NCBI GenBank assembly: GCA_046563655.1
Contig: CM102285.1
Location: 7,688,001 to 7,752,000, forward strand
Length of the DNA stretch: 64,000 bases
Source of the DNA: Yuukianura sp. NJ FZ-2021
Taxonomy: Eukaryota
Direction of reading: 5' to 3'
Shown here: piece after piece, positions 1-64,000 of the stretch
Layout: every line of letters starts with the position of its first letter
Position numbering within the stretch: position 1 is the stretch's first letter
Notes under the pieces: model-generated
Database searches by the model: none
What the model was told of the DNA's origin: nothing
Seen by the model: the letters and a program-made list of their open reading frames with translations, nothing else
Made by a program: the position numbers and the translations under genes

Positions 1-180
1 AAAACAAATAAACAATGAAAATGAAACTTTGACAAAAATTTTGAAAACTAATTACTAGGAAATGGTGACAAGTGTCAAAAAATGAATTTAACTGAAAACT
101 ACGGTGCTGAAGGCACTTAATACGGGACTCTAGTCCCATCTAATCTATCACTAGACAAACTGAGCACACAAATCGTCGCT

Positions 181-831
181 TTAGGTTGTTTTGGCGTAAC
201 GAGGGTTACTTTTCTGGTTCGTTTTGAATTGGTTTCTGCGCGGGGCTTTGCAAGTCGACGCATAGTGACCGGGCTGACAGCAACGTAGGCAATGTAGCTC
301 CTTTTTAAGCGGAACTGGAGCGAATCTACGCGGAAACTGGCTCGTTTTGGATGGTTTCGCCGGAGGAGGAGGAGGAGGAGGTGGCAGATTTTGAATTGGC
401 GGTGGAGGAGGAGGCGGCGGAGGCAAATTCTGAGGAACCATTGGAGGTGGGGGAGGCGGCGGAGGAGCCGGTTGACACTGGACCGTGACTGTAATGTCCG
501 GGAGCCTTTCCTCTGGAGATTTAGGAGACGGAGACCTTGGTCGGCTCCAAAAATAAATGGAAGGCGGGAACTTCTCGCGCAGGACAGAATCGAGGTACAT
601 GAGTTTGGAAGTCGTGAGGCCTCTGCCAGTTTTATGCCAGGAGGTAGGAATGGCTTCAATAATCGCAGGATTCAAGTTACGCTTGGCATAATAAACGATT
701 TCAGAGTCTGTAGGCTTTCGCTGGAGAGCAGATTCTATTTTAGGGATCAAACGCTTCAGGAAATCAGTGACGATCTCTCCGTCCCACTGAGGAAAATCAA
801 GTTTAGGTCTGGCTGATCGCTGAGAAGACAT
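181..831 (-). CDS. ORF3 of the Gypsy element: Gag-like, proline-rich protein with a CCHC zinc knuckle (216 aa)
   Basis: ATG lies 30 nt after the pol stop. N-terminal LDFPQWDGEIVTDFLKRL resembles a capsid start. It has three poly-Pro tracts and a CX2CX4HX4C knuckle (CLRCCQPGHYASTC), with no signal peptide or TM segment. Confidence 0.75.
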   Translation of the reverse strand: MSSQRSARPKLDFPQWDGEIVTDFLKRLIPKIESALQRKPTDSEIVYYAKRNLNPAIIEAIPTSWHKTGRGLTTSKLMYLDSVLREKFPPSIYFWSRPRSPSPKSPEERLPDITVTVQCQPAPPPPPPPPMVPQNLPPPPPPPPPIQNLPPPPPPPPAKPSKTSQFPRRFAPVPLKKELHCLRCCQPGHYASTCKAPRRNQFKTNQKSNPRYAKTT

Positions 832-861
832 GCTAAACCAACAAAAGAACAGAACGAAAAA

Positions 862-3768
862 TTAAATGCCTGCTGTACGATTACGTAACTGGTAACTACT
901 TTGTACAGGTACTGGCTTGGTCTTAACGACTTTTGCATAGGTCATAGGCTCAGGTAATGGTTCTGAAGGGCGGGAAAAATATCTTTTCAAATTGACTATG
1001 TTATGTCTGCCTGCACTTTCCTCAGAACCAAACAACTTTAGGCCGTAAACTAATGGCGTAACCTTCTCCGAAATGACATAAGGGCCTTCCCACTTAAATG
1101 CAAACTTTTTCATGATTCCTTTAGCCTTGTCTGACTGTATGTGAGTGCGCAGAAGGACTAAATCACCAACCTCAAAGCTGTCTGACCTACGTTTTTGATT
1201 GTAGTACTTGGCCTGGGAAGCTTGCGACTTTTCTAAGTGTTCCCTGGCTAATCGATAGACTTTAGAGAGACGCTCTATCAGGGTCAATTGGTAGTCTGTC
1301 CACTCGGCAAATTCGTCGCTCTGAGAGTCGTCTAAGGCCAAATCAAAGGGAGTGGAAAGCTCACGACCGAAATTTAACATAGAGGGGCCAAAACCTGTCG
1401 AATCGCTGATCGCAGTACGCAAAGCCATGGCAACTTCTGGGAGATTCTCATCCCATTTGGAATGTTTACGTGCTACGTAGGCTCTAAGAATGGCAATGAC
1501 GTTCCGATTGACACGCTCGGTAATGTTCGCCTGAGGATGATAGGTCGAAATGAATTTTAGCTTAACCTGCCAAGTTTTGCAAAGTTTCTTAAACAACTCA
1601 GAAGTAAATTGAGAACCATTGTCACTAAGTAACGCTCTAGGCCTACCGAAACGACAAAATACTTCCTGCTCGAGCTTTTGAATAATCTGAGGAGTCGTAG
1701 CCTCTCTGAGGGGAAAAATCTCAACCCATTTCGTAAAATGATCTGTCACGACTAGCAAAAACGTATTTTGACGTTGAGTTTTCGTAAGGGGGCCTATCAA
1801 ATCAAGGGCTAACATATCCCATGGACCTCTAGTCTGGACACTTTGGAGCTCACCTACTGGTTTCGTAGTGGGATTTTTAGTCTTTTGACAAATGTCGCAG
1901 GACGTAACGAATTTGTAAATGTCCTCGTGCATACCAAACCAGAAGACTCGACGTAGTAATCGGTAAAGGGTCTTTCGGAAGCCCATGTGACCTGACTCGG
2001 GACGATCATGAAAATAACTTAGAACTTGGGAACGTAAAGAGGAAGGAATGAAAGGAAGTTTCACTGCGTACTTTCCTAATCGATAAAGGATTCCGTCGTG
2101 CACTACGAAATCTTTACCCATGTCAGTTAGAAGCGCTTGGACCTCTAAATCTTTACTTTGTTCCTGTTTGAGCTGATCTAAAGAAATTTGCCTTGTGAGT
2201 GCAAGAAAAATGGCGGGAGAAGAACTATTTAGTGGAAAATGTAAATTTTCGCGATGAACTTCTGCATCCTCACTTTCTCCTACTGGGGCTCTAGACAAGG
2301 CGTCTGCTACAACGTTAAGTTTCCCTGGACAATGAGTAATAATGGGCTGAAAATCCTGAATTCTAAGGGCCCAACGGGTAAACTTACTATTGACATCTTT
2401 CATCTTGTCTAACCAAACTAGGGCCTTATTGTCTGTCTCGAGGCGAAATCTCTGACCGTCAATGTAATGTTCGAATTTCTTAAGGGCAAACAAAATACCT
2501 ACACACTCGATTTCACTGGAACCGTAGTTCTTTTCTGCGTTATTTAGGGAACGACTGGCAAAAGCTATTGGTCTCTCAAAACCATTGATTTCCTGGGCAA
2601 GGACTGCAGAAACACCAACCTTGGACGCGTCCGTCCGGATGATGAACTCTTTTGAAAAATCGGGAAAAGCCAAAACTAAATTATCGGAACAAATCGCTGC
2701 TCTGAGCTTTAAAAATGCGGACTCCTGCGCATCTGACCAATCAAAGGGAACATCCTTATGTAACAATCTGTTAAGGGGCTCACTAACCTCCGAAAACTTG
2801 TCGACAAACTGCCGATACCAGGAGCAAAGTCCTAAAAACTGACGAACTTGTTTAGGCGTCGTTGGCCTGGGGAACTCAGAAACTGCCGAAACTTTCTCCG
2901 GATCTCGCTCAATTCCGTTAGGAGAAATGATGTAACCTAAGTACTTTAATGTAGTTTTGCCAAACTCACATTTATCCTTATTTACAGTAAGACCTGCAGA
3001 TTGTAAACGTTCGAAAACGTACTTTAAGTGCTCTAAGTGCTCTGTCCAAGAGTTTGAGTATACAATGATATCGTCAATGTATCCATCAGCAAAGCGACCT
3101 CTCGCTGTGCCCAGAACTTTATTCACAAGCCTTTGGAAAAGAGAAGGGGCTGACTTTAAACCAAAGGGCATTCGAGTAAACTGAAATTTCCCTTCATGAC
3201 AAATAAAAGCAGTATATTTGGCACTATTTTCATCTAAAGCTACTTGCCAATAGCCTTTCTTTAAATCAATGACAGAAAGAAACTTAGCTTGTCCTAAGTT
3301 ATGGAAAAGATAATCTAACCTAGGAATGGGGAATGGATCGTGAGGAAGCCGCGCGTTAACTTTTCTCAAGTCCAGGGTAAATCTCCAAGATTCACCTTTG
3401 TCTTTGGTGTGCATATATACAGGGGAAGCCCATTCAGATTCGGAGGGAACAATGACTCCTAACTTTAGCATTTCAGAAATGTTGTCAGCAATCAATTGTC
3501 TTTTAAAGGGACTAACGGGATAGGGCTTGGAAGCAATTGGGGGTCCAGGAGACGGTGTCAACTCACACTTAACCCAATCAGTCAGGCCTAACTGAGAAGA
3601 GAAAAGTGAAGGAAAACTATCGGTAAGGGTCTTTAATTCCTGAGACTGTACGTCACTGAGGCCAAGAAGTGCGCGCAAGTACTCGCGATTGTGAAAATCG
3701 TATTCCAATCTACCTTTAGTTTTTGTCCCGTTAATGGAAAAAGTACCGTCATGAAAGTCTGGAACCAA
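862..3768 (-). CDS. pol: Pol: reverse transcriptase, RNase H and integrase
   Basis: RT motifs WASPV, IDLKKGYWQ, RMPFGL, YIDD. RNase H motifs TDAS, PIAFASR, ETDNKAL, ADALSR. Integrase zinc finger H..GH..CDIC, DDE core (LDLIGP, SDNGSQF, ITERVN) and GPY/F motif KWEGPY. Confidence 0.97.
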   Translation of the reverse strand: MVPDFHDGTFSINGTKTKGRLEYDFHNREYLRALLGLSDVQSQELKTLTDSFPSLFSSQLGLTDWVKCELTPSPGPPIASKPYPVSPFKRQLIADNISEMLKLGVIVPSESEWASPVYMHTKDKGESWRFTLDLRKVNARLPHDPFPIPRLDYLFHNLGQAKFLSVIDLKKGYWQVALDENSAKYTAFICHEGKFQFTRMPFGLKSAPSLFQRLVNKVLGTARGRFADGYIDDIIVYSNSWTEHLEHLKYVFERLQSAGLTVNKDKCEFGKTTLKYLGYIISPNGIERDPEKVSAVSEFPRPTTPKQVRQFLGLCSWYRQFVDKFSEVSEPLNRLLHKDVPFDWSDAQESAFLKLRAAICSDNLVLAFPDFSKEFIIRTDASKVGVSAVLAQEINGFERPIAFASRSLNNAEKNYGSSEIECVGILFALKKFEHYIDGQRFRLETDNKALVWLDKMKDVNSKFTRWALRIQDFQPIITHCPGKLNVVADALSRAPVGESEDAEVHRENLHFPLNSSSPAIFLALTRQISLDQLKQEQSKDLEVQALLTDMGKDFVVHDGILYRLGKYAVKLPFIPSSLRSQVLSYFHDRPESGHMGFRKTLYRLLRRVFWFGMHEDIYKFVTSCDICQKTKNPTTKPVGELQSVQTRGPWDMLALDLIGPLTKTQRQNTFLLVVTDHFTKWVEIFPLREATTPQIIQKLEQEVFCRFGRPRALLSDNGSQFTSELFKKLCKTWQVKLKFISTYHPQANITERVNRNVIAILRAYVARKHSKWDENLPEVAMALRTAISDSTGFGPSMLNFGRELSTPFDLALDDSQSDEFAEWTDYQLTLIERLSKVYRLAREHLEKSQASQAKYYNQKRRSDSFEVGDLVLLRTHIQSDKAKGIMKKFAFKWEGPYVISEKVTPLVYGLKLFGSEESAGRHNIVNLKRYFSRPSEPLPEPMTYAKVVKTKPVPVQSSYQLRNRTAGI

Positions 3769-4110
3769 ATGATAGTTCCTGATGAAGTCAAGTCCGAGAA
3801 TTAATGGGAAAGGAGGAGACTGGAGTACGTGTACTCTTTAAATATACTCGTCGCTGTAAATTTTGAATTTTAAATCAGCTGAACCTAAAGTACTGATCGT
3901 ACTAGAGTCACCAATCGTTAATGTTACTTTACAATCCTTAGTAACAACCAATCCCAGCTTATTTGCTAAGGAAAGGGAAATGTGGGAGTAAGTGGAGAGA
4001 GAATCTAGGTGGGCCGAATGCACCGAATTCCGAATTCGTACCATTATGGTGGGAGCTGCTTTAGAAAAGTTTAATTGTGGAAGGATAGGGGGCTCCCGTC
4101 CTACCTTCCT
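3769..4110 (-). pseudogene. Retroviral-type aspartic protease region, in frame with pol but interrupted by an in-frame TAA at 3838-3840
   Basis: Active-site-like AHLDSLSTYSHI (DSL instead of D[ST]G). Reading past the stop gives RVHVLQSPPFPLILGLDFIRNYH, the typical protease C-terminal motif, which runs directly into the pol ORF. Confidence 0.8.
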
Positions 4111-4739
4111 TGGGGGTTTGGATCCCTGGGAACTTGATGGGGAAGGGTGTAAACTACGACTTCTATTCCCCTCATGCATAATTCAGACCAAATAATGTGG
4201 GAAATAATGTTCCATCGTCCTCTGGAAAGACCTACTCCAATTCTGGGCATGTGAACAACTGAATTTGTGTCTAAGGCTCGTTTGGCTACAGTTTGTAAAG
4301 CTACACGAAGAGCATCGTAGTCAATTGGGACTGGCTCGTTGGGATGTCCTTGGGCTATCATGTTGGCAACCTCTATGTCTTTGGCTACTTGGACAAACTG
4401 TACATGACCTCTCTGAATTGGGGCTCGTAATTTTCTGTACTCCATTTCTGGAGCACGAAATGCCTTGGAAAGCGAAGTGACAAAACCTTTTCCCCAAAAA
4501 CCCTGATCGTTACAAATGTGTGCCAAGATACAACGTTGATTCTTTAAAATGGGCTGAGTTGCATCGCCAGTAACATGATGAATTTGACCTTTCTGGGGAG
4601 GATTAGGAGTACTGGAAGTTAAAGGAACGAAAACTGGAGAATCAAACAATGACGGAAGAGCGACCTTCTCCTGCGAGTCACTCCTCCTTAAACTTTTGGG
4701 TAACCGCCCTGATTTGTTTTCCCTCGCTTTTTGGGACAT
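4101..4739 (-). CDS. Macrodomain of the TARG1(OARD1)/DarG/SCO6735 (Poa1p/ALC1-like) class, predicted ADP-ribosylhydrolase; core about 4143-4583
   Basis: Class motifs present in order: IHHVTGDAT, ILAHICNDQGFWGKGFV, VQFVQV, VANMIAQ, IDYDAL, VHMPRIGVGLSRGRW, GIEVVVY. Confidence 0.9.
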   Translation of the reverse strand: MSQKARENKSGRLPKSLRRSDSQEKVALPSLFDSPVFVPLTSSTPNPPQKGQIHHVTGDATQPILKNQRCILAHICNDQGFWGKGFVTSLSKAFRAPEMEYRKLRAPIQRGHVQFVQVAKDIEVANMIAQGHPNEPVPIDYDALRVALQTVAKRALDTNSVVHMPRIGVGLSRGRWNIISHIIWSELCMRGIEVVVYTLPHQVPRDPNPQGR

Positions 4740-5929
4740 TGTGGAGCGTAGTGACCCTTCTGGTTACAGTAGAAGCACGTGACCTGATCGATTGACCATT
4801 CTCTAGAGGGTGGAGGTTGACCTGAACTACCCTGTCTACTCTCATTTCCTGGTGGTGGACGACCTTTACCATAATTGTTAGGCTGAACTGAACCTGACGC
4901 AGCTGGAGGACGCTGTGCATTGGAACTAGAAGATCCTGAATCGTTAGAGGCCCTAGGCTGATACCTTGCAGACGTTCTCTCTTTAAGTCTTTGGTTGTAC
5001 TCAGAAAAATCATCGGAAGTTTTCGCTCGAAGGAGGGGCTTATTCTCAAATCGCCTAGTCCTATTCAAGTCTCCTATAATCTCTTTACCATGTGAAATGA
5101 GCTCTGCTATCCCAGTAGCTTGCGAAGATCTAAGCAAAAGAGAGATTTCTGGGATACACGAATTGATGATTCTGTCCCTAATCGTTTCTGTGGAAACCTG
5201 AGGATCGATTCTCCTGTAGGAATTTGAAATATCCCATGCAAAAGTTTCAAAAGATTCAGCAAAAAATTGTTTTCGAGAAAATAATTCAGCAAGAAGTTTG
5301 TCTTTGGATTGTCCAACTCCTTCATAATTTTGAAAAACCACTTTAAAATCTTCCCAGGGTGTGATACTGTCCTTCGTATCCAACCACCATCGAAAAGTGT
5401 CAGAATCTTTATGGAACATTCGACTAATTAGGACCAATTTTCCTTCTTCAGTTAGATTTTTAAGTGCAAAATAATCTTCAGCGTCTTTAAAAAAAGCTTG
5501 AATTGGCATACGCTGCGAATATTTAGGAATAGGAATCACCGCTGCTTGTTCCACTAATAAAACTTGGGGCGCGTTAGGTGGTGTGATAGCTAGTGCGGGT
5601 GCGGTACTGGGTTGGGGTGCGGCAACCACTGGCGCGGGCGTTAATTGTTGTGCTTGCATGGCAGCTAATTGTGCTTGTAAAGTTTGTAATTGTTGACGTA
5701 GGTCAGCAATTACAACGTCTTTAGAATCCGGGGGGTCCATAATTGCGAGTGAATCTGAATATTCCTCCTCTGAATCTGATTTGTTTTCGGGAATGACTGG
5801 GGAAATCGAAATGATAGACGGGGGTGCGCTTCTCGCCCGCTCCGGTTCAGCAGGGACAAGTAGTCCTGTGTGGGAAGCCTCTGCTTGAGACTTTTGTAAT
5901 TCCCGACTCGCGCTGCGGGTAATTACCAT
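4688..5929 (-). CDS. gag: Gag (coiled coil, Arc/retrotransposon-type capsid, CCHC knuckle)
   Basis: First ATG at 5929 (MVITRS). Capsid motifs FRWWLDTKDSITPWEDFKVVF and RKQFFAESFETF. Knuckle CFYCNQKGHYAPQC. Confidence 0.92.
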   Translation of the reverse strand: MVITRSASRELQKSQAEASHTGLLVPAEPERARSAPPSIISISPVIPENKSDSEEEYSDSLAIMDPPDSKDVVIADLRQQLQTLQAQLAAMQAQQLTPAPVVAAPQPSTAPALAITPPNAPQVLLVEQAAVIPIPKYSQRMPIQAFFKDAEDYFALKNLTEEGKLVLISRMFHKDSDTFRWWLDTKDSITPWEDFKVVFQNYEGVGQSKDKLLAELFSRKQFFAESFETFAWDISNSYRRIDPQVSTETIRDRIINSCIPEISLLLRSSQATGIAELISHGKEIIGDLNRTRRFENKPLLRAKTSDDFSEYNQRLKERTSARYQPRASNDSGSSSSNAQRPPAASGSVQPNNYGKGRPPPGNESRQGSSGQPPPSREWSIDQVTCFYCNQKGHYAPQCPKKRGKTNQGGYPKV

Positions 5930-6309
5930 GAATAACACGAAAAACAACAAAAACTGAAATTTAGAAATGAATTTTAAATGATTTGTTTAGATTTACGCGG
6001 CATAATTTGTAAAAAGTTTCGAATTTAGACTTTAGAAAGAATTTGCAATGTGAAAATCCGAATTGTTAATTCGGGGTGCGGGACCGCGCTCGACTTGAAA
6101 ATGTTAAGCAGAGCGGTGCACTCCGCACTGCTGTGCAAAACCGTACCGTATCGCCGTTATGCTTATATAGCATGCAGAGCCATGCTTTCAACCGAATGAA
6201 CACCGAAATGTACCGAATTCGTCGGTATTATGTCATGAATCGGTGATTAATCCATGATTAATCATCGATTAACGTTATGGGAGAGCTAAAGGGGGCGGTT
6301 CAACGCTAC

Positions 6310-6320
6310 TTTCGGCACCA
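6310..6320 (-). promoter_or_regulatory. Primer-binding site complementary to the 3' end of tRNA-Phe
   Basis: TGGTGCCGAAA lies 4 nt inside the LTR end; eukaryotic tRNA-Phe ends ...UUUCGGCACCA. Confidence 0.8.
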
Positions 6321-6324
6321 GATA

Positions 6325-6933
6325 TGAGGGCTACGGGTAAGGATGCCTTGGACCTTGCCCGTGCTCTCAAATAAACAAAAGAAAAACCGAAAACCGAAAC
6401 GACGATATGTGGGCTACGAATTTATTCGTAGCTCATGACCTTAACACTACAATGGCCCACTAGGGCAAAAACAATGGGCCTGAAGGGCCTATAACCGAAC
6501 CAATGGAGGAAGGGAGGGAAGGAAGCGGGTAACAGGTTAATACCTGGCCTATGACCACTAACTGGTCAGTGACCACTAACTGGTCATGACCACTAACTGG
6601 TCAGGGCCACTAACTGGCCTCAAGAGGACGTAGAGCGTCCATTTGACCTTACGGTGACCCTTGGGCTGGCAGAAGGAGATGACGAGGACAGGCACGGCGT
6701 GGCAGGAGGATCTGCTGCTGCTGCTGACTGCATGAGAGCTGGAATCCGAGTGAGTGCTCGTGCAGCTCGTGCTTCTGCTTCTGCTCTTCTTCTTTTTTGA
6801 ATTCGGGGAAGCGGGAAGCGGGGAAACACTTATGGGCATTGCCCTAACTTATATTTTTAACTCTTTTTAACTATTTTGTTTTTAACTTAGCTTATATTTT
6901 TAATTAGTTGTTTAATTGAGGATCATATCCTCA
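6325..6933 (-). repeat. 5' LTR (609 bp) of the macrodomain Gypsy element
   Basis: Termini TGAGG...CCTCA form a perfect 5-bp inverted repeat. The PBS is adjacent, AATAAA is at 6421-6426 (minus), and there is an abrupt switch to a G-rich host repeat at 6934. Confidence 0.8.
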
Positions 6934-7345
6934 CACCAGGGAGAGTGGGGGTGAGTTCCCCCACTTCTCAGCCCATCCCTCCGGCGAAGAGGGGGTGTGT
7001 TCCCCCACTTTTTTCCTCCGCACCCCAGGAGCGTTGGGGTGGGTTCCCCCACTTTTTCGCTCCGCACCCCAGATGGAGGGTTCCCCTACTTTCCCACGCT
7101 CATTCCCCGGAGAAGCGTGAGTGTGTTCCCCGGGGGAAAGGTGGTGAGTTCCCAGGAGGGAGAGAGGGTGGGTTCCCCGGGGAAGAGAGGGTGGGCTCCC
7201 CGGGGGAAGAGGGTGTGGGTTCCCCGGAAGAGAGGGGGTGTGTTCCCCGGGAAAGAGAGAGTGGGTTCTCCGGGGGAAAGGCGTGGGTTCCCCCGGCGTG
7301 TGGGGAAGGTTTCTCCGGGGGTGTGAGGGTGGGTCACCCGGGGCC
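6934..7345. repeat. G-rich minisatellite (GGGTTCCCC/GGGGAAGAGAG units)
   Basis: About 23-nt G/C-run units; same family as 7785-8192 and, inverted, 15955-16262. Confidence 0.85.
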
Positions 7346-7389
7346 ATGGTGCGGTCCTCAACGCTTCCCAGCTATCAGGACGTTAATAT

Positions 7390-7658
7390 GAAAAAAAAAG
7401 TTGACCTTTGACCCGGAGGCAGGTTACTTGGGGTCATTTGATATAAACAAAAGTTGTTGGTCTCCACGAGATGAACAACTTTTGTAGAGGTCGTTTTCCG
7501 GGTTACCGGGGGATGAAACTGGTTGACCTTGACCTTTGACATGGAAGCAGTTGCCCCACGGGGGTCATATTCAATAGTGCACAGGTCCGGGTCATGACAT
7601 GGTGACTGGTGAAAACCCGGTTGGAATCGGTCCAGTAGTTTCTGAGATCCATGCGCTG

Positions 7659-7690
<32 letters not shown>

Positions 7691-7695
7691 TGAAT
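7390..7695. mobile_element. Fragment of a Helitron/DINE-like interspersed repeat
   Basis: TGACCTTTGACC motifs, AATCGGTCCAGTAGTTTCTGAG and a (CAGA)n tail; homologous to 8250-8570 and other copies in the window. Confidence 0.6.
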
Positions 7696-7784
7696 CAGAT
7701 CGGTTGTAAACCGCGCATAACGAAATAGCTCAAGACAAAAGACAGTTGGTCACTTACGCTTTTCTCCGTAATCCTCAGCTTCTC

Positions 7785-8192
7785 CCCCCATGTGGAAGTG
7801 GGGGATGTGTGTTCCCCCCGCCTTTTTGCTCCGCACCCCAGGAGGCGTAGGGTGGATTCCCCCCACTTTTCCGCCCCACCCCCGGGGGAGTGGGGGTGGG
7901 TTCCCCCCACTTTTCGGCCGCCCCCGGGGAGTGGGGGTGGGTTCCCCCCATTTTTCCGCCCCCCCCCCCGGGGAGAGTGGGGGTGGGTTTCCCCCACTTT
8001 TCCGCCCCCCCCCCCCGGGGAGAGTGGGGGTGGGTTCCCCACACTTTTCCGCCCCCCCCCGCAAGGGAGTGGGGGTGGGTCCCCCCTTTTCCGCCCCCCC
8101 CCCCCGGGGGGAGTGGGGGTGGGTTCCCCCCACGTTTCCGCCCCCCCCCCCCCGGGTTGAGTAGAGTGGGTTCCCCCCCACTTCCCCCACCT
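7785..8192. repeat. G/C-rich minisatellite (about 40-45 bp unit, GGGAGTGGGGGTGGGTTCCCCCCACTTTTCCGCCCC)
   Basis: About 8 tandem degenerate units. Confidence 0.9.
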
Positions 8193-8249
8193 GGGATGCC
8201 TGCATTATGAGAGAATGGGCAAGGTAGCAGGCTTGCCTTGCCCATCTAC

Positions 8250-8535
8250 ACTGTATGTTAATACGTTGACCTATAATCGCGGTTTTGACCCCCTTGGAGG
8301 GGTCAGAGACCCATGGTTCATATACCAAAGTTGTTCCCCTCAATGAGAGGAACAACTTTTGTTAGGGTCATTTTCCCGGTTTTATATTCAAAAGGTCAAT
8401 GACCTTGACCTTTGACCCGGTAAAAGGTCACCTATCCGGATGATATGATAAAATTGAACTGGTATACACCATGACATATCAATCGATGAAAACCCGGATG
8501 AAATTGGTCCAGTAGTTTCTGAGTTATTGAGGCTC

Positions 8536-8566
<31 letters not shown>

Positions 8567-8570
8567 TGAA
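8250..8570. mobile_element. Second fragment of the same Helitron/DINE-like repeat
   Basis: GGTCCAGTAGTTTCTGAG plus (CAGA)n and TGACCTTGACC motifs. Confidence 0.6.
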
Positions 8571-8720
8571 GCGACTTTCGTAGTAATTCGTTTCGGTGTA
8601 GTTCGATTTCGAAGTAAAGTACTTTCGTAGTAAATCGACTTTCGTAGTAATTCGTTTCGACGAAATTCATTCGTCGAAATGCGCTTCGTAGTAAATGATT
8701 CGGCGAAATGGCATGGAACC
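8571..8720. repeat. About 20-bp periodic array (TTTCGTAGTAA core)
   Basis: Repeated TTCGTAGTAA/TTCGAAGTAA at roughly 20-nt spacing, ending in GGAACC. Confidence 0.7.
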
Positions 8721-9369
8721 ACTGCGATTGGACATCTTCTGTTCACCGTCATTGTGGTTGAAGTTTTGTTTTATTACTTCCATAGAGCCCTTCACTACCC
8801 GCTAATTTACAAATGAATTCACAAAAAGCATCACACTTGGGTATCACCCGTTGCAATCGCCGCCATCTACTGTCATCCTATAGAACAAGTCCTGTCCAAC
8901 ATCATTCCAGTCGTGGCGGGTGAATTTGAAATCAAATTAGTCGTCGCTTTTTCTGAAAACCTTCTTCATTTTTTCAAAATTGTTTAGGTTTCAAAATTCA
9001 ATTTTTTTGCTGTATTTTTTGCTTTAGGTCCTTTTATCCTAGGCACGCACGTTGTTATTCTTTGGGCCTGGATTGCAGTTTCCATTGTAACGACGCTTAT
9101 CACCCACAGTGGCTACCATCTTCCGTTTCTCGTTTCAGCTGAATTGTTTGTATGACTTCCATCACCTAAAGTATACATTGATTTTGATACCTTCTTTGTA
9201 AAGTTTAAAATTGATTTCGTTTGACACTAGGTTTAACTACAACTTTGGTGTGATTGGCCTTTTGGATAGACTTCATGGCACGAATGTTTTGTTCAAAAAA
9301 TCTAAAGAATCTGTTCGTCATCGAACGCTTTGGACACTCCAGTCAGCCAAAGAACTGTACCCTAACTGA
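8721..9369 (+). pseudogene. FAXDC2: FAXDC2-like fatty-acid hydroxylase/sterol desaturase pseudogene (5'-truncated, three exons: 8721-8919, 9028-9170, 9231-9369)
   Basis: Translates to EVLFYYFHRALH, IHKKHH, YCHPIE, THSGYHLPF, DFHHLK|FNYNFG..LDRLHGT. In-frame TGA at 8814-8816 and a frameshift near 9145-9155. GT-AG introns. Not in the ORF track. Confidence 0.85.
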
Positions 9370-11309
9370 ACTTGCGCTTTTAACTTCACAAATTACTTTT
9401 AAAATCGTAACTTTAAGGTAGTTTTTATTAACTAACTAAACTAATGCAACCAAAAACGTAATTTGCAATTCCGATTGTTCAAACACTATTTTCTGAAGGC
9501 TGAAAACATCTTCAAGATTAAACCCATCGCACGTAAAAAATACTGGGTTCTGGGTCAAAGTATGGGGGACTTCCGTCGGACGCCTCGTTTTTAATTTTTA
9601 TTAACATTATTGCTGGTTATTAGAAGCCATGCTTGCGAAGTACCCTTCAGCGGACAAAGTCCAAAAATCCCAAAATTTTAGCGCGAAATTTCTTTCAGAA
9701 ACTTTGGAAAAAACTGATGACGTTCCAGCTAGCGGCAAAAGTGCCCTAACGACCAAAACCGATTTTTGAAAAGTAAACAACGAAAAAAAAAGTCACCAAG
9801 AATGGCGTGGACGCACTGCTTATAAAATTTCCAGATTTTGAAAAAAAAATAGTTAAGCTATTCGTACATTCCCGGGTTCGGATTCGCCTGAAGGAGCTCA
9901 GCATCAGTGCTAAGAGCAAATATAATTTTAAAAAAGCTAACCACTTTATAAGAGCAGCACCAAAACAACAATAGCCTAATAAGATTACCAATTTTTGGTA
10001 TGAAATAAAATTATTTTCAAAGATTTGGTCTAAGAATTTTAAAATAAGAAGCCTATCTGATGAATGGTATGCAGCATGGTATGTATGTAGGTATGTAGCA
10101 TGATAACGTACATACGCACAGAACTTTTTTTAATATTTATTTAGTTTTTTGAACTCAAAGCATACGTCAATTCAGGCCAAATAAATTTCAAAAACAGTTT
10201 CGTATTTCAAAAATTTTGAAATTTTGTAATTTAAAAAAAATTCATGCCAGATCCGAGACTGGCGTCTGCTCTAAGCTTTTATGGAAAAAGGAAGAAGTTG
10301 TGGCTGAAGAGCACTCGACACCGACAGTTCAACTTTCGGCAAACGAATTCCCAGAGACGCTGAAAGAGGAGACCGCGTGAGTCCGCATGTTAATGTTAAC
10401 TTATGTTAACTGTGGAGTGGCTGACTTCTCACCTTTCATTAACCGTTGAACTTTCAGTTATGAGAATGCCACGTCATTATGCCATGGGCGTAGAGAAAGT
10501 GGAGAAGATGACTCGGATCTTATTTAGTTAGAGTTGGCACGGCGAGTGGTGAAAGACTTGTGGGGTCTTCGACCGAGCTACTATTTCATAAATCGTGAGG
10601 AAATTGCAATTTTGCAAGACCAAGAGGAGCAGATGAAGGAAGCAGCATAAAAATCGTCTTCGAATTTAAATTTTGCGCCAATTTAGTGTGCTAATTTATT
10701 CCAAAAATTTTGGCTTTGTCGAAAAAAGTTTGTGACAAAATAGGCGTAAAAGCTTTGCTTTTGTTTGGATTTATGTTGAACAATTTGGATTCAGAATAAA
10801 GCTATAGCTATTTTTTAAAAATTTAGGAAGTTTGAAAATGAAACTCAAATTAAGTTGTGCATGACATGGGTTTTGAAATTTTGGAACTTAAAGCAATAAA
10901 TTGTGAAAAGTCAAGACATTTTGGAAGAATACTTTTTATAGTTCATTTTTTTACTGTGCAGTTGTGTGCAATTCCAAAAAATTTCCTTTTCTGCTGAACT
11001 GTTAGGTTTCGGCATTTTGGAAATAAGTTACTCCGAAAACGGATTCGTATTTTGGAAGTTAGACGAACTTTGCGACGTTCAATCAACCTATCACGTTTTC
11101 AGGGGTGACGCTGCGCTGGAGGAATTAATATCAACAACTCGAAGTAAAAAGCTGAACTCTAAATTAGAATAATTTAGAGTTCAGCTTTTTACTAATTTAG
11201 AGTTCATCATGCATGTAACGCCTTAATTTGTTAACAGCTCCCCCACCGAGCCCATTCAAACCTTTGGTCTTCTATGCCGGGCTCAAACTGAACCGATGGC
11301 AAATGTATG

Positions 11310-12300
11310 GGAGGAAATTTCACGCCGCGCGTTATACGCGCTAAATGCGCGAATATTGGCGAAAATGCGAAATCGTTGCTCGTACGTGGTCTGAGTGGCA
11401 ACGATACGACTCCGACGCCATTCTGGTTCGTGAAATTTTGCGCCGCGATATCTGCGACGTGAATTTATTGTATAATATATTATATAATTTTAGCTTATAA
11501 ATTTAATTAGAATAAATATTATCAACATAATTAACATATTGAATAAATAAATTTATAAATTAGAATTAAAAATATAAATTAAACTAAATTTATACATAAT
11601 TAAATATATTTAACATGTAATACAATTCGTTGTATTTCGGTGTATTATATTTCTTTATTATATTACTATATTTATTATACTACTTATTATATTATATTAT
11701 TATTATATTATTATATTATAATATTATATTATATATTATATTATTATACTATAATATTATATTATATATTATATTATTATATATTACATATATTATTATA
11801 TTATTGGTTTATTATATTATATATAGAATACGTTTGGACAACGATTTCGCATTTTCGCTCATATTCGCGAATTTCGCGATTCGCGGCGTGAAATTTTGCG
11901 TGCAAACCAAGATGGCGTCAGAGGGTGATCGTTGTCACCCACATGATGTTTACCCAGCGATTTTTCCCCTATCGCAAAATTGAAACGTCGCGCCATTCGC
12001 GAATGTCGCGCCGTGAAATTTCGCGTTCGAACCAAGATGGCGTCAGAGGGTGATCGTTGTCACCCGCATGACGTTTACCCAGCGGTTTTTTTCTTATCGC
12101 AAAATTGAAACCTCGCGCCATTCGCGGATGTCGCGCCGTGAAATTTCGCGTGCGAACCAAGATGGCGTCAGAGGGTGATCGTTGTCACCCACATGACGTT
12201 TACCCAGCGATTTTTCCCTTATCGCGAAATTGAAACCTCGCGCCATTCGCGCATGTCGCGCCGTGAAATTTCGCGTGCGAACCAAAATGGCGTCAGAGGG
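11310..12300. repeat. Composite repeat: CpG-rich inverted arms around an AT-only core, followed by about 3.3 copies of a 125-bp tandem unit
   Basis: About 11315-11388 is the reverse complement of about 11830-11897. 11460-11825 is almost pure A/T. Tandem units start at about 11884, 12009, 12134 and 12259. Confidence 0.85.
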
Positions 12301-12711
12301 AAATGCCTACTCAACCTCGGAAAACTTAGGTTTTGTCTTAGTTTTTTATTTATAGAAAAAAGGTCAACGTAACAGGTCAAAAACTTTTTTTTTCGCATTG
12401 TGAACAGCCAATTATAGATAAGCAGCGAAAAAATCCGTTTTCGAAATTTGAAATTTCATAATTGGAAATTTTTTGAAAAGGATAACCCCCGACTCCATCT
12501 GAGGAGCACAGATGTGTTAAGTTAAGTTGTGTTTAAAATGCTCAACCATGAGCTTTCGTACAAAACAAAACGACTATAAATACTTTCGAAAATTCTTCAT
12601 AGGTGTTTAATAGAGTGCAGACTACAAACATTTTATAGTTTACTAATTATCAAAAGACTAACTTTTTGTGGAGCTTCAATGTTAGTACTGCAAACATTGC
12701 CTAACTTAATC

Positions 12712-13734
12712 ATGAAATCCGGACTAATCCTGCTGGCGACGTTGACCTTGTCACTTTCTCCCGCTGGCGCTAGCCGTCTAACTGACCAGGTTGACGGAAC
12801 TACTTCCACAAACAAAGGACCACTTGATCCCAAAGTTCCCGTGAAGTTTGGAGAGCATCTAGGATCCGACAACCATTTTTACATGTACTTTGCAGGAGCA
12901 GCATACTGCGAAGACAACGCCTCCTTGAGCCAACTCAACTGTCCATGGTGTCGTCCCGTCATAAAGAGAGGGTACAAGTACCACTCTACAATCCGAAATT
13001 ATGCGAGCAATACTTTAGCACTGGTTTCTGTCAGCCGCGTGAGGAGTACTGTCGTCGTCGCTATTCGCGGGAGTTCCAATGTCCGGGGCGTTCTGGAAGA
13101 TTCAAATGAAAATAAAGTTAGAATTGGGAATACTGCAATAATGGTTCATACTGGATTCGATAAAGCAACGGTAAGTATCTTCCCCAAAATTGTCAACACT
13201 TTGAACAACGTGACACACGGTCATTTCAACACGAAGATCGTCATAACTGGGCACGGTGTGGGCGGGGCCATTGCAAGCTTAACAGCATTCTATCTCATTT
13301 ACACCAGGATTTTGATATACCGTAATACAAATGTTCAACTCTACACTTACGGTGCACCTCGAGTCGGCAACAAAGCTTGGGCCACCCAAATGAACAGCTT
13401 TCCGAATCTCATTATCCGAACGGTGAACTACGATGACGTTGTTCCGCATTCCATTACTGCTGTACAGGACTACTGGCACTATCAATCGGAATACTGGATC
13501 ACTAACACCAGCACATTTGAAGGAAAGTACTGCAATGAATCTGTGTATGAAGATCCGAATTGTTCCAATAGTTTGGCATCTAACTACAGTCTGCTGAATC
13601 ATTTGACATACTACAAGGTCAATATCCACCAATGTGCTGCCTACAATCCAATACCTTTTGTGACCCAAATGATAACTAGCCTAAAACAAGTACTTCTCGT
13701 GTCTGGTGGTGGAACCTTCGTACTCCAATCTTGA
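12712..13734 (+). CDS. Secreted class-3 (fungal-type) lipase-like protein, intronless, with the nucleophile Ser replaced by Gly
   Basis: Signal peptide MKSGLILLATLTLSLSPAGA (alternative start at 12679). Motifs AGAAYC, VVAIRGS, VHTGF, ITGHGVGGA (canonical GHSLGG), YTYGAPRVGN, DDVVPH, EDPNCSNS, HLTYY. TATAAATA at 12575. Confidence 0.9.
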   Translation: MKSGLILLATLTLSLSPAGASRLTDQVDGTTSTNKGPLDPKVPVKFGEHLGSDNHFYMYFAGAAYCEDNASLSQLNCPWCRPVIKRGYKYHSTIRNYASNTLALVSVSRVRSTVVVAIRGSSNVRGVLEDSNENKVRIGNTAIMVHTGFDKATVSIFPKIVNTLNNVTHGHFNTKIVITGHGVGGAIASLTAFYLIYTRILIYRNTNVQLYTYGAPRVGNKAWATQMNSFPNLIIRTVNYDDVVPHSITAVQDYWHYQSEYWITNTSTFEGKYCNESVYEDPNCSNSLASNYSLLNHLTYYKVNIHQCAAYNPIPFVTQMITSLKQVLLVSGGGTFVLQS

Positions 13735-14160
13735 ACGTGCTGTCCGGAACAATTAAATCATAAATCATGCTCCGAACTTTTTTAGTCAAAGTATTTCAAG
13801 TAATTACTTCGTAATTAAAAGGAATTCGGTAATTAGACAAACTTACAAGAAGCAATTAGTAAGGTTCAAAAAATTTGTCAATTTTTTTCTCAAAGTATTT
13901 AGAGTAAATATTAGTTTGTAATTAAAAGTAATTCAATTAAACAAGTCTTGAATAAATACTAATGTAGTAGGGCAAAAAACAATTGTCGTTGGCGCCATGT
14001 AGCCAATGGAGGGAGTTCGGTGGCAAAATTATTTTAAAGTTTCGCGCGTTAAAGCATGTTCCGCCAATTAAAAACTAAAGTTTTTAAAGCTAAAGTATTA
14101 CTTCAAGGTGTGCGAATACCCTGGAAACGGGGGGTCAAAATGCGGTTGTAACTCATCAAA

Positions 14161-14441
14161 TGAAAAATGGTCTGGATCAGCGTAGGAAGGTCGTGGAATG
14201 GGCCACAATATATCAAACTTTAGAAAAAGACTTGACCTAGTATCCTGTTGAAAAAAAATTACAAAATTTTAGTTCTAACTGTGAAAAAAATTGACCCAAA
14301 CATTCCACATCCATATTTACATAGATAGAACTAAAATTTTGTAATTTTTTTCAACAGGATACTAGGTCAAGTCTTTTCCTAAAGTTTGATATATTGTGGG
14401 TTACTGTACGACATTCCTACGCTGACCCAGACCATTTTTCA
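14161..14441. mobile_element. Foldback/MITE-like inverted repeat
   Basis: About 115-bp arms (GAAAAATGGTCTGG...TTTTAGTTCTA and its reverse complement) with a spacer of about 50 bp. Confidence 0.8.
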
Positions 14442-14532
14442 ATTTCAGTGTCGCGGTCTCAGAAAAGTTGTTGACAAAACCCAAACGACGGCAACCGAAC
14501 TTGCGTCAGTATTTTATTTGTTTGAAAGTGCA

Positions 14533-14917
14533 TACCAAGTGTTTTTTAATTTGTGTCCAAGCCATGTATAAGAGCGCAACGGAGTTGGGTGGAGTTTGGA
14601 TGGCGGGAACCAAAAATTTGAACGGTTGACTATTCAGCTGATGTGACAGAGATGCTCATACCTGGTCTTGTTTATTCGCATCCTTTTACTCATTCTTTTA
14701 CTTAACTTTAGTCAATTGTTTTAACAATTAACGCCATTAATAAATACTTTAAAACAATTAACTAAGTTAAGTACAAGAATGAGTAAAAGGATGAGAATAA
14801 ACAAGACCAGATGGACACCTTTCTCACTTCAGAGGAAAGTCAACCGTTCAAATTTTTGGCTCCCGCCATCCAAACTCCACCCAACTCCGTTACGCTCAAA
14901 TTAAAAACACTTGGTAC
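14533..14917. mobile_element. Near-perfect palindromic MITE
   Basis: GAGCGCAACGGAGTTGGGTGGAGTTTGGATGGCGGG (14572) mirrors CCCGCCATCCAAACTCCACCCAACTCCGTTACGCTC (ending 14897); the outer TACCAAGTGTTTTT is also mirrored. Confidence 0.85.
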
Positions 14918-15268
14918 TTTTTTTTTATCATATTTGCACTGAACCTTTTTCACCACTCACGAGGGTGTTCCTTTTTGTCGATGTCTGCATGTTTTACTAA
15001 CCGAGCAAGCTCGGTTATCGTGGTTGCTAAATTTAACGATTATTGTTTATTTGACGCATACCACACGTCCTTAATGCGCGAAAACTTTTTTTAATTGCTG
15101 TAATTTTCATGTCAGAAAAATTTTAACGCGCGAAAAAGTCTAACCGTACGTTAACGGAACGTACGCTTAGGAAACGTACGCTTATGTCCAATAGAAATCA
15201 CATTGCCAGAACTGCTCAGAATTAGTATTCTGTAAATTATTATTTATTGTCTATTATAATTTGTTATT

Positions 15269-16310
15269 AAGTAGCTTTAGCTACTTTATAAAAGCGTTTT
15301 CGTCCGTCATCGCGTTTTCCGTCCTAGACCCATAAGGAAAGCCTGTCCGTCATCGCCTTTTCCGTCCTAGCATAGGGCTCACCATTTAAGAAGTAGTGAA
15401 AATGTGAGGGAAATTATCTCGGAAACTACTGGATCGATTTTGCTCCAGTTTTATCTAGTGACTATCTCATGACCCGGACTAGGTCACTATTGAATATTAT
15501 CCCGGTGTGTCAACTCCTTCCGGGTCAAAATCGATTTCAAAAGTCACGTGAATTTATGCATTGAGGAAGTGCTGGTAAAAAAAACGCTGCTTGTGAGACT
15601 GGAAAGGCAATTGGCATGGGAGTTGGTTCTCTGCTTAGCAAAAAATCTATTACGCAGTTGACTAACACACTCAACTGTCAACTGTCACACTTCATCTGTC
15701 ACTTCATCTGTCACGTGCCGGGTGTCACGTGTCACGCGCCGGATGTCACCTGTCATACCGGTGACATCCGGCGCGTGATGCACATACTCATGCACTGTGT
15801 CCAGTGTCCATTCGTTCCATCCGTTTCTTCTGCTGTTGCGTCGTCCGTATCCCACCTCGACATCTGTCACTTGTCACACCTCGTCACCTGTCACACTTCA
15901 TCTGTCACCTGTCACATTTCACCCGTCACATGTCACGCGTCACCCGTCACGCGGGAAGGTGGGGGAAGCACCCACCCCCTATCTCCCGGGACACCCACCC
16001 CCTTTCCCCCGGGGCACTCACCCCCTCTCCCCCGGGGCACTCACCCCCTCTCCCCCGGGGCACCCACCCCCTTTCCCCCGGGGCACCCACCCCCTCCCCC
16101 CCGGGGCACCCACCCCCGCGCTCCCTGGGGTGCGGAGCGAAAAATTGGGGGGAACACCCCCACTCCCCCCGGAGGGCGGGAAAGTGGCGTAACACACCCC
16201 CGCGTTCCCTGGGGTGCGGAGCGAAAAAGTGGGGGAACATACCCCCACTCCCCCTGGGGGCTGATTAAGTCCTGTTTGTTTAAAAAAACACCTAAACGCT
16301 AAAGCTACTT
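15269..16310. mobile_element. DINE-1/Helentron-associated (HINE)-like non-autonomous element containing a TGTCAC array and a C-rich minisatellite
   Basis: Terminal hairpin AAGTAGC-TTTA-GCTACTT; its first 13 nt recur inverted at 16298-16310. TCCGTC motifs near the left end, TGTCAC array at 15675-15950, C-rich array at 15955-16262. Confidence 0.65.
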
Positions 16311-18362
16311 TTTATTACTACTATTTATTACTATTTATTACTATTTTTATTACTACTACAAGCGGTTTATTTGGACTTAAAGCCTCAGTGGGACTACTAC
16401 TATACCTACCTTTGCCGTCGTGCGAAATGGAATCTAACGTCATGGGGCTTGGGATCAGACATAGCACCGGGACTCGTTTTAACATGAATTTCCTGTTCCC
16501 TTCCTGTTCCCACCTGAGAATTGATGATTTAAATTCTGTTTTGCCGGGAGGGATGGAATTTTAAAATAAAAATGGAAATTCTCTTTTACGAATTTTTTCA
16601 ACTCTGGAGAATATCGCTGTTGTGGCTGAAATTTTCTGTCTGACCTCTGGTTGCGGCATTAGTGCAGCCTCAATTAAACTTCAGCGTTTTGCAAGAATGT
16701 TCTGTTTTCTCTGTTTCTAGTTTTCACACAAAGGCATGATTCGTAGAGTCATTAAACTTTAAACAAAAAGTAATGCACACCTTTGTTATAAAGCACCTTA
16801 ATAAGAAATCGAATTACTGTGCCGATCATTTATGTACAATTACTACTATAACCGGTATTAGTTTACACTTCTCTGCGGGAAATCTTGTACATGTATCAAG
16901 GCAAGTCAAACTATAAAATAGTATAATTAGTTTTGAATTTCTAACACACTTATTCAACTTATTCAACAGTTCAACTGAACGTCGAAGTCTCTCTGTAGCC
17001 TCAAGGTTCGACAACTCGGACCTAACTTAAAGCGCCATTTTCCTTTTTCGCTTGAGTTATATTTCCGGAGACGTTGTGGAGGGTGAGGGCCCTTTCAAAG
17101 GCTTCCACCGTCCCTTCAGGTCCCTTCGTCATTTGAAATGCATGTCGCCTCTCTCTTGTTCTCATTGAAAAAGGAAAAGAACGTACGACTTGACTTGAAT
17201 TCACTTTTTACTGTTATTACTCAAATTCACTTTTATTCCAAATGGGTCTGCATACTCAAAAACTCACCAGATTAACATGCGAGGACGACAAAAAGTAGGT
17301 TTACTTTACAGTGAAAGCGGAAATATGACTATGAGAACTATATTTTCATAAAAGGAATAGTCGGTTTGGCACAAGCTGTTAGAACAATAAAATAAAATAT
17401 TTAGTAAAAGCCAGCGAAATATTTAAATAAATGCAATATTTAATGAATACGCTCGAAAGATTTACGAACTTAATAATATTAAGGGCATTGGTATATAAAT
17501 AAATATTTAGGTAGTAATAAAAAAGACCTGGACCGTTTTTCAATGTCAATATTACCATTACCAAATAACTGTTACCAAAACGTTTAAATAGTGGGAAAGA
17601 TTTGAACCTTACACTGTCAGATTGGAAACAGATGCTTTCTCAATCACAGGATGGCAAACAAGAAATAATTGTTAATTGTCAGAAAAAAGCGAGAAACCTG
17701 TTTAAGTGTATAAATTACAAATCGAATCATTAATCGTCTCCATGATCTGTAGATACTTTACATATTGGCGTCCTTCCACTTCGAGAAACAAACAATCACA
17801 CTGAATAAATTTGTATTTGCGGCAGGTTCTGTTTCGGAGGAAGTGTGGAGGAAAACCAACAGGACAAAAACAACATCCGGATACCGATCTGAACCGGATA
17901 TTTCATGATAAACTCCCGGTTTTATGTCTGTTTTGTGAATGTCAATTATCAGGTTACCTGGAGAAAACAGGTCAACTTTGCACTTGATCAGGAAGGATTT
18001 CACCCGCCGAGAGTGCACACACCCGGGTCACCCGATGTTCGCTAGTACGACAGATCCCAAGACTGTTGAACCATTTCAGCGATAATTGCCGCTGACGGAC
18101 GGCCGGCTTGACAAGCTCGATGCATAAAGTAGCCTAGGCTACTTGTAATATTGTGAGCCTATAAATTTAAAATTTTGCAAAACCACAAAGTTTATTTTAG
18201 TAATGTTTGATTCTGTTGTAGGGTTTAAGTTGTCTTGACCTTCGGTTTTCCAAATCAGTTCGAACAGAATCATCGATAGCATCAAGAACTTTTGTGTCGT
18301 AATCAGGGCGGACACGGACACTGAAACAAAAACAAAAAAAAATGCTATTAACGTCTTATGAG

Positions 18363-19970
18363 GCAACAACACTATTCAAAATATTTTCATTATTAAAAAC
18401 TTCATAAATTACGAGGTTCAAAACTTCCAAGCTGGTATATTACGAGGTTGAAAAGTTCCAACCTCGCAAATTATGAAGTTGAAAATTTCCAACGTTGTAA
18501 ATTACGGAGTGGAAAATTTCCAACCTTGTAAGTTGCGGAGTTGAAAAAGTTAACAAGGTTGTGAAACGGGGTGAATTATCTAGCGCTCATTAAAGTCTCT
18601 ACTTTAACATTTCTGCTCAATCGTTCTCTGAAAACAACTGGGCTACGCTGATGCTCCTAGCTTCTGCAGGTCTAATACCCGCCACCCCTCTCGCGACCTA
18701 ACCCTTTGACCCTTCCGGGCCCTTGAGACATCCCCTGACTCATGACCTACGTTGGGTTGGGGCTGGTCCCACCAACCCACATCATCTAGTGTATGAATCT
18801 GCAAGTGTTTCTACTGATTTTCTAAACTCTAGATGAAAAAGGGAAGATTCCCTTACCTCAATCGGCTGCAGTTGATCTGGTGAAAGTACTAGCAGCAGAA
18901 TACGTGAGATTTGGTTTTACTGGTTTAATTTCCTCATGAAGTGAAGAGAGAGAGAGAACTAACTAACTTAAGAGAGCTTAGTGCTAAAGCTTATTTAAGA
19001 ATGACTTAACTTTAACAGAGTTCCCTATAACCTAGTTAGTAACCTACTCTGTCCTCTAATTCCAATTACCCTTGGCAACTTGTGTCCGCAATCGGACGTT
19101 AATGACCAGGATTTATAATCCTGTTTAGTCATTAATGTCCGATAGCAGACAAAGTTGCGAGCGTATGCAAATTGATATCTCGTCAATTTGAATTAAAATC
19201 ACTCGCTTTACTTGTGACATTACATGTCCAACAAGTGTAAAAACTTGTTGGACAAGTAAAACTGTTGCGTCAGCCTTCTGCTGAATTGTCAGGGCAAAGA
19301 TCAATTATCATAAATCTTTGCAACTTTGTTGAGAAAGCGGGTTTTGCCAATTTGCATACATGCTCCCCTTTTCACTCTTATCTCTAATTACTCATAATTA
19401 GTAACTCATCTGGATTTTAACTTGTCCCGAAATCCGAATTTCGGGAGAAGTCGAAATCCGTCGTTACAGTTGGAAATTGCACTTTACTTGCCTCCTAATT
19501 CCGTGGGGGGAAAGAGCTCAGTAGAAGGCAAGCCCGCAACCCGCAACCTAAATCCACCGCCGCCATGCTTGTTACTTGAGTTTGTGCTAGCCTGTAGTGC
19601 TTAGTGGTGCAGTCTGCGCAATAACCAACAAGAAATTTGAATGAAGTAAGCTTGGGCTACCAGATTGTGCCCAACGTTTCAGAATTTTGCGTCATTATAC
19701 CCACTCTTCATAATGAACATTTGTGCCCACCCATCAACGTCGTAAGCAATGCATTAGAACAAGCAGCGATAAATTAACCCCTAAAAGGTACCCATCCGAA
19801 GGGTGGTATACAATGGCAGCGCACAAAAATTTGAACGGGTGACTACAATCTGGTCTCCCAAGCTTACATAATCCAAATTTCTCAACCTAATTTACGGGGA
19901 TTGGAAATTTTCAATCTTGTAATTTTACGAAGTTTTTAAAAGTAAAAACATTTTGAATAGTGTCGTTGTC
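18363..19970. mobile_element. Non-autonomous TIR element with 30-bp palindromic subterminal tandem repeats
   Basis: CACTATTCAAAA (18370) and TTTTGAATAGTG (19951-19962) start about 70 bp of inverted homology. Tandem ATTACGAGGTTGAAAA.TTCCAACC units at 18405-18550. No clean TSD. Confidence 0.65.
19647..19866. mobile_element. Small MITE nested in the TIR element
   Basis: TAAGCTTGGGCTACCAGATTGT / ACAATCTGGTCTCCCAAGCTTA inverted ends; shares AAAAATTTGAACGG.TGACT with the 14.5-kb palindrome. Confidence 0.65.
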
Positions 19971-20011
19971 GTTGTTAAAGCCCCATAGTCTTGTTCAATA
20001 CGAAACAAAAT

Positions 20012-23000
20012 TCAAAACCTTACAGCAGAGGAAGGTAGGAAAGTCCTTCCAGTGTACGGGGGTTGAGCATTATGGTTGATCTCGGACACGTTGAGACTGT
20101 TTACCCAATACAGATTGAGGATTGTTGCAGTACAGCGTAGTTCCAAAAAACCATTCCTAAGATGATGTCGTTCCACCACAAAATTGAACACCAAACAGAA
20201 TTTTCCAAACCGTTTGGTTCCAGTATCGGTTCGGATTCATTAACTTCTGCTTGCTCCAACTAGAATTAGCCATCAATTGTAAAATTAAAAAATACCACAT
20301 TTTGAAAGCGCTACTGCTTTGTTTTCTCTTTTCTACTGCACAAGCACGCAATCCAAACCACTTGGACATTTGGTCATAGGGTACATACTGTAATGTGTAA
20401 CCACATTTCTCAGATTTCCAAGCTCTTTTGAAATATGAAAAGTTTAACCAAGCAAAGTTTAAGATAACGAAGATTAACTTTCAAGCCATTTCTTGAGAGT
20501 TTTTTTTTCACTTTGACCCTCTAATTCCATGCCCCCATTTCCGCTCAAATCCTCGTAAGAAGCACAAAAAATCCACTGGGTTTTCAGATTAAACTTTTTA
20601 TGTCTTCTTCCTAATCTTCTCTCTGCTGATCCACATCCTTCTTCATCTCGCGTCCAGTCAAAAGAAAAAGAGAAAGTGGACGTGAGATAGGGACTGCAAC
20701 AGTGCCACTGTGGTGGTTCTGTTACCACCCAAACAGCTTTCCACGGCAAAACTCCGCGCTTTCCCTTTGTTTCGGTAGTTTTCTCCTAAGATAAATGATG
20801 TTGGGAACTGTGTCTGCCGGAGCAATCCCACGAGGGACGCCAAATCTGAAAACTTATTTCAAGGCAACTTTTGTTGTCTCAACTCAACGAGGAAGCGCAA
20901 TTTGTGACGAAAATGACTTAAAGTTTCTAACGACTGGGAAGCTTAATATTTTCCAAATAATTTGGTTTCGAAAATAGCATTATAAAGCGAATTCCATTCG
21001 TTTGCTTATTAGATAAAAATTTTGTACGTCGCTATGTTTGCCATGCCACATCGGATCTTGTAGGGTTTTTCATTGAATTGGATACAGATTAGCAAGGAAC
21101 GACGGAAGTGTGTTTCGAGGATGATTATTATTTCAGTATATTATTTCAGACCGATTTCCAATCTAATTGCGCAGATGAGTTTTCCATAGTCCGGGGGTGA
21201 TTAACTCATTTCCGGTTGGGCCGGAAGTGCATCACTTCCGGGTTTTGCACTCTAGCTATCTCTCTTGCTACTGCAATACTTGTACTGTTTGCATTCTAGC
21301 TACTTACGTATGGCGTTTACGACGTTTTATTAAGTAGCGAGTTGTATTAATTTATGGTTTTGCCCGTATCCAGGGTTCGAAGGGTGTTACTTTTGTTTTG
21401 AAACAAACGCTACTTTCGTGCGTTACTTTCGTAATTTTCGAAAGGCGTTTTGTACCTTTTCTACCTAACCATACAAATGCCGCGTGCGCCAGAGAAAAAA
21501 AAACGAAAGAAAGCTCGTGAGATAAAGGAAGGTTGTTCATGCAGTCCCGAGTTCTTTGTTCAATTTAGATTCTTCCCATTTCTGTTTTTTAATTCTTGAC
21601 ATCCGAGTTTAGCTCGACTAGTTATACCTATTTTAATCGTTTTAACGTAAGAATCGATTTAACCCGGAAAAATGCCGCGTAGTAAGAACCCGATCTGCCG
21701 CAATTTTGACACAGAACCTAGCCCGAATAAGCGATTTTCTCTTTGGATGACGACTAAAGACTAAATACTAATCCAAAGATTTTTCTGATGATTGAGCTGG
21801 TAGAGAAATTTAGACGAATTAAAACTTCAATTCACAATTAGTTATCGCTTCAGAAAAAAATTATAAACTAGGTTGGAGGCTGTCATGTAACTTACATATG
21901 TTACGAAAGTAACACATACTACGAAAGTAATGTAATTTTTTGCACAATTGCGTTTTTTTTCGAGCCCTAGCTGTGTCTGCCAGTCTGTCTGTCTGTCCTT
22001 CCGTCCGTTTTTCTGACAACTAGTGTCTGGAACTCCATCTCTGGATTTTATCTGTATACACAGATCGATGCCCCAAGGTCTGGAGTTGAACAAGTGGTTT
22101 TCGGTTTGGTCGGAAGTGGCTAACATCCGGGTCAAGGTCAAGCTCAATTACTGTTTTGACGGGAATCGACAAAATGACAGCTACATAAGCTGTTCATCTC
22201 ATTGAGACAAACAACTTTTCTTTTGGTGACCTTGACATTTGACTACGGTTCCCGAGACAGAGTTCACAATTTGCAAAATGCGTCATCCGTATGCGCATCT
22301 GTCATCCTATGCGCGTCTAGAACTCTAGAATCTCGCATGTGACGTTTATATGGCCTGCGGGTGACTAATTCGATTCCCGAATCACCCACACAAACCTTTT
22401 TTTTCCATCTGTTCAATAGAGACGGTGAGTGAAACGTACTCTGACCCTAGAAACGTATTTTCGACCGTAGCGGTACCTTTAAAATCCGTTCTACAGAATT
22501 TTTTACAAATCCGCGAAACATGTCTCTGGAACGGATTCTGACTGTAGGGCTCGTGACAAACAGCAGAAGTAACAATTCATTTCCTCTAACTCATAACTCG
22601 TTCAGAACAAGTTTTGACCACCGCTGTCTATGTTCACACTCAGGCTATATTTTCAGAACAAAGATAGCGATGTTTTCAACGTGCTCAGAACGAAGCTAGC
22701 GATGTTTAGAAAATATTCCGAACAAAAGCCAGCGACGTTCAGAACAAGTTCAAAACAGCCATAACGATGTTTATATTAAGATGTCTATAACGCATCGACA
22801 AGCTCGATTCATTTTGTTTTTGTTTCACTTTGTTTGGGACATTGCCTTTAAACGCACCCTCATGAGCCTACAATACTTGTACTGTAGCTGTAATCGTTTT
22901 CTAGAATCAGAGTAAGTTACACTCACTGTTTCTAATAGCTCAAGCATCAAAGGCCACTTCTTACCAATTATGGTCATTAACCCCGTGCCATACGGTGCCT

Positions 23001-24254
23001 GAAAAGTTCCCTCCGCCATGGCTTCACACTTGTACAAACCGCCAGAGCTTAGCGTCAAGTTCCTCAGAACTAACTGATTGAAATTAGGTCTTGACAACTG
23101 AAACGGAACATATGGAAAAAGTTATTTAATAAGAGAATTCAGACTAACCTAACCGACCTGAAGCTAGCGGAACGCACCACTCCTTTTCTTTTCTGGTTTA
23201 CCCTAGCCTTCCTTTCCTTTCGTGAATAGAGCAGAAATGGAAGGAAAATAAACCAGTTGAAGTGAAAGTAGCAATTCCCCTTTCACTTACCACTTGGCAG
23301 AGAGCCTTCACTTTCTTATTTTCCTTTGTCTGTCCCGTTTTAATACATATTGTGGAATTGAGTGGGATATGGTCAGGTCGTGTTACGCTAAAAGTTGTTA
23401 GGTTTTAGGATAGGCTATGGAGGAAGCGGCGTTAAAATAGACGCAGAAATTTGGAACTATCTCTTCTTTCCGCTGTTTGTAAAGAATTTTTGTCACTGTT
23501 TCTTTTGTAATAAGCCTGTTTCTGTCTTTACTCACTTCGACGACAACTCCTTCTGCCGGGAACGTCAGGATTGGCTGGGGTGATTCTGGAGTGAAACGGT
23601 AAAATTCTTCGTCATTTTTGTACCACTTCAGAAAAAGAAGTTTGTCAGAAGGGAGTGAAGAAAATTCACAACTCAGCAACGCAGAGCCGCCCATCATCCC
23701 GTACCTCGGAATTGTCACGTTCCGGAGGTTCAATCCAAGCCCAGTTGCTTCCAAAATCGGATAGGAAAAACCAGAACAACAAGCTTTAGAAAAATTCTCG
23801 TATGAGAACTGTTTTGGAATCAAGCGATAGGAGAATCAGTCAAGGCAACACGCCGTATTACAGAAAACGTATGGTTTATAACTGTTACATTGTTTACAAA
23901 AATGAGTAACCTTCACCCAAACTGTAAAATAAAACGCTGATGTATTTACATTTGAATCCGTAGTTTTTAGCAAACTTTAGTAAAGGCTAGCGTTTAATCA
24001 GAGAATTTAATGTTCACACAATATTAACAAAAAAGAAATAAAAAGTTGAGGAGATAATATTTCTAATTCATTCATCACTAGAATACTAAAAAACAATAAT
24101 CATAAATACACTAAGAAAAAGTGATACAAGTAAGTGCTACGGTAGAGGGTAGAGTCAGTATAAACGTAAGTGGGAAAATGTCAATAATTCACTTACGAAA
24201 TTGAAATCGACAAAATACAGCAAACACTGCTAGAACATCGAATGCTGATTTCAT
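20012..24254 (-). pseudogene. Beat-family Ig-domain gene, paralogue 1, probably decayed (exons 24197-24254, 23536-23747, 22965-23097, about 20024-20259)
   Basis: Signal peptide exon MKSAFDVLAVFAVFCRFQF; Ig1 motifs LLSCEF..LKWYKNDEEFYRF and LRNLTLSSGGLYKCEA with matching intron phases. The Ig2 C-terminal exon has a 1-nt frameshift at about 20194. I could not find the NCTS..FYIN exon. Confidence 0.7.
21960..22815. mobile_element. Helitron/DINE-like interspersed repeat copy with a terminal array of about 28-bp units
   Basis: (GTCT)n/TCCG start, CCGGGTCAAGGTCAAG and AACAACTTT motifs shared with 50921-51177 and 56076-56400; CAGAACAAAG.TAGCGATGTT units at 22640-22790. Confidence 0.55.
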
Positions 24255-25592
24255 TGTTTCATTTCTCTTCTGGTCGCGGCAAACTATTACAGTATATTGC
24301 GCGAAGTTTTAAATTCCGGGGTCACATGTCACATACCTTACTTGCTTCGACCTCAAACAAATCTATGTAAATTAATCAAGTTAAATGTAGCCGCTGTATT
24401 ATTGAGGCAACAGGTCTTTACGAATGATAAAGCAAGTTGCAACTTCCTACTGTCAACCCAAACGAATTACCTAATGACTTTATTTACTTTTTCAAACTGT
24501 AATTTTGTTTTTTTTTCAACAACTCTCGATTATTGTTATGAAACTGCGTTTTGTGTCAAAGCCAATTTTTGAATAAAACTTCCTTACGACCATAACCAAC
24601 CGTCCACTTTCACTTCCTGATCGCAACTGCTTTCATTGTAAACGCCCGTTCCGTCCTGACGATTCGGTTAGATGGATACTGACGCTGAGGAAAGGGCGAA
24701 CCAACTGACGTCTGCTGTGTTCCGCGTCATCAAGAAACGGAAGATAGAAGAAAGCGCATGAGATAATACGTTGTAATAAACCCAACTCGTTTCAACCTTC
24801 ACATAAATTATTGCCAATATTACTTCTTATAAATATTCTGTTTTTTTTATACATCGAAGCAAGCCACACCCCATATCACCCACGTCTGTTTTTTTTTCCG
24901 TGGGACAGACTATTCGGGTTGGCAAAAAACGTTTCATTGTTCAGGAAGAAGAGGCACTTATCCATACACTATGTTCCTATTGTTCCGAAGACACTGGGAA
25001 GATAGAAGGATAAAATGAAGGATTTAATATGTCATGTCACAGGGCAATATTGAAAATGAAACTACTCCGCAATTTTGTGCTTTTGCTGCTAACCATTGAT
25101 ACGGAAAAGAAAATAAATGGAACAATAATGCAAAATGCAACTCGGTAAACCCGCAAACCGAAAAATGGAAGGAACCCGATCAGAAATCTAGCCAACCAAA
25201 CGAGGAAGGAAAACGCTGTTCCCATTAAATTTTGAACAAAAAACATGCTTTCTACCACTTTCTTATTCTTTCTTCCTGAAGCCGGCGACACACTTTCTTT
25301 CAAAAGACCATCAGCGCATTTTGAATCTCCATTTTTCTGCCTAAACTTTACATGTGCTTAGGGAAGCAGGCAGTGGGATGGAATTTTCAAAATGTGAGCC
25401 TTCTTTGAAAAGTGAAACTAATTCCCCACCAGAACCAAAACTTCTGGGAAAAGGCAGACAAAGTCCAGTGATGCTTCAAAGCTTCTAGGTCTTGTACGCG
25501 CTTTTATTTGACTATACCACGCTTCCGTGGCGGCAAAATAGTACCAAGCGTTCTTACAAAGTGTTATTACGAAAACTACAAACCATGATGAC

Positions 25593-26715
25593 CAAACCCC
25601 GGAAAACGACGTAAAAACTTTTTTAGCACTTTTAGCACTTTGCGGACTTTTAAAAACTTAAAAAAGTTTTTAAAACTTTTTTGACCATAAAAACTTTTTT
25701 AGAACTTTTTTCTTTAAATATGTCAAAATATGCCAATTTTTTAGCAAAAATGACAAAATTTTGCGTAATATTTCATATAGTGAAGAGTTTTAAGTCGAAA
25801 CACATGTCATGGGGGCCCATTCCACCAAAAAAACCCTCTTTTTTTTTTGCATAAAACGATTGGAAATTACTTAAGACGCCTTAAAAATTGAAAAGGAAGA
25901 CTTTTTTTTCGAAAATGTATTTTAAAAAAGGATTTCCTACCGGATCCGAAAAATTACGGGTCCGGTTTCAACTTTAAGAAAAAAATTTTTCTTTCTCGCT
26001 AAAGCAACGTATTACAGTGTCAAAATCAGTATTGCTGGATATCCACTTTTTTGACATTTCATCCACGGCTGGATATCCAGTGGAAGAAATGGATGAAACC
26101 GAAAAGGTGGAGGTAGACCCAAAAGGGTGGAGTTACACCAGCGGTTTTGGATTGTTTTAAATTTAACGAATAGAATAAATTCAAATAAGCGCCGAAAAAA
26201 AACGGAAAATTGTGTTAAAATATATTTAATTTAGAGTAATTAAATAATTGATATTTAATTACATTATTTTATAATTTATAATCTAAATTTATTTGAAATT
26301 TGCGCTTATTGCCTAAACTCAGCTCAGCTGATTTCTTCCATCCACCGTCCAGTAGGACCTCATTTCATCCACTGGATATCCAATGGAAGTAGCAAGTAAG
26401 CCACTGCACGTTTAAGCATCTAGCAACACTGGTCAAAATGAGATTTAAGTATGTTTCAGACCGGACAAAAGTGAATTTATTTTCTTGATGGGAAGGGTTC
26501 CACATTCCCTTAATTTTCGGAACTTTGAAATGTGATTGGCTTTGCATTTTGAGCTTGTCACATGAAATAGAGAGCAATTAATTAGTGATATTTTTTAATT
26601 TTTGGGACATGTCACAAATTTTTTTAGAACTTTTTCGAGACTTTTTAGACCAATTTTTAAGGACTTTTTAAGTGCTTAAAACGCCTTTTTTTGGAGCGTA
26701 CTTTTCCGAGGTTTG
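25593..26715. mobile_element. Non-autonomous DNA transposon (hAT- or P-like, 8-bp TSD)
   Basis: TIRs CAAACCCCGGAAAA / TTTTCCGAGGTTTG; exact TSD ATGATGAC at 25585-25592 and 26716-26723. Confidence 0.85.
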
Positions 26716-27980
26716 ATGATGACGGTTTAACACAAACTGTTTCTGTTTGAAAATTCCAAAAGAGCACAACCAAAATTGTTCCCAATTAAATGAAAGGTGA
26801 TCAATGGTTTCGGGAGAAAGTAACGCACATTACGGAAAAAGAAAACTTTTTACTGTCCGCTCTCCATACTATACACAATGGTAGGAAAATTGCACGCCCC
26901 CCTCATTCCCCAAGTATGGTGAAACTGAAACATTGTAAGTTTTTGGGTAGAGGTGATGATGAGCAGAGATCCCAAAAACATGTTGTCCCCATGCCCGTAA
27001 TGTTAACAAAATAAATATTTCGGGCTTTTTTGTTTGTAATTATTTATTGATTTTACCATGCCCTTAATGTTAAAAATACAAATATTTCAACGTATGCCAA
27101 TAAATATTTTAAATATATAAATATTTCGGCAATCTTTAGGAAACACTTCTTGATGAGGAAGATGAAACTGCATCGACCTATCAATCACTCTGACATCTAG
27201 TCAGCACTACACTGCTTTCCAGCGTAAAACGCGGAACATGCAAGGTATTTCACAGGTTCCGCTACATGTGTTTGGTAAAATCGTTTTTTAAATACTGGAC
27301 AGTTTTGCAAAATACAAAACAAAACACGACACAAGAATACAAATTGATTTGGCTTTTTCAGAAATCTCTGGGATTGATGATTGTGTGTTGAATATTGGTC
27401 GTTCCTGCGTTTATAGAACATGACTTTTCTTTATTAAAAAAAGTTTGAGCTATTTCGAAAATGAGAAAATATGTTTAGGTAGGAGGAGACGGTGGTTCAG
27501 TAGATGTGGATATTACTGCATGAACGGAGAAAGTTTGTGGGACTTTTATCACATATTCGCTGTCTCAAGCCATGGCATAACCGCCTGGATACTGCTAAAA
27601 GCTAGATCAATGAGGAAGTTAATCCTGAAAGTGATTAATTACTTTTAAAAACTTTCTTTTTGCTTTGCCGCTTCACCTCTCGACTTATTTCCAAAAACTA
27701 AACAAAGTGAGAAGAGGAGCTCGAGCTCACCTTTCCCAGAGATTTAGTATATGAAAAAGTGAAAGTTAATATTTTCGCAAAATATTGTACCAAACGATCA
27801 CAATGGATTAAAACATCGAGGCAAATTGTAAATCACATTCTTTAATTTGAACTCCCAGTTGTACTTTTGTGTTTGAGTAATTTGGCCTCATGGGCTTGGG
27901 ACCCGAAGTGGCCGTAATAAATATAGTTTAAAAAAATTGTAAATCTTCAACATATTCTGACTATGTTTGTCAGTCTGGAC

Positions 27981-29517
27981 CAGTGGTGGGAACCTGCGCG
28001 GATAACCTGCAGGTCATTGCAGATTATGGTGTATTTTGCGGAATACTATGTTATAAAAAAGGAAAACTCCGAAAATCAACCGAAAAACAGTATTCTGGCA
28101 ACAAAACCACATATTTTTTGTTTCGGATTAAAACATTTGTATCAGTTTGTACAAAAGTTTAAAGTTTTGCCGTTGAGATGGTGAAATTGGCAGATCTGCT
28201 TCAACTAGCAATGGGTGTTTCGAATGATAAAAAATTTTCTTTCAGGCATCTCCCAGATTTGAGCTATTTTATAACTCCTAACAGTGTTCATAAATAAGCA
28301 GTATGATTTAGTGGCGCTGCGTACATTGCTAGCCGCAGTAATTAGTATCAATTAGAATTAGTAAAAAACTAAAATACACCAAACCGGCTACGTTAACTGG
28401 AGTTAGATCTATTGTTCTCTGGCAAGGTAACCTGCATCATATGCAGGTCCCACAGGTTTCACAAACCAGCTAGACCTGCAGGCTGGACAGGCTACACAAG
28501 CTACAGGCGCAGGTGTATGGAGGGGCATTAACGACTTTAAATATTATTTATTTATTTTACATTTTTAAATCAATTTTTTCTTTAATATACAAAAAAAATT
28601 CAAAAACAAAAAAGAGGTTTTTAAAAAAATATTTTTTTTTGTATTTTAAAATAATTTTTTACATTTAAAAATATTTTTCTATACTTAAACTATTTTTTTT
28701 ATATTTTAAAAAAAAATCTGTACAGAAATGTTTTTTTTTCATCAAAAAAGTTTTTTTTTCATAATAAAAAAAAAACTTTGTTTTTGGCCACAAAAATATA
28801 TTTGTGGGACGCAGTGCAAATAAAAAAACTTTTTAAATAACAACTCAAGGTTGTGACGTCATAAGCCAGGATTCGGTGGTCTTACGTGAAGGTTCATTTC
28901 GTCCTTTGTCTCCCTCTTCTCCATCCACTGCTCTGCCCCGGTGCCAAGCCAACTTGAGATGTGGCGTGGAGACAAGAGCAGCTTAATGGTAAAGGGAAAC
29001 CAGGAGAGGAATGGGTGGGTGGGTGAACACGAACAGAACAATATGTTGGCAACGGGGCAGAGGAGCAGAAGGAGAAGAGGGAGACAAAGGACGAAGGGAA
29101 CCTTCACGTAAGACCACCGAATCCTGGCTTATGACGTCACAGCCATGAGTTGTTATTTAGAAAGTTTTTTTATGCACTGTGTCCCACATTTATATTTTTG
29201 TGGCCAAAAATAAAGTTTTTTTTTTCATTATAAAAAAAAAACTTTTTAGACAAAAAAAAACATTTCTGTACATAATTTTTTTTAAAATATAGAAAAATAG
29301 TTTAAATATTGAAAAATATTTTTAAACGTAAAAAATTATTTTAAAATACAAACAAAAAATATTTTTTTAAAAACTTTTTTTTGTTTTTGGATCTTTTTTT
29401 ATATTAAAGGATAAATTTATTTAAAAATGTAAAATAAATAAATAAGATTTAAAGTCGTCAATACCCCTCCATACAGGTGACACAGGTTTAAAAAATTTGC
29501 GCAGGTTCCCACCACTT
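27981..29517. mobile_element. hAT-type non-autonomous element
   Basis: TIRs CAGTGGTGGGAACCTGCGC / GCGCAGGTTCCCACCACTT; exact 8-bp TSD GTCTGGAC at 27973-27980 and 29518-29525. Confidence 0.88.
28516..29473. mobile_element. Large foldback element (about 430-bp arms) nested in the hAT element
   Basis: TATGGAGGGG...CCCCTCCATA ends; arms pair inward to about 28947/29046; flanked by direct CAGGTG (28510-28515 and 29474-29479). Confidence 0.88.
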
Positions 29518-30435
29518 GTCTGGACATAGGCCCTAAAGCAGTAGAGTGGGCTGACACGCTGTACGGTGTCATTGTTCCCTTTAACTAATACTTTGTACTA
29601 AACCTACTCTACCACACTGTATGCAAACTGAAGCATGAAACACACTGCAATTTTTTGACTAACCTAACTTACACCCTGCTTTAATCGATTTAGTGTTAGG
29701 TTAGGCAAAATAGCCACATAAACTGCGGGGTACAATTAGGGTAATATAACGGCTTTCCGCCCGGGAAGTTTGGGGACTATTCCTCTGAAAGAAGGTTGAA
29801 GTGCACTATGTACTTCGCCATTGTTCCGTTTAGTTTACGTTTGTCTACGTATTGTATCCGAAAAGCATGCAAACTGAAAACAAAGTACATTTTTAATCTA
29901 AGTTATAAGGAGGCTTTGTGAATGCCTTTATTGCCTTCCGATGCAAGGAGCATGAGCATGGTAAAACCAGTGACATTTTGGTTATGCTTGAAAAACTGGA
30001 AGGAAACGTGTTCACAAACATTTCTCCAACCACAGATTTTTTCTATCTTCTGAAGTTTTTCTCCTCTCTCATGAAAAACTGAAAAGGCGAAGATTTCGTT
30101 GAAGTAAAGCGGAATTGCATCCCCTGTACCCGTCTGCCAATTCTTAATCGGAAGGGTTTCGATTTGACTTTAGCCTGTCAAGTTGGCTACTTACGCAATA
30201 GCCTAGTTATACTATATGCAAATATGTATGTTCAAATAAACAATGATGCAATAAGCTATTAAACTTTAAGCTATTAAACCAATGACGACTATCTATATTC
30301 TGGCTCTGACACTCTCCATTGTTCTTAGCCTTGAGCGGCGCTTTAATTTACCAAGAAAAAATAAAACCAAGCTTCTCACTGCTGACTGACTAGCTTACCG
30401 TAAAGCGCTAGAAACAATTTTCTCAGAACTTCACC

Positions 30436-30845
30436 ATGGAGCTCAAACTGTTAATTCTCGCATCCTCAATTGTTTTACTTCCAAGCGGAAACTGTCACGG
30501 TATGTCATAGCGACATTACTTTATTCAACGTATCATAGCAGTAATAATGATAACGAGATATTATGGACAAGGTAAATTAATATTCAGGTGCATGTTTGTT
30601 TACCAACTCATCCTCCAAGTCCAACTCTAATTTCAGAGTTCAAATGTCCAGCCTTGGACTACTGCAGTTCGCCATGCCTGTTTCCAGATGACCACAACTG
30701 CAACGGATATATACAGTGTGTGCCAAACTATGATGGAACAATGCATCCTGTTCATTTCAATTGTCGTTCCGGTAAGGAATGGAACGACAACAATAAAAAG
30801 TGTGGTGATCCCGAAGAGTCTACCTGTAAAACTAAACGTCGGTAG
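30436..30845 (+). CDS. Small secreted chitin-binding (CBM14/ChtBD2) protein with 8 Cys, Avr4-like; exons 30436-30499 and 30637-30845
   Basis: Signal peptide MELKLLILASSIVLLPSGNCH, a phase-1 GT-AG intron, then EFKCPALDYCSSPCLFPDDHNCNGYIQCVPNYDGTMHPVHFNCRSGKEWNDNNKKCGDPEESTC. AATAAA at about 30904. Confidence 0.88.
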
Positions 30846-30999
30846 CACGCCTTCACCTTCGCAAATCAAAACTTTGCAACAACTAAACACCAATTACGTT
30901 TTAAATAAAAAATCCAAACCAGGAAAAATTGTATAGCTGTGACTTGCGCGAAAATTTTCTAGTATGAAGGATGGTGCACACAGTAAACAAATGTGAGCA

Positions 31000-31295
31000 C
31001 ATAATCGCTAATTGGCCGCAAATCACGCACGCGAATTTCTTGGTTTGTCTTTCCGTCTGTCTGTCTGTTCGAAATTACTATCTGAAAAATTACTCGTGCG
31101 ATTTCATTCCAGTTTTCATCAATGACCATGTCATAACCCGCCCGTGTGTCAAGGTCAAGGTCAACCGGTTTTATCCCCAGTAACATGGAAAATGACATCT
31201 ACGAAAGTTGTTCACCTCATCGGGACCAACCACTTTCGTGTGTAATGGGTGACACTAGGTCACCTGCTTCCGGGTCGAAATCGATTTCGAAGGTT
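31000..31295. mobile_element. Helitron/DINE-like repeat fragment
   Basis: (GTCT)n, GTCAAGGTCAAGGTCAACCGG, AAAGTTGTTC; inverted homologue of 7390-7695. Confidence 0.55.
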
Positions 31296-33320
31296 ACCAT
31301 CCCATGTTCGATGCCATCAAGGTAGTGTTTGTCTGATTAATACTAATAATGCTGCTCAGAGTGAAAGTGGCAGTGAATTTTACAATAACGTAATATTTGA
31401 CTTCGAAAAGAAACGGGAGCCAAGGACTGCTACGCGCGCGCCAGCACGAGCGCCAACCTAAACAGTTGAACACCCTTGAATTTCCCTATTTCAATACAGC
31501 AAAAGTTATGATTTCTATCTACAAAAATTTAAACAAAAAAGTGTTAGAAAATAACAAACAAGAATCATCATAGAATTTAAAGTTGATTGAAGGCTGGATT
31601 GATTGAATGACCACGATTTCCAGTATTAAGCAAATTACTTTATCTCTGATTTAGAACTCAGCCTTGGTGTTTCGTAATTAAGCGACGCTTGAATAAAGTC
31701 AAGCTATGTCTAAAAAAAAACGCTCAAACCAATAAACCATGTAGTCTTTTGTCTTTTTTACAACAAAAAGAAACCAACAAAGTTATATTATAAACGTTAT
31801 AGTTTACAGGTATGGCGGCTTCCAAATTCCTGTATAATTTTACTTTGATAATTTGATACCTTTGTAAATGTCGGAAGCTGTTAAGTTTGTTAGCTTTAAC
31901 ACGATTTTATGGGAAGTGGAAACTCAAGCAGAATTCTATGATGGAAGCTGCTCAGAAGTGTTTTAGACGGAAGGTGAAAACGGAGGGGAAAAGTTCCGTC
32001 AAAAGGAAGTGACGATGCTCTCTGCAAGGACTAACAAAATTAGTTTAGCTAAAACCCACTAATAACCACAGCTAAAAATTTGAAAATGAAAAAAGAGAAG
32101 AATGAGCTTCTTTCTTGACAACCGTAAATTATTGCTGCATATTATAATTTTCACTGTGTAGTAACATGCTATTCACTCGATGAGACTTTCCTACAGAAAA
32201 TGTTCGGTACCAACGTTTTAAGCCATTCTGTCGCAGCGTTGTCTACCTTTAGCTTATTTTCAAGCAGCTTCGAAACATCAAGTTAAGTTTCTCATAGGTT
32301 ACGCTTAAAAAATATATATCAGGTTAATTCACACTTCTAAACTCGAAACGGTGATGTTTTTAATATTGCTGGCAAAACAAAATGGCTGGAATGAAGCAAT
32401 GGGCAGAAAATTCTGCCGACTTGGCAACTTTCTCCTCATTACTTCCCAGGGCACAAGTGCTTTCTCCAGTAATAACTTTCGTCTGCGCTCCAGCAGAAGA
32501 CTCAAGTAGAGGCTGGGGAAAGTTCAGCGGAAACGCGGCGGGTTTGAATGTTTGCGGGGAAAGCAAAGGCTGTTAAGAGAGCAAGCGTTGAGACGCTGGG
32601 ATCCGCCTCTAACGGATCCACCGTCGCTTTCTAAATCTAGTGGAACTAAAATCTAGAATCTGAAAACCACGCACACGTTCCAGGATCTCAAAAAGAAGGG
32701 GATTTCGAAGTGAAAGTTGATCACTTCCAAAGTCAGTGTCAGTTCTGCTTTTCAGACGACTGGAACCACCGACTGTTCCAAAAACCACCAAGTGTCGTTG
32801 CTTCAACGAATTAAAAGGGCAATAGGTTTGAAAAGTAAAGGTTGTCATTCTAATGTAGTGGACCTGCCTTGGTGGTGTTAGAGGAAAAGTTGGAACCGAT
32901 AAAAGCTACAAGTCTTGAAGCTTGTCACAAAACCAAGTGTGGTGGTGTGGTAAGCATTCGTTATGCAGACAGTGAAATTTTGGATTTCTGACTTTTTCGA
33001 AACCGCTTTTAGTTTTGTGGTTGCAAACTATGAACAGTGAAAAACAATTGTACTCTGCTCGGATTCGATGATTCGAGTAAATTAGCTAAAATGCATTTCA
33101 ATTCCATTTTGGATTTCATATTTAATTTTAGAAACTTGGTTTCAAATTAAACAAAGTCACTGAAATTTATTTGAAAGAACGTGGCGCAGTGATTACAACG
33201 AACCCGTGGACAAAAATACCGCCTCTGTTCGCTCGTATAGTTTTATTCCAATATTTTGAACAGAAAACAAAGGCAAACGCTGGAAAAATATTTTTCAAGA
33301 AATCGCATTTGCAGACGAAT

Positions 33321-36300
33321 ATGAATGTTCTTTTGAACAAATCCTGGGTCCTTCCTGTTTACCTTTTATTAAACGGTAAGTTTTCACCCTAATGGTAAGT
33401 ACATCTACTTAACCGCTTATAGATGTTTGTTGGTAAAACTGAAACACTTATGAAAACTGAAACTTTTTGATTGATTGGTTGTAAAGGTCATATTTACACT
33501 GCAATTACAAAAAAGATAACGCTTAAATTTATGCGCAGAAGCAGAAATGGCTATTTGGAATTAATCCCAGAACAGCCAATTTCTTTACTTCTACCATGTA
33601 CTATTCCCATTAATCTTCATAACTTTCACGCCTATTTCTTATCCAACAATTTCATAACAAGCTTAGTCTTAGGCAATGTACCATGGGACATTACACTTCT
33701 GTTTTGAAGCACATATCCATAGGATCATAAAACTGGCAACTACTAATGGGAACTTGCGGCTTGAATTTGAATAGGCAAGAAAAGGCGGGATTTTGAGTCT
33801 TGTTTCGAATTATAGAGTGGATGCGAAAGCAAACAAGGTGAAGTTTGTGCAACATCGAGCACTAAATACATCCAACGTCGAAAATGTTTTAATAATAAAT
33901 TGTTAAAAACTTGCAAAAAATACAGCAGACGACGCGATTCAAACTTGAAAGAATTTAAATTTTCTATTCTTCTTTTTGAAATACAAATTCAAAATTATTC
34001 TGAGTTTTTCCTTCAAAACTTTGAATTGTAAATTACAGAAGTGTTTGTACTTGGTCTTCGGCTGGAGGAAGTAGTTGTTCCCCTGACTGGAGTATTCGGG
34101 GAGTCGGTGACACTGCGATGTGACTTTGATATTGAAGCTGACCAACTGCTGTCCGTCAAATGGTACAAAGATGACTATGAGTTCTTCAGCTACTCTCCCA
34201 ACAGAGCACTCCCCAGCCAGCGTTTCCAAGTCCCAGGAGTATTCGTCCAGGTAGAACTAATTTTATACGACTCCAAGGTCATTCCTCTGTTACATTGGCC
34301 TGATCTGACGTGGTCTTCCAGAGCAACACCACAATGAACAGAATAACCCTTACTAATCTGACGCTCCAGTCTAGTGGGAACTACAAATGCGAAGTCTCGG
34401 CAGAACGTCCTTCTTATCGCACTTTGTCCAGAGATGGCAATCTAACAATCGTTGGTTAGTTTCATCACAAGTTTTGGGCCCATTTTTTAAAATAAAATTT
34501 GGTTGCTTTTAATTTACAAAATTAATTTCAGTTCCGCCATATCCGGAAACCCCACGCCTCAACAATATTCCGTCGACCGTTCGAATGGGTGAAACAATCA
34601 GTGGGAATTGCACGTCTTTCAGAAGTAGTCCTCCCGCTACACTTACTTTCTATATCAACAGCCACAAGGTAGCACGTCCATCGTATCATCCAACTAAACG
34701 ACTTCACACTTTCTAAGAACTTTCACCTTACCGCTTTTGCTTCTTCGACCAAGCAGCGCGATCCCAAAAGATTTGAAGTTAGCCATCACGTTTTGGAGGT
34801 TTCCAAATTTTTTAGTGTTTTGGAGCCATATGGTTCCATTTGTTTGACAATTTAGTTATACTTTACCACTCAGTTCTTTGAGAAGAGGAATGAGAGGCGA
34901 TGTGAACTTCAACAAAAACGTTTCGCGAATCTAGTACGTGACTCCAATACTTTGGCTGAAGTTAACCAGGAATGTACATGCTTCCTTCTTTCCGTTTGTC
35001 TACGTGGCATTGATCAGTTATTTGAAGAAAAAAAGCCTGTTGAACACAAAAATGAATATTAAACAAAATTGTAGCCTAACCAAGAATTTCCAAACTTTTT
35101 AAACTAATTCATAATTTTGGAATGGTTTTTTATTTTGTAGATTGAGAGTCCAGAAGTAATTAGTTATGTTCCAGAGGTGGACAACTGGGTACGCCAAGAT
35201 GAGTTAATGGAACTTTACACTTCAACGCTGGGTTTAAAGTTTACGGTGGGAAACGAACACTTTCGTCAAGGGGTCATCAAGGTCAAATGCTCAGCCAAGG
35301 TGGGTAACTTAACCAAACTGTACTCAACAGAAGTCACAATCAAGCACCAGAACTATCCAGACACTTTCACTGGAATCGGCTATACTCAAAAACCGAATTC
35401 AAGTGGTAAGCTTTTCAATTGTTATAATACTACCAAGTAGCAACACTCAAATAGTAGAAAGTTCAACACTTTTCAGTTGTTCAAACGTTAGAAAAGTAAT
35501 AAGTAAATTAAAGTCACGCTTAAAACTCACGCATATCTGCAGTAACTCTCCAAAGTTGTGTCGTAGCATATTGTAAATTGAACAATATCTCAATATCTTA
35601 AGTGTTGCGAAAAATGTGCATAATAGATTGTTATATATAAAGCTGCAAAAACAATAGGAAATTGATGTTAAAACAAAATCGGGTAAAAGAGCTGCTAAAG
35701 CGCTGGTCTTTTTAGCGCTAAAAAAAAGCTTAGCAATTTTAGCAAAAGTGCTAACAACCCCGCTATTTATGCTAAAAGCAATGCATCCTTATGGGGATTG
35801 GCCGCGAAGTTCGCAATCAGAACGCTAAGCGACAATTCGGGGCATAGAAACCCATTGATTTCCGTGAACAGAGAACTACGCAGAGCTTCTGAAATATTTA
35901 GGGAATTAATTAATAATAAATTAACAAATCATATAGCGGAAAAAGAAAATAATACTAAAAAAATAATTAATAAGATTAATTTCATAAAGTAATTAATTCT
36001 TGCACCACAATAACTATGATAATTATTTCAGTCATTAACAAAATCAATTTCATCGAAACTGTTTTCTTTTTACTGTTTTTTAAAAAGAAATTATGCTTTC
36101 CATAAAACTTTTTAAATTTCGTTGTGACCTTAGCATCGCAGCCATTTTAGCTTAGCATAAATAACAATATTAGCTCGCGCTAAAAATGCTAACGCTAAAT
36201 GCGAACCAGCCCTGGGCCCTGAGCTGCTCTTTCTTAAAATCTGTTTTTGTTCTTGAACAAAATACATTTTCCTTTCAAAGTCGGAGCATTTAAGTTCAGG

Positions 36301-36442
36301 ATTATGTTAGATTTTAACTAAGAATTTTTTGAATGTCGTCTAATTAGTTTTCGTGTTTCTAGGTATGGAAGCTAAAGCGAGCGGCTACCTCGTTCTACTC
36401 TTTTTCTCTTCACTTGGATTACTTCCAGGAAAGTTTAATTAG
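33321..36442 (+). CDS. Beat-family two-Ig-domain cell-surface protein, paralogue 2 (exons 33321-33375, 34039-34250, 34322-34454, 34532-34668, 35141-35405, 36363-36442)
   Basis: All junctions are GT-AG with consistent phases. Motifs VTLRCDFD..LLSVKWYKDDYEFFSY, SSGNYKCEVSAE, GNCTS..PPATLTFYIN, STLGLKF..VKCSAKV. Hydrophobic C-terminus (possible GPI signal). AATAAA at 36704. Confidence 0.88.
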
Positions 36443-39400
36443 GAAGTTTACTTGTGTATCCTTTGGAAGTAACAAAGGAGAACCTGGCGCAGCAAAATCT
36501 TTTACGTTTCGACATGTGGTTGACCCTCGCTCGGTTTGGGATTGAGGTCAAGGGTCAACCTATTTTAAAGTACCAACCCAAACAACATTCTAATTCCAGT
36601 GGACTAAATTTGTTCCTGTTTTTGTTGAGTAAAGCGTTTAAGGACTACACTATACTACGCTACAGCATAAGATACTCTCCATACTCTCCGGAACTCCAAT
36701 TTTAATAAAATAAAAAAGTATATCTTTGCTTCGATGATACTGTTTTATTTTCCTAATGCTTTTCCAGCCAAAAAAAAAACAACTGATGTTCTTTGCAGTA
36801 ATGTTTTTGCTTTTGTAACTTTCCCATTTCACACGAACTGTGTTTGTATTAACTCCTGTTAAACCAATTAACTGGAAATTAGCAAAATTAACGGCGTTGT
36901 TGGGGCAGTGTCACAAGAGCATTGAAAGGAGTTTAGGAACTTACTTGCTAATTGATTTCAGACATGCAACTTACTTTAATGCTACGTGGAAATATTTGGG
37001 TGTGGTGTGTTTGTTGGGAAATGAAAGCAAAAGTGTGTAAAACAAGAGGGAAAGAACAAGTAGGAAACTAGTCGTCCTTTGTTCATTGTTCAAACAAGAT
37101 TTCCATGTTTTTAGAGAATGAAACAATGGGAAATAGTGCAAAGAAATGTGTCCACTTTGGAATTTATGGGCATGGGCGTTGGTCAATTTAACTCCCCATC
37201 ATTCTTACTTGCTGACAAGCTTAAACTCTATTGCATGAAGAACTTGTTTGTCGCAATAGCCGTTCTAACCTAACCTGCCGATCTGTAAATTCATGTCTGG
37301 AAATTGAGATTATTAAGACCAAACCTGCAAGGAAGGTCTGGACCAAAATTGAGTTCACGTTAGGTCCTAGGCAAAGAATGTCAGGCTATAACGTGAACAT
37401 GAATTTTTGTTCATCCTGCGTTAGTGATGCTGAGTGGCCAAAAACCATGTGGGAGCCAAGAAATCGGTAAAGGTTTTTACGGAACCCTCTGCGTGCTTTG
37501 GAATCATAAAAACTGACCATGGATGAGTCTTGTTTCCTGGAAGGGCATCCAGAACTTCGTGCAATGATTACATCCCAAATGAGGATTGAAAATGGAAGTG
37601 GTGTTGAAAGTGGCAGAAAATAAAGGGGATGGCGGATTTTGTGTGTGATGAGACATGATTTGATTTAACGGTCCGTGCTTTCACTTTTCACTTCCTCTTA
37701 GTGGGGCAAAGCACGCCGTTCAAAATATGTTTCCTTCTGACTCCTCGGTGTTACCTTCCATTGGAAACTCGTTTCCTTTTGCTCTTTATGTTCCTTGTGC
37801 AATGAAAAACCCTGAACTTATGTTTCCTGAACTGCTGAAAACCGATGTGTTTTTAGACGACTATTGCTAGTGTAGTATAAACAAGTGAGAATAATACGGC
37901 GCTCCAGGAAGAGAGATCTACTCCTGCACGTTCTCTGCTTCTTTCTGCAAATGAACTTTGTCTCAATGCTAGCTATTAGTCAAAACATTTGCAATGAATT
38001 ATGAGCATGGCTCTGTTTAGAATTGAGATTAACCGCTTTAAACTCTCAGAGGTGAAAATGGTGAGCTGTCTCAATGCACAAATTTCGAGGTGGAGAATAA
38101 GGTTTAAGTTAGTTGTGACAACATATTGCGAAATACCTTTGTTTAGGTTGGTTAGTGCAGCAGCAAGAAAGCATTCCTTCATGAATGCTTTGTATGTACC
38201 ATGTTAAAGGGTCGTAAGAAAGTGAAATTGAAACTTTGAGAAAGTTCAGATGGAAAGCAAGGATTCAGAGTGAAAAAAAGTTTTCATTTTTAGAAAAGTG
38301 AGAACTAGGACTAGGAAGCGAGTTTTCCTTTTTTAGATTTTTTTTCTCAAAATGGGAAACTCATTTCTCAACAGCTTCATTAAATGAAAAAGACAGTCAG
38401 ACTGGTACAGTTGGGGAGTAGTTTACTTTCCCTCGATCTTGACTTTTCTGTTTTCAGAGAAAAATAAGAATAATATATTCCTGTTTCCTGTTGCTTGACA
38501 ATACGAAAACATTCGTTCTAACAACGCAAGCTATACATGCAGAAGCTTTTAGCATAAGACTAGAATTCAATAAAAAAAATTAAAACAAAAAAAAGTTCAA
38601 AGTCAAAAACAGTTTGGTACTGCGGATTCTGGAACTCGGTCTGTTTTTTCATGATGAGTGTATAGGAATTTTATTATCTTGAAGAAATCTTCTCTCCAAC
38701 TTTTTCATTTTTGAAAAGAATCAGAAAGGAACTGCTCCAGATTCTTTTCTGATTTGTTATGCCATATCATTTCAATTTCAATCATTTCAATAAGGTAGAT
38801 ATAATACTTCCATTGCGCTTTTCAACTTTTCAGACAAAATGTCATCGGGATTGAATTCCACAAAGAAAGAAGGGAAAACGCTAGAATTCCCGCGAAATCC
38901 CGGGAGACGCGTATTATTAATAATTCTAAGTTGGAAATAAGGAATAAATTGGATGCTTTCTCCTTTTTTTTTTTAAAAAAAAATGTCCGTTTTTATAAAC
39001 AGAATGTGAAACAAGAGGACGCATATGATCATTATGCTAATATCGTGATATGCTCTTCTTTGCCTTTGCGTCTTATGATTCAAATTTACTGTACACAACC
39101 ATAAGCACACTGCCGTGACGTACGTCGAAAAATAAGGATATCGGATACCAGCGCCAAGGGGAATATCGCGCTCTCTCTTTTATTTTATTTTCCAAAATTT
39201 TTGAACATTAGGCGCGCTCACTACTAGTTGCTAGAGAAAAACTAAGTTGCATCTTAAACACTTTTTTCTTCTAGCAAGTGGAAACTTTAAAGAAACAAGA
39301 AGAAATGGAAAAAGCTTTCCTGCATATTTGATTTCTCTGGGGAAAGCACGTTTCGTCCCGTCCCTCTTTTCTACTCCTTCGTTTTTGTCATTTCTAATCC

Positions 39401-40835
39401 CATCTTAAACTTTACATTTTATTTTTGTGAAGTGGGATTAATGTCAATTTGGAAAAAGTTGAATGAAAAGGTCAGTATATGAGGAGGAAATACTGTAGAT
39501 GTAAAGGTGTTGAGCATTTCGTGAAGCGATTGAATGAACTTAAGCAGGTGGGGGCACAAACATTTGGTGAGGTGAAATTGCGCAGAATTTGGTATTGGAT
39601 TTCTGCAAGTTTGAAGTCATACCGTTGACATAATTTATGTTGATACACTTTTTCTGAAGTAACGACGTACCAGCAGGAATTAGAAAAAAAAGGGAGACGC
39701 GTAAATGGGATGTTCATGTTTGGAAGGGGCAGTGCAGTTGGGTGGTGAAGGAGGCTGAGGGTTATAAATTTTGAGGAAATGGGTTTTAGGTGGACTGTTC
39801 AAATGTACTTTGCCATTGTTCAGTTAATGTACTACTAAATGCTTTCACTGCCTTCTCTTTCCATCCATAAAGTGAAGAACGTTTTTCTAGAAAAAAATTG
39901 CTTCTAAATGCCGTTTGTTTTTCATCGGCAAAAATTTCGATAGGAAAAAATCAGCTTAGAGCCAATATAAGTTAGTCCGCGAATCGAGGCAGAAATATCA
40001 CTTGCAAATATCTTGCAAATCAGCTCATCATTAGAATTTTTTTTAGTTGCACAAGTAGAATTTTTTGGGCAAAGGAAATTAACTGCTTTTGTGTATCGTG
40101 TTAGTTGAATTCAAACTTTTACTCTCCGAGGAAATGCTTTTGCTCTCTGTCACATCCTTCGCAGTGTGTCTAAATATGTCAAGCTATCTCAAGACAAATC
40201 AGGTCAGAAAGCTAGCTTTCTTTAGGATTCCTGGAACTGCGAAAACAAAGTCTGCTGCAAGGCAAGAGTCAAGATTTGAATTTTAGTGAACATGGCTCCA
40301 CGCCAAGAGGAGTGTTCATATATTATCTTCTATGCCGAATTACAAAGGATCTTGGCTTCAAGGAGACTTCCTATCAGGTCAGACCAAATGTCCAAATCCA
40401 AAATTTTGTTCTTTCAGGGCTTGGCAAAATGCTTCACTTTTTTCAAGAAAAGGCAAAAAGCTAACTTTGTTCTTGGAAGAAGAAAGTAGAAAAAATGCAA
40501 CGGACGGAGGGAGATGTAGATTAAAGATTGGAAAGGAAATGGGGGAAAGTTGGGAATGGAAAGACAGGAGCCATAAATGGAAACGCAGTCTTCTGGAAGG
40601 ACCAAAAAAGCGAAAGAAAAAGATCATGTTCACTTTAGTACAGCTAAAGCATCATTCGAATAAAAATGTGTAAAAAATAGCAGTTGTAATTTAATCTTAA
40701 ATTGCGAAATGGCCGAGCCTATTCGGTTGACCAAAGAGAAGTTTTTGGCTCTTTAGAAATTTCAAAATTTTGGGAAATAAAATTTTGAGATTGTATAAAT
40801 GATAATGGAAGGAAGCCATTCTAGGTAGTGTCATA

Positions 40836-41401
40836 TAGGGCTGTTCAAGTTCCGGATCGGATCGGATCCACATGGAAACGGATCCGGAACTGGAACTGAT
40901 AAATTTGGTAACGGAACCGAACTAGTTCAAAAATTCAGAACCGGAAACGAACCGAACCGGAACCGGATCCGAACCGAACCGGAACTGGAACCGGAATAAA
41001 AGCAGAAAATGCATTTGTCCCGTTCATAAATTGCAAAAGGTATCTAAACCTAACAATTTAACTAATCTGTATATTAGTTAAATTGTTAGGTTTAGTTCGT
41101 ATATAAATATTCACCAAGGGACTTATAAGCCACTGCTGCTTTGTCAATTCATTTTTCGTTAAATTGTTTTGGTAATGCATACCAGCTTTTTAAGCAAAAT
41201 TTTCTGTTTGAATTTGGCGATAATGAAGTTAACCGGTTCCAGTTCCAAATGCCGGAAGAACCGGTTCCATCATACAATGGAACTGGATCCGAACCGGATC
41301 CGAAATATAAGTTCCGGTTCCAAATATTTAGGAAACGGATCCGGAAACGGAACTGGAACCGTAAAAGTTCCGGATCTGGAACCGGAACTTGAACAGCCCT
41401 A
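40836..41401. mobile_element. hAT-type MITE with (GGAACC/GGATCC)n subterminal repeats
   Basis: TIRs TAGGGCTGTTCAAGTTCCGG / CCGGAACTTGAACAGCCCTA; exact TSD GTGTCATA at 40828-40835 and 41402-41409. Confidence 0.92.
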
Positions 41402-42091
41402 GTGTCATATAATTTTTATGGATCCTATTTTGTACTTGGAAGAGGCTTTTTGTAGGGCCTACAAGAACAATTTTTAGTTATTGCCTGAGCCAGTTTATAT
41501 TCTCAGGATACCGCTGCGATGAAGCTGAGCTCAAAAAATTGTTGCTACGCTACACGCTCCTAAATTTTTGCGGTTTTGAATGATCTCGTAAAAGTAAAAG
41601 TTGAGAAAGCACTTAAGGCTATGGCACTTAAACCACAAATGAAACGAGCAGCGCCGAAAGTTAAAACCCCAAAAATTAATCAAGGTGCCTGCCGAAATTA
41701 CCCTTGTGGCTTTCCATCATCCCTTGTTATCCATTTCCACAAATTAATATAACCTAACCTAACTCACTAATTTAGAAAAAAAAATCAACCATAACCTTAG
41801 AAATGAAATGCGCCAAAGCTTATATGCAGAATATTCTAATACACTAAATCGTATGTGCCGGGTTCTCACCCATTAAACGAATATTTAAGAAAAAGAAAAA
41901 AAATCAAGCCAACCTCGAAATTCAAGCAAAACCTAACCTAACCAAACATAAGGGTAACATTCTAGCCTAACGTGAAACTCAGGGTTAACTGAACTACAGA
42001 ATAACTAATGCCGTATCTATGCTAACCCTGGTTTTAGATTCTACGCCCTCCGGCGTGCGAGTATTACCGGAGTAGTACCAAAACGAGATTT

Positions 42092-42566
42092 TGTAACACA
42101 ATGTGAGTTTTGCGGTTAGTATATGATTAGCAAAGTCTCATTTCTACTTAAACTCCAACGGCTATACCTCCGTGAAAACTTTGGTCTTTTGTTGGGCGTC
42201 TGCTGGGTAGGATACGTAGATCGTAGATTGAGATTTGTTATAGATGAGTACGGGAGATTTGAGATGCGGTGTGGTTAGAAAGACAGCAGAGTTTTGTGTA
42301 GTTAGTCGTGGATTGGGTTTTGTAGGAATAGGAGAGGGAGATCAAAGTTAGGTTGTAGTTTTTCTTCGTTTGTATATTCTTCAGTTCCACCGATTCAATA
42401 AATATATTTTATATATTTACTCATCGATGGATGTTTTGCAGTGGTGATAATTGAAGTCATATGGATCTGGGGTCTGCGGACTCAAAGTCGAGTGTCTGGT
42501 GTAGAGTGGCAGTCGGCAGTGCTCAATCGACGTTTTTCAGTTGTTTAGCGTCGTGGAGACGTTACA
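42092..42566. mobile_element. Possible solo LTR
   Basis: TGTAAC...GTTACA inverted termini, a GT-skewed interior and an internal AATAAA; the flanks ATTT/CTTT only partly match as a TSD. Confidence 0.4.
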
Positions 42567-43770
42567 CTTTTTGCGCGAATAAAATTGAGGTGAAGTTTCC
42601 AACTTTCCTTTTCTACCTTATTTGTTAACGTTGGTTTTTCGAAGGTTTCAGTTTTGGTTAGGTTTCACCCTAATTCTTGTATAACTTGGTGAAATGTGTT
42701 CCAAAACTAGGCATTTGGCATCTTCATTTGGCGGTAGGCATTTTGAAATTGGAGTTGGAGAGAAAGTGTGAAGTAGCTGCTTAATTGCTTGTAAAAAAAA
42801 GTTCAACCACTTTCCTCTTGCTGAAGTCTGCACTTTACGCACAGCACATACAAAAACACACCATTTTGTTGCCTCCATAGTTGAGTGGAGGCAACTTAGT
42901 GACGCAATAGCACAAGTTTTGCTAAACTTTTTTCACATTAATTTTCTATGAAAAATCAACAGCCACAACAAAGTCTTTGACCATCAACTCGCTTGTTTAC
43001 TTATTTATTTTTAGTTTGCGGAATTTTTTAAGTTTCAATTTTATGACCTTTCGGTTTCCTGCTAAATTGCAACATGAAGATGGATAAGCACCACCGATCA
43101 AAAGGATTTATGCAAATCCAAACTGATTATCATCTCCATGATTATCATAATATGATATAAGTGGGTTCGGTGATTTGCTTTTTAGCATGTTTCATTGTGT
43201 ATTTTTTTTCGTTCTTCCTTAAGTTAGGTTTGGTGATTTCTTTTATACTTTTTCTACGTTTTTCTTTGCTGTCAGTTTACTGCCCTGAGACCCGAGAATT
43301 CATTTGGAGAGAAGCGGGTTTTCGGTGTCAAACATTTTGGACAAAGTGTTTTCCCTTTAAGGACGACGCTTCAGTCAGATGAAAAACTGTAACATCCCCG
43401 TTCTTATTAAATTTTTGATGATGAGCCACCGCGGTGGCACATAGGTCTCGCTCCAAACTGCTCCAGTTCCACGGTGGTCGCAAAGATGAAATGATAACTC
43501 CACAGGAGTACCCGTTTTGGCACAAGTCTCTGGAAACTTGGCGAATAGTGGCCCGGGGCCCCACCCGCCAGAATCCAAGTGACATTCAGCTTTATGGTGA
43601 TATGTTGGCAGCATAATGTGCAGATGGAATATGAGTAGTAGCATAGTTCCAAAAAATTAAAAAAACAAGAAAATGTTAAATATTTTTATATGATTGCTGC
43701 AGTAAAGCGATTGTTCCACTTCTGACTTGACCAACTTTTGGGTTGAAATACCGGTATCACGTGACAGGAC

Positions 43771-44514
43771 TAGGGGTCAGAATTCAGATTTTAACTCCGA
43801 ATTTAAATCCGAATTTTTGACGAATTCGAATTATTCGGAATTCGGATTCCGTAGCTTTCGAATTCGAATTTGGACGAATATTTTGGTACATTTGAGGCAT
43901 GGGGATTTATGGGAAAACCAAAGTTTTAATGAACCCAGATGATAATCATTTAGCCGTCGTTATTCGCCGTCAGAGTTCGTTGGGAATTATTTCCCGGCTT
44001 TTTAATTTGATTTGTAATGATTTTTAAAAAACAACTCCAAGATTACTTTTTACTTAAATTATTTCTTGGGATTTCGAACCGAGTTGTGTATTTGCTACTA
44101 ATGCAATTGCTTACGATTCATTGAAGTCTGTCATCAACAGGACTCTGAGGTGTCAATATTAATGCACCAATAACTTCAAACTCAAATCAAGTTTCCTTTA
44201 AGAAAAATTCAATTTCAAAATATAAATTTAAGGAAAACTAAATTAGTTTCCGTAAATTCTAACAAAAATAAAAAAGTCCACACAATATGACAATCTGTTG
44301 CGGAAAGCAACTTTAGTGTTGCTCATGCAGGTCAGTTTTAAGTGGAATAAAAGAAGTATGCATGTTTCTAATGTCTTAATTTTGAAGTGGAAAAGTGGAA
44401 TCGATAAAATGTATGGAGACTGAAATTCGAATTCTAGTTCGAATTCGACCTGCTCGAATCCGAATTAATTTGGAATTCGGATTTGATGAGAAAGCCTACG
44501 AATTCCGACCCCTA
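43771..44514. mobile_element. hAT-like MITE with GAATTC/TTCGGA subterminal repeats
   Basis: TAGGGGTCAGAATTC / GAATTCCGACCCCTA termini; imperfect TSD (GACAGGAC vs GCAGGAC). Confidence 0.75.
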
Positions 44515-47500
44515 GCAGGACGGAAATGCACGTAAATTGTATTCTCTCGTAAATTAAAGTGTTGTGCAACGTTGGAAATTGTGCTGGATTTATGCAGGAA
44601 GAAGTGCGAGATGCAGGTTATAGGTCAATCACAACTGAATCACCTTCCGTTAGAAATCTCGTGTACTTGGCAGTTCCAATGCCGTTAATCTCAAATAAGC
44701 CAATTACTGTTTTCTCCTTTTTTTATTTATATAATACTTTCCCTGCGGGCCCTGAGCCCATGCAGAGGCAGTTCGGTCCAAGATACATCTCTAGTTTGTA
44801 GTTAACTTATTTAGCTAATGCCTCCATTACTTCCCTCTCAGCTTTCTCCTTTCCACTCCCATAAATCTTTATAACAACGGTTTCTAGGTTTCTAATAACA
44901 TGAAATGCAAGGCACAGGGATCTTAGAAACTGAGAGTTTATTACCTCTTTAAAACTTTCATTTAAAAGAGCAATTTTTCAGAAACAGATTTCCTAAGGTT
45001 ATTTAACTAACCTAACATTCAAAATTAAGTAGGGTAATTCTACCACATGAAAGCCAAACCTATGCGCTTCAATATTACAAAAACAAGTAAAAAATTTTAA
45101 AATGAATTAACTTATTGTTAGTGTTCACACTGGCACAATTCCTAGCCGTTTAGAACGAATGTCGGCGGGAGTTTCAAACGTTGTGGTTGCCTACAAAGTT
45201 TCAGCTATTTCAAAATCGAGCCTTTCGTGGGAAACTTGAAATCCCACCGCCTCAAATTTCAAAGCAACCCAAAATCCCAGTTTTGCGTAAGTATAGCACA
45301 CTTTCTGCCACAAACTGGCAAAGCAAGCAATCTATGCCACAAAGGATGCCACAAAATATTCCCAAATTAAATTCCACATGTCAGGTGTTTTTTTGCCTCT
45401 CTTTTAAAAACAGAATTTAAAAAAGAAGGTAGGCTTTGTTCAAATTTGAAAAACGGCTCCTATCGACTGTTGCATGTTTTTGGTTTAGGTTTAAATTCTG
45501 AAGTTAAATAATTTCAGCTTTTCACAGTTTGAAAACGTTCGCAACGGAAGAAAGTAAAAGTGAAAGTCCACCACTGCTCCATGGCATCGGTCCATGGCTC
45601 GAATCCAAATGACCAAAAAATTGTACGTACCAGCCGCTACATTCTCCTTCGCTTCGTTTATGGTTGACCAATTTTTATGACGGAAACCTACTGCCTCCTC
45701 AAATCGTATTTTGTTCTTAAAGTCCTGAAACTCAACTGTTTCAGAGATTGTACCTTTCGGTTGAGCGGGTACCATTGCATTCCAAACTAAATTCCAGCCA
45801 ACTTTCACTAGGAATCAGCCTATACGAAAGTGTAAAAATGTATCTGTCCTCATGTGTAAATAGTAGTCGAACATGTAAAAAAAAACCGTGTATGAGTTAC
45901 ATAGAGGTTTGTATCAAAAGAGTATTGTTGGAAAAACTCAACAAGAAACTTTTAACAACAAATTGCACAAATTGTAAAGTTCAGTTTTTATTTCCAACCC
46001 CAATAAAATTCTGTCGAATATTAAAAAACTTTAGATTTAGTTCTGGTGTTTTAATAAAAAACTTTAGATTTAGTTCTTGTGTTTTAAGGCTTTTTTGAGC
46101 ACAAATTAAATAAATTCACATATTTGTCAGTCAACTCAGAAATATTCTTTTGAATCTTTCAGAATTGAAACAAAAGACTTTTTGCTTTTTTTGTTTACCG
46201 TTTGTCGGGGTAAACTTCAAATCTACTTGTACATATTTTGAAACAAATCGCTTTGGAAAACGACGAGAACTTTTAAGAACTACCGAAAATGAGCTCCTTA
46301 GTTTGGGCAAGCCAAGGACCAGTGATAGGAATTGTTAGATGTTAGATACAAGAGCTCCATATAAAGAGCGGAAAATTTTGAGAGTGAAAGTGGGGGCCAT
46401 TTTATTCAAATAGATACAACTGAAATAACATTGCTCAACTGTAAAAGTAAAAGTTTTACAAACCACGGCTCATTTCCCTTACTGTTTGTGCTTTTGCTGC
46501 ACTTGCTCTTCCTGGAAAAATTATATTCGACATTTAAATGATTTTACATAAGCCAATGAGAAAGTTTCCATTTCATTTTGAACCAAGACTCTTTCAATAC
46601 TGTAAAGTTGACCTATTTTTCAAGAATTTTAAGGAAATGACAAAACACATTTAAGCTAAGAGCGTAAAAGAACAAGAAAGTTTGAAGGTTCGTTCGCCCC
46701 AATTTGTTTAGAATCTTAATCATCGTTAGGAGTGGGGTGTGTCAAGGTTCAAAGGTCAGTTTTCCCCATCCCCATTGTTTTCCTGATGGATCACTTTCTC
46801 ACCTTGCTTAAACAATACCGTTGTAGATAATGAAGAAAAGTGAAACCCTCTGGAGAAATTCGCGGAACTAGTAAAAAGGCACGTTCAACTGGGAGACATT
46901 AATCCTCAGTCCCCAACGGAATAAACTTCTTACTGTATCGTGAAGTTGATCTTGACCGATGATATCAAGGTTGGCAGGTTAAACGTCAACTGAATGAAAG
47001 AGATAGCACGTGAACAAGATCAATTCAAAATTGCGGATTTGTAATTATATTCGGTCTTTTTTCTTGAGAATATGTCGTATTTTGATACTGATTTATCGGT
47101 ATTTTCGCTTAAAATTACCGATTGTGCAGTTCATCGTGACTTGTGTAAAACGCCTCGAATCGCAGAAAAACCGTTGCATAACTTGGCGTAGCAGCTTATT
47201 TTTTACTTTTCAACAAACCGTTGATGTCTTGGTGAGTTCAAAAGTCAAAGCCTTTGGCTCAATTACAATTCGGGTGAAGCTTTCCGCGCTTTTCCATTGT
47301 CCAATGCTTGCTTCTAATCTCTGGGGGGTCTTGTGCTGAAAGTGCGAGAAATGGCCAGAGAACAATGGGGGACTGAAATAAAGGCTTGATTAAGTGCAGC
47401 ATTATTTCCGAGTTTACTTCCCAAAACACGTAGGTCTGAAAAAATTGAGAGAAAAAAATAATCTCAGAATAACCAAACTCAACTAAAGTACGGGTCCACT

Positions 47501-49587
47501 CAAACCCAAAGTTAAAATAAAATTAGCATTCAAGCGGCTGTTAAGGTCTTCTTAACTAAAGTTACGGCTTGTTGTCGATTGCTCCAAAAAAGAAAGAATA
47601 TTAAAAGAGAGCGATTCAGAGGTTTTGACCCAAAATTTGCGGTCTTAAAACTCTCATTTGAGCCTGAATCAGACTTTCAATTTGATTCAAGTCATGTCCG
47701 AAACTAAGTGTCTTTTGTATATTTATTGCCGGCAATAATGGTTCCCTTAAGGTTTTCCAGTGTCACCGTTAAACGTTGCCGCGCAGGAGCCTTACAAATC
47801 GAGTTAAAGTCTCGGGACCAACCTAATCCTCGGACATTTCAGACTCCAAAAAAATCTATGAGCGATAGCATTTTCTTTGTTCATGAACCTGACAGTTGCG
47901 ATTAAGGGTCTCAGATTTTATCGCCGAAGAAAAAACACCAGCGATTTATAGTGCGTCACACCAGGGCTTTGCTTGGCTGTGCGGAAAATTTCAAACACTT
48001 TACAAATATAGGCGCCAGTACATCAAGGTGAAAGGGTGAAATCGAGGTCATGTTACCTTACTCCAAGCTTCAACAACCATGACAGGTCCACGTCACGCTT
48101 TTTCCCCGTTTGTTTACTTTCTCTCAAGGAAACAAAATCCGGTGCTCTTATGCCTTTGGCACAGTTCAATTTCCGCTGTTCCCGTCACAGGTTCACATAG
48201 AGAAAAAAAAACAACATAAATTCAAAGTGAAAGTGAATTTCAAATTGCCAGATTTTTTTTGGCACTAAGAAAAACAAGTTCTAACGGCACAAAAATGGTT
48301 TCGTTTCCTTACTTCGGAATCACTCCACTATCAAAAGATAACATTTTATTCTGGTTTCAAAAACGGTTTGAATGTTAACAGAAAATAAAAATAAATCGAA
48401 CCGTTTTATAACCAAAAAATTTAACCCTCGGTTCACAATCACAAGATAAATAAAACAAAATTTTTCGATTTGGCGCTCTATTTTTCTAACTCACTAACTG
48501 TTTAACGTTGTAAGTTTAGGACGTGAAAGTGAAAGTAGCAGTGAAAGTTGCTAAGGCTGGGAGTAAATTAAGCTGCACTGGAAAGAAGCAGTTTACCACG
48601 TTAAGGTCATTTTTCTATTCATGGAGCTAAGGAGGCGGGAAGGATTGAAAAGGGAATGTAGAGAAAGTAATTTTGGAAGAGATGAAGGCTTCTCGGCTTC
48701 GTCGTGTGCGTTTCAAGGGAGTGTCCAAAAGTTGGATGATCATCATCCAAGGAGCCCTGTGGGCCCTTAAGTGCGTCTCAACCGATTACGGAGCCTGCCT
48801 AGGCAGAGAAAGTAGAAAACACAGTCAGTCCCAAGAGATCGCTACTTTCTACAGCTTTCTTCAGCGGGAAAATGAGCTTTATCTTGTCTCTGATAATATC
48901 AAGTACGGCTCAGAAATTTACTACTGCCTTCGTCCTTATCGTCCATAGGGTGGAGCTGGTTGATTAGCTTAATTTTCATGAGTATGTATATTAAGCGGCA
49001 TTAAGCGTGCTAAGGTCAAGTTGACCGAAAGCCATTCTCTTGAGTTGTGTTGCAGACCAGGGTTGTGATATTCATTTATTGCGACGAATATTTATTTTTA
49101 TTTTTCCCCAAAAATATTCAAACATATGTTAGGCGGTATTTGTGTAGAGAGCCAAAGGGAGAGATTAGTTTTCTTGCACTTCAAATTAGCGAAGACCTAC
49201 GAAGGTGATTCATCATTGTCTAAAATTTCTAAATTGCTTTGGAATCGCTCGGGAATATGGAAATTTTGCAGAGTTTTTGGAATTGAGTGCAGGAAGCGAT
49301 GGTTCTTGTGGAAACAGTGCTACAGTACTTTACATCGCTTGTATAAGTCAAACACGTTACACAACACTTATTTGATGGTGTAATATGTATGGTCTTGGTC
49401 TTGTAGTGTGGTGTTGGTTACCTCATGACATTTTGACACTCAAAATTTTGCTAATACTGGCCTTGTCACTTGACGTAAATTTGACTGCGAATCAGTCTTT
49501 CAACGGAATCGGAAACGCACAATCGTTGAAACGGGAACGTAAATGTTACATTGTATTTTTTCCCCCAAATACGTTTATATATATATA

Positions 49588-50666
49588 CAAGGTATGATAC
49601 CCGCTTGTGAAAGCGGGGCTAGCTTGTGTGGTAGTGTATACGAACACACATAGAAAAACGTATCACTTTTGGGAACCCGTTACCCATTTGAGATACATGC
49701 TTACCCGAGCATGCGTAACATAACATAACATAAGTAACATAAGCATGCTTACATGCTTGGACTATTTTTATGAAAATATCCTACCCTACCCTTTGCCCAG
49801 GCGGAAATCCCTTAAAACTACGCGTCCATCGAATTAATGTTTAACATGTAGAGACAACAATTTACTGTGGAACTTAATTCTTTTTGGTGACAAAAGTCAC
49901 AGAATTAACGCGCCATACGTCACCAAGTCCACTTGATCGCCTCTTTCGAATGATATATCACAGGCATATGTTTGTGTGTACTTCTTATTGGGTCACCGCC
50001 ATAGATCAAAGGTCAAAGGTCACAGATCAATCTCATATATCAATCGACTGCATTTGACTTTGAACCTCCCCTTTCGAACAACGTACGCATGCCTATGTTC
50101 AGCTTAATTCTATATGAGGTCACCGCTCTGGGTCAAGGGTCATAGGTCACAGGTCAATGTGTCATACATAAATCCACTCCACTGGACCTCCCCTTTCGAA
50201 TGATATATTGCATGTCTGGGTTTGGTTTAATTCTATGTGAGGTCACCGCTATGGGTCAAGGGTCAAAGGTCATAGATCATCGTGTCATAAGTCAATCAAC
50301 TCCTTTCAGCCTCCCCGTTCGAATGATATATCACATGCCTCTGTTCGGCTTAATTCTATGTCAAGTCACCGCTCTGGGTCAAAGGTCAAAGGTCACAGGT
50401 CAATGTGTCATATATCAATCGACTGCATTTGACCTCTGCTTTCGAATGACATGTCACTTGCCTGGATTTGGTACGATTTTGTGAGGTCATCGCGCTAGGT
50501 CAAGGGTCAAAGGTCACAGGTCAAGATGTGACATAGCCTACGCTCTTCGGGGTGACCTCACGAAGAAAAGGACACCTCATTTGTCCAAATCGGTCCAGTA
50601 GTTTCGGAGGAGTAGCAGGACAAACACACACACAGATAAACAGGGTCTCGATTTTATATAAGTAGA
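49588..50666 (-). mobile_element. Non-autonomous Helitron with five internal tandem repeats of about 122 bp
   Basis: Minus strand: A|TCTACTTATATAAAA 5' end, a 3' hairpin CCCGCTT-TCAC-AAGCGGG about 12 nt from a CTTG|T end (variant of CTRR). Repeat units at about 49991, 50118, 50241, 50363 and 50485. Confidence 0.75.
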
Positions 50667-51177
50667 TATGCGGAATTAGTAAGTATATGTGGAATTAATG
50701 TACAAGGCAAAGTTGTTTAAAAAAAAACAATTTATTCTTGTAGAAAAGACAAAATTGGACTGAAGAGAGGCGCACGGCACCCTCAATGAATGTCAACTTG
50801 TAATGCAATTACCTCTAATGGTCTTCTTCCGAAGGAACTTATTCATGTAAAGAGACTTTGTAAATAAAGTTCCACTTCATCCATAAGCCTTTCACGTCGT
50901 AAATTGCACCATCATTTTATTAAGTATCGTCAGATACTTATAGGGATCGTAATGGCCGTCCGTCCGTCTGTCCGTCCGTCTGTCCGTCTGTCCGTCCGTC
51001 TGTATACTAGCCACAATATCTCTGGAACCGCTGGACCGATTTTCAATCTCTCTTCACAGATGAAGTTCACATAGTCCAGGGGTGAACAAGTTGTTTCCGG
51101 TTTGACCGGAAGTGGCCAACTTCCGGGTCAAAGGTCAAGGTCAAGTACATTTTCGACGGAATTTGGACAAATGGCCT

Positions 51178-51447
51178 TGCTGTGTATGTGGTTCAAGTTT
51201 ATTCAGTTGTTAAATGGATTGTGATGTCGAGATGGTTTTACATTGGTCTTTTTATACTAACGAAAGTGAAAGGGAGAAGGAGGAAATTGCATGATTATGC
51301 AATGTTGCTTAACCTAACAATGGTTGGGGGTGACTGACCCTATTTCTTGACACCATTACGTAAGGTTGCATGAGAATGCGTACCTTGGTTAAGTATGTCA
51401 GATCAAACGAGTTTGTTTGCATCTGAGAGATTATGTAATACATTACA
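51178..51447 (-). repeat. 3' LTR (270 bp)
   Basis: Identical to 55802-56070 except for one substitution and one 1-nt indel; TG...CA termini. Confidence 0.95.
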
Positions 51448-51568
51448 CTACCTTCTCCTTCAGGATTGAAACCTCATCAAACACATTTCCTTGGTACAAA
51501 AGCAATCCAAGGAACAATCCTGAAACCACACACGGTTTTTTCTACATGCTACTGAGAAAGAGGGAATT

Positions 51569-54500
51569 TTAAATTTTGTAAGTTCCTGGGGGTGGACGTT
51601 CCCGCTTTGGATATCGTGGTGGGACTGGGGTCAGCGGTGGTTCTGGTTGAGGAACCGGTTTCTCTGCTGTGTCCATCGGCTCTGCCACGACTTCCTCTTT
51701 CCCTTCTTGTTCATCCTCCTCCATGATGTCCTGTGTTGGTCCATGCAGCAACTGATCAGCATGACGCTTGATTTCTTGTCCATTGACATCAACGATGAAC
51801 GTCACTGGTCCAATTTGTCTCCGGATGATTCCAGTTGACCATTTGGGTTCATTTTTAGAAAATGTTTTGACCCAAATGCGTTGTCCAATATGAAACTCTC
51901 GTTCTCGAGTCTTCTTGTCATAATTGGATGATTGTTTGAATTGTGAATATCCAACTTTTGCTCGAACATCTGGTCGCAGAAGATCCAGGAGTGTTCTCAA
52001 TTTCCTTCCTTGCAAAAGTTCGGCTGGAGACTGTCCAGTGGTAGCATGAGGTGTTACTCTGTAGGTGAACAGAAAACGTTGGAGTGCAAGGCTGCGATCT
52101 CCTTCAGCAGCTTTCATTGACTTTTTGAAAGTTTGAATGAACCGCTCTGCTTCGCCATTTGACCTTGGGTGATAAACGGAGCTTGTTGTGTGACGAATAC
52201 CATTCGAGTCACAAAATGATTTGAATTCCTGGGATGTAAACTGTCTTCCGTTGTCAGAAACAATTTGATCCACCAATCCGAATCTGCATATTGATTCTCG
52301 GATTTTTGAAATGACAGCAAAACTGGTTGCGTTGTTATTCAAATCAAAGACTTCCGGCCATTTTGAATGTGCATCTGTGATGATGAGCCACATCTTGTTT
52401 AAGAATGGTCCAGCCAGGTCAATATGGATACGTTGCCAAGGGCGTTCTGGAAACTCCCATGGATGTAGAGGTGCACTAGGTGGGTTTCCTCTGTTCTGCA
52501 CACATTTTGTGCAACTTTTACACATCGATTCGATTTCTTCGTCAATCCCTGGCCACCAGACGTACTGTCGTGCCAGTGATTTCATTCTCACAATTCCAGA
52601 GTGAGAGTCATGCAGTTCCATTAAAATTTTCTTCTGGAGAGCGGCTGGAATTACTACTCGAATTCCCCACAGGATGATATCCTGAACCAATGTCAATTCT
52701 TCTCGTCGGAGAAAGAATGGGTACAAAGGGTCCGTCTTTTGCATTTTAACCGGCCATCCACTAGAGACATGGCGATAGACTGTAGAAAGTAGTCCGTCTC
52801 TGGAAGTGACATTTTTAATTGCTCTGGCTGTGACTGGAAGAACTTCTAAAGTCGAACAGGCCACGAGGTTAACTTCGGATTCTAGTTCCGGTTCAACTTC
52901 CGGTATGCCATCTGTCGGTGTCGGATGTCGGGAGAGTGCGTCTGCATTTCCATGATCTGCGGTCCGTCTGTACTGCATGGAGAAAGTGAATTGGCTAAGG
53001 AAGAGACTCCACTTTTGTAATCTTGTCGCAGTGAAAGATGGAACTTGTGCTTTAGCTCCAAAAAGTGAAAGTAGTGGCTGATGATCAGTGACCACTGTAA
53101 ATTCTCTTCCGCAAAGAAACTGGAAAAATTTCTTTACTCCAAAGACGATCGCAAGTGCTTCCTTCTCGATCTGGGAATAACGCTGCTCTGCTGGTGAAAG
53201 TACTTTAGATGCAAAAGCTATTGGTCGCTCTGAATTGTCCAGGAACCGATGAAATAACACTGCTCCGAGTCCCTTCTGAGATGCATCACAACTGATTCCA
53301 ATGGGAAGTTCTGGAGAGTGATGACAGAGGATCGGGGCAGAAGAAAGTGACTTTTTAATCCCGTCAAAGGCGATTTGACACTTGTTTGTCCATTTGAAAT
53401 CGACATCTTTTCTCGTGAGAGCGTACAGCTCAGCACATTTGTCTGCGAGGTTTGGTATGAACTTTCCATAAAAGTTGACTAATCCTAAGAAGGATTTAAC
53501 CTCGGTCACCGTCTGTGGGCGTTGAATGGCATGAACTGCTTTCACCTTGCCTGGTGATGTGGTGAGTCCATCCTTTGAAATCACAAATCCAATGTACTCA
53601 AGTGACTTTTGTAGAAAAAGGCATTTGGATTTTGATAGACGGTAATTTGTTTCGCGCATGCGCTGGAAAATTTTCTGCAAAGTGGCTAGGTGCTCTGCGT
53701 CCGTGATGCCAGTGCAGATGGAGTCGTCCATGAATGATCCAGCCATCGGAATGCCCTTCAGAAGCTTGTCCATAAACTCCTGAAAAATTGCTGGAGAGGA
53801 GGCGATGCCCTGGGGCAGAACTTTGTAACGGTAAAGTCCTCGGTGCGTGTTGATCACCATAAATGATTTGCTCGACTCGTCCAGTTCAATCTGATGGAAG
53901 GCGTCGGGGCCATCCAGTCTTGAAAACGAAAATCCTCCAGAGACCGTTGACATCAGCTCGTCCACCCTCTGCAAGGGATACTGGGTTATGTTCAACTGTG
54001 AATTGACAGTGTGTTTGAAGTCACCAGTGATTCGGACTCTGCCATTTGCCTTGGGCACTACGACCAGGGGTGAGGCCCATTCTGAGTGTTCAATCCTTTG
54101 AATAACTCCAGACTGTTCCATTTGATCCAACTCGGCATCGACTTTGGAACGAAGTGCAAATGGTATGGGGCGTGCCTTCAGAAACTTTGGAACGGCATCG
54201 TCCTTGAGGATTACTTTGGCCTTGAACCCTGTAATTGATCCACGAGGTGGTGAGAATACGTCCTTGTATTCGTCCAAGAGTTCGTCTAAGGTCAACTTCT
54301 GCGATGACGCAGGAATTCTGTGACACTGCGCAGGCGCGGCGAGCGTCAAGTTCAATCCGAACAGGCGGATTAAATCTCTTCCAAACAGAGATTGGCTTCC
54401 TTTTGTAACTGAAAAGGAGTAGTTCACTGACTGTCCATTGTAACCAAGGGTTACGTCCAATTTCCCCAGGGGGCGAAATCGTTGGTTAGTGAAAGTTCGA

Positions 54501-55564
54501 AAAACGGCATTTGTTTTTGTGAGAGGCGGCGCTCCTAGTTTCTTTCTCCAAAAGTCTTCACTGAGGAGGCTATTCTTACACCCGCTGTCGAATTCCATTG
54601 AATGAGAAATCCCGTTAATTAGCACATCGATTGTGTATTCAGCCAGATTGTCAGCACCTTGATAAATAGAATTGACGTTTGAAAGCGATGAGTCATCCTC
54701 GACTGCGATCGTGTGGGCGTTTTTTCTGCTACTGCGGCAGTATTTCCGGAAATGTCCCTTTTTTGAACAAGCAAAGCAAACAGCATCTTTGTGCGGACAT
54801 TCCTTCGCAGTTTTGTGCTGCGTAGAACCACAATTTGGACAGAACGATCCTGATTGGCTGCGCCCGAATTGGCCCTTCCCTTGACTCCTCCCATGGCTCC
54901 TCCCACCTTTTGAGTTAGATGCGAATTTGGATGCTGGTCCAGAATTGCGATTGAACTGTGAAGGAGAGCGGCGATGAGGACGTGAAGCGGAGGCGTAATT
55001 TACCCCACCGTGGGTATTTGCGTCGCGGATTGTAGAAGTGCCTAGCTCGGCAGCGTCTTGAGAAACAGCGATTTTTAGAGCGTCCTCTAATGAAAGCGTG
55101 TCTTCTCGTGTAAAAATCCGTCGTTGGGCGGTTTCGTTGGCTAGTCCAAAAATAAACTGATCACGAAGTTTCTCAGAGAGTGTTGCGTCAAATTTGCAAG
55201 TGATTGCTAATTTCCTCAGCTCAGCCAGGAAGGTTGCGGATGTTTCTCCAGGCTTCTGTTTTCTAGCGGAGAATTTAAATCGTTCAGCGAGAGCCTTCGG
55301 TGGCGGTTTGAAGTGAGCTTTAAGTACCGTAACCAATTCTTCCAACTTCTTGTCCGAATACTGGGCTGGAGAAATTAAATTGTTCAGTAGGCTTACTGTT
55401 TCAATTCCAATTGATGATATGAAAATGCCCATGCATCTTTTCTGGTCATTTGCGGAATTGTAGTCAAGTCCATTTGCTAGAAGAAATGACTTGAAAACGT
55501 TTATCCAGTCATCAAAATCGTTTTTCTCTGGTTCAAATTTCTCGACCGTCCCAATTGTCGTCAT
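51569..55564 (-). CDS. Gag-Pol polyprotein (two CCHC-type knuckles, PR, RT, RNase H, integrase), 1331 aa
   Basis: Gag ERFKFSARKQKPGE and LRDQFIFGL; knuckles CPNC..H..C and CFAC..H..C; PR FDSGC; RT WASPLV and FMDD; RNase H CDAS..IEKEALA..TDHQPL..ADALSR; integrase H..H..C..C, HIDLAGP, SDNG, GEAER. Confidence 0.97.
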   Translation of the reverse strand: MTTIGTVEKFEPEKNDFDDWINVFKSFLLANGLDYNSANDQKRCMGIFISSIGIETVSLLNNLISPAQYSDKKLEELVTVLKAHFKPPPKALAERFKFSARKQKPGETSATFLAELRKLAITCKFDATLSEKLRDQFIFGLANETAQRRIFTREDTLSLEDALKIAVSQDAAELGTSTIRDANTHGGVNYASASRPHRRSPSQFNRNSGPASKFASNSKGGRSHGRSQGKGQFGRSQSGSFCPNCGSTQHKTAKECPHKDAVCFACSKKGHFRKYCRSSRKNAHTIAVEDDSSLSNVNSIYQGADNLAEYTIDVLINGISHSMEFDSGCKNSLLSEDFWRKKLGAPPLTKTNAVFRTFTNQRFRPLGKLDVTLGYNGQSVNYSFSVTKGSQSLFGRDLIRLFGLNLTLAAPAQCHRIPASSQKLTLDELLDEYKDVFSPPRGSITGFKAKVILKDDAVPKFLKARPIPFALRSKVDAELDQMEQSGVIQRIEHSEWASPLVVVPKANGRVRITGDFKHTVNSQLNITQYPLQRVDELMSTVSGGFSFSRLDGPDAFHQIELDESSKSFMVINTHRGLYRYKVLPQGIASSPAIFQEFMDKLLKGIPMAGSFMDDSICTGITDAEHLATLQKIFQRMRETNYRLSKSKCLFLQKSLEYIGFVISKDGLTTSPGKVKAVHAIQRPQTVTEVKSFLGLVNFYGKFIPNLADKCAELYALTRKDVDFKWTNKCQIAFDGIKKSLSSAPILCHHSPELPIGISCDASQKGLGAVLFHRFLDNSERPIAFASKVLSPAEQRYSQIEKEALAIVFGVKKFFQFLCGREFTVVTDHQPLLSLFGAKAQVPSFTATRLQKWSLFLSQFTFSMQYRRTADHGNADALSRHPTPTDGIPEVEPELESEVNLVACSTLEVLPVTARAIKNVTSRDGLLSTVYRHVSSGWPVKMQKTDPLYPFFLRREELTLVQDIILWGIRVVIPAALQKKILMELHDSHSGIVRMKSLARQYVWWPGIDEEIESMCKSCTKCVQNRGNPPSAPLHPWEFPERPWQRIHIDLAGPFLNKMWLIITDAHSKWPEVFDLNNNATSFAVISKIRESICRFGLVDQIVSDNGRQFTSQEFKSFCDSNGIRHTTSSVYHPRSNGEAERFIQTFKKSMKAAEGDRSLALQRFLFTYRVTPHATTGQSPAELLQGRKLRTLLDLLRPDVRAKVGYSQFKQSSNYDKKTREREFHIGQRIWVKTFSKNEPKWSTGIIRRQIGPVTFIVDVNGQEIKRHADQLLHGPTQDIMEEDEQEGKEEVVAEPMDTAEKPVPQPEPPLTPVPPRYPKRERPPPGTYKI

Positions 55565-55786
55565 GGCGCTTGGTGCTGCGTAGCTTGGTACTGCAGGACT
55601 CGGTACTGCGGGTGCCTGACGGCGTGGAGTGAAAGGACTGTTGGTAGCAATTGTGTCTCGTACGGTACGAACACCGTCTCTAATTTCTGCAAGTGGAGTT
55701 GAGTGTCTTGAATCGGCGCTGATGACCTCTTCCTCAAAAGCGTTCGGATCCAGACTCGAAAAGCAACGCTGGGTTGGTTTTGTACT

Positions 55787-55796
55787 CTCGTCGCCA
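55787..55796 (-). promoter_or_regulatory. Primer-binding site TGGCGACGAG (matches the 3' end of tRNA-Ser(GCU))
   Basis: Lies 5 nt inside the 5' LTR; complementary to ...CUCGUCGCCA. Confidence 0.75.
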
Positions 55797-55801
55797 GAAA
55801 A

Positions 55802-56070
55802 TGTTGTGTATGTGGTTAAGTTTATTCAGTTGTTAAATGGATTGTGATGTCGAGATGGTTTTACATTGGTCTTTTTATACTAACGAAAGTGAAAGGGAGA
55901 AGGAGGAAATTGCATGATTATGCAATGTTGCTTAACCTAACAATGGTTGGGGGTGACTGACCCTATTTCTTGACACCATTACGTAAGGTTGCATGAGAAT
56001 GCGTACCTTGGTTAAGTATGTCAGATCAAACGAGTTTGTTTGCATCTGAGAGATTATGTAATACATTACA
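55802..56070 (-). repeat. 5' LTR (269 bp)
   Basis: Paired with 51178-51447; TATAAAAAG (55871-55879) and AATAAA (55821-55826) on the minus strand. Confidence 0.95.
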
Positions 56071-56688
56071 GGCCTCTACAAAAGTTGTTCATTTCATTGA
56101 GAGGAACAACTTTGCTGTAGGTGACCTTGACCTTTGACCTACGGTTCTGGAGATATAGACGATGAAATTTGCAAAATGGCGTCGCTCATTCTACGCGCGT
56201 CTATAACTCAGGAACCACAGGACCGATTTTCAACCTGTCTTCGCAGATGACCTTCACATGGTACAGGTGTGACTAATCGGTCTCTGGTTTGACCGGAAGT
56301 GGCCAATTCCCGGGCCAAAGGTCAAGGTCAAGTACATTTTTTCACGGAAATCAAAAAAATGACCCTTACAAAAGGTGTTCCTCGCATTGAGACAACAACT
56401 TTGTGACCTTGCAGCTTTTTAATGAGTAACTACAAACCAGATGACTAAAAATCAGTTTTAGGATTCACCTTAAGTGACCTCTATTGGTGTCATAGGTCAA
56501 GGTTATGCTCCATTTACATCACGAAAACGGATGGGCAGACTCGGAAGGGGAATGCGGGGATTCGATTTTGATGAGCTTGAGTGACCTTTAGTAGGGTCAA
56601 AGGTCAAGGTCATCTTTTTTTTCCACAATTCGGGGATGGATGTTTGACGCCGCGAGGATTAATATTATTAATAATATATTAATGAATA

Positions 56689-56801
<113 letters not shown>

Positions 56802-57322
56802 TATATATATAATTAATTTTAATATTGTATATATTAATATTAATTAATATATACATATTAATATTAATAATATAATTAATATAATATTAGCATTAATATT
56901 AATGTAATGCCGAATGCTCTTTGACCTCAAGTTACCTCTAACAATATCAGAGGTCTAGGTCAACAATATCCGGCGCGGGAATTCTCTATAATTGATCTGA
57001 CGATACTTATTTACATCGTCTTTGGAAGAAGTTTATTAAATAAAAACAGTGGCCGATTTAGAAAAGGTTAACTGGAGGGTCAAAGGTTATCATTATCTTG
57101 CCTCATATGTGGAACGTGCCTGCCTTTCACTCACCCTACAACTTTTTCAGAAAATCAACCTTCCTTTTTGTTCAAAAGCAGCTTAATTTTCTCCCGCCGG
57201 TGGCTCCCCTTCGAACTTCAATTGTGAAAACCTTTGACGTGCGACATTAACTTTATTTAAAGCTTCCCATTATGCTGATAATTTGCTGCTATTTTCTCCT
57301 ATCTCCACGTTTAAATTCACAG

Positions 57323-59924
57323 TTAGAATTTGAAAATTTTCCACAGGAGTAAGCTCCAGAATAACTTGGCGTAATCTGAAACCCAAAATACAAACTGAGA
57401 TTGTATTTACATTGTTAGCTCGTAAGGGTAAGAACCTCTTTTCTTTTTTCTGAAGCAATTTGAATTTTCTCAAAATAGCAAATTTTGTTTTATAAAAATG
57501 TCTTCAAATATTGTCTCACTTGGGATGGGATGTGACTGGATAGTTGAAGATGCTGGAAACTGCTCTCTACCCGATGAAGGTTGAGCCAGAATCCGACTTT
57601 CTTGTAGTTCAAACACGGACATTCCGTAGTGGTTTCCAAGGGATGCGGTACATTTCAGCTGGATTCGATTTGTTCCTGTACTGTGAAAACGTCCCGGTTC
57701 GACGATAAAGTTGAATCCGAGTATGGACGTCTCGAGCCCGTCTGTCTCATTAACAGGCATGTACTCAGTAATGTCTGCGTAGTCCGCCTGAGGAAACAGA
57801 ACAAAAGAAATACAATGTTTAATCAGGCTACCTTCACTTCACTCATTTTCTTCTTCATTGGAGCTTGAAAGTGCTCAGAGCTCCTTTCTAACTTCTACAT
57901 TTCGGAAAATCGGCTCGATGTTTAAGTTTTGGATTCGAAAGTTTTCACATTGGGTGTATTACTATATGCGTTCGTCACGGGTAACCAGTGTTCCTAGTTT
58001 CGGTCACTTTTCGGAATTTGCGTCAGAAATAACCGAAATGTCTGACAGAAATTTCCAGTGCGCTTTGCGCATGCGTCATCCGCGAATTTCAAAACTTTCA
58101 AATAGCGTTTAACATCTTTTTACTGATAATTTTTCTTTTTTTTTTGCTCACCTGTCACAATTTAATTCAGTAACCAATTCAAATTAATTAGATTATTTAC
58201 TTCTGAAATAGTAGGTTTTCATCAATTTCTAATTCCATTTCCAATTCATCGTTGACTTATTATGCATATGGCAATCACACCATAGTAATACCAGTCTGTT
58301 CCGTTTAGTGATTTAACCAATGACAAGGAGTAACTGGTGGACATGTTTTAATACTTTTACCTACAGCCCGGCCTGCTCATTCGTTGTCATTTCACAAAAT
58401 GACAACTACTGCAGACGATCGACTGAATAAATATCTGTGTGAGAAACAACTGACCCTTATTCTAATATTGCAATTACTAATGCTTCCCTAATTTCGGGAA
58501 CAGAAGTGGTTGCCTGCTCTGACGCTGATTGCTCAGGTACTGACAACGCATACCCACTGTTCCTGTACCTTTCATTGGTGTCAAGATATATGCAGAGGAA
58601 GCTAGCGAAAGCTCCTTAAAATAAAAACTAAACGACATATCGCGTCAAAATTAACTCTTCTTTTGCGCCGGGTGAAACAAGTAATGCTATGACACTTGAC
58701 AGTGACACATCTCAGAGTTTACACAAACTGAAGGAGAGAATGAGAAGGACATAATAAAAGTGTCGCTGTTGAATTAAGAAACACTGCAGGGTCTTTGTAA
58801 TTTTTAACTTGGCAACTAACTACTCTCACACAGTTAGGACCCAAAATACTTGCCTGTGCCTACACTGATGTTTCAGGCACTGACAAGGCAAGTCAACTGG
58901 TTCCGCCACCCATGGTTGAGGTCAACATTATCGTGAAACTCAGTTACAAATATTTTCAACGCTTGGTGCAATTTGTTTCTGCTAACTTACTAATTTTCCT
59001 GTGTAGTTGTCTAACTTTGAACCCTTAAGTTCAAATACATTTGCGCCCAATTTTGGTGGGAATAGGTTGGCGTCATTTCGGTCGAGTGAAAGGGATCAGA
59101 CCCAAATATCGAAAAGACGCTTTCGAGCGAACCACTGACTGAAACTGGGAACACTGCGGATAACCTTTTGACTGTTGATGTAAAACATGAGAGACGCGGC
59201 AGGTTTACTTCTTCTGGAGGTACAGTTTCCAATAATTCTGTCACCGAGACTGACCCGCGAGTAATTTCCACTGTGACCTTTGACCTGGATTTCTGGATCA
59301 GACACCGGGGGAGCAACGACTATCATTTGGCCTTGGCGGGTCAGCCGCTGAAAAGACCTGTCTGCTAACACTTCGCATCGATACAGTCCACTGGTACTGA
59401 GACTTATGTTTTTGAGCGTCACCAGTTTCTGGGAAGTATGTTGTACCTAACAGGAACATTAAATACCTCTTCATTAGATTGGATTAAAAATTGGTCATTG
59501 TAGGTCTTTACATCAACATGAATTCCATCAACAGGAGAAAGTTGGATGGAGTTGCCCGCGTAGCTAAAAAACTCGGCTTCATCCTTGTACCATTTGAGGT
59601 TGAGGAGTTTGTCTGACTCGAGGTCAAACTCGCAGGTCAACTCAGCCGTACCGTTAGCGACTCCATAATGTGGAATGGACACATTCCGCATACTTATGCC
59701 AGTAGCAAGGTCTAACGGTCGATGTGAAAAGAAATATTACAAACCATAACCATTATCCGATATGAGAAATAATGGGTACGTAATATTAGGTTAAAGGTTG
59801 AAAAATTGTTACATTAGATTAAGGTTGTATGCGAAATGATGGTTGCTCATGGTTTTGACTTACGAAAATGGAGAACAATAAAAATTGCAATTCCAGAAAA
59901 CAACACTTTCATTTTACTGCTCAT
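57323..59924 (-). CDS. Beat-family two-Ig-domain protein, paralogue 3 (exons 59864-59924, 59512-59711, 59165-59446, 57520-57787, 57323-57375)
   Basis: Signal peptide MSSKMKVLFSGIAIFIVLHF; AELTCEFD..LKWYKDEAEFFSY; SGLYRCEVLAD; GNCTSRRSKPAASLMFYIN; GLETSILGFNF..LKCTASL; hydrophobic tail YAKLFWSLLLWKIFKF. Splice phases are consistent; the last exon is less certain. Confidence 0.85.
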
Positions 59925-60750
59925 TTTGAAAACAAAGTTCCGCACATCTTTTCGCAGCGCTTTGTGAACAAGCAATCGAAGTGTGCATTTCTGCAACTTT
60001 AAAAAACTTACCCTAAAACTTTCACCCTTTAGTTTAAGCAAAGTCTACAAATTAGTACATATTAGTTATATAAAGGTATCACTTTTTTTAAAATCCTAAC
60101 AGTGTTCTACAAATTGTTAAGAAAATTAAAGCGGGAAATTTTGACTTATTAGGAGCGGTGTTGAGAGCAGTTGAGAGTTAGATTGGAAGTGAACTGGAAG
60201 ATGAAACATTCCTGGAAGGATGTCTGATGTGACCTATACTGTGTACATTGTGGAAGCAGGCGCACAAGGTATAACATTTCTTCAGTTCCATGCAAACTCC
60301 GGACGTCTCCACATCTTACGAGATCTTTTTGCAAAGTCTACAAAGTAACTCTCACTATGCTGAGGACGTGACGGCGATGAAAAAGAAAGTCAGCTTTCAC
60401 TTTCCTCGAAACTCAGCTTCTGCATCACTTACTTCAGTTTGCATGTAGCCACTTGCTTTTCCAATAAAGCGAATATTACCGAATCAGAATTCTAAACTCT
60501 TTCTCAAACTTTCAAGAAAAATTTTAATAAATACAAACACTTCTATTAAAAACATAACAAAGGTTAAAAAGGTGGCATTTTTTTTGCACACATTCCACAT
60601 TCAAGCGGAACGTTGATTTTTGAAAGTTGCAAATTCCAAATGCGAAACACTTTTTTTCCGAGTGTGCTTTGTGGATTTCAGAAGCAAAAAGAAACGGATT
60701 TGTGTGCCAGAATAGCCGTCAGTCTTTCCGTGAAATAAACTTCTGGCAAA

Positions 60751-61226
60751 TAAGTATCGTCAGATCAATATAGAGAGTCCTGCTTTGGATATTGTTGACC
60801 TTGATCTCTGATGTTGTTAGAGGTCACCTGAGGTCAAACAACATTAGGAATCTTCTTCGCGTCGTCAAACATCCATCTCCGGAAACCACTTCCGAATCGG
60901 TCCATCCGTTTCCCAAGTTTACAGAAAACGATGACCTTGAGCGTTGACCCTGTCAGAGGTCACTCGAGGTGGTCAAAATCGGATCCCCGCAAACCGTTTC
61001 CGAGCCTGTCGATCCGTTTCCGTATTGTAAATGTAGCATTACTTTGACCTTTAACACCGTCAGAGGTCACCTGAGGTGAAATCAAGCGGAATTTTACTCA
61101 TCTGGTCAGTAGTTACTAACTGAAGAAAACTGCGTAGAGGTAAGTAAAGTGGTTATTGAGTTATAAGCATTACAGAAAGACAGACCGACGCGCAAGACGA
61201 TCCCTATAAGTATTTAACGATACTTA
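60751..61226. mobile_element. Inverted shorter copy of the 50921-57009 DINE-1/HINE-like element
   Basis: Begins TAAGTATCGTCAGATCAAT and ends ACGATCCCTATAAGTATTTAACGATACTTA; the interior is the reverse complement of about 56400-56990. Confidence 0.8.
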
Positions 61227-61429
61227 TAAATGGATGAGAATGACCACGATGAACCTTATTTGTCTTCGTTCTTTCCTTGGCATGCTGCCAATTTTCTACG
61301 GATTCAAATCTTCCCTTGATTTTTGGACTAAAGTAGAGGCTAGGATCGGATCTTACGGCCACTTATTTTTAGCTCAGCCGCGGGGGATAGTCGGGCGCAA
61401 TATTGGGGAGGGAAAACCCCTCAAAAAAT

Positions 61430-61532
61430 ACATAATGACAAAATCTCAACATCTAAAATGACAAAATGTCAAAAACGTCAACAACAAAAATGTCAACAAC
61501 AAAAAGGCCGACAACAAAAAAAGTCAAAACAC
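61430..61532. repeat. About 15-bp tandem array (AAAAATGTCAACAAC)
   Basis: About 6 degenerate units just upstream of the virus-like gene block. Confidence 0.7.
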
Positions 61533-61741
61533 AAGTATTGGAATTTTTCATAAAAAAATTCGAAAAGTTCTTTTCAAAACAACTTGTCACAAGAAAAAAC
61601 GTTTTTTGAAAATATTTTAAAATAGCATTCAACCATTGTTTCGATGGCTACTTAAACAGTGAACTCTGAATCTAGAAATCGTCAGTTCTGAACTTAGTAG
61701 TGGAAATTACAACATTCCTACTCCATAGCCATTCTCAAAAG

Positions 61742-62446
61742 ATGGAAGATGTAAAACATGAAATTGCTCTCCGAGTAAGAGGCATTCCATGGGAAAGACG
61801 TCCAGAAAAGTGTCCTGGATTTTATATAACTCCAATTTGTTTGCAAAACTCGTCAGCGTTTAAAACTCACGAAGAGTACAAAGCGCTTCCAGTTACTCGG
61901 GTTTGCGATCACAGTCGCTGCAACTATAGTGGTGAATACGACTACATGATTGAAAAACTGTTTGGAGATGGAGTATTTAAATCAGCTGATTTGCAAGAAA
62001 TTATGGACGAAATTTCGCGACTCCGAAAATTTAAAAAGTATTATTGCAAATACATGCAATGTTCTGGATTCATTTTACGAAAGGGGAAGAAAGCAACAGC
62101 CGACCCACATTCCCTAGTTCCTGGTTATGACTTTTCCAGAAGCAAAGAAGCTCCTTATACCTTACCATGCAACGGCTGGAACTGTGATACAACGGCGTTT
62201 GCAAAGTACATTATCATTGCGGCTTTAGCCCGTGGATATTTGGCTCCAACGTATTCTCTTCGAAATAATCCACTCATCATCCTGGAAAAAGTGGGGTGGA
62301 CGGCAATGCTGAATGCAACTCCTCATGAAGCACATAAAGAATTTATTCAAAATTCAGAAAACTGGCTTGCAAAACAATGGGAGTTTCTGTGGAGCCCTGA
62401 CGTTCTCTACACTGCGCGTCAACAACGAATATCTCATTTTGCTTGA
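61742..62446 (+). CDS. Intronless hypothetical protein, Cys-rich (234 aa from the first ATG)
   Basis: Long ORF in AT-rich context; no family recognised; co-oriented with the penton-like gene. Confidence 0.6.
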   Translation: MEDVKHEIALRVRGIPWERRPEKCPGFYITPICLQNSSAFKTHEEYKALPVTRVCDHSRCNYSGEYDYMIEKLFGDGVFKSADLQEIMDEISRLRKFKKYYCKYMQCSGFILRKGKKATADPHSLVPGYDFSRSKEAPYTLPCNGWNCDTTAFAKYIIIAALARGYLAPTYSLRNNPLIILEKVGWTAMLNATPHEAHKEFIQNSENWLAKQWEFLWSPDVLYTARQQRISHFA

Positions 62447-62834
62447 AGTTTATTTCGAGAATGTCGTTTTGAAGTCGATGAACTTTTAACCCTTTTTCTA
62501 TAATTTGGAAAAGGATCGTTTCTGATGAAAATCGTTTCGAGTTGTTCGTTTAATCCTTTTTTCCAAGGAAATTTAAGTCGTTGGAATTGCTAAAAATAGA
62601 AAAAAGGGTCGTTTCTGTTGAAAAACGTTTCGAGTCGTTCGTTTAATCCTTTTTTCCAAAGAAATTTTAGTCGGAACGTTTGGAACGTTTCCTTTTTTCT
62701 ATAATTTGAAAAAAGGGTCAAACTTCTACCTGAAAATTTGAGATAAAAAGGCCGTTCGACTGCTCAACAAACCATCAGTCTCATCACAGCTTCAGTCGGA
62801 ACTTCTTCTCAAAAACTACTCCTCAAACACTACA

Positions 62835-63257
62835 ATGGTTGAAGCATACGCTGCAGGATTCGTAAGCAAGACTCTTGAAGATCGGGTCAAATGCTGGTGG
62901 AAGCTGGAAGATGGAGAATACAAAGTCTTTATCAAGAAGGATCGCTACTACACCACAATTGAGATGAAGGAAATTCCATTCCTCGTCTCAAAGCTGATTC
63001 TCTTCTTTCTGTCTACTGGCCATCCAATGAGTGAGCTGCCAAACTTTGAATTATTGCTGCTAGATTGCAAGGAGCGTTACGAGGATAAGCGTCAACCAGA
63101 AAAGAAACCGAAGATGGACATTGTGGCTGAAGCGATGAGCAAGGCTGTCTGGAACCGAAAATCTCCGTCGCTGAAACCTCGTCTGAATACTATCCCCGAA
63201 GAAGACTATGACGAAGTTGATACACAAAAATACTGGATTGAAGACACAAAATTTTAA
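62835..63257 (+). CDS. Intronless hypothetical protein (140 aa) with a basic NLS-like PEKKPK and an acidic tail
   Basis: Good ATG context (TACAATGG), upstream TATA-like and TCAGT motifs, AATAAA at about 63315. Confidence 0.6.
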   Translation: MVEAYAAGFVSKTLEDRVKCWWKLEDGEYKVFIKKDRYYTTIEMKEIPFLVSKLILFFLSTGHPMSELPNFELLLLDCKERYEDKRQPEKKPKMDIVAEAMSKAVWNRKSPSLKPRLNTIPEEDYDEVDTQKYWIEDTKF

Positions 63258-63394
63258 GCCCTTTTAGAAATATTTAAAAAATTTTACAAACTTTGTTAGT
63301 TTTAAGAATTGTAAAATAAAATTTTTGACTCAAACCGAAAAAGTATTTAAACGCTCGTCCTTCATTCTAAACGTTTAGTCTAAATCTAGCAGCC

Positions 63395-64000
63395 ATGGGA
63401 GACTTTTACGTGACTCTCCAGAGTGATTCTTCCTCAAATCATTATCCAGAAAACACAATTACAAATTTTAGAAATCATTTCGCTGAGACAATTCGATTAG
63501 AGGGTGTAAAATACGAGGTGGCGTTAGTAGAGTGTACATATGTTCATCACGAGTATATGCTGCACAAGGAAGGGTGGCTTCGACAAGTTGGTAGCGGGTC
63601 AATCTTTGATTTGCTCAGCATTTCCTCAGAAGACGCTGCATTGATTCGGACTGCAGACGATCTTGCAAAACGTGTATCAGATAATATCGTACAAATTGAA
63701 ATTAGAAATTCGAGGGCCAGGTTTGTCAAGAAACCTGCTAAATCCTTTGTAAGGTTTAACGAAGAGGCTACTAAAATTCTGGGATACGACGAAGGAAAAC
63801 AGAGTTTCGAGTATGAAGTTTTTGAGCCTAGTGGACATACACAACTTTTCATCTACTGCAGTATAATTGAAAACCAACGTGTTGGAGGCGACCTTGCCCC
63901 ACTATTGAGAAAAATTTCAAACACAGGAGATCACAAAAAGGTTGTGACCCGATCGTTTCAACATCTGCAATACATAGATGTTGTATTTGATGACATTGAT
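63395..64000 (+). CDS. Maverick/Polinton (adintovirus-type) minor capsid/penton-like protein, running off the right edge
   Basis: Open for 202 codons from ATG 63395: MGDFYVTLQSDSSSNHYPENTITNFRNHFAETIRLEGVKYEVALVEC...LFIYCSIIENQRVGGDLAPLLRKI...FQHLQYIDV. Both terminal blocks match motifs I recognise from Polinton penton proteins. Confidence 0.75.
   Translation, partial: MGDFYVTLQSDSSSNHYPENTITNFRNHFAETIRLEGVKYEVALVECTYVHHEYMLHKEGWLRQVGSGSIFDLLSISSEDAALIRTADDLAKRVSDNIVQIEIRNSRARFVKKPAKSFVRFNEEATKILGYDEGKQSFEYEVFEPSGHTQLFIYCSIIENQRVGGDLAPLLRKISNTGDHKKVVTRSFQHLQYIDVVFDDID

Follow-up and report, generated by a model that had tools for sequence, protein, structure and literature searches.

The 64,000-nt stretch of Yuukianura sp. 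NJ FZ-2021 DNA analysed here (the window; contig CM102285.1, positions 7,688,001 to 7,752,000) contains a repeated Ty3/Gypsy retrotransposon that carries a small intact open reading frame, ORF3, in the slot behind pol where an env gene might stand. ORF3 combines a CCHC knuckle with three polyproline tracts and has no features of an envelope protein, and we put the chances at about even that it is a genuine lineage-specific accessory gene, most likely encoding a nucleocapsid-like RNA-binding adaptor or chaperone. Below we describe the element and the frame, the evidence that the frame is coding, the comparisons with Gag and with database proteins, and the other readings of ORF3 that these data allow.

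The host element is a Ty3/Gypsy retrotransposon with a macrodomain

One minus-strand Ty3/Gypsy-class LTR retrotransposon fills the left 7 kb of the window, and all of its features given here lie on that strand. The inferred 5' LTR (6325-6935), read from the sequence, extends from a TG at 6935 to a CA at 6325; its boundaries are provisional because the 3' LTR lies outside the window. Past 6935, the window and the contigs of another organism no longer agree. Four nucleotides after the end of this LTR stands a primer-binding-site-like sequence, TGGTGCCGAAA (6310-6320, likewise read from the sequence), which we take to be complementary to the 3' end of tRNA-Phe. No tRNA gene was found in the window, and a search of positions 1-7000 against Rfam returned no family.

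The gag gene (4688-5929, ATG at 5929) encodes a CCHC knuckle near the C-terminus of its product (Pfam zf-CCHC, E 5.5e-5), and this product is weakly homologous to the Gag parts of the Gag-Pol proteins P0084, P0089 and P0063. Overlapping the end of gag in another frame is a macrodomain ORF (4101-4739, with the domain at about 4146-4607). Pfam gave no match for this ORF at E ≤ 0.1; in PDB sequence searches its residues 45-198 matched 5e3b_A, 2afc_A and 2fg1_A, which are of bacterial type (E 2e-30 to 6e-30); a weaker match, at E 3e-7, was to the CHD1L macrodomain. These PDB matches establish as real the macrodomain between gag and protease, which the initial annotation had counted, together with ORF3, as an accessory gene of the element.

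A change of frame is required between the macrodomain ORF and the protease ORF (3838-4179), which was recognised from its translation and from alignment with relatives. The protease ORF is cut off within its domain by an in-frame stop (3840-3838), in place of which the closest relative keeps a sense codon. At the position of the catalytic motif, the window and its closest relative P0004 have D-S-L and 10 other relatives have D-T/G-G-A-S/M; judging from these residues, the protease of this sublineage may be atypical or inactive. Downstream lies pol (862-3768), in which Pfam recognised a reverse transcriptase (RVT_1, E 6.9e-36), an RNase H (RT_RNaseH, 2.9e-33) and an integrase (Integrase_H2C2, 9.9e-20; rve, 3.5e-14), followed by an SH3-like tail and a TAA stop at 864-862. 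The order of reverse transcriptase, RNase H and integrase behind a protease ORF is the Ty3/Gypsy pattern, and the best relatives of pol are Gypsy-type proteins with 49-64% identity.

Outside the 5' LTR, positions 6940-8360 of the window hold G/C-rich tandem arrays composed of 23-nt and ~44-nt units and (GACA)n runs, and these arrays are duplicated about 877 nt apart. The window contained no further copy of the ORF3-bearing element, its only other retroelement of this kind being an unrelated one at 51569-55564 (minus strand). That element has a single 1331-aa gag-pol ORF with two knuckles, protease, reverse transcriptase, RNase H and integrase, shows 28% identity to the pol of the first element, and has no 3' ORF of at least 100 aa.

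ORF3 is an intact frame with a knuckle and three polyproline tracts

ORF3 starts with an ATG and comprises 216 codons plus a stop on the minus strand (831-181, stop at 183-181). Its ATG follows the TAA of pol after exactly 30 nt (spacer 861-832), so that the intact 216-aa ORF reported 30 nt behind pol was borne out in its coordinates. The N-terminal domain (residues 1-95; 547-831), within which FPQWDGEIVTDFL forms residues 13-25, is predicted to be helical in low-confidence models and has no detectable relatives. It is followed by a Ser/Pro-rich linker with three S-P sites (residues 96-120; 472-546) and by three polyproline tracts (361-465) of 8, 9 and 8 prolines at residues 123-130, 137-145 and 150-157, among which the string QNLP8 is duplicated (residues 134 and 147). 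Residues 181-194 (250-291) read CLRCCQPGHYASTC, a CX2CX4HX4C zinc knuckle that was identified by pattern match and resembles the knuckle of the element's own Gag, and the protein closes with a basic C-terminal tail (184-249). The calculated pI is 10.1 for the whole protein and 10.5 for its C-terminal 56 aa. The three polyproline runs, the duplicated QNLP8, the CCHC knuckle and the basic tail described in the initial annotation are therefore all present.

The same annotation had seen no env features in ORF3, and we agree: neither a signal peptide nor a transmembrane segment was found (maximum Kyte-Doolittle 19-residue mean 0.39), and Pfam and PDB sequence searches returned no env homology, ORF3 belonging to no Pfam family and having no PDB sequence relative. 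As for the proposal in the initial annotation that the polyproline tracts could recruit profilin, EVH1, WW or SH3 proteins, the motifs PPxY, PTAP and FPPPP are absent from ORF3.

ORF3 lies inside the repeated unit, which also occurs without it

We searched positions 1-861 for LTR-like sequence and found none matching the 5' LTR region. Since the spacer is also too short to hold an LTR, the 3' LTR must lie to the left of the window, and an LTR between pol and ORF3, considered as a possible objection to ORF3 being internal, is not there. We then compared positions 1-7000 with the contigs of four public DNA runs, three of them made from a single organism A sample and the fourth from organism B. 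All 30 bins of this region, those of ORF3 included, were covered at repeat-level depth in each of the four runs. ORF3 bins had roughly 0.3-0.7 times the depth of pol bins; we draw no conclusion from these ratios, since the parts of an element cannot be ranked by contig depth. The 3' untranslated tail (1-180), which ends before the 3' LTR is reached, is repeated like the rest of the element, with high depth in all four runs; at its positions 94 and 103 the window has G where all contigs of all four runs have T, and these bases are private to the window copy.

Single contigs were found to bridge the end of pol and ORF3. One of them (record 1) covers 617-900 with 4 differences from the window, no gaps and a depth of 820, another (record 17) covers 429-987 with 13 differences and no gaps, and the identity of ORF3-bearing contigs to the window is 97.7-98.6%. 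These contigs indicate that ORF3 lies inside the repeated unit and is contiguous with pol, and in the lack of an intervening LTR the placement of ORF3 in the env slot of a repeated Ty3/Gypsy element is confirmed.

Other contigs have a different structure at this place. A junction of 892 to 143 was seen in one contig each of runs X1 (depth 587) and X3 (depth 81.7), both from the same organism A sample; it leaves out the last ten codons of pol, the spacer, ORF3 and 37 nt beyond, a stretch whose boundaries do not resemble those of an intron. These contigs indicate that part of the family is without ORF3 or has something else in its place. Similar joints in organism A (4109 to 4826 and 4121 to 5124) omit the macrodomain region, and the family seems to exist both with and without each of the two accessory segments. 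Loose contig ends in which GATC stands beside GATC were also considered as structural variants and were rejected, as they look like proximity-ligation junctions. Conservation of ORF3 within the family, on which the initial annotation had staked its reading, thus held in part: the ORF is covered by contigs from both organisms, yet some from organism A pass over it, and no homologue was found among the proteins of related elements.

The ORF3 frame looks like coding sequence

ORFs of this length are not expected by chance behind pol. When the 861 nt downstream of pol were dinucleotide-shuffled 2000 times, no shuffle contained an ATG-initiated ORF of at least 216 codons (the longest had 214), and the count was again 0 of 2000 when the polyproline block was kept fixed in place. 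With a model trained on the gag and pol of the element, codons 1-118 of ORF3 gave a frame-specific codon score of +21.8 nats, which none of 1378 background windows (9000-50000) reached, and the two off-frames of the same codons scored -30 and -29. For comparison, the macrodomain ORF, which was outside the training set, scored 25-30 and the protease ORF 14; the 58 C-terminal codons of ORF3 are uninformative for this score. Comparison of the first 11 codons of the two QNLP8 copies showed 6 nucleotide differences, all of them synonymous, those in the Gln and Leu codons included, where by our estimate about 28% of the possible single changes in the repeat would be so. The proline codons of the tracts are mixed (CCT 14, CCG 7, CCA 6 and CCC 1), which sets the tracts apart from a simple triplet microsatellite. 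Taken together, the shuffles, the codon score, the synonymous repeat differences and the mixed proline codons argue that the ORF3 frame is, or recently was, translated and constrained.

These results bear on the strongest competing explanation, namely that ORF3 is a non-functional relic of recombination or partial capture, carried along by a recently amplified subfamily in which the open frame reflects youth and not selection. The high identity of the ORF3-bearing contigs to the window indeed marks these copies as young, contigs without the ORF3 segment exist, and the database search found no homologue of ORF3. The protease of the window copy is already broken, so that an intact ORF3 in this single copy is by itself weak evidence of function. 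Against this, the codon-usage score of ORF3 matches that of the element's genes and the two repeat units differ only synonymously; moreover, if ORF3 was derived from Gag, it would have diverged beyond recognition while staying open, a course that neutral decay should not allow. We regard a relic as unlikely, while ranking it ahead of the other alternatives.

ORF3 resembles Gag at its knuckle end

The knuckle end of ORF3 is similar to the C-terminus of the element's own Gag (BLASTP E 3e-5; Smith-Waterman score 63 against 25 ± 4.8 for shuffles, with none of 1000 reaching it), a similarity whose weight is limited by the generic nature of CCHC knuckles. The sole Pfam knuckle match of ORF3 was zf-CCHC_2 at E 0.38, and PF00098 (zf-CCHC) was not reported even at E ≤ 10, so the knuckle is identified by its pattern and by the comparison with the element's own Gag, not by a profile. 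ORF3 has no DNA similarity to the 3' end of gag. By its amino acid sequence, then, the C-terminus of ORF3 is nucleocapsid-like.

For the N-terminus, which had been called capsid-like, the evidence is weaker. Pfam was empty for it, and in a pairwise comparison with the capsid region of the element's own Gag it stayed at chance level, its score being reached by 766 of 1000 shuffles. Against a profile of seven Gag sequences, residues 1-112 scored 17.2, a value equalled or exceeded by 4 of 200 shuffles. When the window's Gag was left out of the profile, hhalign placed the N-terminal part of ORF3 on the same profile region with P 0.059; here 2 of 18 control windows taken from pol and the macrodomain ORF scored as high, and the segment of the element's own Gag used as positive control scored 43. 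At full length, residues 5-215 of ORF3 aligned colinearly with positions 98-300 of the trimmed Gag alignment (hhalign E 3.4e-4, probability 38%), and this score was carried by the knuckle end.

Model-based comparisons gave a similar picture. The nearest language-model neighbours of residues 1-112 were Caulimovir_coat_dom (0.92), Retrotrans_gag (0.90 and 0.89) and DUF1759 (0.85), and capsid families were also nearest for the whole of ORF3; these scores, 0.84-0.92 overall, count as leads by the tool's own rating. AlphaFold without an alignment reached a pLDDT of 46 for the whole of ORF3 and of 50 when given residues 1-112. It predicted four or five helices, which in these low-confidence models span residues 18-36, 42-52, 55-59 and 74-87. 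A Foldseek search of the PDB with the pLDDT-50 model returned nothing at E ≤ 0.001, capsid entries appearing only among the noise at E of about 3; the structural check for a capsid domain proposed in the initial annotation thus gave no match with this low-confidence model. A capsid-like N-terminus is possible, to go by the profile and language-model comparisons. Of the mini-Gag that had been suggested, the nucleocapsid-type knuckle with its similarity to the element's own Gag stands, and the capsid N-terminus is a possibility.

Two readings would nevertheless derive ORF3 from Gag. By the first, which we see as a long shot, ORF3 would be a self-encoded 'half-Gag', that is, an ancient and strongly diverged duplicate of the capsid-end and nucleocapsid part of gag that became a separate 3' gene. 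Such a protein might bind the element's RNA through its knuckle and couple it through formin-like polyproline to host actin, profilin or trafficking, or it might poison Gag assembly as a form of copy-number control. If this were true, the half-Gag and the macrodomain together would give a Gypsy element a retrovirus-like accessory set without an envelope. By the second, still less probable in our judgement, ORF3 would be a truncated Gag-derived regulator, in effect like Ty1 p22, though with a 3' gene of its own. The colinear alignment, which covers the last 200 residues of the Gag profile, and the capsid families among the neighbours of residues 1-112 speak for such a regulator; however, the colinear score comes from the knuckle end, the N-terminal part alone did not stand clear of its controls and shuffles (P ~0.06), the comparison with the element's own capsid region was at chance, and at the DNA level ORF3 does not resemble the gag 3' end.

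No ORF3-like protein was found among relatives of pol

The integrase part of pol matched 618 proteins at E ≤ 1e-20, the best of them, from a metagenome, being 64% identical, and the closest named relatives of pol, with identities of about 50%, belong to the springtails Orchesella and Folsomia. Among 16 aligned relatives, 12 end at most about 16 residues after a shared Y.LR.R motif and 4 stop earlier. Since the relatives end at the same pol motif, the stop that precedes ORF3 looks ancestral in this alignment. No ORF3-like protein surfaced among the proteins of the closest pol relatives (49-64% identity). An exhaustive phmmer search found no relative of the ORF3 N-domain among 1.84 billion representative proteins, a database size at which an ORF3 with about 30% identity over 100 residues in related elements would escape phmmer. 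With ORF3 as query, phmmer yielded three matches at E ≤ 0.001, all of them to polyproline or generic knuckle repeats. Word-index protein searches gave no match for ORF3 among 1070 candidates and none for gag among 7999, and viral contigs yielded nothing to any of three queries (ORF3, the C-terminus of pol, and the pol alignment).

A metagenome locus (L001) retrieved with ORF3 residues 1-120 was judged a chance hit, as the match spans 30 residues, is surrounded by stops and has no retroelement genes near it. A scan of prokaryote genomes with the pol alignment found four contaminant loci with distant Gypsy pols (33-43% identity). On the contaminant contig L003, which is filed under a bacterial MAG, a distant Gypsy element with 33% pol identity has an unrelated 512-aa ORF3 after pol (8344-9882, plus strand) and a second gag 2 kb further on.

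The database searches also weigh on the idea that the element captured ORF3 as a piece of some host gene, such as one for a proline-rich or formin-FH1-like protein with a CCHC knuckle. The best database match, P0001 (E 3e-7), covers the proline-rich part only and looks FH1-type, and uptake of foreign ORFs by LTR elements is documented (PMC5408684). The match to P0001 is of low complexity, however, neither the N-domain nor the entire ORF3 protein turned up a host-like homologue, and the codon usage of ORF3 fits the element, and we consider host capture quite improbable.

A spliced message would account for ORF3 expression

The spacer between pol and ORF3 (832-861) is pyrimidine-rich, with 22 pyrimidines among the 28 nt of 861-834, is open in the pol frame, and ends in an AG one base before the ORF3 ATG. 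This tract and AG look like a 3' splice site. The only consensus-like donor found in the leader is at the gag ATG; with splicing from there, a short upstream ORF in another frame would run across the start of ORF3. The ORF3s of LTR retrotransposons are described as diverse, family-specific and usually expressed from spliced messages (PMC5408684). Because other ORF3s are expressed in this way, we propose by analogy that ORF3 would most likely be translated from a spliced subgenomic mRNA whose acceptor is the pyrimidine tract with its AG.

Protease, pol and ORF3 share one frame, and a single TAA and 10 sense codons divide pol from ORF3. Least probable of all, to our mind, is that ORF3 forms a C-terminal extension of integrase made by reading through this TAA, as a tethering or targeting module like the chromodomains of chromoviruses: the shared frame and open intervening codons would permit it, but one in three ORFs would match the pol frame by chance, no stop codon is less leaky than TAA, RNA folding downstream of the stop is not stronger than in shuffles (z +1.1, with 174 of 200 folding as well), 12 of the 16 relatives end a few residues after Y.LR.R, and the spacer would encode a hydrophobic FFVLFFCWFS linker.

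If ORF3 is, as we prefer to think, a lineage-specific accessory gene, one subfamily of the high-copy Ty3/Gypsy element would carry it in the env position. Its product would be a small, basic and soluble protein composed of an orphan helical N-domain of about 95 residues, a Ser/Pro linker, three polyproline tracts of 8-9 residues, a CCHC knuckle and a basic tail. By comparison with Gag knuckles, the knuckle and basic tail may hold the element's RNA, while the N-domain and the proline tracts may contact proteins of the element or of the host.

Comparison with known systems

LTR retrotransposons are usually described as gag-pol elements in which env is the only extra gene. The nearest known kind to the gene described here is the family-specific, non-env ORF3s of LTR retrotransposons, and no Gypsy ORF3 with both a knuckle and polyproline tracts was found in the literature searched. 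In bdelloid rotifers, the Vesta, Juno and TelKA elements have ORF3s of GDSL, DEDDy, coiled-coil and TM types (PMC5408684). These genes are like ORF3 in lying between pol and the 3' LTR, in being specific to sublineages and absent from related elements, and in not being envelope genes. They differ from it in that the described types include none with a CCHC knuckle and polyproline, in that no sequence similarity was found, and in belonging to hosts of a different phylum.

A second parallel is CERV, the product of an ORF in the env slot of the C. elegans Gypsy element Cer1, which is expressed from a spliced mRNA and required for the export of genomic RNA (PMC10309623). CERV is like ORF3 in being non-env, in having no homologues outside a narrow host group, and in having a Cys-rich, putatively zinc-binding region and proline-directed Ser sites. 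CERV acts on the RNA of its element, and an RNA role is what we propose for ORF3. In contrast to ORF3, with 216 aa and an ATG of its own, CERV has 517 aa and a five-exon mRNA that shares gag exons, and the two show no sequence similarity.

The nucleocapsid part of retroelement Gag proteins shares with ORF3 the CX2CX4HX4C knuckle with its GH, the basic flanks and the preceding proline-rich linker. ORF3 is unlike it in being a separate gene 3' of pol, the element's own gag being at 5929-4688, and in that a capsid domain is not demonstrable. The polyproline tracts bring to mind formin FH1-type regions, in which multiple such tracts stand beside an FH2 domain and bind profilin. ORF3 is like these regions in its several runs of 8-9 prolines with short spacers and unlike them in having neither an FH2 nor another actin-related domain in Pfam. 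A functional analogy, and no more than that, can be drawn with Ty1 p22/p18, a truncated Gag that restricts its own element (PMC4599808, PMC4551931): p22 is identical to Gag in sequence, comes from an internal gag transcript and belongs to a Ty1/Copia element, whereas ORF3 is separate and highly diverged. If ORF3 nevertheless derives from Gag, it would show that elements have arrived at a self-encoded truncated-Gag factor by a second route, independent of that of Ty1 p22.

The rotifer elements and Cer1 show that the env slot can hold different genes controlling RNA handling, and a knuckle-bearing polyproline ORF3 in an arthropod Gypsy family that also has a macrodomain would be a further kind of accessory gene. 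Forms with and without ORF3 seem to occur side by side in the same genomes, both in many copies, which offers a natural comparison of the effect of the gene for, or on, the element that carries it.

Follow-up and report, generated by a model that had tools for sequence, protein, structure and literature searches.

The window, the whole 64,000-nt stretch of DNA that was analysed, carries on its minus strand the three coding parts of a Ty3/Gypsy element, delimited as stop-to-stop frames: gag, a short frame that encodes a macrodomain (hereafter the macro frame) and protease-pol (Table 1). Each part lies in a different frame, macro being −1 relative to gag and protease-pol −1 relative to macro, and the domains follow the order of the Ty3/Gypsy group (Metaviridae), with a CCHC-containing Gag preceding protease (PR), reverse transcriptase (RT), RNase H (RH) and integrase (IN); within pol, the profile matches are to RVT_1 (E 7e-36), RT_RNaseH (3e-33), Integrase_H2C2 (1e-19) and rve (4e-14). 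The protease part of the third frame, which spans 3838–4182 from stop to stop, meets an in-frame TAA at 3838–3840, and the triplet at its active site does not fit the D-S/T-G consensus; the copy in the window, with its broken protease, is probably not autonomous. The 3′ end of the element probably lies beyond the first base of the window. No LTR repeat pair was found in positions 1–12000, no primer-binding site could be fixed, and Rfam yielded no family in the window. A lipase gene lies near the element, and its look-alikes in the ESM Atlas are commonest in Nematoda, a clue to the host and to nothing else. The host of the family is probably an invertebrate animal.

Table 1. Features of the Ty3/Gypsy element, in window coordinates
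Feature	Positions	Strand	Basis and details
Upstream untranslated region, probably with 5′ LTR	5930–6877	−	Outer edge near 6877, where contigs of 4/4 sequencing runs diverge
gag coding region	4688–5929	−	ATG at 5929, TAA at 4690–4688; stop-to-stop frame 4688–5986, 432 aa
CCHC zinc knuckle (nucleocapsid part of Gag)	4730–4780	−	PF00098 zf-CCHC, E 5.6e-5; residues 403–419 of the 432-aa frame
gag-frame slippery heptamer C_CCA_AAA, proposed first −1 site	4694–4700	−	Same column and frame in L058 and L059
12-bp stem-loop, starting 6 nt past the heptamer	4654–4687	−	Fold, three-element pairing, RNAalifold; gag stop in the spacer (4688–4693)
Macro open frame, −1 from gag	4101–4763	−	ORF and PDB-chain matches; 220 codons plus TAG at 4103–4101
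Macrodomain proper, SCO6735/BT1257 type, ALC1-like class	4143–4586	−	Residues 60–207 of the macro frame; E 2e-30, pLDDT 95.8, TM 0.91 to 2fg1
Proposed second −1 site U_CCA_AAC in the macro frame, non-canonical heptamer	4116–4122	−	Aligned to the L058 and L059 sites
Stem-loop, starting 6 nt past the second site	4079–4109	−	Fold, three-element pairing, RNAalifold; macro stop within the 5′ arm
Aspartic protease domain, third frame	3742–4041	−	RVP_2 at E 2.6e-4, scoring 21.2 bits (cut-off 20.3), stop read as X
pol	862–3837	−	Profile matches; RT ~2926–3405, RNase H ~2350–2739, integrase ~1534–2049

The sequence-only reading had recognized a complete macrodomain from a set of motifs, all of which are present, and the fold is confirmed by a sequence search of PDB chains, by Foldseek and by AlphaFold2. 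Searching with the macro frame retrieved 14 distinct PDB sequences at E ≤ 1, led by SCO6735 (5e3b, 2.2e-30) and BT1257 (2afc and 2fg1, about 3e-30 to 6e-30), to both of which the macrodomain is 41–43% identical; weaker matches are ALC1/CHD1L (2.5e-7), TARG1 (4.8e-3) and Poa1p (0.4). The AlphaFold2 model (pLDDT 95.8) adopts the mixed α/β sandwich of macrodomains, and Foldseek against the PDB returns 2fg1 (TM 0.91) and 5e3b (TM 0.83/0.88), then ALC1 (rank 4), TARG1 and DarG. The earlier impression of a likeness to SCO6735 is therefore correct, with a match far beyond chance; ALC1, TARG1 and DarG are far weaker. Pfam and NCBIfam models give no family for the macrodomain even at E ≤ 1, and because both miss it, similar elements are probably unannotated in genome projects.

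The domain is a SCO6735/BT1257-type macrodomain of the ALC1-like class. Activity of SCO6735 is reported to require His24, Val25 or Ile, Asn27, Lys34, Gln85, Gly126 and Gly128 (PMC9411070), and all of these are matched in the window protein when it is aligned to 5e3b. The match includes the His of AHxCND and the Gln of NMIxQ, whose retention had already been noted, together with the Asn and Gly residues; in a 12-row macrodomain alignment the Asn, the Gln and both Gly are invariant and the His is nearly so. Like SCO6735 (Streptomyces coelicolor) and BT1257 (Bacteroides thetaiotaomicron), which agree with it at the Gln, Asn, His and Gly positions, the domain has no catalytic Lys/Asp; unlike these stand-alone bacterial proteins, it is a frame inside a eukaryotic retrotransposon and carries two deletions, one in a mobile loop considered below and a second, also specific to its clade, after EYRK. 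Human TARG1/OARD1 and bacterial DarG share the fold class (Foldseek E 1e-10 to 1e-9, TM 0.75–0.78), but they are only 22–25% identical and their catalytic Lys (Lys84, acting with Asp125, in TARG1; Lys80 in DarG) is replaced in the window by the Gln of the NMIAQ motif. A Gln, held by Asn27, also occupies the TARG1 Lys84 position in SCO6735; TARG1 erases ADP-ribose linked to Glu/Asp, and both TARG1 and DarG erase it from thymidine (PMC9411070).

The position of the domain between the Gag knuckle and the protease, likewise part of the earlier description, is borne out by frames and profile matches and recurs elsewhere. Two metagenome contigs taken among the metagenome matches listed, L058 (60% identity) and L059 (46%), show the same succession of gag, −1, macro, −1 and protease leader, the three elements being only 46–61% identical in protein. 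In P0140, found by an exhaustive protein search and read as a protein (its contig is 3644 nt), Gag, a CCHC knuckle and a macrodomain share one 568-aa frame, to the Gag part of which the window Gag is 39% identical over 359 aa (E 8e-70). Linkage of the macrodomain to Gag is thus seen in 3 DNA contexts and 1 protein among the matches listed. Contigs that are near-identical across the macro region turn up in 4/4 sequencing runs (2 studies, 2 organisms), and the element is multi-copy. These observations dispose of a one-off insertion. Neutral evolution, another possibility raised beforehand, is refuted by the comparison of the window with L058, in which a dN of 0.34 lies far below a dS that is saturated at about 4 (dN/dS about 0.08), indicating that the macrodomain is under purifying selection.

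Contig depth over 3979–4680 is below that of the flanks in 3/4 runs, a measure that cannot rank parts of the element, and in one run (X3) a contig joint, 4109>4826, skips 4110–4825, its shorter side of 27 letters being too weak to establish macro-less copies. A word-index protein search with the macro frame gave 5 matches among 838 candidates, all of them prokaryote-like fusions (methylase, NADAR and endonuclease-type) and none a retroelement, which is weak evidence; the corresponding search with Gag scored none of 8000 candidates, low-complexity words having probably crowded out relatives.

At the gag/macro junction, comparison of the three elements gives good support to a −1 frameshift signal. 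A canonical in-frame heptamer lies within the last 4 gag codons in 3/3 elements, against a background of 3 such heptamers in 433 gag codons; it reads CCCAAAA (C_CCA_AAA) in the window and in L058 and G_GGA_AAA in L059, in the same column and frame and with its pattern kept. It is followed in 3/3 elements by a 6-nt spacer that includes the gag stop and by a 12-bp stem, an arrangement that conforms to known −1 signals (X_XXY_YYZ, a spacer of 5–9 nt and a downstream structure). Of the stem cells, 33/36 are paired over the three elements, compared with 47–64% when the stem is slid, 3 pairs are compensatory, and RNAalifold recovers the same stem. Folded alone, the stem is no more stable than shuffled sequences (z −0.83, 37/200 shuffles as good), and its covariation, with 3 sequences, is weak, shuffles reaching the observed values in 31–136 of 500. 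The predicted product across this shift reads ...GGYPK/SLRRSDSQEK...; separate initiation of the macro frame is unlikely, because that of L058 has no Met ahead of the domain.

The second −1 signal, predicted at the macro/protease junction, is weaker. The aligned sites are U_CCA_AAC in the window, G_GAA_AAA in L058 and G_GAA_AAC in L059, and none of the three elements has a canonical in-frame heptamer there. The sequence past the macro stop is nevertheless conserved and coding only in the −1 frame (..FSKA.PTI..), and a stem, conserved along with its spacer, starts 6 nt past the aligned A_AAA/A_AAC sites. Over the three elements 27/30 of its cells are paired, with 1 pair changed on both sides, and RNAalifold finds 9/10 pairs; this stem too is no more stable alone than shuffled sequences (z −0.32, 76/200 shuffles as good), and its covariation with 3 sequences is weak (shuffles reach the observed level in 111–500 of 500). 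The proposal that the macrodomain is part of the Gag-Pol polyprotein holds only if ribosomes shift −1 twice; the notion of a single frame does not stand, the three frames having gone unseen in the sequence-only reading.

Phylogenetically, the 10 macrodomains from eukaryotes or elements group in a single clade amid homologues from bacteria and phages, with a support of 92 in FastTree (209 rows) and 90 in a quick IQ-TREE analysis (73 rows), values below the tools' star level of 95. In the ESM Atlas the domain matched macro clusters from bacteria and phages alone. No prokaryotic genome does better than 50% identity, the best ones are scattered over many phyla, and the backbone of the tree is unresolved, so no donor lineage can be named. 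The phylogeny and the PDB ranking nonetheless favour a prokaryote- or phage-like source over capture of host TARG1 or ALC1, in line with the horizontal acquisition suggested earlier. Three members of the same clade (L060, P0143 and P0145) look like stand-alone genes, so transfer could have run from element to host gene or in reverse.

The best overall explanation, to which we assign a probability of roughly 0.55, is that of a captured macrodomain, expressed as Gag-Macro and Gag-Macro-Pol by −1 shifts and packaged as an ADP-ribosylhydrolase. An ancestor of the Ty3/Gypsy family would have taken up a bacterial or phage macrodomain of the SCO6735–BT1257 type and placed it as its own short frame between gag and protease-pol. 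Ribosomes translating gag would be stalled by the stem-loop and slip −1 at C_CCA_AAA, which lies 6 nt upstream of it, to produce a Gag-nucleocapsid (NC)-Macro fusion that ends at the macro stop; a further −1 shift, at a less canonical site shortly before this stop, would give Gag-Macro-PR-RT-RH-IN. The macrodomain would in this way be built into particles in small amounts beside the nucleocapsid and probably be freed by the protease. It would most likely be a mono-ADP-ribosylhydrolase working by the SCO6735 mechanism (Gln/Asn/backbone-water) rather than by the Lys-Asp dyad of TARG1; in a role of counter-defence, which we infer along with frameshifting, packaging and catalysis, it may strip ADP-ribose set by host transferases from element proteins and perhaps from nucleic-acid intermediates.

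A more far-reaching version of this scheme is tentative: an animal Ty3/Gypsy lineage may have acquired a bacterial or phage eraser for both DNA and protein, delivered in particles by frameshifting as a fusion to the nucleocapsid, with hosts that ADP-ribosylate replication intermediates and with L060, P0143 and P0145 as domestications or as the source. If it were true, hosts would restrict retroelements by ADP-ribosylating capsid and enzyme proteins or single-stranded cDNA.

An eraser of the DarG kind, which would remove ADP-ribose from nucleic acid (thymidine, other bases or ends) on the single-stranded cDNA or RNA of the element and use the nucleocapsid as a grip, is rather improbable. SCO6735 does strip ADP-ribose off thymidine in ssDNA, and it rescues cells from the DarT toxin, yet loss of its Lys89 lowers activity on DNA and not on protein, and the loop with Lys89 and Lys94 has been linked to DNA (PMC9411070). 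In all 8 eukaryote/element rows this mobile loop is 3 residues shorter than in SCO6735 and has no Lys, both Lys89 and Lys94 being missing, which argues against strong DNA activity and weakens the original idea that the domain protects cDNA. Points in favour of such an eraser are a weak PADLOC match to DarG (E 6.5e-4), the location of the domain directly after the CCHC nucleocapsid and a basic linker, and the exposure of single-stranded DNA during reverse transcription. No DarT ADP-ribosyltransferase gene is adjacent, the neighbours being gag and protease-pol, and we know of no DarT-like transferase in animals.

Somewhat less probable again is a reader function like that of the ALC1 macrodomain, by which ADP-ribose or poly(ADP-ribose) would be bound uncut and Gag or pre-integration complexes steered to ADP-ribosylated chromatin, for example at DNA breaks, as chromodomains steer chromoviruses. 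Among solved relatives, ALC1/CHD1L rank right behind the bacterial proteins, in sequence as in structure, but the domain is much nearer to SCO6735 and BT1257, which are active hydrolases (E 1e-30 vs 1e-7), the residues whose mutation kills SCO6735 are all conserved across the clade, and the domain adjoins the nucleocapsid and not the integrase, on which targeting modules usually sit. Gypsy elements are known to have captured reader domains, namely chromodomains (10.1101/2021.11.30.470311), and ALC1 homologues also keep the Gln (PMC9411070), so that its retention is no proof of catalysis. A reading as passenger or decaying relic, captured once, useless and with frames that differ by mutation in dead copies, is very improbable: the broken protease of the window copy, the unremarkable fold energies of the stems and, weakly, contig joints that skip the region would suit it, but the macro frame is open with the same two −1 offsets in three elements only 46–61% identical, dN falls far short of dS, the slip site has changed letters without losing its pattern, and no catalytic residue varies.

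Macrodomain erasers are characteristic of RNA viruses escaping antiviral PARPs and of the conflicts that bacteria and phages wage over ADP-ribosylation of DNA; a captured hydrolase that is conserved and under selection as part of an LTR retrotransposon's structural polyprotein would carry this arms race over to retroelements and offer a clear natural example of a eukaryotic mobile element that took up an enzyme of prokaryote type. Its expression has a parallel in beta- and deltaretroviruses, where gag, pro and pol occupy three overlapping frames joined by two −1 shifts and the betaretroviral middle frame includes a dUTPase, so that here too an accessory enzyme comes right after the nucleocapsid; the window element differs in that its middle frame holds the macrodomain only, its protease shares the third frame with pol, and it belongs to Ty3/Gypsy. 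To our knowledge, a gag/accessory/pro-pol layout with a double frameshift is otherwise known only from these two groups.

The macrodomains of coronaviruses (Mac1), alphaviruses (nsP3) and hepatitis E virus likewise place an ADP-ribose eraser in the polyprotein of a genetic parasite and are described as countering antiviral PARPs (PMC10499221), but they belong to RNA viruses, are of another class (TM about 0.70, 14–19% identity) and are found in the replicase, not beside Gag. The nearest precedent found is that of epsilon-like endogenous retroviruses of ray-finned fish, animal reverse-transcribing elements which possess a further frame for a macro domain or a CNPase (Basta et al. 2009, via PMC4977317); as described there, they are set apart as Retroviridae that carry the domain as an additional ORF. 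Chromoviruses are also a Ty3/Gypsy lineage defined by a captured chromatin/signalling domain (10.1101/2021.11.30.470311), in their case a reader of eukaryotic origin at the integrase C-terminus, whereas the domain in the window is of an enzyme type with prokaryote/phage affinity and lies between Gag and protease. Full-text searches of the literature outside subscription journals, Repbase and GyDB turned up no paper in which an LTR retrotransposon, Ty3/Gypsy or otherwise, carries a macrodomain. The presence of the domain is a hint that hosts turn ADP-ribosylation on elements of this kind, and a host ADP-ribosylation defence against reverse-transcribing elements is a prediction testable with a small, well-behaved domain; in Drosophila, loss of PARP-1 is reported to derepress mostly elements of the gypsy superfamily (PMC7712786).

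The macrodomain lies on the minus strand, within a Ty3/Gypsy element for which the pol domains and an RVP_2 match to 3640-4182, spanning the TAA at 3838-3840 read as X (E 2.6e-4; 21.2 bits, cut-off 20.3 bits), indicate the order Gag-PR-RT-RH-IN. By their coordinates, macro is offset by -1 from the gag frame, and protease-pol by -1 from macro; the sequence-only reading, which made the macrodomain part of a Gag-Pol polyprotein, thus holds for its position between gag and protease but not for a single frame, since two -1 shifts are needed. The in-frame TAA interrupts the protease of the window copy, and the active-site triplet there deviates from the D-S/T-G consensus. No LTR pair was found within 1-12000; because contigs from four of four sequencing runs break away from the element at 6877, this is probably its upstream end, and its downstream end probably lies beyond the first base of the window. 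The frame that follows the pol stop contains a proline-rich stretch, ends in a CCHC-like knuckle and matches no Pfam family; in each of runs X2 and X3, one contig passes directly from 143 to 892, skipping this frame, which could be inserted sequence or a variant form of the 3' region. G+C-rich arrays flanking the element reappear at a distance of 9 kb.

Features of the macrodomain element and its surroundings (forward-strand positions)
Feature	Position	Strand	Description
gag	4688-5986	-	Open frame, stop-to-stop, 432 aa; ATG at 5929
CCHC zinc knuckle	4730-4780	-	Pfam E 5.6e-5
Macro frame	4101-4763	-	Stop-to-stop frame, 220 codons
Protease part	3838-4182	-	Stop-to-stop frame, 114 codons
pol	862-3837	-	991 codons; RVT_1 7e-36, RT_RNaseH 3e-33, Integrase_H2C2 1e-19, rve 4e-14
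Frame after pol stop	181-861	-	226-aa open frame, same frame as pol
Gag/macro heptamer	4700-4694	-	C_CCA_AAA
Gag/macro stem	4687-4676 with 4665-4654	-	
Macro/protease heptamer	4122-4116	-	U_CCA_AAC
Macro/protease stem	4109-4100 with 4089-4079	-	
Tandem arrays	6930-7300, 7800-8200, ~15900-16300		G+C-rich, units ~23 and 44-47 nt, GGGTGGGTTCCCCCCACTTTT-like
Class-3 lipase gene	12679-13734	+	Pfam 5e-26; intron-less; signal-peptide-like start
Second Ty3/Gypsy element	51569-55825	-	Gag-PR-RT-RH-IN in one uninterrupted 1418-aa frame
Three open frames	61676-64000	+	171-256 aa, no Pfam match; last runs off the window

Every motif listed from sequence alone is present in the macro frame, and the suggested likeness to SCO6735 is borne out among all PDB chain sequences, where SCO6735 itself is the top match (5e3b, E 2.2e-30), followed by the bacterial protein BT1257 (2afc and 2fg1, E ~3e-30 to 6e-30). 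An AlphaFold2 model of residues 56-212, built from a 64-row alignment (pLDDT 95.8), confirmed the macrodomain fold: Foldseek placed 2fg1 first (TM 0.91), then 2afc and 5e3b (TM 0.83/0.88), then ALC1, TARG1 and DarG, with RNA-virus macrodomains ranking lower (TM ~0.70). The domain matched phrog_335 in PHROGs (3e-20) and, weakly, DarG in PADLOC (6.5e-4); no Pfam or NCBIfam family was matched at E<=1 and E<=0.01.

In a study of SCO6735 (PMC9411070), activity is lost or nearly so in Gln85->Ala and Asn27->Ser and lowered in Gly128->Glu, His24 is a structural requirement, and the proposed catalytic water is held by the backbone of Val25, replaced by Ile in some homologues. Aligned to SCO6735, the window macrodomain retains His, Ile, Asn, Lys34, Gln and both Gly, and this conserved active site points to a putative SCO6735-type mono-ADP-ribosylhydrolase. 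The same study reports that Lys89, in a long mobile loop, matters for DNA but not for protein substrates; the corresponding loop here is three residues shorter and devoid of lysine, so that protein substrates would be favoured. The shortening, together with a second deletion after EYRK, is common to all eight eukaryote/element sequences aligned. An ALC1-like reader of ADP-ribose is the main rival to the hydrolase: ALC1/CHD1L is found by both sequence and structure, with weaker sequence matches (2.5e-7; TARG1, 4.8e-3) than those of the bacterial proteins, and the active-site residues are those of the hydrolase.

Since the frame offsets could be decay in a dead copy, relatives with the same arrangement were sought. 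An exhaustive profile-free protein search returned 3428 proteins related to the macro frame at E<=1e-3, including a 568-aa protein (P0140) in which Gag and macrodomain share one frame: its N-terminal 390 residues are a Gag with a CCHC knuckle (39% identity to the window Gag over 359 aa, E 8e-70), and residues 401-556 a macrodomain with 54% identity. Two short contigs among the matches listed in a metagenome scan (the top 80 of 522), L058 (60% identity over residues 20-206) and L059 (46%), carry the end of gag with CCHC in frame f, macro in f-1 and, after the macro stop, a protease-leader homologue (..LP...FSKA.PTI..) in f-2. Between the window and L058, dN of the macro frame is 0.34 and dS ~4 (saturated), a ratio of ~0.08 at most, dS not being computable for more distant pairs; neutral evolution is not borne out, and a neutral relic is unlikely.

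Nor is this a one-off insertion. Parts of the element are present in five public runs, from two studies and two coded organisms; in the four compared at >=80% likeness, all bins of 1-7000 are covered by many contigs of graded similarity, and each run has a near-identical macro contig (1-6 differing letters in 254-462 nt), so the element is multi-copy and its macro region not private to the window copy. In X3, a single contig runs from 4109 straight to 4826, a join that would drop the CCHC knuckle and whole macro frame; as its shorter side has only 27 letters, it could reflect an artefact or a sister lineage lacking the macro frame.

At the gag/macro junction, all three elements (window, L058, L059) have an in-frame X_XXY_YYZ heptamer among the last four gag codons (C_CCA_AAA in L058, G_GGA_AAA in L059; background, 3 per 433 gag codons), followed by a 6-nt spacer holding the gag stop and a 12-bp stem. 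Across the three, 33 of 36 stem cells pair, versus 47-64% with the 3' arm slid by 1-3 columns, three pairs are altered on both sides, and RNAalifold independently predicted the same stem. Folded alone, the stem does not exceed shuffled sequence in stability (z -0.83), and its pairing values are matched by 31-136 of 500 shuffles, weak statistics from three sequences. The L058 macro frame has no methionine ahead of the domain, which argues against separate initiation. A first predicted -1 frameshift is thus well supported by comparison across the elements. The second, at macro/protease, is probable but less secure: its heptamers (G_GAA_AAA in L058, G_GAA_AAC in L059) are canonical in none of the three elements. 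Downstream of each come a 6-nt spacer and then a conserved stem opening GGAAGG, in which 27 of 30 cells pair with one compensatory pair; the stem alone shows no stability gain over shuffled sequence (z -0.32), and 111-500 of 500 shuffles match its pairing values, again for three sequences.

Most likely, three products would result: Gag alone; Gag-NC-Macro, when only the first shift takes place; and a less abundant Gag-NC-Macro-PR-RT-RH-IN, when the second follows. The macrodomain would be packaged beside nucleocapsid, which could serve as its nucleic-acid grip, so that the domain may also act on cDNA or RNA. SIRT6 reportedly represses LINE-1 through ribosylation of KAP1. A bearing of host ADP-ribosylation on macrodomain elements is plausible; in Drosophila, PARP-1 loss derepresses mainly gypsy-superfamily elements (PMC7712786). 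Full-text searches turned up no account of an LTR retrotransposon with a macrodomain; the nearest precedent among the papers found is a set of epsilon-like endogenous retroviruses of ray-finned fish that bear additional macro-domain or CNPase reading frames (PMC4977317). Counter-defence viral macrodomains, domain capture by Gypsy elements and double -1 frameshifting are known separately; their combination, in which a bacterial-class eraser occupies a middle frame of its own, appears new.

As to origin, ten eukaryote/element macrodomains form one clade both in a 209-row FastTree with 142 cluster representatives and 57 IMG/VR viral loci (local support 92) and in a quick IQ-TREE of 73 rows, with 49 of the representatives and 14 of the viral loci picked by rank and at random and long-branched L052 dropped (SH-aLRT 90), both supports being under the tools' star threshold. 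Bacterial and phage rows surround the clade, on a backbone that IQ-TREE leaves unresolved; within it, the gag-linked window, L058, L059, P0142 and P0140 group loosely, alongside L060, P0143 and P0145, which look like stand-alone genes. The best prokaryotic genomes, from many phyla, reach at most 50% identity, and SCO6735-type macrodomains on the 57 viral contigs 30-46%; in the PDB sequence search, host TARG1 and ALC1 are much more remote. These sequences are most simply read as the outcome of one acquisition, from a source resembling prokaryotes or phages.

Many of the viral contigs are long (100-500 kb), and large viruses, whether phages or others, commonly carry this class. The metagenome contig L060 carries two tandem macrodomain genes (229-801 and 866-1420; 86% identical, dN/dS 0.36) with neither gag nor an in-frame start upstream; probably spliced eukaryotic genes, they would be either the source of the element's domain or a domesticated form of it. 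In P0145, a weak G-patch match (E 0.0096) and a Cys/His-rich tail come after the macrodomain; a G-patch also follows protease in betaretroviruses. A brittle-star transcript whose best Swiss-Prot match is the archaeal macrodomain protein MA_1614 (PMC7217437) offers a lead to prokaryote-type macrodomains transcribed in an echinoderm.

Elsewhere in the window, the second Gypsy element is unrelated, with 28% identity to the first pol and no macrodomain. The host is probably an invertebrate animal. The lipase gene has Atlas look-alikes that are commonest in Nematoda, and a weak V-set-like exon is also present.
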